IMG/VR virus record: IMGVR_UViG_3300037963_004147
Span: 1-64,000 of that record
Reading direction: 5' to 3' (one strand)
DNA: 64,000 nucleotides
Source of the DNA: a virus
In this document: positions 1-64,000 of the stretch, piece after piece
How the letters are laid out: each line of letters opens with the position of its first letter
Position numbering within the stretch: the first letter of the stretch is position 1
Position numbers and translations under genes: made by a program
The notes under the pieces: generated by a model
What the model was told of the DNA's origin: nothing
Seen by the model: the letters and a program-made list of their open reading frames with translations, nothing else
Database searches by the model: none

Positions 1-1767
1 AATAATAAACATTCTGCCATATTTAAAAAGAGGCAGATTGCATCATCTTATTTCCATATGGGTAAGATAATAAATCAATACTGGTTTGAAGAAGGATCCG
101 TATGCAAAATAGGTGCAAGTCTTAAAGATTATATAAATGATAAAGGTTCTTGGAAGTTTTTAGAAGAGTATAGAGACTTTCTTAATGAGCATACAGCTTG
201 GTATAGACCAAGTAATCCGGAAAAGGTTTTGCTTTGGCAACAACAAATAGAAGTTAGAGTAGGAAATAAAAAAACTAATAAAGGATTAAAGTCTAAAATA
301 CAAGGTGCATCTTTTGAAAAAAATGCAACAACTGGTGTTGGTGGACCTACAACATATTTCTTTCATGAAGAGGCTGGTATTGCCCCAAAGATGATGGATA
401 CATATGAATACCTTAGACCAGCAATGTCTTCAGGAATGATGACTACAGGTATGTTTATTGCAGCTGGATCTGTAGGTGATTTAGATCAATGTAATCCACT
501 AAAGGATATGATCCTTAATCCAACTAACAATGATATATATGCGGTTGAAACCAATCTTCTAGATAAAGATGGAACAAGAGGTCTTTCGGGTTTATTTATT
601 CCAGAACAATGGTCCATGCCACCGTATATTGATGATTATGGTAACTCTAAAGTAGAAGAGGCACTTGAAGCAATAATTAAAGAAAGGGAAGAGTGGAAAG
701 TAAAACTTAATCCAGAACAATACCAACTCAGAATATCTCAAAAGCCAACTAATATTGCAGAGGGATTTGCATATAGAAAAGAATCAATATTCCCACAAGG
801 AATTATCTCAAAACAATTGAAACGTATTGAAGATAAAGAATACAGTTATGAACACATTGAATTAGAAAGAACTCAAGAGGGTATTGAAGCTAAAAGAACT
901 TCTAGACTTCCAATATCTCAATTTCCAGTGGATAAAAAAATGGCTGATAAAAGAGGATGTTTAGTTGTTTGGGAAAGACCATCTAAAAATCCAAACTGGG
1001 GTGCTTACTATGCATCTATTGACCCCGTATCAGAAGGTAAGACTACAACTTCAGACTCATTATGTAGTATTTTTATTTATAAGAATCCTGTTGAAATAAC
1101 CAGGGAAACACCAGAAGGTGTAGAACATATAATAGAAAGAGATAAAATAGTTGCAGCATGGTGTGGTAGATATGATGATATAAATAAAACGCATGCACAA
1201 TTGTTATTAATAATTGAATGGTATAATGCTTGGACTATAGTTGAGAATAATATATCATTGTTTATTCAATACATGATATCAAAGAAAAAGCAAAAGTACT
1301 TAGTTCCTAAGCAACAGATTTTATTCTTAAAAGATATTGGTTCAAACAAAACTGTATATCAAGAATATGGATGGAAGAATACAGGAACATTATTTAAAAG
1401 TCATTTAATATCATATGCCTTAGAATACATAAGAGAAGAGATTCATGAGGAGACAGATGATGATGGAAATGTGTTATCTTCAATTTTAGGTGTTGATAGA
1501 ATACCAGATCCAATGTTATTAAAAGAGATGAAAGAATATTATCCAGGTTTAAACGTGGATAGGTTGGTAGCGTTTTCTGCACTTATAGCTTTTGCTAAGG
1601 TGCAACAATCAAATAGAGGGTATTTGAAAGTTAAAGAAACTGATTCTTCTTTGGAAAAGTCAGAAAATTTGTATAAATTAAAGTATAGTCCGTTTAAAAA
1701 TTTAGGACGTGGAAGAACTGCGTCTAATAAAAGGATTAAAAGATCAGGATATAAAAATTTTAGATAA
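1..1767 (+). CDS. terL: Terminase large subunit (5'-truncated by the window edge)
   Basis: Frame is open from base 1 (NNKHSAIFKKRQIASSYFHM..., Walker-A-like KxRQ). Walker B-like YFFHEEAG and RNase H-like nuclease motifs (ASIDP, IVENN, NVDRL). Lies directly upstream of the portal gene. Confidence 0.93.
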   Translation, partial: NNKHSAIFKKRQIASSYFHMGKIINQYWFEEGSVCKIGASLKDYINDKGSWKFLEEYRDFLNEHTAWYRPSNPEKVLLWQQQIEVRVGNKKTNKGLKSKIQGASFEKNATTGVGGPTTYFFHEEAGIAPKMMDTYEYLRPAMSSGMMTTGMFIAAGSVGDLDQCNPLKDMILNPTNNDIYAVETNLLDKDGTRGLSGLFIPEQWSMPPYIDDYGNSKVEEALEAIIKEREEWKVKLNPEQYQLRISQKPTNIAEGFAYRKESIFPQGIISKQLKRIEDKEYSYEHIELERTQEGIEAKRTSRLPISQFPVDKKMADKRGCLVVWERPSKNPNWGAYYASIDPVSEGKTTTSDSLCSIFIYKNPVEITRETPEGVEHIIERDKIVAAWCGRYDDINKTHAQLLLIIEWYNAWTIVENNISLFIQYMISKKKQKYLVPKQQILFLKDIGSNKTVYQEYGWKNTGTLFKSHLISYALEYIREEIHEETDDDGNVLSSILGVDRIPDPMLLKEMKEYYPGLNVDRLVAFSALIAFAKVQQSNRGYLKVKETDSSLEKSENLYKLKYSPFKNLGRGRTASNKRIKRSGYKNFR

Positions 1768-4524
1768 ATGAAGGTAGTAAATGCAATGCAATTAAAAGCT
1801 GGTGTAAAAGCTGAAGGTTATCCAACCTCATCTAGCCTTACACAACCAATACAATTCTTACCTACAAAAAAGAAAGATGATGATTGGGCAGCATGGAATT
1901 TAGATTGGTTAGAACTTCAAGGTATTCAGTTTTTAAGAAGTAATGCAAGACGTTTATTAAAAAATTATAAACTAGCAAAAGGAATAATTGATAAAACGGA
2001 TTACATTGTTGAAGAAGATAATGAGTATAAAGATTTAATGGATGTTTTAACAAAAGAAGATTCTTCAGCTTTAGAACTAAAATTTTATCCTATTATACCT
2101 AATGTAGTAAATGTTTTATGTGGCGAGTTTTCTAAAAGATATTCTAAAGTTCAATTTAGAGCAGTAGATAATACATCATATAATGAAATGCTTGAGCAAA
2201 AACGTGCTATGGTTGAAGAAAACTTATTAGCTGATGCTGAAGCTAAGTTAACAGCTAAGATGCTTGAGATGGGTATGGATCCTGCATCAGAAGAAGCACA
2301 ACAACAACTATCTCCAGAAAATATAAAATCATTACCTGAAATAGAGGACTTCTTTTCTATGGACTATAGAAGTATGGTAGAAGAATGGGCATCTCATCAA
2401 TTAAATGTTGATGAAGAAAGATTTAAGATGCAAGAACTAGAAGAAAGAGGATTTAGAGATTCTCTTATTTCAGATAGAGAATTCTGGCATTTTAAAATGA
2501 TGGAAGATGATTATGATGTAGAGCTGTGGAATCCTGTGTTAACATTCTACCAAAAATCTCCAGACACTAGATATATATCAAATTCTAATTATGCAGGTAA
2601 AGTAGATTTAATGACTGTAGCGGATGTTATAGATAAATATGGATATCTTATGACAGAAAAACAATTGCATTCATTACAAGAAATATATCCTGCAAGATCT
2701 GCAATGTACCAAGTTGGAGGAATGCAAAATGATGGTTCATATTATGATCCTTCTAGATCTCATGAATGGAATACACAAATGCCAGGACTAGCTTATAGAC
2801 AATATGTAAGTAACTGGTCTGATGATCCAGCTAAAGGTGGTGATATTGTTAGTGCTATTTTAAATGAAAGTGAAGATTTAGAAATGTGGGGTGAATCAGA
2901 ACTAATGCGTGTTACAACAGTATACTGGAAAACACAACGTAAGTTAGGTCATCTTACTAGAATTAAACCTGATGGTGAGATTATTCAAGAAATAATTGAT
3001 GAAAATTATAAGGTTACAGAAAAACCTATATATGATACTTCAGTATTTAAACAAAAATCAAAAGAAAACTTATTAGAGGGAGAGCATATTGATTGGATAT
3101 GGATTAATGAAGTATGGGGTGGTGTAAAAATTGGTCCTAATTTGCCAGCATTTTGGAGATCAAATATGGCTGATAATATAAATCCAATATACTTAGGTAT
3201 AAATAGAACTAAACCTGGAAGAGTTCCTTTCCAATTTAAAGGAGACAGTACTCTTTATGGATGTAAGCTTCCAATTGAAGGTAGAGTATTTTCTGATAGA
3301 AATACTAGATCTACATCATTAGTTGATTTAATGAAAGCATATCAAGTAGGTTATAATATGGTTAATAACCAAATTGCTGATATATTAATAGATGAACTTG
3401 GAACAGTAATTATGTTTGATCAAAATGCTTTACCAAGACATTCTATGGGTGAAGATTGGGGTAAGCATAATTATGCTAAGGCGTATGTAGCCATGAAAGA
3501 TTTTCAAATGCTTCCTTTAGATACATCTATTACTAATACAGAAAATGCTACAAACTTCAATCATTATCAAACTCTAAACATGGAGCAAACTAATAGATTG
3601 ATGTCAAGAATCCAACTAGCAAATTACTTTAAACAACAAGCTTTTGATGCAATAGGTGTAAATCCTCAACGTTTAGGGGCTCCTATGGGTAATGAGACTG
3701 CAACTGGTGTTGTTAATGCAATGAATCAATCTTATGCACAAACAGAGATATATTTTACACAGCATGCAGATCAACTTATGCCAAGAGTACATCAGATGCG
3801 TACAGATCTAGCTCAATTTTATCATAGCACTAATCCAAGTGTTAGATTAAGTTATATAACAACAGAAGCTGAAAAAGTAAACTTTGTAATTAATGGCACA
3901 GATCTTTTACTTAGAGATTTTAATATATTCTCTACAACTAAAACTAATCATAGACAAATTCTTGAGCAATTAAAACAAATGGCTCTTCAGAATAATACTA
4001 CTGGTGCTAGCATTTATGATCTTGGAAATATTATAAAAGCTGAGTCAATTGCTGAGGTATCAGACATTCTTAAAGATGCTGAGATAAAAACTCAAGCTCA
4101 GAGACAAGAGGAAATGCAGCAACAAGAAAGAATGCAGCAAGAGCAAATTCAAGCTAGACAACAAGAAGAGCAAATGAAACTTGCAATGCAACAAGAAGAA
4201 GCAGATAAAGAAAGACAAAAAGATATTATGGTTGCTGAGATAAGAGCTGCTGGCTATGGATCAATGCAAGATATAAATGAAAATCAAGTATCTGACTTTA
4301 AAGATGCAATGGATGATATGAAAGAAACAGCACGTTACAGAGAACAAATGGATATGAAACGTGAAGAAAGTGTCATGAAGAGAGGTGAGAATAGAGAGAA
4401 AATGCAGATTGAAAGAGAAAGATTAAATACTCAAAAGAGTATAGCTCAAACTAATTTAGAGATTGCTAGAGAAAATAAGAATAAGTATGATGTTAAACCT
4501 AACAAGGATAAAAAGAAAAAGTAA
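1768..4524 (+). CDS. Portal protein (crAss-like)
   Basis: 918 aa, abuts terL. YPIIPNVVNVLCGE, SLVDLMKAYQVGYN and GVNPQRLG..ETATGV segments plus a long C-terminal Q/E-rich coiled coil, typical of crAss-like portals. Confidence 0.88.
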   Translation: MKVVNAMQLKAGVKAEGYPTSSSLTQPIQFLPTKKKDDDWAAWNLDWLELQGIQFLRSNARRLLKNYKLAKGIIDKTDYIVEEDNEYKDLMDVLTKEDSSALELKFYPIIPNVVNVLCGEFSKRYSKVQFRAVDNTSYNEMLEQKRAMVEENLLADAEAKLTAKMLEMGMDPASEEAQQQLSPENIKSLPEIEDFFSMDYRSMVEEWASHQLNVDEERFKMQELEERGFRDSLISDREFWHFKMMEDDYDVELWNPVLTFYQKSPDTRYISNSNYAGKVDLMTVADVIDKYGYLMTEKQLHSLQEIYPARSAMYQVGGMQNDGSYYDPSRSHEWNTQMPGLAYRQYVSNWSDDPAKGGDIVSAILNESEDLEMWGESELMRVTTVYWKTQRKLGHLTRIKPDGEIIQEIIDENYKVTEKPIYDTSVFKQKSKENLLEGEHIDWIWINEVWGGVKIGPNLPAFWRSNMADNINPIYLGINRTKPGRVPFQFKGDSTLYGCKLPIEGRVFSDRNTRSTSLVDLMKAYQVGYNMVNNQIADILIDELGTVIMFDQNALPRHSMGEDWGKHNYAKAYVAMKDFQMLPLDTSITNTENATNFNHYQTLNMEQTNRLMSRIQLANYFKQQAFDAIGVNPQRLGAPMGNETATGVVNAMNQSYAQTEIYFTQHADQLMPRVHQMRTDLAQFYHSTNPSVRLSYITTEAEKVNFVINGTDLLLRDFNIFSTTKTNHRQILEQLKQMALQNNTTGASIYDLGNIIKAESIAEVSDILKDAEIKTQAQRQEEMQQQERMQQEQIQARQQEEQMKLAMQQEEADKERQKDIMVAEIRAAGYGSMQDINENQVSDFKDAMDDMKETARYREQMDMKREESVMKRGENREKMQIERERLNTQKSIAQTNLEIARENKNKYDVKPNKDKKKK

Positions 4525-4634
4525 CATTAACTTATCATTTCATAAATAAAGTTTATGTAAAATCAACGTTAGCTATTATATTGCAAAAAATAATTTATTT
4601 ATTTCAAATTTTGTAAGTTTATTTAAAAAGATTG

Positions 4635-4646
4635 TTTTATATTATA
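4635..4646 (+). promoter_or_regulatory. Candidate late promoter, variant (TTTTATATTATA)
   Basis: Matches the TAwATTAT core repeated in other intergenic gaps; upstream of the scaffold-MCP genes. Confidence 0.45.
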
Positions 4647-4694
4647 TATGATAGTATTTCAATTTTGAATATTAATTTTTAAAACCAACATAAA

Positions 4695-6002
4695 ATGAGT
4701 GAAGAAAATAACACTGTGGAAAGTAAAGTAGAAACTGTAGATGTAGATATTGATGCAATATTTGGTGCAACAACTGATAGTGTTGTAGTACCAGAAGAAA
4801 AGAAGCCCAATGTCATGAGCCGTCCATCAACTGAGGTTGATATGAACTTTACTGAACCTACAAAAAATACAGAAACTATTGATAATACTAATGATTCAGA
4901 AACTCCAGAAGCAGAGAAAGGCGGAGAAGAACCTACAGCATCTGAAACACAAGTTAAAGCTGAAGGTAATGATATCATTGATACCTTTACAGAAATTGAT
5001 GAAGAATTAGATGAGACAGAAGAAGTTAAATCTGAAACTAAGAAAACAGAAACAAGAGGTAGAAAAAAAATAGAAGGTATATCAGATGTTTTTAATTCTT
5101 TAATTAAGAAAGAAAAAGTATTTGCTTTTGAAGATGATAAGGGATTTGAAGAATATTCAGCTAAAGACTGGGAAGAACTTATTGAAGCAAATATTGAAGA
5201 AGCTAAAAATCAAGTTAGACGTGAAACACCAAAGCAATTTTTTGAAGCATTACCTAATGAATTAAAGGTGGCTGCTAGATATGTTGCTGATGGAGGAACA
5301 GATTTAAAAGGATTATTTAGAACTTTAGCTCAAGCTGAAGAAACTTATGATTTAGACGTTAGTACTACCAAGGGTCAAGAAGATATTATAATGCAATATC
5401 TATCTGCCACAGGTTATGGTACTCAAGAAGAAATCAACGAAGAAATTGAAATTTGGAAGGATTTAGGTAAACTAGAACAACAAGCTTCCAAGTTTAAACC
5501 AAAATTGGATAAGATGCAAGAAAAAGTTGTAGCTCAAAAATTGCAAGAGCAAGAAATGAAGCAGAAGCAACAAGAGAAAGCATCTAAACAATACATGCAC
5601 AATGTTTATGAAACTTTAAAAGGTGGAGCAATTGGTGATCTAAAGTTAGATAAAAGAACACAGTCATTATTATATAATGGTTTGGTTCAACCAGCATATC
5701 CATCTGTAAGTGGAAAAAACACTAACCTATTAGGTCATTTATTAGAAAAGTATCAATTCCAGGAGCCAAATTATCAATTGATAAGTGAAGCTCTATGGTT
5801 ACTTGCAGATCCGAAAGGATATAAAAGTAAGATAATGGAAAAAGGTGCCAAAGCAAGTGTAGAGAAAACAGTTAGAAAATTAAAAACTGAACAAGCAAAT
5901 AGAAGCGGTGCTTCTATGGGAGTTCAGGAAACTGAAGCTAAAAGAACTGCTCCTGCTAAGAAAAAACTAAAAAGAGCTAATAATTTTTTCAAACGGATTT
6001 AA
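4695..6002 (+). CDS. Conserved crAss-like protein between portal and MCP, putative scaffolding protein
   Basis: Very acidic disordered N-terminus, helical/coiled-coil body, basic C-terminus; position directly upstream of MCP. Confidence 0.65.
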   Translation: MSEENNTVESKVETVDVDIDAIFGATTDSVVVPEEKKPNVMSRPSTEVDMNFTEPTKNTETIDNTNDSETPEAEKGGEEPTASETQVKAEGNDIIDTFTEIDEELDETEEVKSETKKTETRGRKKIEGISDVFNSLIKKEKVFAFEDDKGFEEYSAKDWEELIEANIEEAKNQVRRETPKQFFEALPNELKVAARYVADGGTDLKGLFRTLAQAEETYDLDVSTTKGQEDIIMQYLSATGYGTQEEINEEIEIWKDLGKLEQQASKFKPKLDKMQEKVVAQKLQEQEMKQKQQEKASKQYMHNVYETLKGGAIGDLKLDKRTQSLLYNGLVQPAYPSVSGKNTNLLGHLLEKYQFQEPNYQLISEALWLLADPKGYKSKIMEKGAKASVEKTVRKLKTEQANRSGASMGVQETEAKRTAPAKKKLKRANNFFKRI

Positions 6003-6044
6003 TAATCAATAATATAAATTAATAACAATCAAAAACAATCAATT

Positions 6045-7664
6045 ATGGCAACTCCAGTATTAAACAATGGAATTTTCCTTAGAGATACAGCTTATAAAGC
6101 TAGTTCTCACATTGATTCTTATCACTTGTCTCAGATGCTTGGTAGCTCTGAGCCTATGGATATGGGTCCAGTTGATTTGTGGGCAATGACTCAAAAAGTT
6201 GAAATGCCTCTTTATCAAATGGCTTCATTCGGTGGTAAGAACACAATTATGGTAGACAATGCTCGCGGTGAGTATAAGTGGCAAACACCTATTGCACAAG
6301 ATCTTCCTTTTGTAGTTTCAAACATTGAAGCTTCAACTGATCTTGGTGGTGATGGTACTACTTTTAGAATTAAACTTTCTAAGAGAGCTTTTGGTCACGG
6401 TGACATTATTACCTATGATAAGTATAATGGTTTAGAACTTTATATCACTGCTGAGGATATTATTCCTGCAGGTGATGGTTTTATCTACACTTGTCAATTA
6501 GTAAATAACAATAGTGCTGCTACGTTAGACGCTACTAAGTATCTAGTTTCTGGAACTAAGTACTTTAGAAAAGGTTCTGCACGTGGTGAGTACGGTGAAA
6601 GATTTTCTGACATTGAGACAGGATCTGGTTTCCGTGAGTTCTACAACTTTGTAGGAGGAGCTGAAGCACACGTTCACTATTCTATTTCTTCTAGAGCTGA
6701 TTTGATGCTTAAAGGTGGAATGAATGCTGATGGTACTGTTCCTGTAACAGAGATCTGGAGAAACTTTAACCAAGATCCTAACAATCCTTCTGTTTCTTCT
6801 ATTGAAGAATTAGTAGCTAATATGGGTAAAGCAGGTGCTAGAGAAGCATTTGAAAGTGGTCAATTATCAAGAACCTTCCTTACAAATATGGAAGCTGCAC
6901 ATCTTTCTAAGATTGCAAATGATATTGAAACTTACCTAATGTGGGGTAAAGGTGGTAGAGTTAAACAAGACGGTCCAGATGATATTAGATTATCTGTTGG
7001 TTTATGGTCACAGTTGGATAACTCATTTAAAAGAGTATACAACAAGTCATCATTTACACTTGACATGTTTAAATCTGAGCTTTACAACTTCTACCAAGGA
7101 AAAGTTGAGTTCAAAGGGCCAGACCCACAGAGACAACTTATTGTACAAACAGGTATTGGAGGAATGCAATTAATTAACAAAGCTATTGCTGATGAAGTAT
7201 ATGGTTCTGGATTAGTTCAAAATGCTTCTGATATTGGTGCAGTAACTGGACAGGGTATGGATCTTGACTTTGGTTTTGCTTATACAAGCTTTACTATTCC
7301 TTTCCTTGCTAATGTTAAGTTTGTACTTAACCCAGCATTTGATAACTTACACACTAATGATATTGAGAATCCATTAATTGATGGAAGACCATTGAGCTCA
7401 TTTAGCTTTATCATTTTTGATGTAACTGATGGAGGAAATGACAACATTCACTTGTTGAAGCTTTCTTGGGATAATCAACTTAAATGGTTCTACCAAAATG
7501 GTACAATGGATTATATGGGAAGAACGCAAGGATTTGCTTCTACCGGACAATTCAATGGATATAGAGTTTATATGACTCAGTCCATGCCTGCTGTTTGGGT
7601 TAAGGATCCAACTAAAGTTCTAAAAATTGTAATGAGAAACCCAGTTACGGGAGGATCATTCTAA
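6045..7664 (+). CDS. Major capsid protein (crAss-like, HK97 fold)
   Basis: 539 aa, strongly biased codon usage, followed by a strong terminator. Position in the terL-portal-scaffold-MCP block; VKFVLNPAFD and VWVKDPTK segments resemble crAss-like MCPs. Confidence 0.9.
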   Translation: MATPVLNNGIFLRDTAYKASSHIDSYHLSQMLGSSEPMDMGPVDLWAMTQKVEMPLYQMASFGGKNTIMVDNARGEYKWQTPIAQDLPFVVSNIEASTDLGGDGTTFRIKLSKRAFGHGDIITYDKYNGLELYITAEDIIPAGDGFIYTCQLVNNNSAATLDATKYLVSGTKYFRKGSARGEYGERFSDIETGSGFREFYNFVGGAEAHVHYSISSRADLMLKGGMNADGTVPVTEIWRNFNQDPNNPSVSSIEELVANMGKAGAREAFESGQLSRTFLTNMEAAHLSKIANDIETYLMWGKGGRVKQDGPDDIRLSVGLWSQLDNSFKRVYNKSSFTLDMFKSELYNFYQGKVEFKGPDPQRQLIVQTGIGGMQLINKAIADEVYGSGLVQNASDIGAVTGQGMDLDFGFAYTSFTIPFLANVKFVLNPAFDNLHTNDIENPLIDGRPLSSFSFIIFDVTDGGNDNIHLLKLSWDNQLKWFYQNGTMDYMGRTQGFASTGQFNGYRVYMTQSMPAVWVKDPTKVLKIVMRNPVTGGSF

Positions 7665-7672
7665 ATTAATAT

Positions 7673-7702
7673 AAGGGGGAGGTTATCCTCCCCTTTTTTT
7701 TT
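7673..7702 (+). terminator. Rho-independent terminator after MCP
   Basis: GGGGAGG-TTAT-CCTCCCC followed by T9. Confidence 0.88.
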
Positions 7703-7722
7703 AACTTATAAAATTAGAACAA

Positions 7723-8406
7723 ATGAAATTCCTAAAAAAAATAATTAAACAAAAACCTGATAAATATATCAAGGATGCACCAGGAGCAAATCTTGCAACA
7801 ATTGCTTCTGTAAACAATGTGGTTGATGAAAGCAACGCAGCACTAGATTTAGTTGCTGATAAGGTAATTATACCTGCAGGAAATTCATCTGCAGATTTAC
7901 CTCCAATAACTCTTAAAAAAACTTCAACATCTTTTACTTATCCGGATGGAACTAAGTTGCAGGGATATTCAATACTTGGTTCTGCTTTGTTAAGTGGACA
8001 AAGTACATATAGTATACCTCAGTGTACACTAACTATTCCTTGTGTAGTAGCTCCAAATCTTGAGCCAGATTCTGATGACGAAGAATTATGTTTAGCTGGA
8101 TTTTATATTGCATATAAAACAACTGGTGCAGTAAAATGTATGGTAAATGATGGTGAAGATGAACCTACTGAATTTGAAATAGTAAATGATTTTTCATCAG
8201 GTGCAGATTTAAGAAGAGAATCTGATGGTCAAGCTCAACAAACAGCATACGTAGGTCTTTTCCTTGAAGAGACTGAAGCAGGATCTGGTATTTATACTGT
8301 AAGTCTTGATGTAGAAGCTGGTGCAGGTGCTGGACCTTCATCTGGTGAAGTATTTTATCAGTTTGAATTCTTAGTGTATGATGATATTACACCTTCAATT
8401 ACTTAA
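7723..8406 (+). CDS. Hypothetical protein, possibly capsid-associated (beta-rich acidic C-terminal domain)
   Basis: 227-aa ORF with A-rich leader directly after MCP; no recognisable catalytic motif. Confidence 0.6.
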   Translation: MKFLKKIIKQKPDKYIKDAPGANLATIASVNNVVDESNAALDLVADKVIIPAGNSSADLPPITLKKTSTSFTYPDGTKLQGYSILGSALLSGQSTYSIPQCTLTIPCVVAPNLEPDSDDEELCLAGFYIAYKTTGAVKCMVNDGEDEPTEFEIVNDFSSGADLRRESDGQAQQTAYVGLFLEETEAGSGIYTVSLDVEAGAGAGPSSGEVFYQFEFLVYDDITPSIT

Positions 8407-8425
8407 CTTATAAAAATTAGAAATT

Positions 8426-9034
8426 ATGCCAGAAATAGAAAAATACGCACCAGAGGTGTACGCAGAAAAAAGAGTTCAAGAGTTGGCTTTCAAAGAAGAT
8501 GCGGATCTTACAACAAACTTTGCAACTGAAGATAGAGCTGTAGCTTTTGTATATGATGCAGAACTGACTCCTGCTCAATTAGAAAAGAGAAGAGAGGCTG
8601 GTCTTGATGTACCAGGTTTAACTAGGCCTACAGAGAAAGTTCTTCAAGTAGCAGAAGGAGAGTTTACAGTAATTAAAGATGATGCAACTAAAAGTGATGA
8701 TATAAGAGCAGCTGCAGAAATTCTTAAGAGGAGATCAAGCATAGATAGAGAAAGAGTGATCAGAGAAAGACTTAAAAAACCTTTTAGGTTTGCAAAGTCA
8801 GCTGACATGTTTAGAAGTATGTCTTTAACTGTGAAGCCTGCTCCAGATACTGCAGAATTTGCAAAAATAGAGAGATATAGTGCACATTATGAAAAGATGG
8901 TAAGCTATTTATCTACTAGATTTTCTTCAACTGCAGGATTTGCTGATAGGCTTTTATCAGCTAAAGAAGGTGCTGACAAAGATCTTACAGCTCCTGTTGA
9001 GAAAAAAATCAAGTATTCAGCAATACCTGCATAA
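8426..9034 (+). CDS. Hypothetical protein (helical, charged)
   Basis: 202-aa ORF; leader nearly identical to that of 7723. Confidence 0.6.
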   Translation: MPEIEKYAPEVYAEKRVQELAFKEDADLTTNFATEDRAVAFVYDAELTPAQLEKRREAGLDVPGLTRPTEKVLQVAEGEFTVIKDDATKSDDIRAAAEILKRRSSIDRERVIRERLKKPFRFAKSADMFRSMSLTVKPAPDTAEFAKIERYSAHYEKMVSYLSTRFSSTAGFADRLLSAKEGADKDLTAPVEKKIKYSAIPA

Positions 9035-9036
9035 CT

Positions 9037-9127
9037 TTATTACTCAAATAACTATTGCCGGTTTAATTACCGGCATTAGAAATATTAATTAATAAGTGTA
9101 CATAATTATGTACTTTTGAGTAAATAA
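9037..9127 (+). promoter_or_regulatory. Candidate structured RNA leader (multi-stem junction)
   Basis: Outer stem TACTCAAA(9041-9048)/TTTGAGTA(9115-9122) encloses TGCCGGT-TTAATT-ACCGGCA (9056-9075) and the palindromes TATTAATTAATA (9083-9094) and GTACATAATTATGTAC (9098-9113). Confidence 0.55.
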
Positions 9128-9153
9128 TAATTAATAATTAAAACCAAACAAAA

Positions 9154-10170
9154 ATGGAAGAATACACAATTGTAGAAAAATACCAACAAGGTAAAGACAA
9201 AACTATTGCAATAAGACCTTACTTTAACGCTGATAAAGAAAATATGGGTCTTGAAAATTATGGAATGTCACTTCATGATGGAGTATGGCATGAAGAAAGT
9301 TTAGCATGTTTAGAAATGAATGGTGTTAAAAGATATGTTACAGGACTAAATGAATTTGCACCAGAAGTTAAAAGATTATCTCCTGGTGAAAAAGAGATTA
9401 AAGTTAAAGAGATTAGGGGTGTTGTTGCACAACTAGAAGCTGAACTTGCAGCTAATATTATTGATCCAGAAGATAAAGACTTTTGGAACAAGGTTAATTT
9501 ACTTAAACCAGATAATGATAAATTTTGGTCAAAAATTAGTTTACGTTGTGGTAATGATCCTGTGTATTTAGATCCTGCTAAAGACCCGTATGATTTAATT
9601 AAATTATATGCAATTAATGCGGGTGGATTTTCAATGATATCTAGATCACTTAAAGATGCTAAAAAGAAACCAAATCCAACTAAATTTTATTTAGATCAGC
9701 TAGAAGAAAGTGTATCTACAAGAACTGAATATAAAAAGCTTAAGAATAAAGCTCTTGTTGAACTAGAAAAACTTTATGATAAATCATCTACAAAACTAAT
9801 GTATGTTGCAAAAGTTGTTGATGCAGATAGTGTTCAATATACAGAGACTTTATCTAAAGAGATCATATATGAAAACATGGATATGTTTATAAATGGTGAA
9901 GGTACTGAATCTAATAGAAAAAGAGCAGCTCAGTCATTTATTGATGCTTCTAAATCAAAAATGGAAGATTTAAAAATTAGAGCTTTAGTTAAAGATGCAA
10001 TGTTCTATAGATTTATTTTAGCAAAACCATCAGGATGGATTGAAACATTAGATAGTGGTATTAGATTAGGAAAAGTTCCTAGTGAAGTACTAACTTTCTT
10101 AAAGAATCCAGAACATGATGAAATATTAAAAACATTAATGGATAAGGTTGAACCTTATTGGAAATCATAA
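9154..10170 (+). CDS. Conserved crAss-like protein downstream of MCP (gene-75-like, function unknown)
   Basis: 338 aa; RYVTGL, FW..I.L and LD...PYD segments plus gene order. Confidence 0.65.
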   Translation: MEEYTIVEKYQQGKDKTIAIRPYFNADKENMGLENYGMSLHDGVWHEESLACLEMNGVKRYVTGLNEFAPEVKRLSPGEKEIKVKEIRGVVAQLEAELAANIIDPEDKDFWNKVNLLKPDNDKFWSKISLRCGNDPVYLDPAKDPYDLIKLYAINAGGFSMISRSLKDAKKKPNPTKFYLDQLEESVSTRTEYKKLKNKALVELEKLYDKSSTKLMYVAKVVDADSVQYTETLSKEIIYENMDMFINGEGTESNRKRAAQSFIDASKSKMEDLKIRALVKDAMFYRFILAKPSGWIETLDSGIRLGKVPSEVLTFLKNPEHDEILKTLMDKVEPYWKS

Positions 10171-10174
10171 TTAA

Positions 10175-10882
10175 ATGGATAACTCAACGGTAAAAATAAA
10201 ACTTCAGCAAAGATTAAATAAATTATCTAGTAATGACTATGATAATATAGAAGATTGGCAAGTAACAGAAGCTTTTAATAAAGCTGCTGTGGAATGGTCT
10301 AGAAGACAATTACATGGTGGAAATATTTATAAAGAAGGCGATGAATTCTCAAAAAGAAGGATTGATGATATGCAAGTTTTATTAAGAGAATTACCGTTAA
10401 CTGGTGTTCAGAATGATGATTATTTTGAAACAACAAATTTTCCAATAGATGAATATCTTGAGTTCAAAAGAGTAACCACAAAAGCTAAAGATGAATGTTG
10501 CCCAGATCCAAGGACAATGACAGTATATTTAGCTGAGGAGGCAAATGTAAATCAAATATTAAGAGATCCTTTAAAGAATCCTAATTTTGATTGGGCAGAA
10601 ACCTTTTGTACTATACTTGGAAATAAAATTAGAATATACAAAAATAAAGATTTTAGCATTGTTGAACCGGTCTTAACTTACTATAAAAGACCTACATACA
10701 TACAATTTGCAAATGTTTTAGATCCATACTCTGGAACTGTTTCTCCTGTAGATGTTGAATCAGACTTCAAAGATGATATTGTAGAATTAATATTAGATGA
10801 AGCTGCTGCAATTATATCAGGTGATATTGATAACTATAACCAAATGCAAAGAGATCAGCAAGCTGCAGAAAGATCAAATTAA
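10175..10882 (+). CDS. Putative tail ring / head-tail adaptor protein (gene-74-like)
   Basis: 235 aa; N-terminal LNKLSSN..AFNKA, LTYYKRP and C-terminal IVELILDEAAAII pattern of adaptor/ring proteins; gene order. Confidence 0.65.
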   Translation: MDNSTVKIKLQQRLNKLSSNDYDNIEDWQVTEAFNKAAVEWSRRQLHGGNIYKEGDEFSKRRIDDMQVLLRELPLTGVQNDDYFETTNFPIDEYLEFKRVTTKAKDECCPDPRTMTVYLAEEANVNQILRDPLKNPNFDWAETFCTILGNKIRIYKNKDFSIVEPVLTYYKRPTYIQFANVLDPYSGTVSPVDVESDFKDDIVELILDEAAAIISGDIDNYNQMQRDQQAAERSN

Positions 10883-10903
10883 TATTTGTTAATTCAAAAA
10901 ACT

Positions 10904-10916
10904 TTTGTATATTATA
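10904..10916 (+). promoter_or_regulatory. Candidate late promoter TTTGTATATTATA
   Basis: Exact 13-mer also at 32377, near-exact at 12585 and 19230; TTTG lies 19 nt upstream of the TA (10885-10888). Confidence 0.6.
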
Positions 10917-10964
10917 GTGTATTACAAATACAAACAATTATATATAACTTTTAAATTTTAAAAA

Positions 10965-12509
10965 ATGGCTTATTTTAATCACGCTTTTAAAAAGAGTTTC
11001 CTAGTTGACGGAACAGTCACAGCTGGTGGAACTGCAACATCTGCTCTTGGAGCAGGAAAGTTGGCTATTATTGACGGATCTGATTGGGAAGTTGATACAA
11101 TAGCTAACATATCAAATGCCGGTAACTTAGCTTACTTAGTAGGTGGTAGTTACAGACAATCTGATACTATTGGTAATAACCCAGGACACGGAGGGTATGC
11201 TGAATCAATTAAATCAAAAGGTATCAACCTAAGATATCTTCATAGATTAGGAATTTCTAAATGTGAAGAAGGTTCTGCTGCTACATCTGAAATTTGTGTA
11301 GCTTCTGATTGTGCTCCTTGTGGACAAAACTTATTTGTACGTATTGACGTTAAAGGTTCTCCTGCATTACGTTTCTTAAATCACAATGCTTATGCAATTG
11401 GTGATAGTTCAGGTGATGCTGCCGCTAACGGTGGACCACTTCCAGGACTTTGCTGTACTGGTCAAACTAATGCTGGTGATCCTCAGACACATTTAGATCC
11501 AGCTATGGCTCTTGCTGCTGCTATGCAAATGGTATTGGCAGATCCAATTATCAAACCTTTTGTTAGAGAAGGTGTTGATTCTGCTGCTGGTATTCCTATT
11601 GATCTTGAGAATATTTCTGGTACTGCTGCAGCATATACACCAAGTACAACATTTACTGCTGTTGCTACTTCTGCATCAGCTTCTGGTACAGGTGCTACTG
11701 TAACAGTTGTAATTGATGGTGCTGGTACAATAGATACAATCACATTTGATTCTGCTGCTGGTGCTGCTAAAGATTATGTAGTTGGTGAAACTCTTACAGT
11801 ATTAGGAACTGCACTAGGTGGTGCTTCTCCTGCTAATGATGTTACATTTGATGTTAAAACTCTTGCTTCATCAGGATTTGGTATAAAAGTAACAACATCT
11901 GGTGTTGATGCTTACTATTCAATTGATCAAATTCTTAATGGTGGGTATACTGCATCAACTGATCCAGTTGATGATGAAGTTTCAGCTTGTGCAACTGTAG
12001 AAGGTGCTTATGTAGAAACTCAGTTTGGTGATTGTTCATTTGATACTAGAGATTTTTACGGGAAAGAGCCTGTAAGTATTATTACTTCTCTTTTAGATGA
12101 GACTGGTGATCCATGTAATGATTGTGGTGTTGTTACTAATACTCCTGGTTTAATGCGTCAAACTTCTGGTGAGACAGTTATTAGAGAGTTATTATTAACT
12201 GAATCATACATGCAAAATCCATTTAATCAAGGAAACAGAGATTCTTCTAGAATCCGTGAAATTGAAGGATTTGATCCTATCTTAGCTGCAATTGATAGAT
12301 CAGCTTTATACAAGGTATATTATTTACAACACAGTGTTCCAAGATGGAATAACCCAACTGGTGTATTTGATAATGATCAATACTTATACCAAGTGTTTGT
12401 AAAATGTTCTGACAATGCGGCTAACACAGCAATGACTACAATGTGGAATGCAATTTCTGCACAAGCCGATGCTATGAATAACCCAGTAAGCGTAGAAACA
12501 GACATATAA
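10965..12509 (+). CDS. Putative auxiliary capsid/structural protein (gene-73-like) with inserted beta-sandwich domain
   Basis: 514 aa, highly biased codon usage like MCP, own promoter motif and terminator; Gly/Ala/Thr-rich insertion at ~aa 212-300. Confidence 0.65.
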   Translation: MAYFNHAFKKSFLVDGTVTAGGTATSALGAGKLAIIDGSDWEVDTIANISNAGNLAYLVGGSYRQSDTIGNNPGHGGYAESIKSKGINLRYLHRLGISKCEEGSAATSEICVASDCAPCGQNLFVRIDVKGSPALRFLNHNAYAIGDSSGDAAANGGPLPGLCCTGQTNAGDPQTHLDPAMALAAAMQMVLADPIIKPFVREGVDSAAGIPIDLENISGTAAAYTPSTTFTAVATSASASGTGATVTVVIDGAGTIDTITFDSAAGAAKDYVVGETLTVLGTALGGASPANDVTFDVKTLASSGFGIKVTTSGVDAYYSIDQILNGGYTASTDPVDDEVSACATVEGAYVETQFGDCSFDTRDFYGKEPVSIITSLLDETGDPCNDCGVVTNTPGLMRQTSGETVIRELLLTESYMQNPFNQGNRDSSRIREIEGFDPILAAIDRSALYKVYYLQHSVPRWNNPTGVFDNDQYLYQVFVKCSDNAANTAMTTMWNAISAQADAMNNPVSVETDI

Positions 12510-12530
12510 AATATCTAAATATATGCTAAT

Positions 12531-12569
12531 AAGGAAAAGGTGAGATATTAAGTCTTGCCTTTTCTTTTT
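12531..12569 (+). terminator. Rho-independent terminator
   Basis: GAAAAGGTGAGA-TATTAAG-TCTTGCCTTTTC (two G-U pairs) followed by a T run. Confidence 0.75.
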
Positions 12570-12584
12570 ATATTCCATCTTTTT

Positions 12585-12596
12585 TTTGTATATTAT
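12585..12596 (+). promoter_or_regulatory. Candidate late promoter TTTGTATATTAT
   Basis: Repeat of the intergenic motif, immediately after a terminator and before ORF 12624. Confidence 0.6.
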
Positions 12597-12623
12597 TAAT
12601 GTATATCTATAAAATTATATTCT

Positions 12624-13178
12624 ATGGCTGATAAGCATAAATTGAGTTTAGAAGTTCCTACAGTTGCAGATTGTACAATATTATCTGTAAATGATACTAG
12701 TCAATATACGCCTTTATTACCTGTAGACTGTCCCGAACTATTAATAACTGTTCCAGGATTTAATTCTCCTGCCCTTATTTCCGTTACCCAAGATTTTAGT
12801 TTAAATCTAGTTGCATGCAACTTAGGTGTTCAAACTGTAGATTGTGGTACAACAAATACAGATTTACCAGATGGTGTTTATATTATAAAATATAGTGTAG
12901 CACCTAATGATGAAGTATTTGTAGAATATAATCATCTTAGAATTACTAAAATTCTTAATCTTTATCATGAAGTTTTATGTGGTTTACATGTAGATACATG
13001 CGAGCCTTCATCAGAGAGATGGGAATTAATAGGTGAAATTCATTATATAAGAACCTTAATAGATGCAGCTGTATCTCAGGTTGAATATTGTTGTTCACCA
13101 ACAAAGGGTATGGATATGTATAATTATGCTTTAAAAAGATTACAAAAGATATTATGCTTAACATCCTCTAATTGTTAA
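12624..13178 (+). CDS. Putative tail structural protein (tail-hub-like position)
   Basis: 184 aa; LPDGVYIIKYSV beta segment followed by a helical C-terminus; gene order. Confidence 0.5.
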   Translation: MADKHKLSLEVPTVADCTILSVNDTSQYTPLLPVDCPELLITVPGFNSPALISVTQDFSLNLVACNLGVQTVDCGTTNTDLPDGVYIIKYSVAPNDEVFVEYNHLRITKILNLYHEVLCGLHVDTCEPSSERWELIGEIHYIRTLIDAAVSQVEYCCSPTKGMDMYNYALKRLQKILCLTSSNC

Positions 13179-13199
13179 AAAAATTTTAAAACCAAATAT

Positions 13200-13367
13200 A
13201 TGAACTGTGTTTATTGCGGAAAAGGATTTAGCTGCGGTTGCCAGAGAACAAGAACACCAGATGGTAAACCCATACATAAGTCTTGTTTAACAGCATATAA
13301 TAATAGCAAAAAAGCAAAAGTGGATCCTTTAACGGCAAAGATTAATAAAGCAAAAAGAAACTTTTAA
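13200..13367 (+). CDS. Small Cys-rich basic protein, 55 aa (absent from the ORF track)
   Basis: MNCVYCGKGFSCGCQRTRTPDGKPIHKSCLTAYNNSKKAKVDPLTAKINKAKRNF*. Fills the gap exactly, its stop abuts the GTG of 13368, and it has a TTAAAACCAA leader. Confidence 0.8.
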   Translation: MNCVYCGKGFSCGCQRTRTPDGKPIHKSCLTAYNNSKKAKVDPLTAKINKAKRNF

Positions 13368-13595
13368 GTGGATAGTAATAAAAAAATAGGGTTAGAAACA
13401 GAATTTGCTAATGCATCTTACCAAGATTTTAAAGCAAAAAGGTTTGGATTAACACCATGTTGTTATTCTGATTTACAATTAATATCTCTTAAAAAAGAGA
13501 TTTGTGATTGGGAAGAATTGCAAGCAGAAGTTTTAACCCCAACAGAAGGTCTAGTTACAAAAATTGTAGACTGTGATACACTTACTGCTAGTTAG
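13368..13595 (+). CDS. Small hypothetical protein (Cys-containing)
   Basis: 75 aa, GTG start directly after the preceding stop; RFGLTPCC motif. Confidence 0.6.
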   Translation: MDSNKKIGLETEFANASYQDFKAKRFGLTPCCYSDLQLISLKKEICDWEELQAEVLTPTEGLVTKIVDCDTLTAS

Positions 13596-13615
13596 GATAA
13601 ATGAATAAAAATGAT

Positions 13616-13624
13616 TATATTATA
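13616..13624 (+). promoter_or_regulatory. Candidate late promoter core TATATTATA
   Basis: Core of the repeated motif just before ORF 13636; TTAG 20 nt upstream. Confidence 0.4.
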
Positions 13625-13635
13625 TATAGAGAATT

Positions 13636-16600
13636 ATGATACCAACTAATAATAATACACCTTCGCCTTGTAATCCAATTTCTTCAAATTGTGTTATATG
13701 GCAGGGTCCGGATATTTCATGTATTAACTTATGCAATGGTGATACAGTAAGTGATGTTGTAGCAGCATTAGCAGAAAAGCTATGCGAAATAATTGATCAG
13801 GCATGTGCTTGTGATCCAGATTTAACTGGTTTAGAACTTAAATGTGCATTACCTCAAGCAGGTATGCCAGACACATTTGTTGAAACATTACAAGCTATTA
13901 TAGATTATATGTGTAATATTACTCCTGGTAGTAGTGATGTAGTTGTAGTTGAATTACCTCCATGTTTAAGATATACAGATAACCTTGGAAATATTGTTTC
14001 TCAACTACCATTAACAGACTGGGCGGATCTTGTAAATAATAAGATATGTGATATAATTAATGCAATTAGTATTATAAATCAAAATATTACAAATCTTGAA
14101 AATAGAGTTGCTATATTAGAATCATGCGTTCTTCCATGTACTCCAGCTCAAGCTCCTGACTTTGATATTATACCACAATGTATATTACCTTCTACAACTG
14201 CTGTACCTGTATCTACATTAGTTCTTGCTATTGAAATAGCTTTTTGTAACTTAAGAGATGTTGTAGGAACTGTCACTGAAGTAACGTCTGCAATTGCAGC
14301 ACAATGTTTAACACCAACAATGTCTTCATTATCCGGAAGTGGGGCAAATTATGGATCTCTTCCTGGATGGATTATGACACCTAATACTTTAGCTGGTTCA
14401 CATATAAATCAATGGATTGCTATTTGTGATTTATATACAGCAGTTTCAGATATACAACAAAACTGTTGTGATGATTCTGGATGTGATGGTGTTGACTTTA
14501 AGTATAGTTATATATTAGAAGATTCTAACGGTGATGGTATTCCGGATGCTTTAAAACTTGGATTTTCAGGATCAACTATACCTGTAGGATATGCTGATTG
14601 TGGTGGAACAACAACAATAACAGTGACAGATGCTGCTGGGCAAACAGTAAGTCAAAATGCTATTATTACTACTTTAGCATCTTCAGGTGCTTATGTTAGT
14701 ATTGCATTGGGAACTTTAAATGTATTATCTTCACTTACAGTTTCAATACCTTTTTGTGTAACCAATGGTACTAATCAATGTGCAGATACACAATCATTAA
14801 TAATTCCTGGTAATGTTCCATGTCCTACCCTTATAGTAACTCAAGCAGCAACAGATATTATAACTAGTTGGACATCTCCAATAAGTGCTGGTTCTACATT
14901 TGAAATTGATGCTGTAGATTCTTTATCTGGTGTTTCATTAGGTTCAGCAACTATAAATGCTCTAGGTGGTATGAATACTTATAATCATACTTTTGCAGGT
15001 GCATCACCCGGAAGTACATATATTATAAGTTTAAATATTATAGTAAATGGAGCAATAACAGCTTGTCCTCCTGTAACAATTACCATGAATGGAGATTTAT
15101 GTAGTGATTTAGAAGTAACATCTTTAAGTGTTGGTGCTCCTAGTCCAACAGATAGAATGTACTTAGGTTTATATGATGATGGAGTAACTGTATCTAGATA
15201 TTATTATGACTATAGTACTTTTGGTTTTGAAGTTATTAAACGAGAAGATATTGCTGGTTCAGTACCGTGTGAATCTGTAAGTTTAACTAATCAATCAATG
15301 AATACAGGAACAGGTGAAATTACAGTTACAGTAACATATAATGATGCTTCTCCTGTAAGTTGTGAATTATCATATAGTTCTGATGGTGTAACTTACTCAG
15401 CTCCTGCAACAGGTGCGGATGGTGTAAGAACACTAGCTACCGGAATTACTTCAGGATCTGTTTATTTAAAAGCACAACAAACATGTACTGGTCCAATAGA
15501 AGGTTTACCTACAATCATGAGATATGATTTTAATACAGGTACATGGATGGTATTACAATCTCCTGCAGATTGTCAATCATCACATATTCTTGCAGCATGT
15601 CCTTCAGGTCAAGAAGTTAGTAGATTAACTTTAGAATGTGGTTTAAATACATATACAACTCCTGGAGCATCTGCACAGTCATGGTGGTTCTATGTAGGAA
15701 AAAGAACTGTAGGTCCTGGCATAATGAGATATATTTATGCTTCATGGGATAATGCAACTAGTACGGTAAGAAGTGTTGTTGAGTGTTGTGCTTGTCCAAC
15801 ATTTATATTATCAGATAAGATTCAAGCATTGTGCGGTGAAGCTGGAGATGCTGTTGAAATAACATTCCCATATGTATTGGGTGGTGGCATTCCTGATTTT
15901 ACTTTAGGACCTGGTCCAGTATTAGGTGGTGTAGTACAAGATGCAACGCAAAAGAATAAGTTTACTTATACATCAGCGGGAGTTGCTACTTCTGATAATT
16001 ACGCAGATACATTCCAAGTACAGCTTCAACCAACTATTCCAGGAACTGAGGGATGTGGAGTATATCAATTAACAGCACAAGTTGGAATGGTTAATTGCGG
16101 TGTTACATTAAAATATACAGCTCAGCCAATATTTGCTTTTATAAATACAAATAGTTTTACACCTACTGAAGGTGGTATGATAAAACAAGGATTAATTCAA
16201 TTAGCTGCCGATTGGGCTGTAGACTTTGGATATTCTGGTAGTGTTTATTTTATTCCAATGGATGAAACAAACTGGTTAGGATATAGTCAAAAAATTGTAG
16301 AAGATGGTTCTAGTTATGTTAATCCTGTAGATCCTTTATGGGATGCAATGAAATCATTACCAAGTTCTTGGACAGGTGGTGCATCTATATATAAAAATGC
16401 AGCATGTGTAATTATATTTTCAAATGGTTCTGAAGGTGTGTATCATGATGCAACAATAGCTGCTGGATTTGGAGCAGGTGTAACTGCACAACCAACATCT
16501 CAATATAAAGCTGATTATGATGCTCATCTTGACATGTTAAATGGTACTGCTTTAAGTGCTTGGGCAATAGGTCAGGGTATTTCAAGTCCTCAGTTTCCAG

Positions 16601-17283
16601 ATGGTTTATCAACAATCCTTTATCCAATGGCTGTTGCAAACTCTGCAGGTGCTGATACTGCAAATTTATTGCAAATGATGGCTGCATATACATCTGAAAC
16701 AATTCCTGCTGCTAAATATGGTATTAAAACTTTACCAGATCTTACTAACTATTTATTACAAGGTCTTTCTCCAGGTAATCCATATGCAGGAGCACCTACT
16801 ATAGTTGGTAACTTTACATCTCAATTATATAGAACAGAAGATGGTGGAGGTGCAACAATATCTGGAATGCTTGCATTACTAAGTCAAGAAAAGAATAATA
16901 AAATTCTAAATGAAATAAATACAAATAGCAATGCTCAATTTAAAGAAACATTGACAAGAGCTATAAAGAGTTGTGGTGATGCATTTACTGCAGATCCTTT
17001 ACCAACATCAAATTCATATTTAGTAGAATGGTGTAAAAAGACATCAGCCGATAGATATAATGTTACTATACCTGGACATAGTTGTGGTACATTAGCTAAC
17101 GGAACTGTTTTAAAATTAACAAATAATTCAGGAGGAGATTATTCTCCACCAGGTGCTGATGTTTGGCCAGATACAGAAGAACACTGCTTTACAATAATTG
17201 ATAACTGTGATTCAACTGCAGCTTTAGGTACTACTACCATGGGTACTATTCATGTAGATTGTGATGATTGTCTAACGCCTTAA
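13636..17283 (+). CDS. Large Cys-rich virion protein, putative tail fibre/spike
   Basis: 1215 aa; Cys-rich N-terminal repeats, coiled coil (INQNITNLENRVAILE), FN3/Ig-like beta domains, C-terminal CDDC. Confidence 0.6.
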   Translation: MIPTNNNTPSPCNPISSNCVIWQGPDISCINLCNGDTVSDVVAALAEKLCEIIDQACACDPDLTGLELKCALPQAGMPDTFVETLQAIIDYMCNITPGSSDVVVVELPPCLRYTDNLGNIVSQLPLTDWADLVNNKICDIINAISIINQNITNLENRVAILESCVLPCTPAQAPDFDIIPQCILPSTTAVPVSTLVLAIEIAFCNLRDVVGTVTEVTSAIAAQCLTPTMSSLSGSGANYGSLPGWIMTPNTLAGSHINQWIAICDLYTAVSDIQQNCCDDSGCDGVDFKYSYILEDSNGDGIPDALKLGFSGSTIPVGYADCGGTTTITVTDAAGQTVSQNAIITTLASSGAYVSIALGTLNVLSSLTVSIPFCVTNGTNQCADTQSLIIPGNVPCPTLIVTQAATDIITSWTSPISAGSTFEIDAVDSLSGVSLGSATINALGGMNTYNHTFAGASPGSTYIISLNIIVNGAITACPPVTITMNGDLCSDLEVTSLSVGAPSPTDRMYLGLYDDGVTVSRYYYDYSTFGFEVIKREDIAGSVPCESVSLTNQSMNTGTGEITVTVTYNDASPVSCELSYSSDGVTYSAPATGADGVRTLATGITSGSVYLKAQQTCTGPIEGLPTIMRYDFNTGTWMVLQSPADCQSSHILAACPSGQEVSRLTLECGLNTYTTPGASAQSWWFYVGKRTVGPGIMRYIYASWDNATSTVRSVVECCACPTFILSDKIQALCGEAGDAVEITFPYVLGGGIPDFTLGPGPVLGGVVQDATQKNKFTYTSAGVATSDNYADTFQVQLQPTIPGTEGCGVYQLTAQVGMVNCGVTLKYTAQPIFAFINTNSFTPTEGGMIKQGLIQLAADWAVDFGYSGSVYFIPMDETNWLGYSQKIVEDGSSYVNPVDPLWDAMKSLPSSWTGGASIYKNAACVIIFSNGSEGVYHDATIAAGFGAGVTAQPTSQYKADYDAHLDMLNGTALSAWAIGQGISSPQFPDGLSTILYPMAVANSAGADTANLLQMMAAYTSETIPAAKYGIKTLPDLTNYLLQGLSPGNPYAGAPTIVGNFTSQLYRTEDGGGATISGMLALLSQEKNNKILNEINTNSNAQFKETLTRAIKSCGDAFTADPLPTSNSYLVEWCKKTSADRYNVTIPGHSCGTLANGTVLKLTNNSGGDYSPPGADVWPDTEEHCFTIIDNCDSTAALGTTTMGTIHVDCDDCLTP

Positions 17284-17293
17284 AAATATAAAA

Positions 17294-17854
17294 ATGAATT
17301 GTAATTGTACTAAATGTAGTCCTAGTAAACCTTGCGGATGTAATGATACAGCGTTAACTAATCCATGTACTTATACTGATTGTAGTATAGGTAGTGAAAG
17401 ATGTTCTGATATTCAATGTGCAGAATGTGTAAGTTATTGTGGTACAACATTTCAAATTGGAGGTTTAACGGAAGTAATAAGAATAGAAAAAGGAGAAAGA
17501 TTAGATTCAATTATTCAAAAATTTGCTCTTATGTTAAGTCAAGGTGTAGGAGCTTGTACTGCAAATGATGTTAATCATGCACCTTATAATGTATATGCTA
17601 CAACAATTACTAATAGTAGTATTACTGTTGTTTGGAATGGTGAATCAGCTGTTTCAGCAGGAATTAATGTATACTATGATGATGGTATTACTGGTTATTT
17701 ATTAGCAAATGCAAGTCCAATTGCACTAGGTGTAAATACATTTACTATTCCACTATTAACACCTTCAACAGATTATACTATAAAGCTAACCTCAATTGAT
17801 GGTCTTGGAGGATCTTGCGATAGTGTTGAGCTTATTGTTAGTACAATAGCATAA
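17294..17854 (+). CDS. Cys-rich protein with C-terminal fibronectin type III domain
   Basis: APYNV...ITNSSITVVW...Y...FTIPLLTPSTDYTIKL is an FN3 pattern; the N-terminus shares a CV(S/I)(Y/W)xG...G motif with ORF 13636. Confidence 0.7.
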   Translation: MNCNCTKCSPSKPCGCNDTALTNPCTYTDCSIGSERCSDIQCAECVSYCGTTFQIGGLTEVIRIEKGERLDSIIQKFALMLSQGVGACTANDVNHAPYNVYATTITNSSITVVWNGESAVSAGINVYYDDGITGYLLANASPIALGVNTFTIPLLTPSTDYTIKLTSIDGLGGSCDSVELIVSTIA

Positions 17855-17857
17855 AAT

Positions 17858-17934
17858 TAAACAGAGGTGATAATTTGTTGGTTTTTTATTGCCAAGTTTG
17901 GGAAGCTCAGTAAGTACTACTGGGCTTCTTTTTT
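17858..17934 (+). ncRNA. Candidate small RNA / structured 3' UTR with antisense loop
   Basis: Stem GGTGATAA(17866-17873)/TTATTGCC(17886-17893) presents loop TTTGTTGGTTTT and is followed by a terminator hairpin. The loop is complementary to the AAAACCAA(C/A)A leaders at 4681, 9140 and 13188. Confidence 0.45.
17902..17934 (+). terminator. Rho-independent terminator
   Basis: GAAGCTCAGTA-AGTAC-TACTGGGCTTC followed by T6. Confidence 0.85.
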
Positions 17935-17978
17935 CTATAATAAAATTTTCTTAAATTAGTGAGCCTTAAATTTTTAAC

Positions 17979-19196
17979 ATGAATAATAAAGAAATTAGAG
18001 AAAAAGTGAAAGAATCTTTTAGCTGGAAGAAAAATTCAGCAATATGTGCTAAAAGGGTTGGCATTTCACTTTCAAAATATCTTAGGATTAAACAAGAACT
18101 TAAGACAGAATCAAAAAATTTAAAAAGAGCAAAACAAGGTAGAACTGAAAGCTTTAATTTAGAAAAAGGTGAAGGTACTATATCAACTCTAGCTGCAAAT
18201 GAACCTAAAAATCCAAAGGAGATAATTAAACTTTTAAAGATAGATACATCCAAATGGAAGTTATCTCAATACTGGAATAAACAAATGGGAGATCATTGGA
18301 GAGTATCTGCTCTTGTTTCAAAACTTAAAGAATCTGAACAAAGTCATATTGAAGAATTATTAAAAAAATGGAAACCTAAAAAACACAATATACCAAATTT
18401 GTCTAGACCAAAAGGTTATTCTTTATCACCAGATAGGGATCAAGTTTGTGGTATTATGTCTTTACAAGATATCCATTTTGGAAAAGAAGGTAATGAAACT
18501 ATAGATAAAGACTTTGAAGATACAGTAATGGACCTTATAAAAAGAGGAACAGCTTCACATAATATTGAAAACTTATATTTTGTAGTTGGAGGTGATTTAA
18601 TTAATATGGATACCTTTTCAGGTACAACTACTAGCGGTACACCATTAGATAACTGTTCAACAGCTACAGAAGCATATATACAAGCGTTTGACGCAATGCA
18701 TTGGGCTATCCAACTTATTATGCAGCATGTAGGTCATTTAACTGTGGTGTATATACCGGGTAATCATGATAGATTATCATCATTTCATTTAGTACATGCT
18801 TTATCTAAATCAATATCTGATCATCCTAATATAACATGGGATATTGAATATGCAGAAAGAAAGGTTCATGTATGGCATGATAACTTTAATGCTTTTGAAC
18901 ACGGAGATGCTACAAGCAAAAATACAGCTGTTGTGTATGCAACAGAGTTTGCTAATGAGTGGGGTTCTACAACAAATAGAACATTATTCACAGGGCATTT
19001 TCATCAAAATAAAAAAATAGAATATATAACAACTAGTGAGACTGCAGGTTTTATTCATAAAACTTTACCCAGTTTATCTAAAACAGATTATTACCATTAT
19101 CATAAAAAGTATGTAGGTAATAGAAGATCAGGTAAGTTAGAATTGCAATCACCTACTAAAGGTAATATTTGTGAACTAACTTATTTGGCAGATTAA
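17979..19196 (+). CDS. Calcineurin-like metallophosphoesterase with N-terminal HTH-like region
   Basis: All five motifs in order: DIHFG, GGDLIN, PGNHD, EHGD, TGHFH. Confidence 0.88.
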   Translation: MNNKEIREKVKESFSWKKNSAICAKRVGISLSKYLRIKQELKTESKNLKRAKQGRTESFNLEKGEGTISTLAANEPKNPKEIIKLLKIDTSKWKLSQYWNKQMGDHWRVSALVSKLKESEQSHIEELLKKWKPKKHNIPNLSRPKGYSLSPDRDQVCGIMSLQDIHFGKEGNETIDKDFEDTVMDLIKRGTASHNIENLYFVVGGDLINMDTFSGTTTSGTPLDNCSTATEAYIQAFDAMHWAIQLIMQHVGHLTVVYIPGNHDRLSSFHLVHALSKSISDHPNITWDIEYAERKVHVWHDNFNAFEHGDATSKNTAVVYATEFANEWGSTTNRTLFTGHFHQNKKIEYITTSETAGFIHKTLPSLSKTDYYHYHKKYVGNRRSGKLELQSPTKGNICELTYLAD

Positions 19197-19200
19197 TATA

Positions 19201-19232
19201 AGGATTTAACTTTTTTAAGTCCTGTTTTTTTT
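19201..19232 (+). terminator. Rho-independent terminator
   Basis: AGGATTTAA-CTTT-TTAAGTCCT then G and T8. Confidence 0.7.
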
Positions 19233-19242
19233 GTAAATTATA
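19230..19242 (+). promoter_or_regulatory. Candidate late promoter TTTGTAAATTATA
   Basis: One mismatch to the 10904/32377 13-mer; overlaps the terminator T-tract. Confidence 0.55.
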
Positions 19243-19252
19243 ATAGAAGACT

Positions 19253-19810
19253 ATGGTTAGAACATTTAACAAACCTAATTTAAAAGCTCCAAGATATAGA
19301 GAAAAGAGATTAGGGCTTTTAAATAAGCATACAATTAGAGAGTTTAAAGATAAATACCCTCTCTATGAGAACATTGATAATGACAAGCTAAAGTCTATAA
19401 TAAAGTTGTATAATAAAAATTTATGGAATGCAGTAATTAAGTATAGAGAAGGTGTTGAATTACCAGATTCTTTAGGTTATATTTTTATAGGTACTTGTAA
19501 AGCATCTAATTATAATATAGACTTTAGAAAATCTTCAGAGTATGGTAAAATATTACAGAATAAAAATTGGGAGACTGATGGTAATATAGCTAAAATATTT
19601 TACTCAAACTGTTCAACAAAATATAAATTTAAGAACAGAGAGCTGTGGAAGTTTGAAGCAGTAAGAGATTTTAAAAGATCAGTAGCAACACAATATCCTG
19701 AAGACTGGACTAAATATATTGTTATACAAAATAAGTATCAGATGACCCATCTTTATAAGGGTAACATTGATGAAAAGAGTTTAGAAGATTATAATGAATT
19801 TGAAATATAA
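19253..19810 (+). CDS. IHF/HU-like protein (crAss-like family)
   Basis: Two helices followed by GVELPDSLGYIFI (HU/IHF G.V.L..FG.F-like) and a later WKFEAVRDFKR; IHF-like genes occupy this position in crAss-like phages. Confidence 0.6.
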   Translation: MVRTFNKPNLKAPRYREKRLGLLNKHTIREFKDKYPLYENIDNDKLKSIIKLYNKNLWNAVIKYREGVELPDSLGYIFIGTCKASNYNIDFRKSSEYGKILQNKNWETDGNIAKIFYSNCSTKYKFKNRELWKFEAVRDFKRSVATQYPEDWTKYIVIQNKYQMTHLYKGNIDEKSLEDYNEFEI

Positions 19811-19812
19811 TT

Positions 19813-20484
19813 ATGGCAACAATAGGTGAAGTTATATCAAGAGTAAGAGGTCAGGTAAAGGCAGAAGTACAAGATGCTTTTGTTACTGATAGATACGTAT
19901 ATAGCTTAATAGTGAAATTTGCTCAAGTACTAATGAGAAGGCAAGATTTTGCAAATAAGCTAATGAAATTTAATGCTGTATGGAAAACTTTACCATATAT
20001 TGAATTAATTGAAGTTGATAAAGTAGAGGCACATTGTTCTGGTATTCAAAGCGGATGTACTATTAAAAGAAGTAAAAATAGACTTCCTGAAATGATAGAA
20101 GGTTATTGGGGTCCGTTAATTAGAACAGTTAGCTCATTAGATGGATCTATTGAAGTTCAACCAACGCAACCTGGTACTTATACTTCAATGACTAAAACAA
20201 CATCATTTAAATATAATAAGAAAAAATACTTTTGGTATTTAGATGGATATATTTATTTGCCAAATGTTGATTGGGATGCAATTAAATTAGAAGGTGTATT
20301 TGATGATGAAATAGGATTTTGGTTGTGTGAAAAAGATGAACAGTGTATTCCAAGATATAAACAAGAAGTTTATATACCGGAAGCATTGTTTGCTGAAATA
20401 GAAACACAAGTGGTACAAGCAATGATGCTTACAGTGCAAGTTCCACCAGAAGATGGAGATAATAAAGTAAATGTTAATAGATAA
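19813..20484 (+). CDS. Putative tail ring / tubular protein
   Basis: 223 aa; YFWYLDGYIY..IKLEGVF pattern; adjacent to the IHF-like and muzzle genes. Confidence 0.6.
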   Translation: MATIGEVISRVRGQVKAEVQDAFVTDRYVYSLIVKFAQVLMRRQDFANKLMKFNAVWKTLPYIELIEVDKVEAHCSGIQSGCTIKRSKNRLPEMIEGYWGPLIRTVSSLDGSIEVQPTQPGTYTSMTKTTSFKYNKKKYFWYLDGYIYLPNVDWDAIKLEGVFDDEIGFWLCEKDEQCIPRYKQEVYIPEALFAEIETQVVQAMMLTVQVPPEDGDNKVNVNR

Positions 20485-20487
20485 GAT

Positions 20488-20763
20488 ATGAAAGCAGTTT
20501 ATAACAATAGGGGTGTTAAAGTTCCTGGAATGATAATGAAAGAAGGCGGCTCATTTCCAGATTTATCCGGTGATGGTAAAGTTACCAAGAAAGATATTTT
20601 AATGGGTAGAGGTGTCATTAAGAAAAAGAAAGGTGGATCAACAAAGAAATTAGATCGTTGTGCTAGAATAGCTAAAAGGAAATATAAAGTTTGGCCTTCA
20701 GCTTATGCATCTGGTGCTGCTGTTAAGTGCCGTAAAGGAAAAATTTGGAAAGGACAAAGCTAA
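20488..20763 (+). CDS. Small basic protein (EF-hand-like DLSGDGKVT cassette plus WPSAYASG cassette)
   Basis: 91 aa, Lys-rich. KYKVWPSAYASGAAVKCRK recalls a DUF5872-like viral family (from memory, unverified). Confidence 0.75.
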   Translation: MKAVYNNRGVKVPGMIMKEGGSFPDLSGDGKVTKKDILMGRGVIKKKKGGSTKKLDRCARIAKRKYKVWPSAYASGAAVKCRKGKIWKGQS

Positions 20764-21020
20764 TGGCTAAAGAAAGTTTACATAAATGGTTTAGCAGAAA
20801 TAAAGGTAAAGGTTGGATAGATTGTAAAACCGGCAAGCCTTGTGGTAGACAAAAGGGAGAAAAAAGAAAAGGTTATCCTGCTTGTAGACCAACTAAAGCA
20901 CAATGTACATCTGCAGCTAGAAAGAAGACTAGTTCAAAAAGAATTAGTTGGAAAAAAGAATATGGCGGAGAGCCGGTATATAATAATATGGGAACAAGAG
21001 TTCCTGGAATGTATAAATAA
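20763..21020 (+). CDS. Small basic Cys-containing protein
   Basis: ATG at 20763 overlaps the previous stop (TAATG) and is preferred to the TTG at 20745; LHKWF..WID..GKPCGR..YPACRP motif. Confidence 0.75.
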   Translation: MAKESLHKWFSRNKGKGWIDCKTGKPCGRQKGEKRKGYPACRPTKAQCTSAARKKTSSKRISWKKEYGGEPVYNNMGTRVPGMYK

Positions 21021-21034
21021 TAAAAGTAAAAATC

Positions 21035-21268
21035 ATGCCAGCAAAAAAAATAAAAGCAGCAAAGAAAAAAGGTACAATGCCTAAAAGTGTTACAACCTAT
21101 AAAAAAGGAGGATCAACAACAAAATCTGTAAAAGCCCCAGCAGGCTTTCATTGGATGAAAGATGGATCTGGATTTAAATTAATGAAACATTCAGGTAAAT
21201 TTAAAGCACATCCTGGAGGATCTCTTACTGCAAAATTTAAAATACAAAAAAGACATAAAAAGAAATAA
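21035..21268 (+). CDS. Small basic protein
   Basis: 77 aa, Lys-rich; YKKGGS linker followed by a KAPAGFHWMK...H cassette. Confidence 0.7.
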   Translation: MPAKKIKAAKKKGTMPKSVTTYKKGGSTTKSVKAPAGFHWMKDGSGFKLMKHSGKFKAHPGGSLTAKFKIQKRHKKK

Positions 21269-21269
21269 A

Positions 21270-21584
21270 ATGAATCCAATTTATAATAATGTAGGAGTAA
21301 AAGTTCCCGGTATGTATGACCTTGATAAAATGAAAAAAGGTGGTATGGCTGGTTGTAGTATAAAGAATGGATGTAAAAGTAAAGCTGGAGGTTTAACAGC
21401 TAAAGGGCGTAGAATGATTAACCGTAAAACAGGATCTAAACTTAAAGCACCACAGCCAGGTGGGGGTCCACGTAAAAGATCTTTTTGTGCTAGAAACTTA
21501 GGTCAAATTAAAAAATTTAATATTGATTGTAGAAAAACTCCAAAGAAAAGAGCTTGTCTTGCAAGAAAACGTTGGAAATGTTAA
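21270..21584 (+). CDS. Small basic protein (GGLTAKGR...RKRSFCAR...RWKC)
   Basis: 104 aa; motif recalls a DUF6321-like viral family (from memory, unverified). Confidence 0.75.
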   Translation: MNPIYNNVGVKVPGMYDLDKMKKGGMAGCSIKNGCKSKAGGLTAKGRRMINRKTGSKLKAPQPGGGPRKRSFCARNLGQIKKFNIDCRKTPKKRACLARKRWKC

Positions 21585-21595
21585 AAATTTGAATA

Positions 21596-22480
21596 ATGAG
21601 TATATCACATAAATATAGAACTTTTGACCAATTACTTGAAGATGTATCAGTTGATTTTTCAAACTATGCACTTGAAGGGATGATTGAACCTCAGCAATTA
21701 ATTAAAGTTGCTACAAGAGTTAACTATGATTTAGGATTAAGAATTCATAGAACTAAAGAGATAATTTTAGAAGTAGAGCATGGTAAAGCAAAGTTGCCTT
21801 ATGACTTTGCATATTTAAATTATGCTTTTTTATGTGGTGACTATACTATTGCTGATAGACCACCTTCAGGAACTCATATAGAAACTTTTAATGATGTACC
21901 ATATGTACCAGCTCCAGGAGAGTCTGGACCTTGTGAAGATCCTGAATGTAGAGATGTTTGTGTTATAAAAACTTGTGATGATAAAAATGAGTATCAATTA
22001 ATACAAAGAGTTAATCCATCAAGTTATAGAACTTTTACAGCATTTTTACCATTAAGAATTGCTAATGTAAATGATCAAACATGTGATTGCCCAAACTTAA
22101 GTGTGCAGTCTACAGATATAGCTGAAATTAAAGATGGCTTTATAATGACAAGTTTTACAAAAGGTAAAGTATATATAAGCTATCAAGGTGCAATGGAAGA
22201 TCATAATGGAAATCTTTTGGTTTTAGATCATCCATATTGCAATGAATATTATGAGTATGCTTTAAAACAAAGAATTTTAGAGAATATGGTTTTTGCTGGG
22301 GAAAATGTTTCTAATCAATTAGGTTTAATTGAAGGGCGTTTAAGAGCTTCAAGAAATAATGCTCTTGGATTTATTAATACACCTGATTTTGCAGAGATGC
22401 GGAAAGTTTGGACAATGAATAGACGAGCACAATATCATAATTACTATAATATGTTTAAAAGCTATCCTGTAGCTGGTTAA
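21596..22480 (+). CDS. Putative tail tubular / ring protein
   Basis: 294 aa; EV.HGKAKLP.DF and GKVYISYQG...G.L...D segments; immediately upstream of the muzzle gene. Confidence 0.65.
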   Translation: MSISHKYRTFDQLLEDVSVDFSNYALEGMIEPQQLIKVATRVNYDLGLRIHRTKEIILEVEHGKAKLPYDFAYLNYAFLCGDYTIADRPPSGTHIETFNDVPYVPAPGESGPCEDPECRDVCVIKTCDDKNEYQLIQRVNPSSYRTFTAFLPLRIANVNDQTCDCPNLSVQSTDIAEIKDGFIMTSFTKGKVYISYQGAMEDHNGNLLVLDHPYCNEYYEYALKQRILENMVFAGENVSNQLGLIEGRLRASRNNALGFINTPDFAEMRKVWTMNRRAQYHNYYNMFKSYPVAG

Positions 22481-22489
22481 ATTTGAGCA

Positions 22490-25400
22490 ATGGCAAAACA
22501 AAATAAAAGTACTAAGTATAACCTTCAAGGTTCTTCTATTGAAACTAATAGCTTTGCTAAAGGAATGTCTAAAGACATTTATAAAGGTGTAGTTCCAAAA
22601 ACAATGTGGGGTCATGCACGAAATGCTGCAAATAATTCTGTAGATGGAGATATAGGAATTATTGGAAATGAACCTGCTAATTTAGAATGTGGAAGAGTAC
22701 CTTATACTGTAATTGGTACAATTCATAAACAAGGTGATCACTGGATTATTTATTCTACAGATGATATTAGTTCTGAAATAGGTTTATTTGATGACAGCAA
22801 ATGTGAATATAAAACTTTAGTAAATGATCCCTGTCTATCTTTTAATAGGCAATTTTTAATAACGGGTGCAGCAAAAGAAAATTATGATTGTACTTGGCAA
22901 GTATATTGGGATGATGGTTTAAATCCATCTAGAACTTTAAATTTAGATGATATTCCTTATATACAAGTTGTTACATCACCTCCAAATGATCCTTGTGTTA
23001 TTTATGAAGACACTGATAAATTAGATTGTGAAAAAATAAGATTAGCTCCTTTATTAGATATACCTTGTATTGATTTATCAAAATCAACTGATGGAGGTCA
23101 GTTAAGAAATGGATCTTATCAAGCATATATTGCTTATACTTTAAATGATCAAAAAGTAACTGATTATATTGGAGTATCTCAAATTCAAAGTTTATTTGCA
23201 CATGAGAGTAATGATGGTGGTCTAGATGTTAAAGTTAGCAATTTAGATAAAGAATTTGAAGAATATGAATTAGTTATATTATCAGATAATCAAGGTCAAA
23301 AGGTTGCAAAAAAAATTGGAACATATAGTACTGAGCAAACAGATATTAATATAGATTTTATTGATCCTGCTTTAGTAAGTGTTCCGCTTAATTTATTATT
23401 TCAAAGAAGTCCTGCTTATGAGAAATCTGAATCAATGTATGTGGTTAATGATTATCTTATAAGACAAGGACCTACAGAACAGTTTGATTTTAACTATCAG
23501 CCATTAGCTAATGAAATTAAAACAAGATGGGTTGTGGCAGAATACAATGCTGATTATTATTACAAAGGTGGTAATAAAACACAATTCATGCGTGATGAGC
23601 AATATGCTTTTTTTATAAGATGGATTTATAATACAGGAGAAAGATCTTCCTCTTATCATATTCCTGGTAGAGATCCTGATCCATCTTCACAAAATCAATA
23701 TTCACAAAATATAACACCTAACCCTGGAGATTTAGGACAAAATTCAGGAGTTAATGTAATTTCAAATTCTGGACTTGAATATAACTTTCAAGTTTATAAC
23801 ACAGCTAGTGTAACACAGGCAGGTTTAAATATACCAACTGGTGATGGAGGTACTGTGATTGCTAAAGGTAAAATGGGTTACTGGCAATCAACTGAAAAGT
23901 ATCCTGCAACTAAACCAGAAATATGGGCTGATTTATGTGGTAAACATATTAGACATCATAAAATGCCTACTGAAGAATTACATGAAAGTTTACATCTTTG
24001 TGCAAATGATGGAAGTACTATTAGACTTTTAGGTGTTGAGTTTGATAATATTGCTAGACCTGTTGATAACGATGGTAATGTAATTACTAATATTATAGGT
24101 TATGAAATATTAAGAGGATCAAGAGAAGGGGCTAAATCAATTCTTGCTAAGGGTATTTATAGAAATATGAGAGCTTACAAAGTACCTGAAGGAGATCAAG
24201 GTATGTTAGGTGAAAGTATTAATGAAACTATTTTATATCCAAACTTTCCATATAATTCTTTACATGGAGATGTATACCATTGGTTTGATTCAGCAGCTTT
24301 AGGTATTTCAGGTGATGGTAATATAGGTGGGGCATTAACGCAAGCATTTATTGCAGATCCATTTCCAAGAACAGATGGATGTGATGACTTTATGGATAGT
24401 ATAACAGATTATCCTCCTTTAAGACTTACAAAGAGAGATTTCTTTACATTCCACTCTCCAGAACTAATGTTTAAAAGACCATTTTTAAATGCTTATGAAA
24501 CTAGAATATATGGAGCATATGGTGGAATTAGTGAGGGTCACTTTATAAAATCAGAACTACATCCTCAAAATAAATTATTAAGAAACTCAGGTGCTATTAT
24601 AGGAGGTATCTTAGGTATTGGCTATGCAATAGGTCAAATGCAAGGTAAGAAAGAAAGAAATTATACAAAAGCATCAACTCAAACTATTCCATTTGATCCT
24701 TATTACATTCAAGCTGGTGCTTCTAATGGTAGCAATATGCCTGTTCCTCCTGTCAGTCTTTTTCCAGTATCTCCTGTTTGGGTTGGTACAACAGCTACAA
24801 TGACTGCTAATAACCCTGGTACGACTGCTGCAAATCAAATTATGGATACAGTTGGTGGAGTTGGAGAATTAATTACAGGAGGTGCCCTTTCTAATGCTTT
24901 TATCAATACTTTAGGTAGTATTGAAGCAAATTTAAATTTACAACCTGGTTTCTCAGGAGGTCAAGATAACTATACGTATAAAAAAGAGGATGATGCTGCA
25001 CAACTACCTGCTCCTATGCAATTAGTAATGGGTGCTATCTATGCAAGAGAAAAAATGGCAGATGGTGCACAAATTGTTATAGACTCATTATATAATATGG
25101 TATCTGCAGAAGATTTTGCTTATAAGCATAATTCTCATGGATTTTATTCAGATTATTTTAGAGGTAATGTTGGAGATGTGTTTAGAGTCAGAAATACAGC
25201 TTCAAATTATTTAGGTAGTTCATTTCAAATATTTGGTGAAAATCATTTAGGTAATCCATCTCATAAGATTAATAATTTATTTAGACCTGATACTGTAGCT
25301 ATACAAACTCTTAGTCCATCTCAAGGAGGAGCTTATTTACCTTATCCTTCTTCTATGGGTGCACCTATTGATAAATCTCTATATGTTATAGGTGGTGATG

Positions 25401-28400
25401 GTGATGCATCTACACCAGGTATGATTGGTACAAGTTTTGGAAATGAATATTTAAAAAGTCCTCAAAGAAAACAGTTTAAAGATATTAATGCATTATATGG
25501 AGCATTAAAATTTAATTTTGATAATCAGTATGGTCAACTGGAAGGAATTAAACAAGTTAGAATGGCAGGCTGTACATATTTTATTGATAATACTGCAGCT
25601 GCAATACCGGGACAAATATATAGAACAACACCAATATTTAGCGGAGATACTTATTTAAATAGGTATACAGAAAAGGTTATAATGCCAATCTTTACTGATT
25701 TCTTGTTAGGTCAACCAGATCAGTTCCCATTTAACTATTTACAAAGAGTAAATATACCATATCCTAGATATTGGATGAACACTAGAAAATATGATACTAC
25801 TGCATTAGCAGATGCATTATTTGGTTTATTAAATCCTCAAAATTTAATTGGTGCATTACTTACTGGTGGAGGTACCCTTAGCAGTCTTTGGGAAAATGCA
25901 TTACCTGGTGATTTATTCTATTTAGATAGAGGTGAAGGTAGTTGTGTTCAAGGTGCTCTAAGTATGTTTAGCAATAAAGGAGCAAACCCAATGTTTGCAA
26001 TGAGATATGGTTATATGTATACTCATTGTAATGGTATATTAGATTTTTATGTTGAATCTGAAGTAAACTTAGCAAATAGAGATTGGACAGATGTACCAGA
26101 AGGAAGACACTATGATACTTTTAGATATAATAATACAGATGATTTATTTCAAGCTGAGATTATAAAAAAAGATAATCTTTACAAATATGACTATTCATTA
26201 AGTGCTAGTAGATTTGTTACAAATTTAACTTCGGGTGGAGCTATTCAACCAAGAGATTATGATCCTTTGATAGCAGAAACATGTTTTACTAATTATCCTA
26301 AAAGATTAATTTATTCATTACAAGCACAAGAAGAAGCTAAAAAAGATTACTGGAGAGTTTTCTTAGCAAATAATTATAGAGACTTTAAAGATAAGGTTAA
26401 TGTAATTAAGCCAATTAATAAGAATGGTGCTGTTATATTTTTCCCATATCAATCACCTCAAATGTTTCAAGGTGTAGATACTTTACAAACAGATATGGGT
26501 ACTAAAATAACTATTGGAGATGGTGGATTATTTAATCAAGCTTTCCAAAATTTAGTTAACTCTGATATGGCTAATGAATATGGATCTTGTGAAAGTCAAA
26601 GAGGTATTATTAATACTCCATATGGTTTCTTCTTTATATCACAAGCACAAGGTAAGATCTTCCAACAACAAGGGCAAACTTTAAATCCAATATCTAATCA
26701 AGGTATGAAGTGGTGGTTTAATAAATATTTACCATCTAGTTTAGTTAAACAGTTCCCTGAATTAGAATATCATACATTAGGTGATAATCCTGTTGTAGGT
26801 GTTGGTTGTCAAGTTATATATGATATAAATGATGATATAGTTTATTTCTGTAAAAAAGATTATAAACTAAAAGAAGAACATATTGGAAGTATTGAATTTG
26901 ATGCTGAACAAGGTGTATTTGTAACTGTAGATACACCTCCAGATGTAGCTACACCATCGGATGTAGCTGAAGGTAAACAACCAAATACATCTTCATTAAT
27001 TCAACAATCTGCAATAAAAAATGAGCAAAAATTTGCAACTGGTGATATAATACCTGATCCAGATTTAGATGATCCAATTATTGTTGATGATAACTGGATG
27101 CCTCAACCAATTACTGGAATAGAAATAACAATAGGAGATCCTTTCTACTTTGATGACTGTTCTTGGACTGTAAGTTATGATCCTAAAGTTAAAGCTTGGA
27201 TATCGTTTCATGATTGGCATCCTGAATTATGTATGCCAAGTATTAATCATTTTTTAACTACAAAAACATTACCTACAACTACACCTCAATGTCCACCAGG
27301 ATATTCATTTAATTCTGAAACAGGAATGTGTGAAAATCTATTAGATGTTCAAAATTTAGCAACTGTTACTGTAGATGAATTACCTTCACAAGCTGTTGGT
27401 GGAGGATGTCCTCCTGGTTACACATTTAATCCTGTAACTAACACATGTGAAAATATTACTGTAGTACCTATTATATGTGGAGGTACAATATTTAATGTTG
27501 TAGAAGGATTAGATAATCCTGCGTATGGTCAATATGGTACAAAGTTTTATGAAGATGCAACATTAAGACCAAAACCAATAGAAGCTATAGGTTCTCCACA
27601 ACAACTAAAAGATAATGGTGGAGCTGGTAATATTTTAAATTATTCAACTCTACCTGCCGGAACTACACCATGGGATAGATTGAATCAAGCTGGAGTATGG
27701 ACAACCAATTCTGGTGGTACTCACGATCCTGTTGGTCAATGGATTGGATTTGTTGTATGTATTGAAATTTCAGAAACTAAAACATATTCGGTTGGTATAG
27801 CTGGTGATAATAAAGTTAGATTTGGTGTTGATGGTGATCAGTATGTAGTAATTGATACACCTGATGTTGATAATTTTAGATCATGGCATGTTATACCTTT
27901 TGAGTTAACTGCAGGTACTCATATCATATCATTAGAAGGAAAAAATGATGGTTCAGTTGCTTCATTTGCTGCAGAAGTATATGATGCAGATATTACAACA
28001 TTACAAGCAATAACAACAGAAGCCGCATTATCTGCCGTTACTGTATTTACTACTAAAGATTTACCGGGTAGCGGAGCAACATTTACTTTGGGTGATCCTA
28101 ATGATCCAACAACACCTAGTGGTTGTAATTGTCCTGACGGATTTGTACTCTCTCCTTGTGGAGATGAACTTCAATGTGTTAGTATTGATACTGTTCCTGC
28201 AGAAAGCGGATGTAGTTGTCCAGATGGTTATACTCTAGTATTTCCTGATTATTTAGGTAACTATATTGAATCAGAAGGTGATTGCGATAAAGAACCTATA
28301 TGTAGAAAAGTAGATTGTGAATGTCCTGATCCACCAATACCAGGATTATTTCCAACACTAACTGGAATGTGTGATAATTTATTCCTTGTAAATAGCCCTA

Positions 28401-29086
28401 CATATGTAAATTTAAATCCTTTAACTTGTTCATACTTTCAATTAGAACAAATACCACCAAGCTATATTGTAGGTGGTATATGGAGACATAATTATAGATG
28501 TGATCTTTTTGCTAATTACTATGGTACAGATTATCCATGGGAAATTGAGTTGATTGAGAATTCAGGGCAAAACGTAAATACAGTACGTAGTATTGAGTAT
28601 CAATTAGAATCTTATGTTTATAAAGGAGATATGTTTAATGGTTGTGGAGATGATAGATGGCATGATTTAGATTTTAATTTTGATGAAGCTATTTTACATA
28701 ATACTGAACAAGTATCTGGGTTACTTAAATTAAATCTTACCCCTAAAGAAGATCCAATAACTGGATTAAGCTATCCAATAATTAATCCTAACTCAATTGA
28801 TATTTTATATTCTAAAGTAGAACAGAAGTATAGATTTAATCAGTTCTTTGATATTACAAATGATAGAGGTGAGTTCTCTAATGCTGAACAAGAAATATTT
28901 AATACTGCATGTAATGGATATGTAAGAAACTTAAATGAGTTAAACCTTAATTATAATAAAGCTGTTGATCAACGTAAAAAGTTTAGACATTATTATAATA
29001 GCGTGGTTTTACGAAGAGTATTATCAAATGATAGGAAAATGCTCTTAAAATTAGTAAATTCAAAACTTAATTTGTCATTTAGATAA
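22490..29086 (+). CDS. Tail stabilisation / muzzle protein (crAss-like, P22 gp10-like beta-propeller) with insertions
   Basis: 2198 aa; N-terminal FAKGMSKD..NAAN, VYWDDGLNPSRTLN, FMRDEQYAFFI, FTFHSPE, WTVSYDP..KAWISFHDW. Confidence 0.8.
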   Translation: MAKQNKSTKYNLQGSSIETNSFAKGMSKDIYKGVVPKTMWGHARNAANNSVDGDIGIIGNEPANLECGRVPYTVIGTIHKQGDHWIIYSTDDISSEIGLFDDSKCEYKTLVNDPCLSFNRQFLITGAAKENYDCTWQVYWDDGLNPSRTLNLDDIPYIQVVTSPPNDPCVIYEDTDKLDCEKIRLAPLLDIPCIDLSKSTDGGQLRNGSYQAYIAYTLNDQKVTDYIGVSQIQSLFAHESNDGGLDVKVSNLDKEFEEYELVILSDNQGQKVAKKIGTYSTEQTDINIDFIDPALVSVPLNLLFQRSPAYEKSESMYVVNDYLIRQGPTEQFDFNYQPLANEIKTRWVVAEYNADYYYKGGNKTQFMRDEQYAFFIRWIYNTGERSSSYHIPGRDPDPSSQNQYSQNITPNPGDLGQNSGVNVISNSGLEYNFQVYNTASVTQAGLNIPTGDGGTVIAKGKMGYWQSTEKYPATKPEIWADLCGKHIRHHKMPTEELHESLHLCANDGSTIRLLGVEFDNIARPVDNDGNVITNIIGYEILRGSREGAKSILAKGIYRNMRAYKVPEGDQGMLGESINETILYPNFPYNSLHGDVYHWFDSAALGISGDGNIGGALTQAFIADPFPRTDGCDDFMDSITDYPPLRLTKRDFFTFHSPELMFKRPFLNAYETRIYGAYGGISEGHFIKSELHPQNKLLRNSGAIIGGILGIGYAIGQMQGKKERNYTKASTQTIPFDPYYIQAGASNGSNMPVPPVSLFPVSPVWVGTTATMTANNPGTTAANQIMDTVGGVGELITGGALSNAFINTLGSIEANLNLQPGFSGGQDNYTYKKEDDAAQLPAPMQLVMGAIYAREKMADGAQIVIDSLYNMVSAEDFAYKHNSHGFYSDYFRGNVGDVFRVRNTASNYLGSSFQIFGENHLGNPSHKINNLFRPDTVAIQTLSPSQGGAYLPYPSSMGAPIDKSLYVIGGDGDASTPGMIGTSFGNEYLKSPQRKQFKDINALYGALKFNFDNQYGQLEGIKQVRMAGCTYFIDNTAAAIPGQIYRTTPIFSGDTYLNRYTEKVIMPIFTDFLLGQPDQFPFNYLQRVNIPYPRYWMNTRKYDTTALADALFGLLNPQNLIGALLTGGGTLSSLWENALPGDLFYLDRGEGSCVQGALSMFSNKGANPMFAMRYGYMYTHCNGILDFYVESEVNLANRDWTDVPEGRHYDTFRYNNTDDLFQAEIIKKDNLYKYDYSLSASRFVTNLTSGGAIQPRDYDPLIAETCFTNYPKRLIYSLQAQEEAKKDYWRVFLANNYRDFKDKVNVIKPINKNGAVIFFPYQSPQMFQGVDTLQTDMGTKITIGDGGLFNQAFQNLVNSDMANEYGSCESQRGIINTPYGFFFISQAQGKIFQQQGQTLNPISNQGMKWWFNKYLPSSLVKQFPELEYHTLGDNPVVGVGCQVIYDINDDIVYFCKKDYKLKEEHIGSIEFDAEQGVFVTVDTPPDVATPSDVAEGKQPNTSSLIQQSAIKNEQKFATGDIIPDPDLDDPIIVDDNWMPQPITGIEITIGDPFYFDDCSWTVSYDPKVKAWISFHDWHPELCMPSINHFLTTKTLPTTTPQCPPGYSFNSETGMCENLLDVQNLATVTVDELPSQAVGGGCPPGYTFNPVTNTCENITVVPIICGGTIFNVVEGLDNPAYGQYGTKFYEDATLRPKPIEAIGSPQQLKDNGGAGNILNYSTLPAGTTPWDRLNQAGVWTTNSGGTHDPVGQWIGFVVCIEISETKTYSVGIAGDNKVRFGVDGDQYVVIDTPDVDNFRSWHVIPFELTAGTHIISLEGKNDGSVASFAAEVYDADITTLQAITTEAALSAVTVFTTKDLPGSGATFTLGDPNDPTTPSGCNCPDGFVLSPCGDELQCVSIDTVPAESGCSCPDGYTLVFPDYLGNYIESEGDCDKEPICRKVDCECPDPPIPGLFPTLTGMCDNLFLVNSPTYVNLNPLTCSYFQLEQIPPSYIVGGIWRHNYRCDLFANYYGTDYPWEIELIENSGQNVNTVRSIEYQLESYVYKGDMFNGCGDDRWHDLDFNFDEAILHNTEQVSGLLKLNLTPKEDPITGLSYPIINPNSIDILYSKVEQKYRFNQFFDITNDRGEFSNAEQEIFNTACNGYVRNLNELNLNYNKAVDQRKKFRHYYNSVVLRRVLSNDRKMLLKLVNSKLNLSFR

Positions 29087-32000
29087 TGGAAAAGAAATTT
29101 ACAAATATGGAAAGGCGAGGTTTACCAGGTGGACCTAATGAAGTATTCTCTTATATTACAGGTGTATTTTCAACAGAAGGTTATAAAAAAGATAGCCCTG
29201 ATATAAATAACTTATTTAATATTATTGATTCTTCAGATATTTCTATGAAGGATGTAGAGTTTCCTGTTATGGGTTATGATGAATTAGGTAACTCACAACT
29301 TATGATGCCTGGTGGAGAATATAAATTTCCAGGAAATCAAGTGCTTGAAATACCAATGGCACAAAATGGTAATGGAGAATTTAGAGATTTTAAAGGTATT
29401 CCTTTTTTAAGTTCTATAGCTGCAGGAGATTTTTTAAATAATCAACATTATAATAGTAAATTAGCTGACTTATATAGATACTATTCTGGTACACCATTAG
29501 AAGATAATATTCTTCAAGTTAGTAATACTAAACCTGCAAAATCAAAAGATTCAGATGTTAAATATATATCACTAAATAAAAATCAACAGCTTGTTCAAGA
29601 AGTTATTGATAATTATAATAGAGTTAGTGATGGAAATTTTTATACTACAGAAACTAGACCTGATTTAATACTAGATGCAAGTGATAATGAAAGACAATTA
29701 GATAAAAATAATTATAAAGTTACAGGCTATAGAGAAGTAGATAATATTGATGATTACCAATTAAATGCTATTGGTAATTATATTACAGGATTTGGGGAAG
29801 ATGAAAAGGGTGCATATATATCTTATTATGATAAGTTTGACCAAGCCGGAGGTTTAGGTGGTAGTATAAACATTGGTGAGCAATTAGGTTTAACTAAACC
29901 TTTTGAAATATATGATAGGATATATGTAGAAAAAGATAAAGATTCAGGAAAATATATTCAAAAGCAAAATGGTGGAGATGTTATAGCACCCGGTGATGGA
30001 TATGAATATGTTGAAGATAATGGAAAATATTATACACGTAAGAAAGGTAGCAAAAATTGGACTGAAGCTAAAGGAAAAGCATTAGCGAATATAAAGTATA
30101 AAATTTATAATATAGGTGATGATCCAATTTCTCAGTCAGAAAAAGATGCTAAAGTTATAGAAAGAATGCGTAGCATTTTACCTGACATTAATAATCTTGG
30201 TTTTGGTGATGAAGGATATTGGTCTGGGGAGTTTGAAGATATGAGTCCAGAAATGCAGCAAATTGTATCATATGGAAATAGTCTTGGTAATGGTGCAATA
30301 GATCATGATCCTAATTCTCCTGAAGGTAAAGCTTTTGAAAAATATGCTAGAAGAATTGCTTCACCAGAGGCGTGGATGAGATTATATCCTGAAACAATGG
30401 GTAAAATATTTGATCCAAATAATGATCCAGATAAGTTCAAGTCTATTAAAAAGGAGTGGGGTAAAGCATCTCCAAAAGATGTAGAGCTTTCACAAATGGA
30501 TGCAACATCTTTTAGTCTAGGTTCAGAAGAACAAATGATAGATGCAGGAAAAGATTATGAAGCACAAGAAAATTATTTTGATGAAATAAATGAAGCATCA
30601 ACACAAGCACAGTACAAACGGGATGAGGAATATAGAATAGCACAAGAGGCACAAGAACTTGAAGATGGAGTAGATAGATTTGGAAATCCAATACCTCAGT
30701 GGAAGTTAGCAGGGTATGATAATCCTGATGATTATTATAATTATTTACAAGAAGGAGATCTTGATCCTATTATTGATGCTGTAGAACCTTACATTACACC
30801 TATACTAGAAAGCCCTATACAAAATCTTAATCCATTTAATACTAGTTCTGATAGAGGTTTTAAAGGCTATGTAAGTGATATTTTAAACTTTGTACCTGAC
30901 TATAGTAATGAAGAAAGTAGAGATGCTGCATTATTAAGAGCAAGACAAGAAGGTCTACCTTCAATTAAATATAAAGGTGAACGTTATAGTACAGCAACAG
31001 ATATGCGTCCTGGGCAAGAAGCACAAGCTATGGGTATGGATATAGAAGGGAAACATCCTGTAGTAGTTAATTATTATCCTGTTGGTACAGAAGGAATGTT
31101 TCCTAGTCATATAGAAGCATATTCTCTTGATGATCCAAATCTTCAAATAAATCCTTGGCCTACTGATACTGACAAACCTATTTTTGATACAGATAACTAT
31201 CGTAATAGACGTATAAGTAATCAAGATCAAGATAGACAGAGTAAAACTATATATCTTACTGATGATGAATTTGATCACTTTAAAAAAGTAACTGGTGAAT
31301 ATAAGGGAAAAAACTTTGTTGAGGGAGAATTAACTCCAGACAGATATGATTTTTATGCACAAAATTGTGCTAAAGGAGTATGTCAAGCTTTAAACATTGG
31401 TCCTAGAAAAGGTACATCATGGCTTCATGATGCAACACTACCTTTTCAAAATATGGCATATGGAATAGGTGCATCAGATATGTCAGCTAGAGAGGTATTA
31501 ACTCAACCCAATTTAGTGTTTAGTGAAATTGATGATCAATTTAAAGGACGTGTTCAAAATACAACGGGGAGAGCGGGTCAAACTGGACGTGATGGCAACT
31601 ATGTAAAAAGTCAACTAAAAGATGGTAAAGGAACAGTATGGAAGCCATACACTGATCCTGCATTTGCTGTATTAAATGCTGAAAATTTAGTTGGTGATAA
31701 ACATACAGCATATGTTCAAAAAGGTTTAGATGAAATTTTTCAAAGCAATGATGTTTTAAAGAATGATCCTGAAACTAAAAAATTATATAATAAATTTAAA
31801 AGTAGTTCATTTAAAGATGGTAAGTGGGATGCTACATATGGTCAAGAAGGAAGTGATACAAGAAATTTAAGAAATAGAATTTTACAATTAAATAAAGAGG
31901 GTAAAATTAATCTTGAAATAGATCCAGAAATAAAGAGTGATTTTAATATGTATAATAGGACTGATACTCCTGGAGAAACTTTACTAAATGCTGCTGGAGA

Positions 32001-32352
32001 TGCAATATACTCAGGACTAACAGATCAAAGAAAAGGTGGAGAATTAGAAAAAGTACTTCAACAATCAATTTCCAATATTGAAAATTCTGACAATACACTA
32101 ATGAAAAAACATGAGGGCATACAAAGATTAGTGGATGCATATAATTCAATGGTTCCTGATAAATTTAAAAAGGGTGGTCCTGTTTTAAGTGATAATGTAA
32201 AACTTTATCAAATGTATATTAATGGAGATAAAGAAAATTCAAAAGCAAAAGAAGTATATGATAAACTTAATAGAGTTTACTACAATAAAGCTAAAGAAAA
32301 AGGTATGTCTCCTCAAAATTATATAATGAGTTATGTTATTGGCACAAGCTAG
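29086..32352 (+). CDS. Modular cargo-like virion protein with permuted papain-like peptidase domain
   Basis: 1088 aa; cassettes separated by AQNG/QNGG/RKGG/KKGG; H675 (PSHIEAY) precedes C761 (YDFYAQNCAKGVCQAL). Confidence 0.65.
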   Translation: MEKKFTNMERRGLPGGPNEVFSYITGVFSTEGYKKDSPDINNLFNIIDSSDISMKDVEFPVMGYDELGNSQLMMPGGEYKFPGNQVLEIPMAQNGNGEFRDFKGIPFLSSIAAGDFLNNQHYNSKLADLYRYYSGTPLEDNILQVSNTKPAKSKDSDVKYISLNKNQQLVQEVIDNYNRVSDGNFYTTETRPDLILDASDNERQLDKNNYKVTGYREVDNIDDYQLNAIGNYITGFGEDEKGAYISYYDKFDQAGGLGGSINIGEQLGLTKPFEIYDRIYVEKDKDSGKYIQKQNGGDVIAPGDGYEYVEDNGKYYTRKKGSKNWTEAKGKALANIKYKIYNIGDDPISQSEKDAKVIERMRSILPDINNLGFGDEGYWSGEFEDMSPEMQQIVSYGNSLGNGAIDHDPNSPEGKAFEKYARRIASPEAWMRLYPETMGKIFDPNNDPDKFKSIKKEWGKASPKDVELSQMDATSFSLGSEEQMIDAGKDYEAQENYFDEINEASTQAQYKRDEEYRIAQEAQELEDGVDRFGNPIPQWKLAGYDNPDDYYNYLQEGDLDPIIDAVEPYITPILESPIQNLNPFNTSSDRGFKGYVSDILNFVPDYSNEESRDAALLRARQEGLPSIKYKGERYSTATDMRPGQEAQAMGMDIEGKHPVVVNYYPVGTEGMFPSHIEAYSLDDPNLQINPWPTDTDKPIFDTDNYRNRRISNQDQDRQSKTIYLTDDEFDHFKKVTGEYKGKNFVEGELTPDRYDFYAQNCAKGVCQALNIGPRKGTSWLHDATLPFQNMAYGIGASDMSAREVLTQPNLVFSEIDDQFKGRVQNTTGRAGQTGRDGNYVKSQLKDGKGTVWKPYTDPAFAVLNAENLVGDKHTAYVQKGLDEIFQSNDVLKNDPETKKLYNKFKSSSFKDGKWDATYGQEGSDTRNLRNRILQLNKEGKINLEIDPEIKSDFNMYNRTDTPGETLLNAAGDAIYSGLTDQRKGGELEKVLQQSISNIENSDNTLMKKHEGIQRLVDAYNSMVPDKFKKGGPVLSDNVKLYQMYINGDKENSKAKEVYDKLNRVYYNKAKEKGMSPQNYIMSYVIGTS

Positions 32353-32376
32353 TTTATTAGCAAATGTCCATATTTA

Positions 32377-32389
32377 TTTGTATATTATA
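32377..32389 (+). promoter_or_regulatory. Candidate late promoter TTTGTATATTATA
   Basis: Identical to 10904-10916; ends 7 nt before the ATG of 32397. Confidence 0.6.
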
Positions 32390-32396
32390 ATGTATT

Positions 32397-35300
32397 ATGA
32401 AGTCAAAAAAAGTAAATAAAAAAAGTTTATACCAAGAAGGTGGTCCAATGGAAGGAATGCCTCCATCAGTTGAAGATATGCCTGCAGAAGAACAAGCTAT
32501 AAATTTACAGGAAGAAATTACAGCTATGTTAGAACAAGGTGTATCTATGCCTGATATAATTAAAGGTTTAGCAGAAAGAGGATTTTCAGATGAAGAGATT
32601 ATAGAAGTTTTAGTATCTACAGGTGTACCTGAAGAGGAAGTGGTGACTGTAATGAATCAGATGAGTGAAGGATCTCAAGAAGAGATGCCTCCTGCTGAAG
32701 GTGAAGAACAAATGGTAGAAGGTCCTCCTCCACCACAGGCTATGCCACCACAGGCTATGCCACCTGAAATGGCAATGGGTATGCCGCAACCAATGATGGA
32801 AGATGGTGGTGAAGATCCTGTACCTGGAACTAGAGATTTTACTACACATTTTACAAATGCTTTTTCTCCAAACGTATTGAGAGAACAGCCCGTGTATGAT
32901 CCATCTACAGATCCTAATCTTACCAAAACATACATGACAGATAAAGATGGCAACATCACTGGACAAACTTATGTACGTGCTGGAAAAACTTATAATACTA
33001 GAAAGTTAAATAAACTGTTTCAAAAGGGAAAGATTCCTGGTGAGTCTTTTTATGATGGCCAATACCGTGAAGGTGGCGAAGGTGGAAATAATCCTTATGG
33101 GGCAGATGTCTATAAAGATATAGAATTAATATACCCGGATGGATCAATCCAGACACAAAGCTTAAATGAAAAAATGTTTAAGTCTGGTTATATTGATTAT
33201 AAAAAACCTGTTAAGAAAAATTTTTCAGATGGTACTTCTAAAACTCAATATAGATATAATCCAAAAGGAATAGATGGTCTTCCAAGAGTAAACTATAATT
33301 ATACTGGTTCTGTACAATATGGTGGAGAAGAATTACCTGAAGCTAGAACAGGTATGGGTCTTGATAGAGATCAGCAAGGTTTAGCAGGAAAAATGCTAAA
33401 ATATAGTGATGGTAGTTTAAATCAATTCTTTTCAGATAGAGATGGTTATAGAGCAAACCCATTAGCAGATTATACTCCTGTACAACTTGATGAAGGAACT
33501 CCAGGTGAAGGTCTAATGAAGATGATTCAATTTGGTCAAAATTTATTTAGTGGTGATATAGATCCTGAAACCGGTTTTATGAAAGGTTCTTTTAGAGATA
33601 GAAAGAGAAAAAACAAAGCACAAAAAGATGCACTTGCAAGTACATATGACTATAATGTAAAGTTTGATCCTAACGATCCAAATAAACCTGAAGATTACCA
33701 TACAAGTTATAAAAGTTTATATGAAGCATCTCAAGGAGAGATGCCATTAAGAACTAAAGATCAATTCAAAGAAGATGTGCAAAAATATAGCCGTATTGAT
33801 TTTGATCCAGAAAGTCAAAGATATAATACTTTTTTCTCTGATAGAGAAATAGACTTTGAAAATGTTCCTTCAAAATATAGAGAAGATTTGCAAGATAGAT
33901 ATAATAAATCTGAAGAACTTTCAAAATTTGTAGGTAGAGTGGGATCACTTACAGATGAAGATAAAACAAAGATGACTAACATTGGTAAAGATTTAGTAGA
34001 TTTTCAATCAAACCAAGATATGCCAGAAGATACTAAATTTGGTGTAGATGAATCAGGCAATGCTGTTTATTATAATCCTAATTTAGTTGGTGAAACAGGA
34101 ACTCAAAATTTTGTTGATAATACTGCAGGTTATATGTCAGGTAATAAATTTTTTGATTTTGGTGGCTTAGATGGAAAGAAGGCTGGAGGATCATTTGATA
34201 ATGAAGGATTTAGAGCACTTCCAGAAAAGGTTCAGATGAAAATTATGAAAGCTCAAAATGGTAACGGTGAAGAAAGAGGATTTGTAGAAGAAGATTTAAA
34301 TATACCTCAACCTAAGATGGATGCTTACATGAATTATTTAGATCAAAAAGCTGCACATGAGAAAGAGCTACAAGAAGTTCAAGCTATTAGGCAAAATATT
34401 GGGCAAAGAGCTACAGATCTTGGAACCGCAAATGCTTCACCATCAGAGGTTGGTTTATCAAGTAGTCTTGTTCGTAGTGTAGACGAATTAGGGTTTGGAT
34501 GTAATACATACTCTTGTCAAATAGCTAGAGATGCAGGTGTTACAATTCCAGATGGTGCCCCACCTGTTACAATTAATAAAAGAACTTATGAAGCAGGAGA
34601 TAAATTGCCAATGATACCAGGTAATGCTCAATTTAATTCTTACGCTACAAAATATTTAGGTTTTGAACTTTTACCTAAAGGTACTTTACCAACTGAACCT
34701 GGAGACTTAGGTAGAGGTCATATATATAATCAAGGTCCTGGTGGCCCAAGTAGTGGTTCACAACATAGTTACATTTTAGGAACTGATGGTAAATTTTATA
34801 ATAATCCAGGTAATGTTACAAGAGGATATATGGAGTATGATCATACACCTACAGAACAGTATTATACAACTGATTCTGGAGTAATGAGATATGTTAGAAA
34901 TTTACCAGCTACAGAAAAAGCAATGAATGAAGCTTTGGCTGCTTATGAAGCATTACCAGAAGATCAACTACGGAGACTTAAAACTTTACAACCTGAACTT
35001 TTAGCTGGAGCTGCAGATACTCAACCTGGTGCTTTAGCACAAATGGAATATAAAGATGTTCAATTACCGGAAGTTTCTAAAAGAGAAATGAGAAGGTTAA
35101 AAAAGGAAAACCCAGAATTGTATAGACTTTATGAGAATCCAGAATTATATAATGAGCAACAAAAAGCTCAAGCTTTAATTCAATATGATCCAAGATATAG
35201 ACAAATGATAGATGCAAGTATAACTGCATCTAGACAATATGGTGGGGGAGATATTCAAATGAATCCTTATCAAGAATTATTAATGAATCTACAACAAAGA

Positions 35301-35441
35301 AAAAACCAGCTGAATCCTTTACATAAACACAGAGTTGATTTTGATTCTGTATATAAAAAACGTGGAGGACAAACTGTAGATTTAGATATCAATACAATAG
35401 CAAAATTAATATCCGCTGGAGCAGACATTAAAATATTATAA
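32397..35441 (+). CDS. Modular cargo-like virion protein with NlpC/P60-like domain
   Basis: 1014 aa; acidic Pro/Met-rich N-terminus; multiple xxGG linkers; C702 (GFGCNTYS), PGDL, H790 (QHSYI). Confidence 0.65.
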   Translation: MKSKKVNKKSLYQEGGPMEGMPPSVEDMPAEEQAINLQEEITAMLEQGVSMPDIIKGLAERGFSDEEIIEVLVSTGVPEEEVVTVMNQMSEGSQEEMPPAEGEEQMVEGPPPPQAMPPQAMPPEMAMGMPQPMMEDGGEDPVPGTRDFTTHFTNAFSPNVLREQPVYDPSTDPNLTKTYMTDKDGNITGQTYVRAGKTYNTRKLNKLFQKGKIPGESFYDGQYREGGEGGNNPYGADVYKDIELIYPDGSIQTQSLNEKMFKSGYIDYKKPVKKNFSDGTSKTQYRYNPKGIDGLPRVNYNYTGSVQYGGEELPEARTGMGLDRDQQGLAGKMLKYSDGSLNQFFSDRDGYRANPLADYTPVQLDEGTPGEGLMKMIQFGQNLFSGDIDPETGFMKGSFRDRKRKNKAQKDALASTYDYNVKFDPNDPNKPEDYHTSYKSLYEASQGEMPLRTKDQFKEDVQKYSRIDFDPESQRYNTFFSDREIDFENVPSKYREDLQDRYNKSEELSKFVGRVGSLTDEDKTKMTNIGKDLVDFQSNQDMPEDTKFGVDESGNAVYYNPNLVGETGTQNFVDNTAGYMSGNKFFDFGGLDGKKAGGSFDNEGFRALPEKVQMKIMKAQNGNGEERGFVEEDLNIPQPKMDAYMNYLDQKAAHEKELQEVQAIRQNIGQRATDLGTANASPSEVGLSSSLVRSVDELGFGCNTYSCQIARDAGVTIPDGAPPVTINKRTYEAGDKLPMIPGNAQFNSYATKYLGFELLPKGTLPTEPGDLGRGHIYNQGPGGPSSGSQHSYILGTDGKFYNNPGNVTRGYMEYDHTPTEQYYTTDSGVMRYVRNLPATEKAMNEALAAYEALPEDQLRRLKTLQPELLAGAADTQPGALAQMEYKDVQLPEVSKREMRRLKKENPELYRLYENPELYNEQQKAQALIQYDPRYRQMIDASITASRQYGGGDIQMNPYQELLMNLQQRKNQLNPLHKHRVDFDSVYKKRGGQTVDLDINTIAKLISAGADIKIL
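32730..32764 (+). repeat. 15-bp in-frame tandem repeat (CCACCACAGGCTATG x2.3; PPQAM)
   Basis: Read directly from the sequence. Confidence 0.9.
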
Positions 35442-35443
35442 AG

Positions 35444-38400
35444 ATGGCGAAAGTAAAAATAAATAGTTTACCTGATGGTTTTGAATTAGTAGATGGTAAG
35501 GTTAGACAAAAAAAATCACATGGTGGTGGTATTACCGGAGATCAAAGTGATTATGGTTTAGTTACTTATGGTTCTACAAATATGTCATCAGGCCCCGATG
35601 ATACAGATGTAAGATATAGTTTATCTTCTGTACCAAGAGAAGAGGCAAATATAGAAGCTGAAGGTGGGGAAACTGTTTTAACAGATTTGAATAATGATGG
35701 AAGCTTTGGTCTTTATGATATAAAAGGACCAAGACACAGTAGTGGTGGAGTTCCAATGTTTTTGCCAGAACAATCATTTATATATTCTGATACAAATGAT
35801 TTGAAATTTAATAAATCAGAGCTTGAGGATTTTGATATTTCATCAAGAAAGAAAATGACTCCTGCTAGTATATCTAGAAAGTATCAACTTAATAAATACT
35901 ACGGTTTATTAAATGATGAATATGCTGATGATATTCAAGCTAAAACAGCTGAGTTAATGTTAGATAAAAATAAAATGAGTTTATCTAAATTAGCATTTAC
36001 TCAGGAAATGAAAAAAGATTTTGAAGAAGGTGTGCCTTTAGCATCACATCCTTATCTACAATCTATTGGAGAAGATCCAATAGCTTTTACTTCACAGGTT
36101 GAGCAAATTTCTATGCAACAAGCTCAAGATCAAACTATAATGGGTATGCCACCAGATCAACAAGCTCAATTGATGGCAATACAACAAATGCTAGAACAAC
36201 AGCAAGGTATGGCACCTGAAGGTATGGAAAATCCTGCTGCACAAGAAATGCAAGCTCCTGTTATGGATACTGCACAAGATGGAACGGAATTCACTGCAAA
36301 CAATCAAGGTGCCAATCAATGTGGGCCTGGTGAAGTATATGATTTTATGCAGCAAAAATGTGTACCTAGTGGTGGTATAGATCAGTCTGGAGCAGGTTAT
36401 GATAACTTAACAACTGATCCAGGTCAACTTACAGCTAATCTAATAAACGCTGATGCCAATAATTTAAATGTTAATAATGATCCAAGTGCAACATTTAATC
36501 AAGTTGCTAATATGGGTAATAACATTCTTGACCGAGATTCTGAAGATCCTAATGCTCCTGTAGATCCTGCTGCTCCAGAGGTTACACTTGATAAAGGTGA
36601 TTTTGAAGATAAAGCTGGAAGATTATATAATAGAATTGCAGGCAGTAATCAATTAAAACAATTTACTGATCTATCAACAGGAGCTATTGAAATGTTTGAT
36701 TCATTTAATAAAAGAATGAATAAGCAGACTAATTTACTTACTGATAAACAACAAAATGCTAAGCTTATGGCCCATAATCAGTTTGGAACTAACTTTGATA
36801 AAATGGGCAAAGAAGGGTTTACTGATGTTAATACAGGTTTAGATAAAAGAATTATTGCTCCTGATGCTAATGCACCTTCTGGATTTAATAACTATATGAA
36901 GTTTGGTCAAGATGGAATGGAAATTCTTGATGAAGCAGCATATGGAATAGAAATACCTAAAGCACAAGATGGTAATGGCGAAGACTCAGGAATGAATCAA
37001 TCGTATGTGTTTACTGATCCTGGCAGTGGGAAAACTATTACTTTAACAAGACAACAAATAATTGATGCATTCCCAACACTTAAGGATGAAACAGCATTTC
37101 AATTTTATTTAACAAATAATAATATGACTCCTGCAAATTCTGATGATGCACCAGAAGGAGGAGAAAAAGAAGAAAAAGTAATTACTGTTGATGATGACGG
37201 TAAAAAACTTAAAGTTACTGAGGTTACTATTTATGATAAGAATAGACAAGAACTTAAAAAGATTTATAAAGATTCAAATACAGGTGAAATAATTGAAGGT
37301 GCCTTAGTTAAAGAAGGTAAATTAAATAGACCTAAGTTCCAAAGTAGAGTTGATACAAAAGGTGGCGGTACATATTATGGAGAATATGATTTAAGTGAAG
37401 AAGGAAAACAAGAAGACTTTGAACAAAGATTTCCTTGGGTTAAAGATTTAAAAGGTTATGACTATAGTAAAGGAAATGCTGCTTGGGTTGGAGAGTTTCA
37501 AAAAGAGTATGAAAAGCGTATGTATGAAAGCCTTAAGGAAAGAGGTTTAGAAAAAGATTATGTACCATACTTTAAAACTAAAAGTAAAGCTTCCTTTATA
37601 AAGAAGAATCCGTGGGCTAAAGATATAGACTTTGGGGGAATGAAAAATAAGTCTGGAGATTGGTATGATTATAGAGATGGAGAAGGCTTTGATAGTAAAC
37701 TAGGAGCACATACATATAGTGCCCCTCTTTATAAAGCGGAGGATCCCCTTAATTTACCAGAACCTTGTCCAGCTTGTCCAGAAGGATATGAAAGACAACC
37801 AACTGCTGATGATAAATGTAACTGTGAATTAAAAGCAGTAACAAAACTTGATGTTCCGGATATAGTTGATAATTATGTTCCGCCTAGAGCAGACTGGTGG
37901 TCACAAGATGTAATTAAAGCAAAAGCAATTGCAGACAGGGAAAGAAAAATGCTATTGCCATATCAACCACCTGTTAGAAGAACTTCTTATGATGTTGTAT
38001 TAGAAGATCCAACTAGAGCAATTGCTGCAATTAATGAACAATTAAATATTAATAGTCAAGCTGCAGGTGCATTTGGAGGACCTCAATCATTACAAGCAAG
38101 AACTGCAAATTTACAAGGTCAAGCTGCATTGAATATTGCAAATGAAGTAGCTAGAGTTAATCAAAGAAATGTTTCAACAATAAATCAAGGTTTAGCTCAG
38201 CAAGCTCAAATGGATCAGATGGCTAATATGGAAGAGGATAGAAGGAATGTAAAAATGTATGATGATACTCAAAAAGTTTTACAAACTTATATGGATGAGA
38301 AAAACTTTGACAGAGAGCAATATGCCGATGCTATAGCTAATGCAATAACTAATAGAGCTAATACATATAATCTTAATTCTATACAAGATTATTATAACAT

Positions 38401-38731
38401 TGATCCTGAAAGTGGTGGAATGATTAAGCTTACTAATACTAAAGCATTACAGCCTGTTGCTCAACCAGGTGAGTATGATTTTATAAATAACTATGCAGAA
38501 GTAGCAAAAAGATATAAAGCTGCAACTGGTGCAGATCCAACAAATGAGATAATGCAAGGTTTACTAAATCAACAAGCTCAACGTAATGCAGGTATTCAAC
38601 CAAAGCAAACTAATTTGCAGGCTGCGGTAGCAAATAATCCATTTGGGTTAGGATATCAAGGAGGTGGTAAAAAAGGAAAAGAATTAAAGAGGTGGGCATC
38701 TCCATTCTATGTAGGAAAAACAGGAATGTAA
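35444..38731 (+). CDS. Cargo-like virion protein (conserved crAss-like N-terminal domain)
   Basis: 1095 aa; ANIEAEGGE...GPRHSSGGVP...FIYSD domain, AQDG repeats, Q/N/A-rich helical C-terminus. Confidence 0.65.
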   Translation: MAKVKINSLPDGFELVDGKVRQKKSHGGGITGDQSDYGLVTYGSTNMSSGPDDTDVRYSLSSVPREEANIEAEGGETVLTDLNNDGSFGLYDIKGPRHSSGGVPMFLPEQSFIYSDTNDLKFNKSELEDFDISSRKKMTPASISRKYQLNKYYGLLNDEYADDIQAKTAELMLDKNKMSLSKLAFTQEMKKDFEEGVPLASHPYLQSIGEDPIAFTSQVEQISMQQAQDQTIMGMPPDQQAQLMAIQQMLEQQQGMAPEGMENPAAQEMQAPVMDTAQDGTEFTANNQGANQCGPGEVYDFMQQKCVPSGGIDQSGAGYDNLTTDPGQLTANLINADANNLNVNNDPSATFNQVANMGNNILDRDSEDPNAPVDPAAPEVTLDKGDFEDKAGRLYNRIAGSNQLKQFTDLSTGAIEMFDSFNKRMNKQTNLLTDKQQNAKLMAHNQFGTNFDKMGKEGFTDVNTGLDKRIIAPDANAPSGFNNYMKFGQDGMEILDEAAYGIEIPKAQDGNGEDSGMNQSYVFTDPGSGKTITLTRQQIIDAFPTLKDETAFQFYLTNNNMTPANSDDAPEGGEKEEKVITVDDDGKKLKVTEVTIYDKNRQELKKIYKDSNTGEIIEGALVKEGKLNRPKFQSRVDTKGGGTYYGEYDLSEEGKQEDFEQRFPWVKDLKGYDYSKGNAAWVGEFQKEYEKRMYESLKERGLEKDYVPYFKTKSKASFIKKNPWAKDIDFGGMKNKSGDWYDYRDGEGFDSKLGAHTYSAPLYKAEDPLNLPEPCPACPEGYERQPTADDKCNCELKAVTKLDVPDIVDNYVPPRADWWSQDVIKAKAIADRERKMLLPYQPPVRRTSYDVVLEDPTRAIAAINEQLNINSQAAGAFGGPQSLQARTANLQGQAALNIANEVARVNQRNVSTINQGLAQQAQMDQMANMEEDRRNVKMYDDTQKVLQTYMDEKNFDREQYADAIANAITNRANTYNLNSIQDYYNIDPESGGMIKLTNTKALQPVAQPGEYDFINNYAEVAKRYKAATGADPTNEIMQGLLNQQAQRNAGIQPKQTNLQAAVANNPFGLGYQGGGKKGKELKRWASPFYVGKTGM

Positions 38732-38790
38732 ACTTTAAAAGTGTTATGTGTTTACTATTTAAACTGATAAAATTTAATTAATTTAGTATT

Positions 38791-41700
38791 ATGGCAACGT
38801 ATGTACCAGGAGTAGGAAGTTATTTACCAGATTTTAAGCCGTTTACACCGGACTATAAGTTTTTATCTAATGTATTAGATACAAAGACTAATAGATATAA
38901 TACAAACTATAAAGCAGTAAATGATTTATATAGTAAAGTTGTATATGGTGATTTATCAAGAGGTGATACTCAAGCAATGAGAGATCAGTATGCTGAGAAC
39001 TTAGGACCTAAACTTCAACAAATTTCAGGAATGGATTTATCTGTTATGCAAAATGCTCAAGCAGCTCAATCAATATTTAAACCATTTTTTGAAGATGATC
39101 TTATTGTAAAGGATTTAGTTACAACTAAGCATTACAAAAATGAAATGGGTTATGCTAATATGTTACAAAATTCACCAGACCGTGAACAAAGAGAAATGTA
39201 TTGGACTACTGGAATACAGAAGATGAAATATCAAATGGAAGACTTTATTAATGCATCTCAAGATGAAGCATTAAATATGGCAGTTCCTAAATATACTCCT
39301 GATGCTGATTTATATGAGATGGCTATGAAGTATCTTAAAGAATCAGGTTTAGAAGCAGAAATTGATATGCCAACTCCAGATGGTATGTGGATTGTTAAAA
39401 AGAAGAATGGTGATATTATTACTAGACAAGCACTTCAAATGGTTCAAAAAGCACTTAAGGATGACCCAAGAGTTGTTAATGCATATCATGCACAATCTTT
39501 TGTTACAGCAAGAAGTTTTGCAGAAAGTGGAATGCAAGCCGGCAAGTTTACAACTATTGATGAAGGGCAGAGAGCTTGGGCTACTGAACAAATTGGTAGA
39601 ATGGAAGAACTAATAGCTGATAGAAATAAGAAGCTTGAAGATAGACAAATGAAAGAAAAAAATATTGTTGTTTCATGGCAGAACTATGAAGCTCAATATG
39701 GTATTACGGATGGTTCAAAAGCTCAACAAGAACAAGCAGAAGCAGCATCTAATTTTGAAGCAACCACTGAAGCCTTAGAAGGAAATAGAAATGTATTATC
39801 TGATAATAAAGGAATAAGTGATGAGTCTAATACAAATCAACTATTAAATAGAGCTTATGGATTGTTAATGAATTATAATATGGAAAGTGATCTTCAAGCC
39901 GCAGCTATAGGATATAGTAATATTGGTAAAAAGATTGGTTTAGAAGTTAATCCATATGGTAAAATGAAAGCTCAATATCAATATGATGTAGCTTTAGAAA
40001 ATCTTAAGAATAGAAATAAATTAATGCAAATAGCTGCTAGGAAAAAAGCAGATGAAGAGGATGAAAAGGATGAAAATGATTTAAAAAATAAGTTAGCTTT
40101 AAAAATTACCAACAATGAAATGAACACTGAAACAAGTGGTGCAAAAGATGAAGATGGTGAATTTAATCCAAACTATAATCATGAGGAAGATCAAAATGAA
40201 AAGTTAGTTGGTTATAATGAAAAGGTAACTAATCAAGAAATTGATTGGGCTTTAAAAATGTATCAACATTTAGAGGCTGATAAAAAAACAGGTGTAGTTG
40301 AGATAGGAGGAATGAAGGGTAATCTTCAAGAATTATCTGCAAGACTTAAGGAGCAATATACAGAAGGAGATAAGAAAGGTCAGTACATTCATCAAGAAGC
40401 AATAGATAATTTATTTGGTGATATGGAATCTAAATTTATTAATTTAAAAGCTGATGCTAGTTCATTTCCAGATAAATCAGGACCTGTCTTTTTAAGACAA
40501 AATAATGGTGAAGACTATCTTAAAGCTTTAAGTCAGTTATCAGAACTGAAAGCTACAAGACATGCTTTGGATTATGTAAACCAAGGTCTTACAAATGCTA
40601 AAGCTAACAACTTAGAAACAGCTTTAAAATTAGAGGGTGTTTTTGAAGAAATTGATGATGGTGAAGGTTATTCAACATTATTTAAAAATGGCATGCCAAC
40701 TATGTATACAAGAGATGCAAAGGGCAATGCTACCCAAATGACTGAAGATGAATATGTCAAAGCATTTAATGATTGGGCAAGAACAAAAGGTAAGAATATA
40801 GATATTAGAAATACACCATTTGATGAAACTGGAGTTTTGAGTTCTGATAATGAAGAGTGGCAACAAGATGATGATGGTAACTATGCAGGTGTAGGTTGGG
40901 GTCAAGAAGGAACAAAATATATTTATCCTCAATACAATGGTGGAAGTACAGTAGTAATTAAGTATGACGATGATACACCATTTACTTTTAATGAAGCTAA
41001 ATCAAGTGAGTATGCAAGACGTTCATATCAAAAATTAAAAGAAGTACAGAATGCAACTATGAATGGAGGTTTAAAGAGTATAGCTACTGAAGCTGACTTT
41101 AAAGTCTATGATGTCGCTCAAGCAATGAGAGGTATTAGAAATATGACACAAGGAGATATAAATAAAAATCAAGTTTATAGTGTACAATTTAATGCTAAAG
41201 ATTTAACTGAACCGGCTGTAGAGATGTATAGTGCTTTACTTGATCAAGAAAACGAAACACCGTCACAAGAGTTTTATGTTTATGCAAATAAATATCAGCA
41301 TAATGAAATACAAGAGGATGACTTTGTAACAACAGATGAAGATATTGAAATTTTAACAGAAGGTGGTCAAGGTGTAAGTGATGAACAAAGATCTAATGGA
41401 AAATTACTTTTGAGAGATTTAAAGATGATGATTGCTGAAAATATGAGAGATAAATCAGGTAATGCTTCTAAAGATGTTGCTAATTTTGAAATAAAATATT
41501 TTAATACATGGACAGCTGATTCTGATAATGTTACTAGAGCAGATGGCGATTATGCAGGTTATGTAATAAAACCAAGTCTAGACTTTTTAGGAAGATATAT
41601 AGGTAAAGGTAAATTATTAGAAAAAGCTAAAATTGAAGATTACATGAATATTAATATTGTATTTAAAAAAGAAAAAGATATTAATCCATTAAGATATGGT

Positions 41701-42024
41701 CAATTTGAATTTTCTGCTACAGCAGCTGAAATAGCATCAAGTCAAAATCAAGTATACACAAATAATACATCAGGTGGTGGAGATATATATGTTCAGCAAA
41801 ATGGTGGTGATAATTTAAATGATTATGTCTTAACATATAAACCTTTAGCATTAAATGAAGAAACAGGAGACTTTGAATATATAGGAGAAGAGTATATTAA
41901 TTTAGGTAATGATAAAAATCTGCTTGATGCTCAAGTTCAACAATATATTATTGGTATGCAACAACTTTCTATAACAAATAAAAGAGCTAAAGATGCCTGG
42001 GATTTAAAAAATAAAAATAAATAA
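38791..42024 (+). CDS. Large virion (ejection-type) protein upstream of the virion RNA polymerase
   Basis: 1077 aa helical protein, N-terminal PFTPDY..L motif; gene order as in the crAss-like vRNAP block. Confidence 0.6.
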   Translation: MATYVPGVGSYLPDFKPFTPDYKFLSNVLDTKTNRYNTNYKAVNDLYSKVVYGDLSRGDTQAMRDQYAENLGPKLQQISGMDLSVMQNAQAAQSIFKPFFEDDLIVKDLVTTKHYKNEMGYANMLQNSPDREQREMYWTTGIQKMKYQMEDFINASQDEALNMAVPKYTPDADLYEMAMKYLKESGLEAEIDMPTPDGMWIVKKKNGDIITRQALQMVQKALKDDPRVVNAYHAQSFVTARSFAESGMQAGKFTTIDEGQRAWATEQIGRMEELIADRNKKLEDRQMKEKNIVVSWQNYEAQYGITDGSKAQQEQAEAASNFEATTEALEGNRNVLSDNKGISDESNTNQLLNRAYGLLMNYNMESDLQAAAIGYSNIGKKIGLEVNPYGKMKAQYQYDVALENLKNRNKLMQIAARKKADEEDEKDENDLKNKLALKITNNEMNTETSGAKDEDGEFNPNYNHEEDQNEKLVGYNEKVTNQEIDWALKMYQHLEADKKTGVVEIGGMKGNLQELSARLKEQYTEGDKKGQYIHQEAIDNLFGDMESKFINLKADASSFPDKSGPVFLRQNNGEDYLKALSQLSELKATRHALDYVNQGLTNAKANNLETALKLEGVFEEIDDGEGYSTLFKNGMPTMYTRDAKGNATQMTEDEYVKAFNDWARTKGKNIDIRNTPFDETGVLSSDNEEWQQDDDGNYAGVGWGQEGTKYIYPQYNGGSTVVIKYDDDTPFTFNEAKSSEYARRSYQKLKEVQNATMNGGLKSIATEADFKVYDVAQAMRGIRNMTQGDINKNQVYSVQFNAKDLTEPAVEMYSALLDQENETPSQEFYVYANKYQHNEIQEDDFVTTDEDIEILTEGGQGVSDEQRSNGKLLLRDLKMMIAENMRDKSGNASKDVANFEIKYFNTWTADSDNVTRADGDYAGYVIKPSLDFLGRYIGKGKLLEKAKIEDYMNINIVFKKEKDINPLRYGQFEFSATAAEIASSQNQVYTNNTSGGGDIYVQQNGGDNLNDYVLTYKPLALNEETGDFEYIGEEYINLGNDKNLLDAQVQQYIIGMQQLSITNKRAKDAWDLKNKNK

Positions 42025-42026
42025 TT

Positions 42027-45000
42027 ATGTCAGATTTTGAAAAAGATGTAAAGAGTAATGCCGTTAACTCAATAGCACCTGGTGTTCCTCAAGATATGTT
42101 TGTTTTTGAATCTATTTCTGATTTAGAGACTCCACCTGATATTGCTGAGTTTGATCCAAATCTAGATCAAGGATATTTAGATATGCTATCTGCAGCTGCA
42201 CCAATTATAAATCAATTTTCACCTAATCCAACATCTAATATGAGGTCCCCTTTTCCTGGACCTGCAACAGATACATATAATCCTGTAGCACAAAAAGTAC
42301 CAAAAGCTAGTGGTAATGAATCTATAATGAATAAGTTTAGGCAAATAGGTGAGGTTGCAAAAAACTTAAATCCTGAAAATCCTGAAAATAAAAATACAAC
42401 TTTCGGAAAGAGTATGAACTCTATAAAAATTGCAGATCCTATATTTTCTAGTATAAGAGAAAGTCAATTTGATAGATACTATGAACATGGTGAGTTTGGT
42501 AAATTAGGATGGCACCCATATGCAGATAATGAAACTTATTATAATGAAAATTCATCATGGTGGGATAATGCAGGAAGAATGTTTGGTGAGATGGGTAGAC
42601 TTGCATGGACTGGTATGAAAGCCAACTATAGTAGTTGGGGCTCTGCAGATTCAATGGATCTTAATGCTGCTGTAGAATTTGAAGATGCAATGAGAATTGG
42701 TAGTTCTACAACAGGTGGTTTTGGTGGAGGTCTTAATAATTTACTTCTTCAGTCTGGATATACATTTGGAATTATTGGTACAATTGCACTTGAAGAACTT
42801 GCAATGTGGGGAGCTACTGCGGCATTGGCTGCCGCAACTCCATTTACTGCTGGTGCTTCTGGTGCTGGTGCTGTTGCCACAGGTACAGCTGCTACTGTTA
42901 GAACAGGGTACAATATGGCTAAGTTAGCTAAACTTGGTAGAAGAATAGCTGATTCATTTGATGTTTCTAGAATGCTACGAGGAACAAGAAGCATGATGAA
43001 GAATATGAATAAAGCAGATAATGCTAGAGGTTTTTGGAATAGTGTAAGATCAGGAGGAAACGTACTTGGAAACTTTGTAGCTCCTGAAACTATGGCAGCA
43101 TTTAAAGCTCTTAAGTCAGCTGAAAAAGCAGGAGATAATCTTACATCAATGGCAAAAATTTCTAAAGGTGTAGGAGGATTTTATAGAGATCTTCGTTCAT
43201 TAAACTTTGCACTATCAGAAGGTAGAATGGAAGCTGGATCTACATATATGGATGTCTTGAACAGATCTATGGCTCAGATGAAAGAGAATAATTTAGCTGA
43301 AGGTTTAAGTGAAAATTTAACAGATTCTCAAATAGCAATGGCAGACGCAAGAGCTCAAGAAGCTGCATTTGCTACAACATCTTGGAATGCACCTTTAATT
43401 TATTTATCTAATCAATTGCTTCTTGGTAATTCTATGGGAGGTTTTAAAAGAACTCTTAATCAAGCAATGCGTGATAATATTGAGGGTGTTGGAAGACGTA
43501 TTCTTAAAACTAAAGCTGCAGTTAAAACTGGAAAAGATGGTGCAAAGACAATTGCAAAAGATGTCTTTGAAGATGTAGGTGAAAGTTTTATGAATTATAA
43601 ATACTTATATAAATCTGTAAAAGCTGGAGGAATAAAAGGTGGAGCAACAATGGCTGCAGGTGCAGGTTTAAGATTTTTTGCAGCGAATGTTGGAGAAGGT
43701 TTACAAGAAGTTTATCAAGAAGCTGTAGCTAAAGGTGTAAGTGATTACTATACTGCTTTAGCCACAGATCCAATGGCAGGTGGTAGTGAGTTATTTCAAA
43801 CTTCAGCACTAGCAGGTTTATCAGAACAATTTAGCGGTCAAGGTCTTCATACTTTTATGTCTGGTTTCTTGATGGGTGGTGTAGTAGCAGGTCCTCAAAA
43901 GTTAGTATTTCAAGGTATGCCAATGTTATATCAAAAAACATTTAACAAAAAGGAATACGCAGAATATAAAGCAAATAAAGAAAAATTAGTTGCAGACTTA
44001 GTAAATACATATAATAGTGCATGGAATTCTCAAGCAGATGATGTTCAAAATATGTTTGACTCAACTAAATTAAACTTTTTAAATCAAAAGCAAGAAGCAT
44101 CTGAAATGGTTGCAGCACAACTAGAAGATTCAATGTTTAACTTTATTGATGCAAAAGATAATGCTAAATTCCAACAGTTAAATACTATATTTAAAACAGG
44201 TAGACAAGATTTTTACAGAGAGCAGTTAGAAGATTATTTACAATTAACAGACGAAGAACTTGCAGAAGCATTTCCACAAGAAGCTTCTAGAGCTAAGTCT
44301 GGTAAATTAAGATCAACCATTCAAGATCAGATAAAGAAGATTGATGAAATGGAAGTGACTTATGAAAAAAATTTAGAAGACTTTGTAAATCCATTTGATC
44401 CAAAAGCATTTAAACCAGGTTCAAGAGAACAGAATGATGAAGCATTAAAACATTTTGCATTTGAACATGCTAGAATGTTATATCTATTTACTAAAGATGG
44501 ATTCCAAAGAGCTCTAGAAAGATCTGAAAGTATCTTTAGTGAATTAGAATCTGATCCTGTTATTTCAAAAATGGCAGCTAATGATGTAACTGTATTACTT
44601 AATAAAGATACATTACAACAAGAGATATCTCAATTAAAAGCTGAGATTCCAGGTTTAGGTGAAGCAGGAACAAAAAGACTAAAAAAGGATAAAGAGAAAA
44701 AATTAGAAGCACTAGAAGCTGTAGCTGATGTTTTATATAATGAAGAATATCAAACAAAAACTGGAAGGTTTGATAGAAGACGTATACAAAAATTAACACC
44801 AACTATATTAAACTATTTAAAAACTGTAGCTAGATCTAAAGATGCTTTTGTAAATCCAGAACTTATTCAAGAAACAATTAAAAAGATTGTAGATCATAAC
44901 CATCTTAGTAATAGACAAAAGGTTTATGATAAGAGTATTCAGTTTTTAAATAACCCTGATCAGTTTGATGCAATAGTTAGAAGATCTTATGAGTATTTAA

Positions 45001-48000
45001 AATATGCACATAAGAATCAACTTGAAATGTATGAAAAAGCTATTAGAAAATTTATTAATAAAAAAGAAATTAATCAGTTTTTAAATCAATTAGCTAAAGT
45101 AGGAGTTTATGCAGATATGAGTGAAACTTTAGAGTTTGCAGAGACTGGAAATATTGATAGTTTAACTGTATTCTATTCAGAGAGTGGTATGGTTAATAAA
45201 GTAAATGATCCTGAATTATTTGCCGAGATTCAAAATTTAATACAAACATATAGACAAACAGCTCAACCCCAAGTTCAATCAGATATAGCAGAATCAAAAT
45301 CATCAGAAGTTAAGAAGAGTAAAAAAGCTCAAGCTGTACAAGAAGAAGTTGATGAAATTTTAGAGGATGCTGAAATATCTGGACCAGAAGCTGAGGTTTA
45401 TGGTAAAGCAAAAGATGAGTCTCCAATTCTTGAAAAATTATTAAAACAAAAATATCAAGAGGTTAGAGCTTTTGCTATACAAAAAGGAGTTAAGAAAATA
45501 CCAAGCTTTAATGATTATATTAAAACACCTGCGGCACAATCATATATATCAGCATATGTAGCATTAAAGAAAATGTGGTATCAAACTTTAACTGGTATAG
45601 AGGATGAAGGAATTAGAATGGAAAGGTTTAAAAAAGACCAAGGTTTTTTATCATGGTTAAAGTTACAACAAACTAATGATAAAGTTGTAGATGTACTTTC
45701 TGTTACTAATACAAAATTTAATGACTTTATAAAAGGGATGGCTGAGGATGTAGGAAGTACTCCTGAGCAAGATAAAAAAAATAAAGTTGCGGGTCTTGAA
45801 GGTCCTTCACAAATTGTAGAAGTAAAGAGTACAGATGATCAAGGAAACCCTGTTACTTTCTATCAAATATTAGATAAGTTTGGTGAACCGGTTGCATATG
45901 AATTAACTGAAGAAGCTGGCTTACCAGTTGGTTTATCATTTACAGATTTAGGAAAAGCAAAACAAGCAAAAGCTAAGTTAGATGCATCTATTCCAGATAC
46001 TGCTGAAATGGAAATAAGAAACAGTAAAGGTGAAGTTGTTGAGAAGTTAGTATTTGGACAAGAGGTTATTGAAAAATCAACTGGTAATAAATACATTGTT
46101 GTTAGTACTCCTAGTAAATTATCAAAAGGAGGTAAATTATATTTATTTCCTGCTAGTCTTGCAGGTACAGTAACGCAATTGCAAGCAAGAAGAAATAAAT
46201 CAGAGAAAATAAATCCTGCTGATTTTGCGGGTAGATTTAAAGCATCAAGTTATTCTTTAACTGATGTTTCATTACCTGCTAATGTAAGTAAATTAAATAT
46301 TGATGAGGCAACTAAAATTCAATATCAACAAAATGGCAGATTTACAAAAGACAAAGAATGGGAAGGGAATTCAAAGAAAAGATTTCAGTTAATACTTCAA
46401 AATCTATCAGAAGAACAGTTTAATAAATTAGAAGTTGTAGTTAAAAGAAATATTGATGGAGGTAAAGTAACTCAAGAAAAATTTACATTTCCTGAAAAAG
46501 CACCAAATAGACTTATAAAAAGAACTAAACAATCATATAGTATAGCACTAAGAATACCGGCTGATATTATGAAAACATTGGAGCCTAAAATTTTAGATGC
46601 TGATTTAGCTCTTCCTGAAAATAATATCTTAGGTTATATACCAAATACAGATGTTCAGTTATATGATACTAATGGAGCAAGAATAAATCCATTAAATATA
46701 ACAACTGATCAGATTGGAAATTTATTTCAAATTTCAGGCAAGACAAAAGAAAATGCAGCCAAAGAAATAAGAAGAAACTTTGCTATACAACAATCAATTG
46801 TAAATGATATAAATAAGAAGTTAGGTAAAGATGAGAGTGGAACTTTAACTTTAGAAGATATAGGTGGTGTTAACTTTGTAGCAACTGCAGGACAAATGCA
46901 GTTTTTACCAACAGGAGTCACTAATAAAATAGAAAACTTACAATATAATACCGTTGATGGTACAATGGTTATATTAGATAATGGCAATAATAGATTTGTC
47001 ACAGATATGACCGGTAGTGTAGAAGATCAAATTGATTTTGAAGATAAGGTTAAAGCTGATATGCAAGCTCAAAACACAAATATATTTGAGAATGCTAAGA
47101 AAGCTGGTAGATATGTAATGATTGTTAAGCAACCTAATGGAATGTTTTCTTACTTTCCAATCAAAACAGATGTTCTAGAAAAAAGTACATTAAATGATAT
47201 TGCTAATGAAATTATAGAAAGATCAGCATTAAGTCAAAAAGACAACACTAAAAAAATTGAAGGTGCAACAACTCCAGTTATTAATGACATGGAATTTAAT
47301 AGTGAGTTTAATCAAGAACTCAATAATAAATTTTATATTGCATCTACTCCTGGTTATTCATTTGATATTAATGTAAATGCAAATGGTGCAGTAGAATTAA
47401 GAGTTTTTGATAGAGACAATAAACAAGTTGTAAAATATATCCAAAACGATAAAGCTGCTATTGAAGCTTGGGGTAAAGTTGAAGATAAAACTCAACTTTT
47501 AAATGAATTATTTGAGAATGCTGATAAAAGTTTTAAAGAACAATATTCAAAAGTAACTTCAAAAACACCAGCTATAAGAAAGCAAGTTTTAAAAGATGTT
47601 GCTAATCTAAAATTAAATTTAGGATCTATAAGAAAAAGTTTTCCTGTAACAGCTTCAGCGTCAGAAATTGCAGAAACATCTGTAACAACTGTAGGTTCTC
47701 AAGTAAGAAAAGATTCTAAATTAAGAGTTAATATTAATGGTATAGATGTAAGCCAGATAGAAACTGCAGGAGTGTTTACTCCTAGTGAGGTATTTACAGA
47801 TGCAAATGGAAATCCTATACCTAAAGGTGGACCATTAACAACATCTTCAGAAAGTATGAATAATATTGAGATTGAAGGTGCTGAGTTAGACGCAATGTCT
47901 AAAGAAGATTTTGAAGCATTAAAAGCTGATAATTTTAAAGGTCTTACTGAGGCACAAATTACAGCTATTGCAATAAAACTAAGCGATCCTTCAAGTCTTA

Positions 48001-51000
48001 CTGCTAGAGAAGGTCAAGTAATGAGCAATGTAGTATCTTCAGGTATAGTGCAGATGAAACATCTTTCTTTAAAGAAAAATAACCCTGCTTCAGAAAATAC
48101 AACTCCCGGTGAAACCGGTAGTGCACAAATGGATAGAAGTGCTTTAATGAAAAAAGCAGCTTCACTTAGATCAAAGATAGAAGCTTTAGAAGATGCCATT
48201 GCAGATAGAGGTTTGTCTACTACAGCTGAAGAAGAAGCTATAGCAAATGATCCAGAAATTAAAAAATTAACTAAGGAACGTAATGATATATTAGATAAGT
48301 TAAGTGCTAATAAAATTGTAGCTGAGAATTTATCTGAAGAAGATGTTAATAATATTGATGAGTTTTTAGCTTGGGCAGAATCTGCATTACCTGGTTTTAT
48401 TACAACTCAAGATATTAATACACTAGGTAATAATACAAAAGCAGGAGGGAAGAGAGTTGGTGCATTTGTAATGGATATGCATAATATTGCTGGAGGTATG
48501 AACATTGCTGGTACGATCTATGCTGATCAAACTAAATATGCATACCATGAAGCTTTTCATGCTGTATTTAGAATGTTATTAACAGAAGAACAACAACAAA
48601 AGTTTTATACTATTGCAAGAAAAGAAGTTAGAGCTAAGTTGCGTGCTGAAGGAAAAAGTTTTAAAGAAGAGATTGAGAAACTTAAAAATTCAGATCTCAC
48701 TAGATATGCAAACTATTCACAAAAAGCATTAGAAAATTTATACTATGAGGAATACATGGCTGATGAATTTCAAAAATTCAAAACAGATCCAAAAAGTACT
48801 AAAACAGATTCTTTCATTAAGTCTTTCTTTAATAAACTTATGGAGTGGCTTAGATCTATTTTCAAAAAATACAACGCCAATGAGCTTAAGTTTTTATTTG
48901 AAGAGGTTGATGCAGGAAAATTTAAGACGGCAGATGTTGCTGTTAATTCTTTTACGGAAGAAGCAGGTATGGGTGTCACGATACAGGCCAATAAGATATT
49001 ACGTACTAAAGAAATATCATTAGACTCTGGTAAAAAAGAATATGAATATTTAGATTCAAAAACTAGTAGGGCTATTATATCTGCAATTAGTGCAAGAGTT
49101 ATTAATGAACAATTAAAATCTGATAATCCTGAATTTGATATAGTAGAGTCTGTAAAAGAGTCTTTAAATCTTTATAAGAATCTATATAATAATGATACTG
49201 AACTTTATAGAAGTTTAAATTCTTCAGATAAAAGAAAATTAAGAGCTGTAAGAAAAGCATTTAATGAATATGGTAAAGATATAGTTGATGGTGTTCTTGA
49301 GGAGTTAGCTTTATATGATATTAAGCTTGAAACAGCAGAAGATGAAAATGGAATGTTTGAAGAAGCATTTGGTTTAAGAACAACAAGTGATTGGGATAAA
49401 GATGCATCAATGACTGGAGGATTTAGGTCATTACCTTCTTTCCTTAGAAAGTATATAGGAACCACTGTTTTTGTTGATGAGGTAAATGGAAAACCTAAAA
49501 CAGATATGTTTGGTAATTTGCATTTACCTGTAAGTGATATAGGAACACAGAAGCAAGAAAACGTTTTAACTACAGTTGACTTTGGTGTAGCATATTCAGG
49601 TTTCTTAAAAGCATCAAGCGGTCAAACAGATCCTGTTAAAGTAATGCAGCAATTATATTTATTTGGTAAAAATAATCCTCAAACTCAAGCTGTAGTTCGG
49701 AGACTTATGGATGATGTTGGTCTTGTTTGGGAAGGTCAACTTGAGGAAGGTATTATTCCAGATAACTTAAAAGACCCTAGTTTATTTCAAGCAATTATAA
49801 AAGGCTTTTCAAACTTTAAAGTTGATTATTTATTTATACATAGACGTACATCAGATAACCAGGTATTTACATATAATGCAGCAAATAGGGATGATGCACA
49901 TACACAAATTGAAAAGTGGTCAGAGGCTTACAGACAGTTAAGAGTATTACAAGCAAATAATCCAGATAAGTTAAATGCTTCTTTAAAAGATCTAAGAAAA
50001 CTTTTAGGATACTTAGATCCAAATAAACCACAAAATAAAATATCAAATGGTAAGTTAGATGTTCTTTCAAATAATATAGCTAAGTCATTAAAAGAAGCAA
50101 CCGGTATATCATTAAGTCCACAATATATTGAATTTAGTATTGCTAGTAATATTTTAGAACCAACAGCTAATCAAAAATCTATTATAAATGCAAATTCAGA
50201 TGTCAAAGCAATAGAGTATGAGGACGTTATGTATTTGAGAAATGGTCTTGAAGAAGGTTCAAATATAATGTCTGAAAGTGATGAGGGTGTTTATAATAGA
50301 TTAAGACAAATGGCATTGGGTAATGCTCCATTTGATGAAAATATTGGAGCATCAGTATTTAAAAATCCAAATGGAGATTTAGTATATGCTCATCAATTAC
50401 CAACATTTCATTTAAAACAAATAGCTAAACTAAATGATGTAAAAGGTGCTGGTGAAGTAATAAAACAACTAAAAGAAAAAGATTATTTAGAACAAAACTC
50501 TCTTGTAAATAGTCCTTGGTTTAAACAACTTTCTGCAGAAGGAAGATTAAAAGTAACAAGGATTGCGGGTACTAAAGCTAGTAAAAACATTAGACAAGAT
50601 GATGCTGGTGGTATTGAAGAAGGTTATGATAAAAATGAGACAGGTACTACTTATGGTGAATTAAGTAAAGCTGATATTATAAATTCTTTAGTTAGTTCAT
50701 ATATTGCAAATGTAAATGCTGTTTCAGGAAAAGTTAATGGTGTATTTGCAGAAGGTGAAGAAAGAGCTTTAGCTCCTTCATTATTGAGGGTAATTGAAGC
50801 ATCAAGTACAGGAGATATGGTATCTCTTCCTGTGATGAAAACTGTTGAAAAAGGTGAAGGCGGATCAATACAACTTACAGATGAAGCATTAACAGCCTAT
50901 ATAAATAATATTCAAGCAGAAGCTAATAGAATTGCTTCTGAACATAAAGGCAAAACTTATGATAATGTTAAAGAAGAAGGTGACTTAATTGCAGGATATA

Positions 51001-54000
51001 ATGCTGATAAGTCAGGACAAAAGTTTGATCCAGATGGCAGAGCATTTAAATTTCATAATACAGGAAATTTATTAACTGCTATAAAACTTAAAAGTTTAGA
51101 TAAATCCGGTATACCGCAGTTTTTAACTAAAACTGAAGTGTCAGATAGGCTTCGTAATAATAATGAAGGCTCACAAAAAATGTGGATGGCTTCAGATACA
51201 GCAGTTGAAAAATCAGGTCATAACCAAAGAGGTACTATAGTTCAAGTTATATTACAGGGAGCTGAAAGTGTAGAGTATACAAATAAGAAAGGTAAAAAAG
51301 GTACAAAGCTTGAAGCTAATAAAGGTGATGATGGTACATTACACAATGTTAAGTATTGGGGTAAGATTAATTTTAAAGAACAAAGTGCTGAAGATAGACA
51401 AACTATTATACAAGCTTTAGGTAATGCTATAGTGCCACAATCTTTTGAAAGTGAAACTCATACAAATAAAGTTGTAATAGGAGATAAAGTATTTAAAGTA
51501 GAATCAAAAGGTTTAGCACAATGGTTAAGAGGTACTGGATCTCAACATTTTTATCAAGTTGTTGAGGAAGCTGGAGAAGTAAATGAAAATTTAAAAGACT
51601 TAAAAGGTCAATTAGAAGAAGCAATTAAAGAGAATCCAGATGCATCATTTGATGAACATTTAAAAGCAATTGGTGAATCAAGAGAGAGTTTAAAAAATTA
51701 TGTTTCTAATAGATTAATAAGTGAGTTTAGACAATTTGATAAAGAAATTAAAGATAGTAAAATTGAATTACCATCATTCTTAAAGACTGGTATTACTAGA
51801 CCAAAAGATGGAACTACTGATGCCGGTAATTTTGCTGCAACAAATAGAAAGTTAAATCTAATTAAGGATAAAGATTATAACTTAATGCAAATATTTTTTA
51901 ATGATTGGTTAAATACAACTGCTTTAAATGATGTTATACTTGGCGATCAAGCAATATCATTAAAGGATGCAGTTGATCAAGTTAAAAGGGCTAAGATGCA
52001 AAATGCTGCATATTATAGTGCTAAAAGTGATATAGTAGCTCCTGATTTAGGTATTAACGAAAAGGTTAGTAATATAGCATTGTTTCCTACCACAGAACCA
52101 ACCGCACCTTCAAGACATACAAAGGCTAAGATTGATCAAGCAGATGCTCAGTTATGGATGACACCAAAAGCATTCAAACATATGTGGTTTGGTTTTGGTA
52201 AACTAACACCATCACAAAGTGCATTATTTGATAAAGTAATGAAAGGGGAAAAGGTAAATGTGGAAGATATCTATGGTAAGAATGGTGCAGCTAAGAAAGG
52301 GGAAATGTTAAACTCTAAAAAACTTGTGTATGGCGATGGTCAAACATTTGTTAAGATGTCTGCATTCATGCTTTCAAAAGAATATACATCATATCAAAAT
52401 GAAAAAGGTGATTGGGTAGCTAGACCAGATAAAGTAAAACTCCATAATATGAGGGAAAAAATGGAGGCCTATGAAAGAAAGCATAAAACAATTGCTGTAT
52501 CAGCTCCTCTATCTGCATTAAAAATGATGAAGAAAAATGTCAATGACATTGATTCTATGATTGATTTCTCTGGTGAATTAACTGAAAAGAATGCAATGAA
52601 TCTTGATGCAGAGTACATGGGCCTTCAAGTATTAAATCCATCTAATAAATTAGAGATAGTTGATCCAACTCAAATTAGAACTATTGTTACTGGAGAACAA
52701 GAATTTCCTGATGATTTAACAGTTACATTGCCAGATGGTAATGAGATGTCTGTTCTACAATTAAGATCAGCATATAATCAAGCTGTTAGTGATAGACAAA
52801 CTCAAAAGTATCTTGATAAAAGAAATTTAATTTTTGATATTGACTATGCAATGGATGAATTACATAAGGGAATGGCAGAAAATAAAATATCTGCAAATCT
52901 ATTAAGTTATCTTCAATATGCTCAAACATCACTAAGCTCAAGTCAATCATCTAGTGAGTTATTAGAGTTCTTTAGTTTTGATCCAGATACTGGACAGCAA
53001 AATTATAATTTAGATAATCCAATAACTAAACAAAAATTTGAACAGTTATTTTTAAGCTATTTTAGTAAGAGTGTATTCTCTGAAAAAATACCAGGTACAT
53101 CTGCTGCATTAGTTTCAGATTATGGAGTTAATGTTTATAGAAGAGTTTTAAGTGTTGATGAAAATGGATATCCGGATCAACAAGAAATAATAAGATCTGA
53201 AGATTTTATTCAAAACTACTCTGTTACAGATTTAGTTCAAGGTAAAGAAGGACCTTTGGACTTTTCAAATGATGATCAATTTGGAAGATTAAAGACTGAG
53301 GTTGAAGCTTCAAAGGGTAAGGGTGTAATTATAATGGATAGACTTAGACCTGATATGAAAGAGTATATAAATGGAAAATATACCGGTATAAAATATAGCG
53401 AATCAATAATGCCTGCTCATCATAGAGAAGTAATGGAATTAGTAGGAGATACTGGTCCTATTCCTGAAGCTGTTGCAAAAATGTTTGGTATACGTATACC
53501 ATCTCAAGATAATCATTCTACTATAAGTATAAAATTAGTGGATATGATGCCAGCTTATTATGGATCAAGTATTATTTCACCAAGAGAATTAGTAGAGGTA
53601 TCAGGAGCTGACTTTGATATTGATAAATTATATCTTCAAATGAAGGAATGGTTTGTTGATGACAATGGTAATTTTAAAGAGTATTCAAATTCTTTTGAGG
53701 ATTATGTTAGATATATAAATAGTAAAGTAGGTACAAAAGGTACGAGTTATGCAGAGGCTCTTGCAAAATCAAAATTTAATTTAGATAACTCTTATACTGA
53801 AGCACAAAAGAAAGAAGCTATAGATGCAGGATTAACAGTTAGATCTTTAAATGCATTATCTGAATTAGGATTACCTATTTCAAAAAAAGAATACAATGCA
53901 TATGTAAAGAAAAATGAAAGAGCACCTTTTGCAGCTGGATATAATAATGAAATATTAGATTATAAAACAGCTTTGATGAGTCATGAAGGTGTTACAAGTA

Positions 54001-57000
54001 AAACAGGTGAGAATTCTGCAATATCATATGAACCTGCAGATATAGAAGTATTAACTGATCTTTGGGATGAAATACAAGAAGAAGTTCCTGAGTTAGCTGA
54101 ATTAGTTAATGAAGATGGTTTAGATGCAAATAACCTTCTTGGTAAATGGAGAGGTTACACGAATAACCATGAAGGTGCAAGATCTATTGGTTCAGCTGTA
54201 CTACCTAATTTATATTTAAGTTTATTACAAGAATATAATACTAAGTTTAAAAGTTTAAAAGTAGCAGGTGAAGAAACAGGTCCTAGATTTGTATTTAATG
54301 GTATAGTATATGATAAATTTACAAATAAGGTAGAGGATGGAATAGATTGGTCAAGAGAAGTTAACGCAGATGGTAGTCCTGGTAGAAGAAAACAATATAT
54401 TATCTCTGCATTAATTACAGCAATGACTGATAATGCTAAAGAAAGATTAGCAGCTAAATTAGGATTAACTAGAGATTCATTAGGTGGAGTTACAATGTTA
54501 ACTGCAATGGGTGTTCCAATTAGAACAAGTATATTATTATTTAATAATCCAAATGTTAAAGAAGCATATTATCAAAAATCATTAGATGATTCATTTGATT
54601 TACAATCATACTTTAGAAAGAAAAGTCAACAGTATAAAAGAATTGCAAATAGCATAGGTGGTGTTGATACTAATTTTGAATTAACTGATGATGCATTATT
54701 AGATGCTATACGTGATCCTGGACCAACATGGGGTAGCAATATAGAGTTAGGTATTAAACTAAATGAAGCTCAAGAAGCTGGGCAAGATTTTATAACTGCA
54801 AAACAGTTAGTAACTCAAATGAAAGTTCTTGAAACAATGTATAAGCCGGCTAGATCAAAGAAAAAATCTTCTAAAGCTACTGGTATAATTCCAATATCTT
54901 CAGAGTTTTTAAGTTTAGGTACATTAGTGTCTTTATCAAAAGGTATAGGAGGAAGTTTATCAGAAGCTGCTAGAATTGATAAGGCTATAAAAGATTTAAA
55001 ACTTGATTTAACTGATGAAGCATATTCAAAACTTGACTTTAATGAAAAGCCTTATGTAGATGTTAGAAAAATATTTAAAGGTAAAACTCATCAAGCTCAA
55101 ACATTAAAAATGTTTCAAGAGTTTTATAATGAATTATTACCAAATGTTTTTATTTCTCAATCAGAGCAGTTTAAGCAATTGATGGCTGCCATTCAAGCAA
55201 ATGGTAATCCTGCAGCTTTTAGAGATGCTGAAGTTAGAGATATGGTAGAAAGAGATTTGCTTTCATACTTAACTTTAAAGTCTTATATGCATACTACCCA
55301 GCAAGAAAAAGATAATAGTTTTATAGGTCATTTATCTAATGATTTACTATATGGTATTAATGGTAAAACAATTGCAGATATAATTGATGAAGCTAGAGAA
55401 GCATTGGATGGAAAATATAATTATTTCATTCAAGACTTTATAAAACTAGAAAGAGCAACTGATACTGGTAATAAGACTGGTGTTGACATGGCTACTACAA
55501 ATACTTTAACTAGATTAACTGACTCTGAGAAGGTAGACATACAAAATGGATTTAAAGAGTTATACAGTAATCCTGAGACAAGAGATTATGCTGTTTCAAT
55601 TATAAATTACTTAATGGTAAAAGATGGATTGCAACCAACATATAAAACATTATTAGCAGCTGTTGCACCTGCCGCATTAGGTAGATATTTAGATAATATT
55701 AATAATGTTAAAGCAGCATTTGCAAGAGGAAACTCTACATTATTTAAAAGTGTATTTGGCTTAGATAAGTTTGAGTTAGGTCAAGACTTTTTAGATAACT
55801 ACTATAGGTCAGCTAAATCTAGTAGAATAGTACCTTCAGTAGGAGATGACGTTGCAATTCCTGTATTTAATCCTAAATCTAAAGTAAATGTAGCAAAAGG
55901 TAATTTTACTGTAGATGAAGTTGCAAGTAATCCAAATACATTATATGTTATATTTGATAATGAAGCTAATGTAGGAAGTGCTAATAGTAAAGCTGTTAGA
56001 GGAATGGATAATGTAATTTCTATTAACATTAAAAAATCTGATGCAAATATTCCAGAAAACTTTTATGATCAAACAGAAGAGGATACGGTAAAGCAATATC
56101 TTGCAGATAAGGTTAATGAAATATTATCTGAAAGATCTATAAAAGATGATATTGTATTTCAAAGTTCAATTGATAAAGCAACAAGGGATGCACTAAAGAA
56201 AAATAGTGAACCTGTATATAATGAGCTTATATCATTAATGACCAATAATTTTAAGTATAATATTGCAGGTTATAAAACAGAACAAGAAAGAGAAGGAGAA
56301 AAAATAAATAAACAAGCATTAGAATCTCCTATAAGAATTGAAAAGACTGGAGATAGAAACTACTTGTACATTGATCTTTATAAAGGTATTGTTGCTACTC
56401 CTGAAATGCCTAACGCTGTTAATTATAAAGCAGCTCCAAGAAAAATGACAAAAGCAGGTCAAACTAAACTTTTAGAAAATAAAAATCTAATAAGCTCTAG
56501 AGGGTTTAAATTAAAAGGATTTCAAATAGATAATAAATATAATGAAGAAGTTCAACTGCCATTTACTGTTAGACATAAAGGTGTACTATACCAGTTAGTT
56601 AAAAAGACTAGTAGTGAAAAAGCTCCTATTAATACATCATCTGATATTATTTATGATGGTAGCTCTTTTGCACAAGGTAGTAGTGCAGTTTATGTAGAAT
56701 TACCTGCGATGGGATCTGTAGCACAATTTGGACCAGGATTTATATTTGGAGAGCAGAAAAAATATTCTCAAGTTAAAGAACTTATTGAAACCGCAAATGC
56801 ACCAGAAGATGTACCTGCAGATGATTCAACAAATCCAAAAGCAAAAGAACAAAGTGACGATGATTTCTTAAAACAATTTAGTAATAAGGTATCAAGAGAG
56901 TATAATGAAAATACTAAAAAAGTTACTTTTACATCTAAAAATAAATCTGCAAATGAGGTTACTGAATCTGATTATAAAAATGATATAGGAGATCCTAATA

Positions 57001-57275
57001 ATGTAATAGATAGTTCTATTGATATAGGAGGTTCTGTAGATACAGCGGGTGACAGTACATTTATATCTGAAGAGTCTGAAGGAGATGGAATGAATGTATC
57101 TATAGATGAACAAATAGAAAATTTCTGGGATAGTTTAGCAATACCGCAACTAAGAACACTTAAACAAGCAACTGGTATTGATACTGTAGCAGATATGAAA
57201 AAGGAATTTAAGAAACCATTTTATAAAGGAAATATTGATACCTTTATGGAAGTTATAAAATCATGTTTTAGTTAA
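42027..57275 (+). CDS. Giant virion RNA polymerase (crAss-like two-barrel RNAP) fused to zincin and other domains
   Basis: 5082 aa; GADFDIDKL (53610-53624) preceded by RIPSQDNHS; HEAFH zincin (48546-48560) with downstream EEYMADEF; hydrophobic Gly/Ala segments near the N-terminus. Confidence 0.92.
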   Translation: MSDFEKDVKSNAVNSIAPGVPQDMFVFESISDLETPPDIAEFDPNLDQGYLDMLSAAAPIINQFSPNPTSNMRSPFPGPATDTYNPVAQKVPKASGNESIMNKFRQIGEVAKNLNPENPENKNTTFGKSMNSIKIADPIFSSIRESQFDRYYEHGEFGKLGWHPYADNETYYNENSSWWDNAGRMFGEMGRLAWTGMKANYSSWGSADSMDLNAAVEFEDAMRIGSSTTGGFGGGLNNLLLQSGYTFGIIGTIALEELAMWGATAALAAATPFTAGASGAGAVATGTAATVRTGYNMAKLAKLGRRIADSFDVSRMLRGTRSMMKNMNKADNARGFWNSVRSGGNVLGNFVAPETMAAFKALKSAEKAGDNLTSMAKISKGVGGFYRDLRSLNFALSEGRMEAGSTYMDVLNRSMAQMKENNLAEGLSENLTDSQIAMADARAQEAAFATTSWNAPLIYLSNQLLLGNSMGGFKRTLNQAMRDNIEGVGRRILKTKAAVKTGKDGAKTIAKDVFEDVGESFMNYKYLYKSVKAGGIKGGATMAAGAGLRFFAANVGEGLQEVYQEAVAKGVSDYYTALATDPMAGGSELFQTSALAGLSEQFSGQGLHTFMSGFLMGGVVAGPQKLVFQGMPMLYQKTFNKKEYAEYKANKEKLVADLVNTYNSAWNSQADDVQNMFDSTKLNFLNQKQEASEMVAAQLEDSMFNFIDAKDNAKFQQLNTIFKTGRQDFYREQLEDYLQLTDEELAEAFPQEASRAKSGKLRSTIQDQIKKIDEMEVTYEKNLEDFVNPFDPKAFKPGSREQNDEALKHFAFEHARMLYLFTKDGFQRALERSESIFSELESDPVISKMAANDVTVLLNKDTLQQEISQLKAEIPGLGEAGTKRLKKDKEKKLEALEAVADVLYNEEYQTKTGRFDRRRIQKLTPTILNYLKTVARSKDAFVNPELIQETIKKIVDHNHLSNRQKVYDKSIQFLNNPDQFDAIVRRSYEYLKYAHKNQLEMYEKAIRKFINKKEINQFLNQLAKVGVYADMSETLEFAETGNIDSLTVFYSESGMVNKVNDPELFAEIQNLIQTYRQTAQPQVQSDIAESKSSEVKKSKKAQAVQEEVDEILEDAEISGPEAEVYGKAKDESPILEKLLKQKYQEVRAFAIQKGVKKIPSFNDYIKTPAAQSYISAYVALKKMWYQTLTGIEDEGIRMERFKKDQGFLSWLKLQQTNDKVVDVLSVTNTKFNDFIKGMAEDVGSTPEQDKKNKVAGLEGPSQIVEVKSTDDQGNPVTFYQILDKFGEPVAYELTEEAGLPVGLSFTDLGKAKQAKAKLDASIPDTAEMEIRNSKGEVVEKLVFGQEVIEKSTGNKYIVVSTPSKLSKGGKLYLFPASLAGTVTQLQARRNKSEKINPADFAGRFKASSYSLTDVSLPANVSKLNIDEATKIQYQQNGRFTKDKEWEGNSKKRFQLILQNLSEEQFNKLEVVVKRNIDGGKVTQEKFTFPEKAPNRLIKRTKQSYSIALRIPADIMKTLEPKILDADLALPENNILGYIPNTDVQLYDTNGARINPLNITTDQIGNLFQISGKTKENAAKEIRRNFAIQQSIVNDINKKLGKDESGTLTLEDIGGVNFVATAGQMQFLPTGVTNKIENLQYNTVDGTMVILDNGNNRFVTDMTGSVEDQIDFEDKVKADMQAQNTNIFENAKKAGRYVMIVKQPNGMFSYFPIKTDVLEKSTLNDIANEIIERSALSQKDNTKKIEGATTPVINDMEFNSEFNQELNNKFYIASTPGYSFDINVNANGAVELRVFDRDNKQVVKYIQNDKAAIEAWGKVEDKTQLLNELFENADKSFKEQYSKVTSKTPAIRKQVLKDVANLKLNLGSIRKSFPVTASASEIAETSVTTVGSQVRKDSKLRVNINGIDVSQIETAGVFTPSEVFTDANGNPIPKGGPLTTSSESMNNIEIEGAELDAMSKEDFEALKADNFKGLTEAQITAIAIKLSDPSSLTAREGQVMSNVVSSGIVQMKHLSLKKNNPASENTTPGETGSAQMDRSALMKKAASLRSKIEALEDAIADRGLSTTAEEEAIANDPEIKKLTKERNDILDKLSANKIVAENLSEEDVNNIDEFLAWAESALPGFITTQDINTLGNNTKAGGKRVGAFVMDMHNIAGGMNIAGTIYADQTKYAYHEAFHAVFRMLLTEEQQQKFYTIARKEVRAKLRAEGKSFKEEIEKLKNSDLTRYANYSQKALENLYYEEYMADEFQKFKTDPKSTKTDSFIKSFFNKLMEWLRSIFKKYNANELKFLFEEVDAGKFKTADVAVNSFTEEAGMGVTIQANKILRTKEISLDSGKKEYEYLDSKTSRAIISAISARVINEQLKSDNPEFDIVESVKESLNLYKNLYNNDTELYRSLNSSDKRKLRAVRKAFNEYGKDIVDGVLEELALYDIKLETAEDENGMFEEAFGLRTTSDWDKDASMTGGFRSLPSFLRKYIGTTVFVDEVNGKPKTDMFGNLHLPVSDIGTQKQENVLTTVDFGVAYSGFLKASSGQTDPVKVMQQLYLFGKNNPQTQAVVRRLMDDVGLVWEGQLEEGIIPDNLKDPSLFQAIIKGFSNFKVDYLFIHRRTSDNQVFTYNAANRDDAHTQIEKWSEAYRQLRVLQANNPDKLNASLKDLRKLLGYLDPNKPQNKISNGKLDVLSNNIAKSLKEATGISLSPQYIEFSIASNILEPTANQKSIINANSDVKAIEYEDVMYLRNGLEEGSNIMSESDEGVYNRLRQMALGNAPFDENIGASVFKNPNGDLVYAHQLPTFHLKQIAKLNDVKGAGEVIKQLKEKDYLEQNSLVNSPWFKQLSAEGRLKVTRIAGTKASKNIRQDDAGGIEEGYDKNETGTTYGELSKADIINSLVSSYIANVNAVSGKVNGVFAEGEERALAPSLLRVIEASSTGDMVSLPVMKTVEKGEGGSIQLTDEALTAYINNIQAEANRIASEHKGKTYDNVKEEGDLIAGYNADKSGQKFDPDGRAFKFHNTGNLLTAIKLKSLDKSGIPQFLTKTEVSDRLRNNNEGSQKMWMASDTAVEKSGHNQRGTIVQVILQGAESVEYTNKKGKKGTKLEANKGDDGTLHNVKYWGKINFKEQSAEDRQTIIQALGNAIVPQSFESETHTNKVVIGDKVFKVESKGLAQWLRGTGSQHFYQVVEEAGEVNENLKDLKGQLEEAIKENPDASFDEHLKAIGESRESLKNYVSNRLISEFRQFDKEIKDSKIELPSFLKTGITRPKDGTTDAGNFAATNRKLNLIKDKDYNLMQIFFNDWLNTTALNDVILGDQAISLKDAVDQVKRAKMQNAAYYSAKSDIVAPDLGINEKVSNIALFPTTEPTAPSRHTKAKIDQADAQLWMTPKAFKHMWFGFGKLTPSQSALFDKVMKGEKVNVEDIYGKNGAAKKGEMLNSKKLVYGDGQTFVKMSAFMLSKEYTSYQNEKGDWVARPDKVKLHNMREKMEAYERKHKTIAVSAPLSALKMMKKNVNDIDSMIDFSGELTEKNAMNLDAEYMGLQVLNPSNKLEIVDPTQIRTIVTGEQEFPDDLTVTLPDGNEMSVLQLRSAYNQAVSDRQTQKYLDKRNLIFDIDYAMDELHKGMAENKISANLLSYLQYAQTSLSSSQSSSELLEFFSFDPDTGQQNYNLDNPITKQKFEQLFLSYFSKSVFSEKIPGTSAALVSDYGVNVYRRVLSVDENGYPDQQEIIRSEDFIQNYSVTDLVQGKEGPLDFSNDDQFGRLKTEVEASKGKGVIIMDRLRPDMKEYINGKYTGIKYSESIMPAHHREVMELVGDTGPIPEAVAKMFGIRIPSQDNHSTISIKLVDMMPAYYGSSIISPRELVEVSGADFDIDKLYLQMKEWFVDDNGNFKEYSNSFEDYVRYINSKVGTKGTSYAEALAKSKFNLDNSYTEAQKKEAIDAGLTVRSLNALSELGLPISKKEYNAYVKKNERAPFAAGYNNEILDYKTALMSHEGVTSKTGENSAISYEPADIEVLTDLWDEIQEEVPELAELVNEDGLDANNLLGKWRGYTNNHEGARSIGSAVLPNLYLSLLQEYNTKFKSLKVAGEETGPRFVFNGIVYDKFTNKVEDGIDWSREVNADGSPGRRKQYIISALITAMTDNAKERLAAKLGLTRDSLGGVTMLTAMGVPIRTSILLFNNPNVKEAYYQKSLDDSFDLQSYFRKKSQQYKRIANSIGGVDTNFELTDDALLDAIRDPGPTWGSNIELGIKLNEAQEAGQDFITAKQLVTQMKVLETMYKPARSKKKSSKATGIIPISSEFLSLGTLVSLSKGIGGSLSEAARIDKAIKDLKLDLTDEAYSKLDFNEKPYVDVRKIFKGKTHQAQTLKMFQEFYNELLPNVFISQSEQFKQLMAAIQANGNPAAFRDAEVRDMVERDLLSYLTLKSYMHTTQQEKDNSFIGHLSNDLLYGINGKTIADIIDEAREALDGKYNYFIQDFIKLERATDTGNKTGVDMATTNTLTRLTDSEKVDIQNGFKELYSNPETRDYAVSIINYLMVKDGLQPTYKTLLAAVAPAALGRYLDNINNVKAAFARGNSTLFKSVFGLDKFELGQDFLDNYYRSAKSSRIVPSVGDDVAIPVFNPKSKVNVAKGNFTVDEVASNPNTLYVIFDNEANVGSANSKAVRGMDNVISINIKKSDANIPENFYDQTEEDTVKQYLADKVNEILSERSIKDDIVFQSSIDKATRDALKKNSEPVYNELISLMTNNFKYNIAGYKTEQEREGEKINKQALESPIRIEKTGDRNYLYIDLYKGIVATPEMPNAVNYKAAPRKMTKAGQTKLLENKNLISSRGFKLKGFQIDNKYNEEVQLPFTVRHKGVLYQLVKKTSSEKAPINTSSDIIYDGSSFAQGSSAVYVELPAMGSVAQFGPGFIFGEQKKYSQVKELIETANAPEDVPADDSTNPKAKEQSDDDFLKQFSNKVSREYNENTKKVTFTSKNKSANEVTESDYKNDIGDPNNVIDSSIDIGGSVDTAGDSTFISEESEGDGMNVSIDEQIENFWDSLAIPQLRTLKQATGIDTVADMKKEFKKPFYKGNIDTFMEVIKSCFS

Positions 57276-57279
57276 TATT

Positions 57280-60200
57280 ATGGCAAGGTGTATAAATAAA
57301 AATTTACAGGAATTTAAGAATATAGCTGAGGTGTTTAAGTCACCTATTGTAGCAAATATTGTTATAACCGGTTGGCAAGACTTAAATAGTACCGATCAAA
57401 TTCCTACTATTCAACAAGCTAGTGAGTTTGCTAAAAATTCAGAGACAGCATATAATTTAAAAAGAAAAGATTTTGCAGAGGCTGTATATAATAATTTATC
57501 TAACAAAGGGATAATAACTAAGTTTAAAGGTAGATACTTTATAGTACAATCTAATAATGCTGTTTATGATCCAGGTATAAGAAAGTTTAATTTAAATAGA
57601 CTTAAAGGATATCTTAGAGCAAATAATATTCCTTTAAATGTAGTATCAACAGCTGTTAGAGGTAAAGCAATGGAGGTTAAAATACATGATGATTTATTTA
57701 CACCTTCTGATATTTTACCTGAGTCAAGAAGTTATGGTACTCCTCATACTAGACAAGTAGTAGCTCATTTACTAAAATTATTTCCGCAAGTAAATGTAGA
57801 ATTTTTGTCTGTAAAAGATGCTAAAAAATTACACGATAAATTACCAGAAAGTCAAAAAGCAAATGTAAATTTTGATAATGTTAATTCATTTTTTGTTAAT
57901 GGTACAGCCGTCCTTATAAAGGGTAGGGTAACCGATACTACTGCTATAGAAGAAATTTTACATCCATTTGTAGATGGATTTTATACAAGTAAGCCTGAGA
58001 TATTTAATAGTTTATATAATGAAGCTGTTAAAAACTTTCCTGAACTAAATGCTGGAATACAAAGTGCTTATTCAGATAGAAGAGGATTTAGTGAAAGACA
58101 TAGACAATTAGAACTTGTTACTCAAGCTTTATCTAGACATTTTAATAATGAATATGAGAATAACCCAACAAAATCTTTTAAAGATAGAATTAAAGATTTT
58201 ATAGATTGGTTTGTTTCTATTATTGAAAATTTAAGTAGTGTCTTTAATGGTAGAAATATAGATTACTTTAGAGGAGATCAAGCTTTATTAGAACAAGAAC
58301 AAAGAGAAGATAGATTAGAACAAGAAGATGTTGTTGCAGTAAAAAGAATTAACGTTAATTCAATATCAGGTAATCCAACACTATCTGATATTGCTAAACT
58401 TTTAAATACAAGTGACATTGAATTTGATGTCAATGCTGCACCTAAAGTTGATACTAAAGTTAGATATAACTTATCAGAAGAAAAATCAAGAATTTATGAT
58501 TATGTAATAAAAAGATCTAATGGTATACAACAAGAACTAATAGAAAACTTTTTCTTAGCTGCAAGAGAGACTAATAAATTGGTTGATGAATTAAGTGTTG
58601 GAACAATTGAGAGAGATGCAGATGGTAATTTAATATCTCCAATTATAGTTTTAGATGAAGCTACTCATACTTATATGGATTTAACTGATCCATCTAAAAA
58701 AATAACAAGTACTACTCAAGCCATTAAGGGTCAAATGTCAAGAGAAAAGCAAGAAGAAAATGATCTTAATCTTAAATTAGGAAATGATTTTGATAAAATT
58801 CTTGAAGGTTTAGTAACAGATGTTACCTCTGCAGAATTATTTGATAAAATGGAAATCTTAAATGAAGAGCAGTTTGGTAAAGCATATGCATCAATGCAAG
58901 CTTCTTTAGCTGGACTTATGAAAGATAATACGGTGGCAATTCCTCAAGTTGTTGTTTATGATAAAGCAACTGGAATAGCTGGTAGTATAGATTTATTATT
59001 AATTGAACCTGATGGTAAAGTTAGAGTTGTAGATTTAAAAACATCTAAGTATAGTAAGAATGATCCTTTTTATAAGACTATCTTAAAAGAAGTAAATGCT
59101 AAAGATCCAAACTTTGGAATACTTCCTGAAGATAGCGTACTAAAACAAAAAGGTATTGCAGATTCATTGTCAATAGAGCAAACACATAATTTACAAGTAA
59201 ATCTTTATGGTAGAATGCTTGAGAATATGGGATATACTTTATCAGAAAAACCTGCAAGTACATATCACATAAAAGTTGATGTAACAGGAAAAGGTAAGAA
59301 TCAAAAGTTTCAAGGAGAGTTTAAACCGGAAGGTGAAGAGCTCCATAAGATGAGTGAAAATGTACCATATCTAGATGCTATTATCCCATATAATGTAGAT
59401 GTAGTATCTAAAGAAAGAATTGATGAAGCTAGAAAAGGTAAAGAAGATTCTACTTATGATACTACCTTACCTCCAGATCAACAGAATCCTCTTGATGATG
59501 CTCCAACATCTCCTGAGTTTGAAGTAATAACACAAGCTCTTAGAGATTATAGAAAAGGTTTAATAAAAAGACAGGATGCTCTATCAATGTTAAAAGGAAA
59601 TGTATTCTTAGGTAGACATAAGACTGTTGAACAATTACAAGAATCTATTCAAAACTCAATTAATGTTATTACAGTAGCTATGACTCAAGGTCCAAAAACT
59701 AGATCTGCAGTTTATGCTTCACTTATGAGAGATGCTTTAAGACAGGTTGATGAGTTTCAACAATATGTAGAAGATCCAATTAATTTCTCAAAGCCTGAGT
59801 ACATAAGTTATGTCTTAAATTTTGATGAATTTATAAAAACATTTGAAGGTTTATATAGCTTGCAAAATTCTAAAGAACTTAATAGAACTCAAGTAAGATT
59901 AGCTTTTAAGCTTCAAACTAGATTTAATGAGTTGGTTGGCGTGGGTGATAAAGAAGGTGTTATAGATAAAGCTGTTACAGACTATGTTAGAGATACTGTA
60001 GCTAGAAGATCAAGTTATAACTTTACAGAAGATCAACTTGATAATATCATGAAGTTAGGTAAAGATATAGGTGTTATTGATTATCAAGCTAGAGATCTTG
60101 CAACTACTGCTACATTATTAAATGATGGTACTCCGGATACTCTTCTATCTATAATGGATAAGATCTATAAAGCTAAAAAGCAAGAGTTACTGGATAAAAT

Positions 60201-63069
60201 TGAAACTAGAGAAATGCTAATTAATAAGGCAGCTCAGAAAGTTTTAGAATTATCAACAGAAAAAGATCCTCAAAAGTTATTTGAGTTTATGTTAGAATTT
60301 GATAATGAAGGTTTATTTACTGGTAGATATGTTAAAGAGGTTGGAAGTAAATACTATAATATAATGAAAGAATTAAGGAAACCATTATATGATGATAATG
60401 GTCAACCTTATCAATATAGAGATGTTACTGATATAAATGAAGCTGATCCTGCAGATGTTGAATATAATATAAGATTAGCTAAAGCTAAACAAAGATATGG
60501 TGATTTTTGGAGTGCTGAAACAATAGGTCCTGATGGAACGCCAGTTCATGGAAAATATCATAAGTATACTGATGAGTTTATTGCTGCAAGAAAAAAACAT
60601 GAATACTTTGTTGCAGTAGGTAGAAATGGTATATGGAAAAGAAAGCCTGAAATATCTGATGCTGCTTGGGGTAAGTATACAGCTAAGTATAAAGTTAGTG
60701 GTCTTGAGCAAGAGAGTAGAACTTTTTCTGTTAATGATGCAGATGGAAATCCAACAGGAGCAATTAGAAAAGATGAGCTTTTTCCACAGGTTAGAAAAGA
60801 ATTTATAGAAAAAATAATTACTGAGGATCTAAAAAGTGAAAAGTATAAAGCAATTCAAGCAGATAAAAGTGCATTAGGTTTAGCACGTAAAGAGTTCTAT
60901 GATTTATTTGTAGATCTTTATGAGAATCAATTATTAACAAAATTACCTAAAGCCACACGACATCAAATGTTAGGAAAAGTACCTTTGATTAGAGGTAGAT
61001 GGGCACAAGATCTTAAAGGTAAAGGTAATGTATTTACAAAAATGTATGCTAAAACAAGTAGAGGTGTTAAAAATTTCTTTACTACAACGCAGCAACAAAA
61101 GGTTATTCAACTTGATTCTGACAATAATTTAATAGATCAGCTACCTATATTTTATACCGGAAATCCTAGAAGTGATGAGGCACTAGCTGCGATAGATGAT
61201 CAGATTCAAGCTTTAAAAGATAAAAGACAAAATGGTGATATTAAAATAGAACCTTATAAAAAAGAGCTTGCACTACTAGAAGGGCAAAGAAAAAAGATAG
61301 AAAATAAACCATCTTTAGGTGAAGTAAATAAAGATATGGGTAACGGTCTTCTTAAGTTTGCTGCAATGGCTGAACATTATGAAACCATGTCTACTGTAGA
61401 AGATACAATGCAAGCATTCTTAAGAGTGTTAAAAAAGAGATCTTATGAAAGTGCTGATAATATTAAAACAGATGTTAAAGATGCACTTGGTAAATTAACA
61501 CCAGTAGGTACAATTAAAGGTGAAGATTCAAAAACATTTCAGAGAGCTAAGAAATGGATGAATATGGTTTATTATGATAATGATCAATTAACTCAAGGCT
61601 TTATAGATAAAGCAGCATCTGGTCTTATTAAGTTTTCTTCTTTATCTTATGTAGCATTTAACCCTTTTGGTAACTTTAATAATTATGTTCTAGGCCGTGT
61701 CAATGATAATATTGAAGCAATAGGTGGTAGATTTTATTCTGCTCAAGCATATAAAAGAGCTAGTATAGAATATAATAAAAGAGCGATTCCAGATTTAATC
61801 CATAGACTTGCATCTGCAAATCCTAAAGATAAACTTCTTAATAGAGGAGATTATGATCCAAGACTACCATCAAGTAAATATGAAGCATTTGTTGAATACT
61901 ATAGAATGATGGATGAGTCAACAGATATACGTGAATCTGGATCACAAGTAGATAGAATCCAAAAATCAAGATTTGCTAAAATGATGGATTGGGGTTATAC
62001 TTTGCAGGATGCAGCTGAGTGGAATGTTCAAACTAAAGTAGGTATGGCAATGTTAATGGATACTTATATTATGAATAAGAAGACTGGTAAAATCTTGAGT
62101 TTGTATGATGCTCATACATTTGATGCAAAAGATAAAAGACCTAAGCTAATAGATGGCTTTACTACTATAGTTAAATATAATCCAAAGAATGTTGATGAAA
62201 ATGGTAAACCTAAACAAATTGAAGAAATAGGTGAGTATAATGATGAGTTTAGATATGACCTTAGAAATAAAATCCGTGAGGTTAATAAACAAATTCATGG
62301 TAACTATGCTGAAGAAGATAGAATGGTTTTACAATCTAGCACAGTTGGTAAGTTAGGAGCACAGTTTCACAAGTGGGTTATGCCTGCAGCTAGAGCTAGA
62401 TTTCAAAGAGAATACTTTGATGAGAATTTAGGTTGGATGGAAGGTAGATATCTATCTTGGTTTAAGTTCATGGCCTGGTCTACAAAAGAGATGGCAAAAG
62501 GTAATATGAAATTCAATAAGTATAAAGATGATTTCTTAGAAGATTATGGTTATATAGAAGATGGAGATGTTCAAGAAAATCAAAGAGCTATGAATAAACT
62601 ATTTGGTTTCTATAGAACTATGGGAGAAATAGGAATTATAATGCTAACGGTATTGTTAAAAGATCTTTTAATAGCTGCATTCCACGGTGATGATGATGAT
62701 AGTGACACTGTAAAAAGACTTAAAAATATTGCAATGTATCAGGCAGATAGAACTTATAAAGAATTAATATTATTTGTTCCTGTTCCTGATGGTTTACAAC
62801 AAATGATGCAAATGGTTAAGTCTCCAATAGCTTCTACAAGAACACTGGGTGAACTAGGTGAAGCATTATCTTTAACATATATGACTCCTCTATCATGGCT
62901 TACTTCTAGTGATGATGAGTTTTATGCTAATTCAGATTATGTTTATCAAAGAGGATCTAGAGCTGGTGAATTGAAAGTATTTAAAAACTGGCAAGATGCA
63001 TTACCTGCTATATACACATATAAAAAGTGGATTAACTATCTTGAAATGCAAAACTTCTTCATTAAGTAA
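57280..63069 (+). CDS. Large polyvalent virion protein with degenerate zincin and PD-(D/E)xK nuclease domains
   Basis: 1929 aa; EEILH (57949-57963); GIAGSIDLL...VVDLKTS (58972-59046) with QVNLY; C-terminal helical region with a hydrophobic segment IGIIMLTVLLKDLLIAAF. Confidence 0.75.
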   Translation: MARCINKNLQEFKNIAEVFKSPIVANIVITGWQDLNSTDQIPTIQQASEFAKNSETAYNLKRKDFAEAVYNNLSNKGIITKFKGRYFIVQSNNAVYDPGIRKFNLNRLKGYLRANNIPLNVVSTAVRGKAMEVKIHDDLFTPSDILPESRSYGTPHTRQVVAHLLKLFPQVNVEFLSVKDAKKLHDKLPESQKANVNFDNVNSFFVNGTAVLIKGRVTDTTAIEEILHPFVDGFYTSKPEIFNSLYNEAVKNFPELNAGIQSAYSDRRGFSERHRQLELVTQALSRHFNNEYENNPTKSFKDRIKDFIDWFVSIIENLSSVFNGRNIDYFRGDQALLEQEQREDRLEQEDVVAVKRINVNSISGNPTLSDIAKLLNTSDIEFDVNAAPKVDTKVRYNLSEEKSRIYDYVIKRSNGIQQELIENFFLAARETNKLVDELSVGTIERDADGNLISPIIVLDEATHTYMDLTDPSKKITSTTQAIKGQMSREKQEENDLNLKLGNDFDKILEGLVTDVTSAELFDKMEILNEEQFGKAYASMQASLAGLMKDNTVAIPQVVVYDKATGIAGSIDLLLIEPDGKVRVVDLKTSKYSKNDPFYKTILKEVNAKDPNFGILPEDSVLKQKGIADSLSIEQTHNLQVNLYGRMLENMGYTLSEKPASTYHIKVDVTGKGKNQKFQGEFKPEGEELHKMSENVPYLDAIIPYNVDVVSKERIDEARKGKEDSTYDTTLPPDQQNPLDDAPTSPEFEVITQALRDYRKGLIKRQDALSMLKGNVFLGRHKTVEQLQESIQNSINVITVAMTQGPKTRSAVYASLMRDALRQVDEFQQYVEDPINFSKPEYISYVLNFDEFIKTFEGLYSLQNSKELNRTQVRLAFKLQTRFNELVGVGDKEGVIDKAVTDYVRDTVARRSSYNFTEDQLDNIMKLGKDIGVIDYQARDLATTATLLNDGTPDTLLSIMDKIYKAKKQELLDKIETREMLINKAAQKVLELSTEKDPQKLFEFMLEFDNEGLFTGRYVKEVGSKYYNIMKELRKPLYDDNGQPYQYRDVTDINEADPADVEYNIRLAKAKQRYGDFWSAETIGPDGTPVHGKYHKYTDEFIAARKKHEYFVAVGRNGIWKRKPEISDAAWGKYTAKYKVSGLEQESRTFSVNDADGNPTGAIRKDELFPQVRKEFIEKIITEDLKSEKYKAIQADKSALGLARKEFYDLFVDLYENQLLTKLPKATRHQMLGKVPLIRGRWAQDLKGKGNVFTKMYAKTSRGVKNFFTTTQQQKVIQLDSDNNLIDQLPIFYTGNPRSDEALAAIDDQIQALKDKRQNGDIKIEPYKKELALLEGQRKKIENKPSLGEVNKDMGNGLLKFAAMAEHYETMSTVEDTMQAFLRVLKKRSYESADNIKTDVKDALGKLTPVGTIKGEDSKTFQRAKKWMNMVYYDNDQLTQGFIDKAASGLIKFSSLSYVAFNPFGNFNNYVLGRVNDNIEAIGGRFYSAQAYKRASIEYNKRAIPDLIHRLASANPKDKLLNRGDYDPRLPSSKYEAFVEYYRMMDESTDIRESGSQVDRIQKSRFAKMMDWGYTLQDAAEWNVQTKVGMAMLMDTYIMNKKTGKILSLYDAHTFDAKDKRPKLIDGFTTIVKYNPKNVDENGKPKQIEEIGEYNDEFRYDLRNKIREVNKQIHGNYAEEDRMVLQSSTVGKLGAQFHKWVMPAARARFQREYFDENLGWMEGRYLSWFKFMAWSTKEMAKGNMKFNKYKDDFLEDYGYIEDGDVQENQRAMNKLFGFYRTMGEIGIIMLTVLLKDLLIAAFHGDDDDSDTVKRLKNIAMYQADRTYKELILFVPVPDGLQQMMQMVKSPIASTRTLGELGEALSLTYMTPLSWLTSSDDEFYANSDYVYQRGSRAGELKVFKNWQDALPAIYTYKKWINYLEMQNFFIK

Positions 63070-63106
63070 AATGAAAAGGGGAGATTATCTCTCCCCTCCA
63101 TTTCAT
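63067..63106 (-). terminator. Terminator hairpin at the convergence point
   Basis: On - strand AGGGGAGA-GATAA-TCTCCCCT followed by TTTCATTTT; outer ATGAAA/TTTCAT extension. Confidence 0.7.
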
Positions 63107-63108
63107 GC

Positions 63109-63141
63109 AAAAAAATACAAAGTATCCACATACCTTGTATT
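63109..63141 (-). terminator. Rho-independent terminator downstream of the tRNA
   Basis: On - strand AATACAAGGTAT-GTGG-ATACTTTGTATT (one G-U) followed by a T run. Confidence 0.7.
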
Positions 63142-63165
63142 GTCACTTTATATGTAGCAAAGTAG

Positions 63166-63239
63166 AGGTCCATCTAGGACTTGAACCTAGAACCTACAGC
63201 TTAGAAGGCTGTTGCTCTATCCGATTGAGCTAATGAACC
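63166..63239 (-). tRNA. tRNA-Arg(UCU)
   Basis: GGTTCAT-TA-GCTC(AATCGGATA)GAGC-A-ACAGC-CT-TCT-AA-GCTGT-AGGTT-CTAGG-TTCAAGT-CCTAG-ATGGACC-T; complete cloverleaf, CCA not encoded. Confidence 0.95.
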
Positions 63240-63325
63240 AAAAAAACAGAATGAGGTTGGGGCTTTAACCCTCTAGGCTTTACACTCCCTCACCCTGCTT
63301 TCAGTCTGGTGTAACAAGCCAGACT

Positions 63326-64000
63326 TTAACCCTCACAAGATGCACATTCAAGAATGTTTCTTGAAAAGGATTGTGCTGAACTTTGACTAAATTGATAGTA
63401 CAATGTTTTAACACCTTCTTTCCAAGCATATAGATATAGTTGGTTTATATCTCTTGCGGGTATACTAGGATCAATCATTAAGTTTAAACTTTGTGCTTGA
63501 TCAATGTATTTCTGTCTTTGAGCTGCTTGAAGTACAAGTTCTTTTGGAGTGATCTCAACAAAAGACTTAAATACAGCTTTAGTAGGGAAGTCAAGATGTT
63601 GAACTGATCCATCCTTCTTTAAGATACTATCCCAGGTTTCTGGGGTATCTAAACCATACTTTTTCAACTCCTCCTTTAAGAAAGGATTCTGATATATAGT
63701 TTTACTCTTAGCCAAATCCTTTATAAAGTAATTAGACTTTATAGGTTCTATACCCATGCTTACAGCACCGTGTATAAAAGAACTAGATTTAGTTGGAGCT
63801 ATTGCTAATAGAGTTGTATTAGCATAACCTTTACGTATAGACTTATAACCGAAGTTATCATGCAACCATTCAGAGGCTGCCTCCGCTTTAGTCTTTATCA
63901 GTTTAAACATATGCTCATTAAGACTCTTAGCTTGCAAAGATTCAAATTCAATCAGCTTAGATTGGAATAACGAATGATATCCGAGTACACCTAAGCCAAT
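63326..64000 (-). CDS. nrdA: Ribonucleotide reductase class I alpha subunit, C-terminal part (start lies beyond the window)
   Basis: Frame open from 64000 (IGLGVLGYH...); LAIAPTKSSS, GIEP, QKYIDQAQSLN, GVKTLYY and terminal CASCEG. Confidence 0.95.
   Translation of the reverse strand: MGLGVLGYHSLFQSKLIEFESLQAKSLNEHMFKLIKTKAEAASEWLHDNFGYKSIRKGYANTTLLAIAPTKSSSFIHGAVSMGIEPIKSNYFIKDLAKSKTIYQNPFLKEELKKYGLDTPETWDSILKKDGSVQHLDFPTKAVFKSFVEITPKELVLQAAQRQKYIDQAQSLNLMIDPSIPARDINQLYLYAWKEGVKTLYYQFSQSSAQSFSRNILECASCEG

Follow-up and report, generated by a model that had tools for sequence, protein, structure and literature searches.

What is the role of a hairpin that stands between the end of a tail-module gene and an intrinsic terminator, and that displays a loop complementary to sequences just ahead of the start codons of other late genes? 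We examined this question in a phage contig of 114,909 bp with a GC content of 31%; the window referred to throughout is its first 64 kb. Judged by the match of the ORF at 6045-7664 to Pfam Crass_capsid (6e-30), the phage is crAss-like, and giant co-oriented ORFs are present in its genome. Few known phages are as abundant as the crAss-like phages, whose post-transcriptional control is essentially unexplored. The comparative analysis presented below suggests that the hairpin probably belongs to a phage-made RNA that controls the translation of three assembly genes.

The hairpin and terminator downstream of the fn3 gene

The features of the locus and of the complementary sites are collected in Table 1. 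The first-pass annotation of this DNA had described a stem with two G-U pairs and a 12-nt loop followed by an intrinsic terminator, and had taken the G-U pairs as the mark of an RNA made from the + strand. When checked on the sequence, the stem and loop were as described: GGTGATAA (17866-17873) pairs with TTATTGCC (17886-17893) over 8 bp, including the two G-U pairs, and encloses the loop TTTGTTGGTTTT at 17874-17885. The strand assignment agrees with the predicted folding energies, which are −24.7 kcal/mol (z −3.7) for the + strand vs −13.9 kcal/mol for the − strand, and the unpaired probability predicted for the seed loop is 0.66-0.99. The terminator was likewise recovered in a scan of the + strand (1 found vs 0.1 expected). 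It consists of a 13-pair stem and a U-tract, and thus presents the GC-rich hairpin and following U-tract on the transcribed strand that define an intrinsic terminator. A covariance model, R1, was built for the hairpin element and used to search the genome and its relatives; in this genome the element is present as a single copy.

Table 1. Coordinates of the features in the window
Feature	Position	Strand	Description
Parental gene	17294..17854	+	186 aa; Cys-rich N-terminus and fn3 domain (Pfam fn3, E 2.8e-5; ORF list)
Gap	17855-17978		between the fn3 gene (17294-17854) and the exonuclease-like gene (17979-19196)
AACAG box	17860..17864	+	5′ of the hairpin; partial complementarity to the loop's 5′ half; CAACAA in most relatives
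Seed hairpin	17866..17893	+	8-bp stem, 12-nt loop UUUGUUGGUUUU (fold and covariation)
Linker	17894..17899	+	AAGTTT in the window, AAACGTTGG in most relatives; GTTG almost invariant (MAFFT alignment)
Intrinsic terminator	17900..17935	+	GC-rich hairpin 17900-17930, T-run to 17935; 3′ end of the putative RNA
Box 1	4681..4690	+	AAAACCAACA; −14..−5 relative to the scaffold-like gene 4695-6002 (435 aa), which immediately precedes the capsid gene
Box 2	9140..9152	+	AAAACCAAACAAA; −14..−2 of the 338-aa gene 9154-10170
Box 3	13188..13195	+	AAAACCAA; −12..−5 of the 55-aa Cys-rich gene 13200-13367

The stop codon of the fn3 gene (17852-17854) lies 12 nt upstream of the first nucleotide of the hairpin, at 17866, and homologues of this gene in the relatives likewise have the hairpin element 3′ of them. 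The only promoter box type screened, the Bacteroidota-type −7 box TAnnTTTG, was absent from the 120 nt upstream of the hairpin, including in all of the 68 relatives aligned below (0/68), and no sigma-70-like site was found on the + strand. Since neither a host-type −7 box nor a sigma-70-like site was present, we rejected the idea that the hairpin RNA has its own promoter. The absence of a host-type promoter within 120 nt in any relative instead indicates that the RNA is the tail of the fn3-gene message. Together with the upstream stop codon and the shared terminator, this bears out the proposal that the locus has the layout of a 3′UTR-derived RNA. In metatranscriptomes, one marine run represented 6% of the sampled words, and four runs yielded sparse, scattered contigs (for example 18188-18565), which are uninformative over 17858-17935 and cannot display RNA ends.

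Conservation and covariation among relatives

The homologous gap was taken from 104 IMG/VR contigs by way of its two flanking proteins (38-76% identity). The hairpin-terminator layout is the same in all 104 contigs, and is kept in about 90 IMG/VR relatives. The carriers form a large group of crAss-like phages, marine and uncultured, in which the hairpin lies at the end of the tail-gene message. In a MAFFT alignment of the 68 distinct gap sequences, TTTGTTGG in the loop is invariant (68/68), and the stem contains 53 compensatory cells vs 19 after shuffling (0/500), a signal that collapses in slid controls. Two of the stem pairs alternate between GU, GC and AU, one of them being GU in 34 sequences, GC in 21 and AU in 13. 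Such alternation implies that pairing takes place only in the + strand RNA.

A second alignment, comprising 76 copies, was fitted to the structure by the model and is hence biased towards it; read with this bias in mind, 97% of its cells are paired, double changes are found in 17/17 pairs, and compensatory cells number 340 vs 63 after shuffling. In the same alignment, double changes occur in 7/7 pairs of the seed stem, and all 10 modelled pairs of the terminator co-vary in the relatives. Of the 76 copies, 60 share an identical 12-nt loop, and 47 versions of the stem are found, as anticipated by the suggestion that a conserved loop would be found on a co-varying stem. Distant lineages matched by R1 have wholly different stems around the same loop, and across relatives the terminator always adjoins the hairpin. 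On this comparative evidence, the hairpin and the terminator are real, conserved RNA structures, and the loop is judged to be constrained in its sequence and not in pairing.

Within 16 nt 5′ of the stem, AACA(A/G) or CAACA is present in 64 of the 68 relatives. This box can pair with UUGUU(G) of the loop, with a linker of 1-3 nt and with 6 nt left in the loop, a spacing that would allow an H-type pseudoknot or masking of the seed. The energy of the box-loop duplex is −5.5 vs −4.5 for shuffled flanks, and the most distant lineage has kept the loop without the box. The AACAG box of the window could cover the seed, supply one strand of a pseudoknot or indicate where the RNA is processed.

Further sequence features were observed close to the hairpin in particular lineages. 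In one distant relative, L304 (reverse strand), a second copy of the loop sequence, TTTTGTTGGTTTT, is located about 40 nt 5′ of the hairpin. In a distant lineage of low GC content (L239, L240, L267, L280, L282, L284 and L301), a conserved block, TAACTAWTTTRRTTATAAAKAAT, directly follows the terminator, where it may serve the following gene as promoter or leader. In many of the relatives L017-L096, C-K-P-I-E is encoded by TGTAAACCAATAGAA in the last part of the fn3 gene, approximately 45-50 nt upstream of the hairpin, which puts a copy of the AAACCAA box in cis near the hairpin; the lineage of the window has CDSVE in place of CKPIE and is without the AAACCAA copy in cis.

Complementary boxes before three late genes

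Sites complementary to the loop had been placed at 4681, 9140 and 13188, starting 14, 14 and 12 nt before ATG codons, and all of these positions were correct. Within this genome, 11 of 117 start regions pair with the loop at ≤ −8 kcal/mol; the proportion among CDS windows is 5.7%, and a result as good was obtained with 3% of shuffled seeds (p ~0.03). The box enrichment on this genome alone is modest, and only about 3-6 of its 117 genes bear a box. Much more comes from the comparative data, which put the match between loop and box far beyond chance. Boxes were counted uniformly as an exact complement of the loop, of at least 8 nt, located within −30..+3 of the start. Such a complement is present in 96% of 27 distinct 4695-like leaders (85% when at least 10 nt are demanded), in 89% of 46 9154-like leaders and in 79% of 13200-like leaders, vs 0% in four control families, namely the exonuclease-like, 184-aa, 326-aa and capsid genes (n=25-55 each). 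The first-pass annotation had regarded the shared position of the sites before start codons as its main argument, and this enrichment substantiates it.

Almost every distinct 4695-like leader carries AAAACCAAC(A) at about −14..−5, 9154-like genes carry AAAAACCAA(A/T), and the 13200-like gene is preceded by AAAACCAA(C/T) in 38 of 44 distinct relatives. The resulting profile, AAAA-CCAA-(C/T)-A-A-A, is the complement of the loop column by column; the CC of the box is located 8-12 nt before the ATG, and where the fifth position is U, it forms a G.U pair with the loop. The box of the 13200-like genes fills a stop-to-start spacer of merely 12-25 nt, and an inter-cistronic spacer of this length argues that the box works at the level of the mRNA rather than as a promoter. 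Upstream of box 2, a Bacteroidota −7 promoter box, TACTTTTG, is found at 9111-9118, and a perfect TAnnTTTG occurs at −54..−36 in 45 of 50 9154-like upstream regions (L154-L233). This arrangement, with the promoter box upstream, places the 9154-like box in the 5′UTR; the presence of TAnnTTTG before these genes also speaks for a host among the Bacteroidota, and for the host polymerase as the enzyme that transcribes this late gene.

A fourth candidate site, AAACCAACAAA, precedes the minus-strand 63-aa gene 66055-66246 and has the best energy here (−12.3). It is not conserved, as any AACCAA within 520 nt is found in just 15 of 61 relatives, and the site was rejected as a target. It is probably a chance or lineage-specific match and provides an internal negative control. 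In searches with blastn and tblastn against 50,697 phage records, no close cultured relative was found. The nearest match among these records is Leptolyngbya phage Lbo-JY46, whose capsid is 28% identical, and in which there was no convincing match to the hairpin model and no box.

Many other genes share a different leader element, (C)TTATAAAA or TTTAAAT, at about −20..−10 before the ATG. In the window, sites of this type lie at 7700-7722, 8406-8425, 10945-10964, 12600-12623, 17275-17293 and 17955-17978, and the element is also found before minus-strand genes at 76-106 kb of the genome. The AAAACCAA boxes look like a subclass of this leader element (TTAAAA plus CCAA).

With regard to the proteins encoded downstream of the boxes, the gene at 4695 had been labelled as a scaffold. 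Its position directly before the capsid gene, the long helices of its product and an acidic, disordered N-terminus all agree with this label, which we nevertheless consider only plausible. The products of 4695, 9154 and 13200 gave no match in sequence searches of PHROGs, Pfam or PDB. AlphaFold models of the target proteins were weak (pLDDT 64 and 59), and the sole Foldseek match obtained with them was to a RecA C-terminal-like segment of about 60 residues (E about 0.5). Two other observations concern neighbouring regions of the genome. The approximately 268 nt that follow the 55-aa Cys-rich ORF (13368-13635) contain no ORF of at least 40 aa on either strand. A 326-aa protein encoded on the minus strand at 64953-65933 of the genome (L425:954-1934) shows 80-94% identity across at least 382 viral contigs and is conserved far beyond the structural genes of the same phages.

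The near-invariance of the loop leaves few cases in which a change in the loop can be compared with a change in the boxes. G011 has a G-to-U change in its loop, UUUUUUGGUUUUU, and CCAAAA replaces CCAAC in each of its three boxes, thereby extending the complementarity to 11-13 nt. The sister clade G019-G022 carries the hairpin GUCACA-GAAGGUUGGUUUA-UGUGRC together with the terminator, and its 9154-like boxes read UAAACCAAC(C/A), taking the form UAAACCAACC (two genomes, 10/10 complementary) or UAAACCAACA. A U that answers the new 3′ A of the loop is present in 4/4 of these 9154-like boxes vs 3/45 in the main clade, and C is present in 2/4 of the 9154-like boxes of the sister clade. The 4695-like boxes of this clade retain AAAACC in 3/4 cases, and the box on the small Cys gene has been lost. 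G013 has the standard loop yet carries CCAAA boxes. The loop variant UUGGUUGGUUUU of L097/G001 forms a G.U pair with one box and mismatches with two; being accommodated by 1/3 boxes, this change is neutral, and we rejected it as compensatory. Covariation between seed and target is thus observed in G011 and in G019-G022 and not in G001 or G013. Independent supportive co-change events number about two, the variant clades being few and mutually related. The paired core GGUU/AACC is broken in no lineage examined.

A candidate riboregulator and its alternatives

From the evidence presented thus far, the best explanation, to which we assign a probability of roughly 0.6, is that the element is a base-pairing riboregulator in a 3′UTR that occludes the ribosome-landing region of three late mRNAs. 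The RNA would be carried at the 3′ end of the fn3-gene transcript of the tail module, and would act either within this mRNA or as a species of about 75-80 nt released from it. The hairpin would hold the loop UUUGUUGGUUUU open and the terminator would supply a stable 3′ end. The loop is predicted to pair over 8-12 nt with the box AAAACCAA(C/U)AA, which lies 8-12 nt before the AUG of 4695, 9154 and 13200, at the Shine-Dalgarno position and inside the ribosome footprint. Pairing would span about −14 to −4 of the targets, with a block to 30S loading as its most likely result, so that the output of 4695, 9154 and 13200 would be turned down as tail-module transcripts accumulate. Translational repression is favoured because GibS and FopS, trans-acting sRNAs of Bacteroides thetaiotaomicron, repress by pairing of this kind at start regions with the aid of neither Hfq nor ProQ (PMC7366714, PMC11697453); the start-region window in Bacteroidota is discussed in PMC11697453. 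We infer that the RNA is transcribed and processed, that it pairs with its targets in vivo, and that the outcome is repression rather than activation. The predicted net gain from pairing is just −4 to −6.6 kcal/mol, the pairing being short and AU-rich, and the weak stem of the window is predicted to open. Pairing may depend on a helper protein or on high concentrations of the RNA, and the box could also have an independent role, such as that of a translation enhancer. The original reading of the locus as a regulatory RNA for a subset of late genes is supported, and it passed all of the in silico refutation tests that were run.

Several alternatives have to be weighed against this riboregulator. 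The loop might be read by a phage or host RNA-binding protein, the hairpin being an operator that acts, for example, on mRNA stability, and its complementarity to the boxes being incidental. Hairpins recognised by proteins are likewise marked by a loop that does not vary on a stem that does, the GUUG of the linker repeats part of the loop, and the pairing energies are weak. We nevertheless regard this explanation as unlikely, since it does not account for an exact complement that three orthologous leaders carry at one position and that 0/4 control families have, nor for the boxes that follow the loop changes in G011 and the sister clade. An element acting in cis at the 3′ end would be in keeping with a hairpin that always adjoins the terminator, and with the loop-complementary AACA(A/G) of 64/68 relatives at a spacing that suits an H-type pseudoknot. 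Such an element could pair with the AACA box in a pseudoknot, set terminator efficiency, permit nut- or put-like read-through into the exonuclease-like gene, or stabilise the 3′ end of the tail mRNA. However, the distant lineage retains the loop but has no AACA box, the box gains little energy relative to shuffles, and such an element does not account for the conserved complementary boxes at a distance of 4-13 kb, all of which makes a purely local role quite improbable.

Bacteroidota rarely use Shine-Dalgarno pairing in translation initiation, and this favours the idea that the AAAACCAA box is itself a translation signal private to the phage, placed at the Shine-Dalgarno position, with the loop activating the boxed leaders or acting as a decoy for whatever reads the box. 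The SD-like spacing of 8-12 nt and the fact that the box fills the entire stop-to-start spacer of the 13200-like genes point in the same direction. Since only about 3-6 of 117 genes are boxed, translation in this phage does not depend on the box, and canonical pairing at start regions is usually repressive; we therefore think it doubtful that the box works in this way. A more specific form of the idea, in which the box is a private SD-like landing tag and the hairpin RNA a dedicated trans reader (adaptor or decoy) that switches the tagged class as a block, is hardly more than speculative; if true, tag and reader would amount to a phage-owned translation code beside that of the host. A motif in double-stranded DNA, either the site of a regulator or a promoter element, with the copy at 17874-17885 being the same site inverted, would explain the reverse complementarity of loop and box. 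It seems very improbable indeed, as a DNA site needs no co-varying arms around a fixed centre and the G-U pairs function in + strand RNA only; moreover, the box lies within the 12-25-nt inter-cistronic spacer of 13200-like genes and downstream of the promoter box in 9154-like genes.

The proposed riboregulator has partial counterparts among known RNAs. In the c4 antisense repressor of P1/P7, loops pair with the ribosome-binding region and translation is blocked. Like c4 RNA and the related P4 CI RNA, the present element would be a phage sRNA acting in trans on the phage's own mRNA, with an exposed loop that blocks a ribosome-binding region. However, c4 is cut from an operon leader, acts on one operon (icd-ant) and serves lysogeny and immunity in enterobacteria that use SD pairing, whereas the hairpin described here lies in a late 3′UTR of a lytic-type crAss-like phage and has one loop for three dispersed morphogenesis genes. 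CpxQ, SroC, DapZ and MicL are 3′UTR-derived sRNAs that share the terminator of the parental mRNA. As in these RNAs, the element follows a stop codon, uses the terminator of the mRNA itself, has a conserved seed and lacks a nearby promoter; in contrast to it, they are chromosomal, Hfq-dependent and released by RNase E, and their seeds are usually single-stranded 5′ stretches and not loops. Lambda nut (boxA/boxB) and HK022 put are antitermination RNAs that act in cis on RNA polymerase. They too are phage hairpins with a sequence-constrained loop just upstream of a terminator in an operon, but they require no complementary sites at other loci, whereas here the boxes are conserved and partly co-varying.

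Closer to the presumed host, the GibS and FopS RNAs are AT-rich; FopS-14 is derived from a 3′UTR, and one FopS copy is found in a phage (PMC7366714, PMC11697453). The element resembles them in its Bacteroidota setting, its AT-richness and its predicted pairing at start regions, and differs in that their seeds are long single-stranded 5′ stretches and their targets belong to host metabolism, whereas the seed here is a loop. Homology to the GibS/FopS family, with its single-stranded 5′ seed R1 plus terminator, was not found, and there was no Rfam family match at the gathering cut-off, with noise alone at E <= 10. The Rfam covariance model for C4 likewise gave no match, even at E <= 10, and a full-text literature search returned no description of such an element in crAss-like phages. 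By analogy, the hairpin functionally resembles c4 RNA and the 3′UTR-derived sRNAs and is a member of neither the c4 nor the GibS/FopS family.

Overall, these findings define a testable regulon in terms of sequence: a single loop, a single box and three genes, shared by hundreds of marine phage genomes. If confirmed, they would mean that lytic phages balance head-assembly factors against tail-gene expression by riboregulation, and that they do so in a phylum that initiates translation without SD pairing and lacks both Hfq and ProQ. Confirmation would also yield a compact and portable repressor-operator pair for Bacteroidota genetics.

Follow-up and report, generated by a model that had tools for sequence, protein, structure and literature searches.

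Few viruses of guts and oceans are as abundant as crass-like phages, whose particles carry megadaltons of protein cargo. The cargo proteins of crAss001, C1 (gp45) and C2 (gp46), are large, are encoded between the muzzle and virion RNA polymerase genes and are mostly disordered in the virion (PMC10172136). The portal, the tail rings and the muzzle serve as docking sites for short structured pieces of gp45; the rest of the protein was not resolved, and no processing was reported (PMC10172136). In Cellulophaga phage phi14:2 the same genomic slot holds g068-g070, which the record lists as virion proteins confirmed by MS/MS (NC_021806). Polyvalent proteins combine unrelated enzyme and binding domains, wall-attacking domains included, within a single polypeptide that accompanies the DNA, and these domains are extensively shuffled (PMC5512222).

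We analysed a 64,000-nucleotide stretch of DNA (the window; coordinates below are nucleotide positions in it, and all features are on the + strand) from a 115-kb, deep-branching marine crAss-like phage genome that is 99% complete by CheckV. A first-pass annotation had described three consecutive ORFs of this window as arrays of swappable cassettes separated by a short repeated motif, and had proposed that the motif is either a protease cleavage site or a docking tag.

Results

Genomic location of the probable cargo genes

From terminase the genes run through portal, crass-type capsid protein and tail genes to a 2198-aa muzzle-like ORF, which is followed by cargo A, cargo B, cargo C, a fourth ORF and a 5082-aa ORF. 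ORF 4695-6002 is a scaffold candidate. The 5082-aa ORF contains a polymerase metal-binding motif and gave a BLAST match to phi14:2 g066 (E 2.5e-8). The three ORFs lie between the muzzle-like and virion RNA polymerase genes, which is the Crassvirales cargo slot and the position of the crAss001 and phi14:2 cargo genes. Judging from this gene order, the three proteins are probably carried in the phage particle.

Cargo A (29086-32352) encodes 1088 aa, of which aa 1-95 and the region from about aa 980 are conserved and the middle is variable. Cargo B (32397-35441; 1014 aa) consists of about 10 modules divided by motif sites. Cargo C (35444-38731; 1095 aa) is conserved at aa 1-253 and about aa 798-1095, again with a variable middle. 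Pfam and PHROG scans of these proteins and of the fourth protein gave no matches. The crAss_CARG1 profile, which represents the portal-binding domain of C1, found nothing in a six-frame search of the genome at E values up to 10, nor did Pfam detect this domain in the four proteins. There were likewise no matches when cargo B and C were compared with deposited phages by tblastn or when cargo B alone was scanned against viral contigs, and the cargo B alignment used as a profile against solved structures gave nothing useful.

A junction motif is enriched in the cargo proteins

All of the motifs listed in the first-pass annotation were present in the three ORFs at the positions given there. A near-exact A-Q-(N/D)-G-N-G-E occurs once per ORF: as E-I-P-M-A-Q-N-G-N-G-E where the conserved N-terminal module of cargo A ends (29347-29379), in cargo B (34248-34271) and as E-I-P-K-A-Q-D-G-N-G-E in cargo C (36950-36982). 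Cargo C also contains the variant T-A-Q-D-G-T-E just past its conserved N-terminal block (36269-36289). The three near-exact copies differ in their synonymous codons, which rules out a DNA-level repeat as their source and indicates that selection acts at the protein level.

It had been cautioned that G-G also occurs by chance, and this proved correct. Cargo A, B and C contain 7, 11 and 13 plain G-G sites compared with about 7.9, 9.1 and 7.4 expected from composition, and enrichment of plain G-G was therefore rejected. Motifs qualified by their context, in contrast, were strongly enriched in the three ORFs. The [K/M]-A-Q-x-G forms, searched as [KRTMPQ][AF]Q.G, were found 4 times in the three ORFs versus 0.5 in shuffles, and 3 times versus 2.6 in the other 104 ORFs. 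The pattern [KRQEH]x-GG-[EQSDPGH] occurred 9 times versus 1.4 in shuffles, and the unified pattern hydrophobic-Q-x-G-[G/N/D/T] ([YFAMVL]Q.G[GNDT]) occurred 8 times in the three ORFs versus 1.3. We also trained a weight matrix solely on cargo genes from five other genomes. Applied to this genome, it marked 14 of 27 G-G sites within the three ORFs, compared with 21 of 140 outside them (4.4 versus 0.64 per 1000 aa).

Five related genomes showed this excess in their cargo A, B and C as well, as did 120 homologues of cargo C, but it did not extend to the neighbouring large multidomain virion proteins of the same phages, as the muzzle, protein D and the giant polymerase were without the motif. Motif A has the consensus hydrophobic-(Q/K)-x-G-G with E, S, Q or P as the next residue, and motif B has the consensus E-(L/I)-P-(K/M)-A-Q-x-G-x-x-E, in which N, D or T can replace the second Gly. 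E-[LI]-P-[KM]-A-Q-x-G was present in 64 of the 120 cargo-C homologues (77 sites versus 24.7 in shuffles). The residues after G-G are E, S, Q, A, P and D; Pro directly follows G-G at 23 of 322 cargo sites, including two that are conserved in cargo A of all six genomes (6/6). A literature search on the motif strings and on crassvirus cargo processing found nothing relevant. From these data we conclude that the motif exists, that it is specific to these genes and that it is under protein-level selection.

Cassettes of cargo B

Motif sites are located at aa 15, 137, 226-230, 309, 589, 597, 619-625, 949 and 990 of cargo B. In an AF2 model the sites fell in coil or at helix ends, between confident islands at aa 35-90, 241-289, 459-510, 644-852, 888-939 and 997-1011, with the exception of an in-domain site at aa 782. 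Because the confidence of this model is low (mean pLDDT 44, with 65% of the model below 50), the placement of sites in coil is weak evidence.

A beta cassette (33063-33353; aa 231-308) has a G-G motif on either side. Its counterpart in P0016 and P0018 has 77-78% identity; outside this segment the two have no detected similarity to cargo B and carry cargo C-like segments. The cassette is present in P0014 as well, and G-G motifs mark both of its borders in three of the four contexts. A mini-cassette (34176-34271) consists of a G-G site, an 18-aa peptide and the second copy of motif B, with the same layout in L001, L005 and P0014. The peptide (34194-34247) lies between two motifs as described in the first-pass annotation, and a helix of the AF2 model (aa 610-620) ends at the A-Q of this motif B copy.

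The invariant columns of its alignment and VIA-align structural comparisons identify a CHAP/NlpC-P60-like cysteine peptidase cassette (34383-34913; aa 663-839). It lies between the K-A-Q-N-G and R-Q-Y-G-G motifs, where an NlpC/P60 domain had been placed. Cys702 and His775 are invariant in nine homologues, in the Cys-before-His order of papain-like enzymes. The VIA-align matches to CHAP and NlpC/P60 enzymes were Lys2972 (8tw1; Z 8.7), Ly7917 (Z 8.3), LytE (Z 8.0) and MepS (Z 7.5), a range of Z 7.5-8.7 over 113-133 aligned residues with an rmsd of 3.6-5.1. A transglutaminase (Z 6.5) and the C39 domain of ComA (Z 5.2) ranked lower. No NlpC/P60-CHAP profile matched the cassette (Pfam E 0.01; CHAP search of the genome), and Foldseek returned no significant match for either cassette-bearing model, with E-values of 0.2 or worse for the cargo B cassette. 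Of Foldseek and VIA-align, only the latter gave usable fold rankings. Cargo B ends with a basic G-G site and a 22-aa C-terminal tail (35352-35438) that is among its most conserved pieces, with invariant columns at A1002, G1008 and K1012. Leptolyngbya phage Lbo-JY46 has similar sites and also a similar tail after a G-G.

Cassettes of cargo A

BLAST alignments between cargo A and its counterparts at five related loci were limited to aa 1-95/133 and aa 978-1085. Two basic G-G sites (32023-32181; aa 980-986 and 1026-1032) bracket the start of the conserved C-terminal module, and the second of these is a G-G-Pro. A 687-aa stretch comprising several modules is without any site.

Homologues, an AF2 model and VIA-align point to a His-before-Cys cassette (31003-31605; aa 640-840; His675 and Cys761) with a permuted papain-like fold. 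Among 12 sequences the His is nearly invariant and an Asn-Cys pair is invariant. The top four VIA-align matches, RID (5xn7; Z 7.7), TseH (6v98; Z 5.2), 3kw0 (Z 5.0) and YiiX (2if6; Z 4.9), are all circularly permuted papain-like enzymes, and the next match had a Z of 3.2. The ESM atlas placed IcsB_M and TseH clusters at 0.95. The cassette shows the conserved His before Cys and the permuted fold of the RID/IcsB, TseH and YiiX group, in a model with a pLDDT of only 65. A six-frame search of the genome with the TseH profile was blank and carries little weight since the control search was also blank. The cassette is housed in cargo A here and in L003, and in cargo B in the other relatives.

Cassette exchange and the positions of the motifs

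As had been proposed, the cassettes are swappable: motif-bounded cassettes occur in different proteins of related phages, and sequence comparison shows that they move between proteins. The claim that motifs fall at domain borders stood in part. The association is real, as BLAST segment ends are 1.5-fold enriched near motif sites, but it is only moderate because the cargo-C result depends on how the motif is defined and because the inserts lack an edge bias. For cargo C we found 567 homologues and aligned 120 of them. In this alignment insert borders were not enriched for unqualified G-G or A/F/Y-Q-x-G sites (ratio 0.93), whereas the context-qualified motif gave border ratios of 1.9-5.3, with the sites on the conserved side of the borders. 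Gain and loss exactly at the motifs, which the first-pass annotation had suggested looking for in orthologues, was found in the tiny proteins described below, and in P0006, an 88%-identical homologue, the insertions and deletions adjoin G-G; inside the cargo-C inserts there was no edge bias (3 of 13 versus 2.7 expected).

Four tiny basic ORFs of 77-104 aa (20488-21584) carry the same G-G sites. A 12-14-aa peptide is common to three of the four (E 1e-6 to 1e-3); two have it at the N-terminus, ahead of a G-G, and one at the C-terminus, behind a G-G, and this layout is conserved in G001 and G005. In one orthologue a piece of about 28 aa is missing, and the deletion is bounded precisely by two consecutive G-G-S. 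All three cargo proteins and two tiny proteins have leaders of 15-40 aa that end in G-G; the leader sequences differ. The G-G of the cargo C leader (aa 27-28) is invariant in 119-120 of the 120 aligned homologues. When the two papain-like cassettes were co-folded with a tiny basic protein as partner, the score was 0.15 (mark, 0.32), which counts neither for nor against an interaction.

Searches for a processing protease

No prohead protease of family S77 or S78 was found in the 99% complete genome, and nothing protease-like was seen in the head module. Searches of the genome for C48 (Ulp1/adenain-like) and C39 peptidases were also negative; the match of C39 domains to the cargo B cassette reached only Z of about 5 and so fell below the CHAP and NlpC matches. 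The Peptidase_C97 (PPPDE) profile was blank in the genome, and no PPPDE structure was among the fold matches listed for the permuted cassette, which may nevertheless be a distant relative of these enzymes among permuted papain-like proteins. Pfam and PHROG gave no zincin-like metallopeptidase match in the three proteins, and the only metallopeptidase-like domain of the genome is a DUF2201_N with a VWA in another genomic module. By predicted fold, the closest resemblance of both papain-like cassettes is to wall hydrolases or acyltransferases.

Discussion

Our leading explanation, to which we give slightly less than an even chance, is that these are modular polyvalent ejection proteins whose cassettes are joined by conserved, uncut hinge or docking peptides; we favour it over Gly-Gly-directed processing, which we regard as doubtful. 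Each cargo protein would be a string of small cassettes that are conserved independently of one another (CHAP/NlpC-like, permuted papain-like, beta and helical modules, and short terminal peptides), and motifs A and B would constitute a lineage-wide set of junction peptides that most likely stay intact. The Gly pair, or Asn/Asp, would end one element and provide a flexible hinge ahead of the next N-cap, such that the cargo could be stored partly disordered, like a chain of beads, and pass through the tail module by module. Motif B and the short peptides next to junctions may serve as handles for docking, either to parts of the virion or among themselves; we infer both the hinge and the docking roles.

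Several observations argue for this reading. Motif excess is a feature of the three cargo genes alone, in this phage as in five relatives, the cargo B sites fall in coil or at helix C-termini of the low-confidence AF2 model, the motif copies use different synonymous codons, and short peptides beside junctions (the cargo B tail, the tiny ORFs and the mini-cassette) are conserved. No capsid-maturing or G-G-cutting protease family was found, and the docking segments of crAss001 gp45 set a precedent for docking within the same viral order. Counting against this reading, no partner for any motif was identified, and leaders that all end in G-G, with this G-G invariant in cargo C, exceed the needs of a hinge and would suit a site that is recognised or cut. 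The peptide shared by tiny proteins, which precedes G-G when N-terminal and follows it when C-terminal, looks like a removable peptide, and two papain-fold cassettes reside in the same proteins.

These last points are what a polyprotein scheme would explain. Following assembly or ejection, a packaged cysteine peptidase, for which the permuted cassette (cargo A) and the CHAP-like cassette (cargo B) are candidates, would cut on the C-terminal side of G-G or of the motif B Glu. The products would be individual enzymes, small basic proteins and short peptides from leaders or tails. The leaders on three cargo and two tiny proteins, the conserved C-terminal tails that come after a G-G, the G-G on whichever side of the tiny-protein peptide meets the body and the conserved Cys and His of both co-encoded cassettes are all as expected if the sites were cut. 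Motif B ends in small-x-Glu, which recalls the S/A/G-x-E sites of phiKZ-type head proteases, and head-protein processing in T4 and phiKZ offers a likeness. A peptidase embedded in polyvalent proteins has been proposed as a processing enzyme (PMC5512222). Nevertheless, the S77, S78, C48, C39 and C97 families were not found in the 99% complete genome, and the best fold matches of both cassettes are not processing proteases. The conserved G-G-Pro sites speak against simple cutting after G-G, and the N, D or T that replaces the second Gly of motif B favours turns, unlike the needs of a Gly-Gly-specific protease. Furthermore, the 687-aa multi-module stretch of cargo A would remain uncut, none of the crAss001 cargo was reported to be processed (PMC10172136), and the N4 virion polymerase is packaged uncut. 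The first-pass proposals of a cleavage site and of a capsid-docking tag both describe putative roles. A specific form of the former, an adenovirus- or African swine fever virus-like maturation without a canonical prohead protease, in which a papain-fold peptidase in the cargo would cut cargo and protamine-like basic proteins at hydrophobic-x-x-Gly-Gly and free wall hydrolases, DNA-binding proteins and leader or tail peptides, is unlikely.

It is also improbable that the motifs are a generic linker grammar with neither partner nor cutting, made of ordinary end- and start-of-element signals and kept since illegitimate recombination succeeds only at neutral, flexible joints. Such a grammar would account for sites in coil or at helix ends (in the low-confidence AF2 model), for residues after G-G that are common at helix starts, for the indel exactly between two G-G-S in a tiny protein and those adjoining G-G in P0006, and for the 1.5-fold enrichment of segment ends near sites. 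However, motif B keeps about 10 positions in hundreds of divergent proteins, far beyond what a neutral linker requires; the cargo-C leader G-G is invariant, and the muzzle, protein D and the giant polymerase manage without the motif. An origin by chance, or from a composition rich in Gly, Gln and Lys, agrees with the plain G-G counts but was refuted for the context-qualified motifs by shuffling, as 0 of 100 composition-preserving shuffles reached their counts in the window or in the relatives. The matrix from other genomes also separates the sites, and we consider such an origin scarcely credible.

A peptide code at module joints, shared by hundreds of cargo proteins, provides concrete sites for mutation, mass spectra and cryo-EM maps, and accounts for the swapping of enzyme modules between cargo genes. 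If the sites are cut they would reveal a new maturation route for tailed phages, and if they dock they could be handles for loading foreign proteins into phage particles.

The proteins resemble crAss001 C1 and C2 in size and gene position, but there are three of about 1000 aa plus a fourth rather than two and there is no detected sequence similarity. The crAss001 paper describes no junction motif (PMC10172136). The phi14:2 proteins are shorter (420-593 aa), have no detectable homology to the cargo here and contain few similar sites, one of which, in g069, is a G-G followed by a 20-aa C-terminal tail. Polyvalent proteins have at least two unrelated effector or enzyme domains in shuffled architectures, as do the CHAP/NlpC-like, permuted papain-like, beta and helical cassettes described here. 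They differ in that the processing enzyme suggested for them is a zincin-like metallopeptidase, which we did not find in the three cargo proteins, and the paper mentions no conserved junction peptide, the word 'linker' occurring 0 times in its text (PMC5512222).

The hydrophobic-x-G-G sites in internal virion proteins are shared with two other systems, and it is there that cutting is established rather than hypothetical. Adenovirus adenain and African swine fever virus pS273R are clan CE (Ulp1-like) proteases that act in Gly-Gly-directed core maturation on small, basic, DNA-associated substrates and release short terminal peptides; here the clan CE protease was not found and some sites are G-G-Pro. 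The capsid-targeting sequences of T4 internal proteins and the cargo-loading peptides of encapsulins are short terminal peptides that bring cargo into an HK97-fold shell, those of T4 being removed afterwards. Unlike these systems, in which each cargo has one terminal tag, the cargo proteins of this phage carry many internal copies.

Gene order around the proposed cargo block

The viral contig is a single sequence of 114,909 bases with a CheckV completeness of 99%, and the window is its first 64 kb. The gene order starts with large terminase, portal and major capsid protein, the last being of crass type (Pfam Crass_capsid, E 6e-30); tail genes come next, and then a muzzle-like ORF of 2198 aa. 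Downstream lie cargo A (29086..32352, plus strand, 1088 aa), cargo B (32397..35441, plus strand, 1014 aa), cargo C (35444..38731, plus strand, 1095 aa) and a fourth ORF of 1077 aa, and the block ends with ORFs of 5082 and 1929 aa. Five related viral contigs retained the order muzzle, cargo A, cargo B, cargo C, fourth protein and giant. The muzzle-like gene overlaps cargo A by one base (29083-29089) and cargo B lies 2 bases from cargo C (35439-35446), a spacing suggestive of coupled translation within the cargo block. The structural gene block also includes a gene for an SbcD-like DNA repair exonuclease (17979-19196; PHROG 704, E 7e-45).

The 5082-aa ORF (42027-57275) shares its metal-binding motif, located in the ORF at aa 3862 (nt 53601-53630), with g066 of Cellulophaga phage phi14:2, an experimentally studied virion RNA polymerase, and the region around this site gave a BLAST match to g066 (E 2.5e-8); a PHROG search with both halves of the ORF gave no match. 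Phage phi14:2 divides the corresponding functions among three genes. The layout is that of phi14:2, whose record lists the products of slot genes g068-g070 as virion proteins on MS/MS evidence, and of crAss001, in which the genes from muzzle to polymerase encode cargo proteins gp45 and gp46 (PMC10172136). The phage is a deep branch: portal identity is 33% with Leptolyngbya phage Lbo-JY46 and about 23% with other crassviruses. We therefore infer the cargo role of the three proteins from gene order and do not regard it as demonstrated.

Enrichment of context-qualified motifs

The first-pass annotation had described the three cargo ORFs as cassette arrays punctuated by a short repeated motif, and all of the motifs that it claimed were found at the positions given. 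Two junction forms are distinguished here: motif A, hydrophobic-(Q/K)-x-G-G followed by E, S, Q or P, and motif B, E-(L/I)-P-(K/M)-A-Q-x-G-x-x-E. As it had also stated, A-Q-(N/D)-G-N-G-E recurs near-exactly, with one copy per ORF. Codon choice at the Ala, Asn, Gly and Pro positions differs synonymously among the three copies, so selection acts on the peptide and recent DNA duplication is ruled out as their origin.

When the three ORFs were compared with the rest of the proteome, context-qualified motifs were enriched, whereas G-G without context was not. The motif B core [KRTMPQ][AF]Q.G occurred 4 times in the three ORFs versus 0.5 in shuffles, and 3 times versus 2.6 in the remaining 104 ORFs. 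In five related genomes it occurred 19 times versus 3.0 in the cargo genes, and 0 times versus 2.2 in the muzzle, fourth and giant genes. Similarly, G-G preceded by a basic/polar context was found 9 times versus 1.4 here and 36 versus 8.4 in the relatives. These two motifs can be expressed as the single motif hydrophobic-Q-x-G-[G/N/D/T], for which the counts were 8 versus 1.3 here and 32 versus 7.8 in the relatives, with no enrichment in controls. A weight matrix trained only on other genomes marked 14 of the 27 G-G sites that the three ORFs contain versus 21 of 140 elsewhere. Across 120 cargo-C homologues from the database, the consensus E-(L/I)-P-(K/M)-A-Q-x-G was present at 77 sites versus 24.7 expected, in 64 of the proteins. 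Chance is thus excluded as the source of the motifs.

Cassette borders and mobility

In cargo A of the five related contigs, only the first 95-133 and the last ~100 residues are conserved; motif B marks where the N-terminal piece stops, and a basic G-G site where the C-terminal one starts. Motif sites split cargo B into about 10 pieces that agree with BLAST segment limits and with confident islands in the AF2 model. The statistical link between motif and module border was moderate: 91 of 300 clustered BLAST segment ends lay within 8 residues of a motif site versus 59 expected, and cargo A contains a 687-aa stretch with several modules and no motif site. In the cargo-C alignment, unqualified sites showed no excess at insert borders; context-qualified sites were 1.9- to 5.3-fold over-represented there, lying on the conserved side, and had no edge bias within inserts.

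Three observations show that cassettes move. The beta cassette of cargo B (78 aa) recurs at 77-78% identity within proteins that have no other detected similarity to cargo B, and has a G-G motif at both borders in 3 of 4 contexts. In this phage and one relative a His-before-Cys cassette is part of cargo A, and in the other relatives it is part of cargo B. Finally, among the tiny basic proteins, one orthologue lacks a ~28-aa piece whose limits are precisely two successive G-G-S motifs.

Enzyme cassettes and the search for a protease

Cargo B aa 663-839 contains an invariant Cys and His. Wall hydrolases of the CHAP and NlpC/P60 types gave its best structural alignments (Z 7.5-8.7), ahead of transglutaminases (Z 6.2-6.5) and then C39 double-glycine peptidase domains (~Z 5); no family recognised the cassette in sequence profile searches. 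Cargo A aa 640-840 has a conserved His, with Asn-Cys ~86 residues further on. Its structural model (pLDDT 65) matched four permuted papain-like enzymes above background: RID (an acyltransferase domain), TseH (a type VI wall-hydrolase effector), a Bacillus cysteine peptidase and YiiX. A language-model atlas pointed towards IcsB and TseH clusters. Neither the fold matches listed nor the genome profile search gave a sign of kinship with PPPDE/DeSI enzymes, from which Gly-Gly specificity would follow. As the ejected proteins of short-tailed phages usually include wall hydrolases, the cassette folds require no connection to the motif.

The head module contained nothing protease-like, and six-frame genome searches for the S77, S78, C48 and C39 families found none. 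A scan of 46 further ORFs identified, among the 25 of 32 families listed, ribonucleotide reductase, helicases, nucleases, an amidase and a metallopeptidase-VWA protein whose neighbours, in another module of the genome, are of MoxR type. The latter (DUF2201_N + DUF2201; ~83400-89300 of the contig, outside the window) neighbours DUF6915 and DUF6878, and DUF1287 and DUF2459 proteins are encoded elsewhere in the genome; some of these proteins may be papain-like or peptidase-related.

In the model, cargo B aa 27-91 (32475-32670) fold into three helices (pLDDT ~75); this small domain aligns with N-terminal domains of PEX14 (Z ~5), and similar segments seem, by eye, to recur in some homologues. Because PEX14 domains bind short linear motifs, it could be a motif reader. 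The cargo C N-terminal domain (35651-35818), in which a His is conserved and G-G pairs at aa 74 and 101 are invariant, was found in 120 of 120 homologues; in P0016 and P0018 its position is instead near the C-terminus.

How the junctions might work

The first-pass annotation had suggested protease cleavage sites or capsid-docking tags. Processing is argued for by the terminal peptides. Cargo A, B and C and two tiny basic proteins begin with mutually dissimilar basic leaders of 15-40 residues ending in G-G, which in cargo C is invariant in 119-120 of 120 homologues, and in cargo B, cargo C and g069 of phi14:2 a conserved C-terminal tail follows G-G. The position at which other crassviruses encode IHF-like proteins is occupied by four tiny ORFs of very basic composition (20488-21584, plus strand; 77-104 aa, 23-28% Lys+Arg in relatives), which may encode protamine-like internal proteins. 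Three of the four share a 12-14-aa peptide at one terminus adjoining a G-G site; where N-terminal, the peptide precedes G-G, and where C-terminal, it follows G-G, as in two relatives. Other points count against a cut immediately after G-G. Pro is the next residue at 23 of 322 cargo sites, two of them conserved in cargo A of 6 of 6 genomes, and the second Gly of motif B is replaced by Asn, Asp or Thr, a substitution more in keeping with a turn than with a tight pocket for Gly-Gly. In addition, no suitable protease was found in the genome searches, and no processing was reported for crAss001 cargo (PMC10172136) or for the N4 virion polymerase.

We tentatively favour a model in which each junction would act as hinge plus handle in a chain that remains uncut. 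Sites in the low-confidence AF2 model of cargo B lie at helix ends or in coil, and short pieces of crAss001 gp45 dock on the portal, rings and muzzle with disordered chain between them (PMC10172136); both would count for an uncut joint. Weighing these points, we place the hinge-plus-handle model ahead of processing, which we consider unlikely, and put last neutral linkers retained through recombination, which seem improbable.

Comparison with known systems

We found no paper describing the junction peptides. The present analysis contributes the arguments from Pro after G-G and from Asn, Asp or Thr, the absence of the usual protease families from a complete genome, fold assignments for both papain-like cassettes and the arrangement of terminal peptides in the tiny basic proteins. 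It also extends the motif system to a cultured cyanophage, Lbo-JY46, the nearest cultured relative, whose cargo-slot genes (PP438436.1, 75260-82844) have a few of the same sites, a similar C-terminal tail following G-G and a lytic-transglycosylase-like signature. By sequence, the three cargo proteins do not belong to the C1 family of crAss001; they fit the crassvirus cargo slot by position and the concept of polyvalent proteins (PMC5512222).
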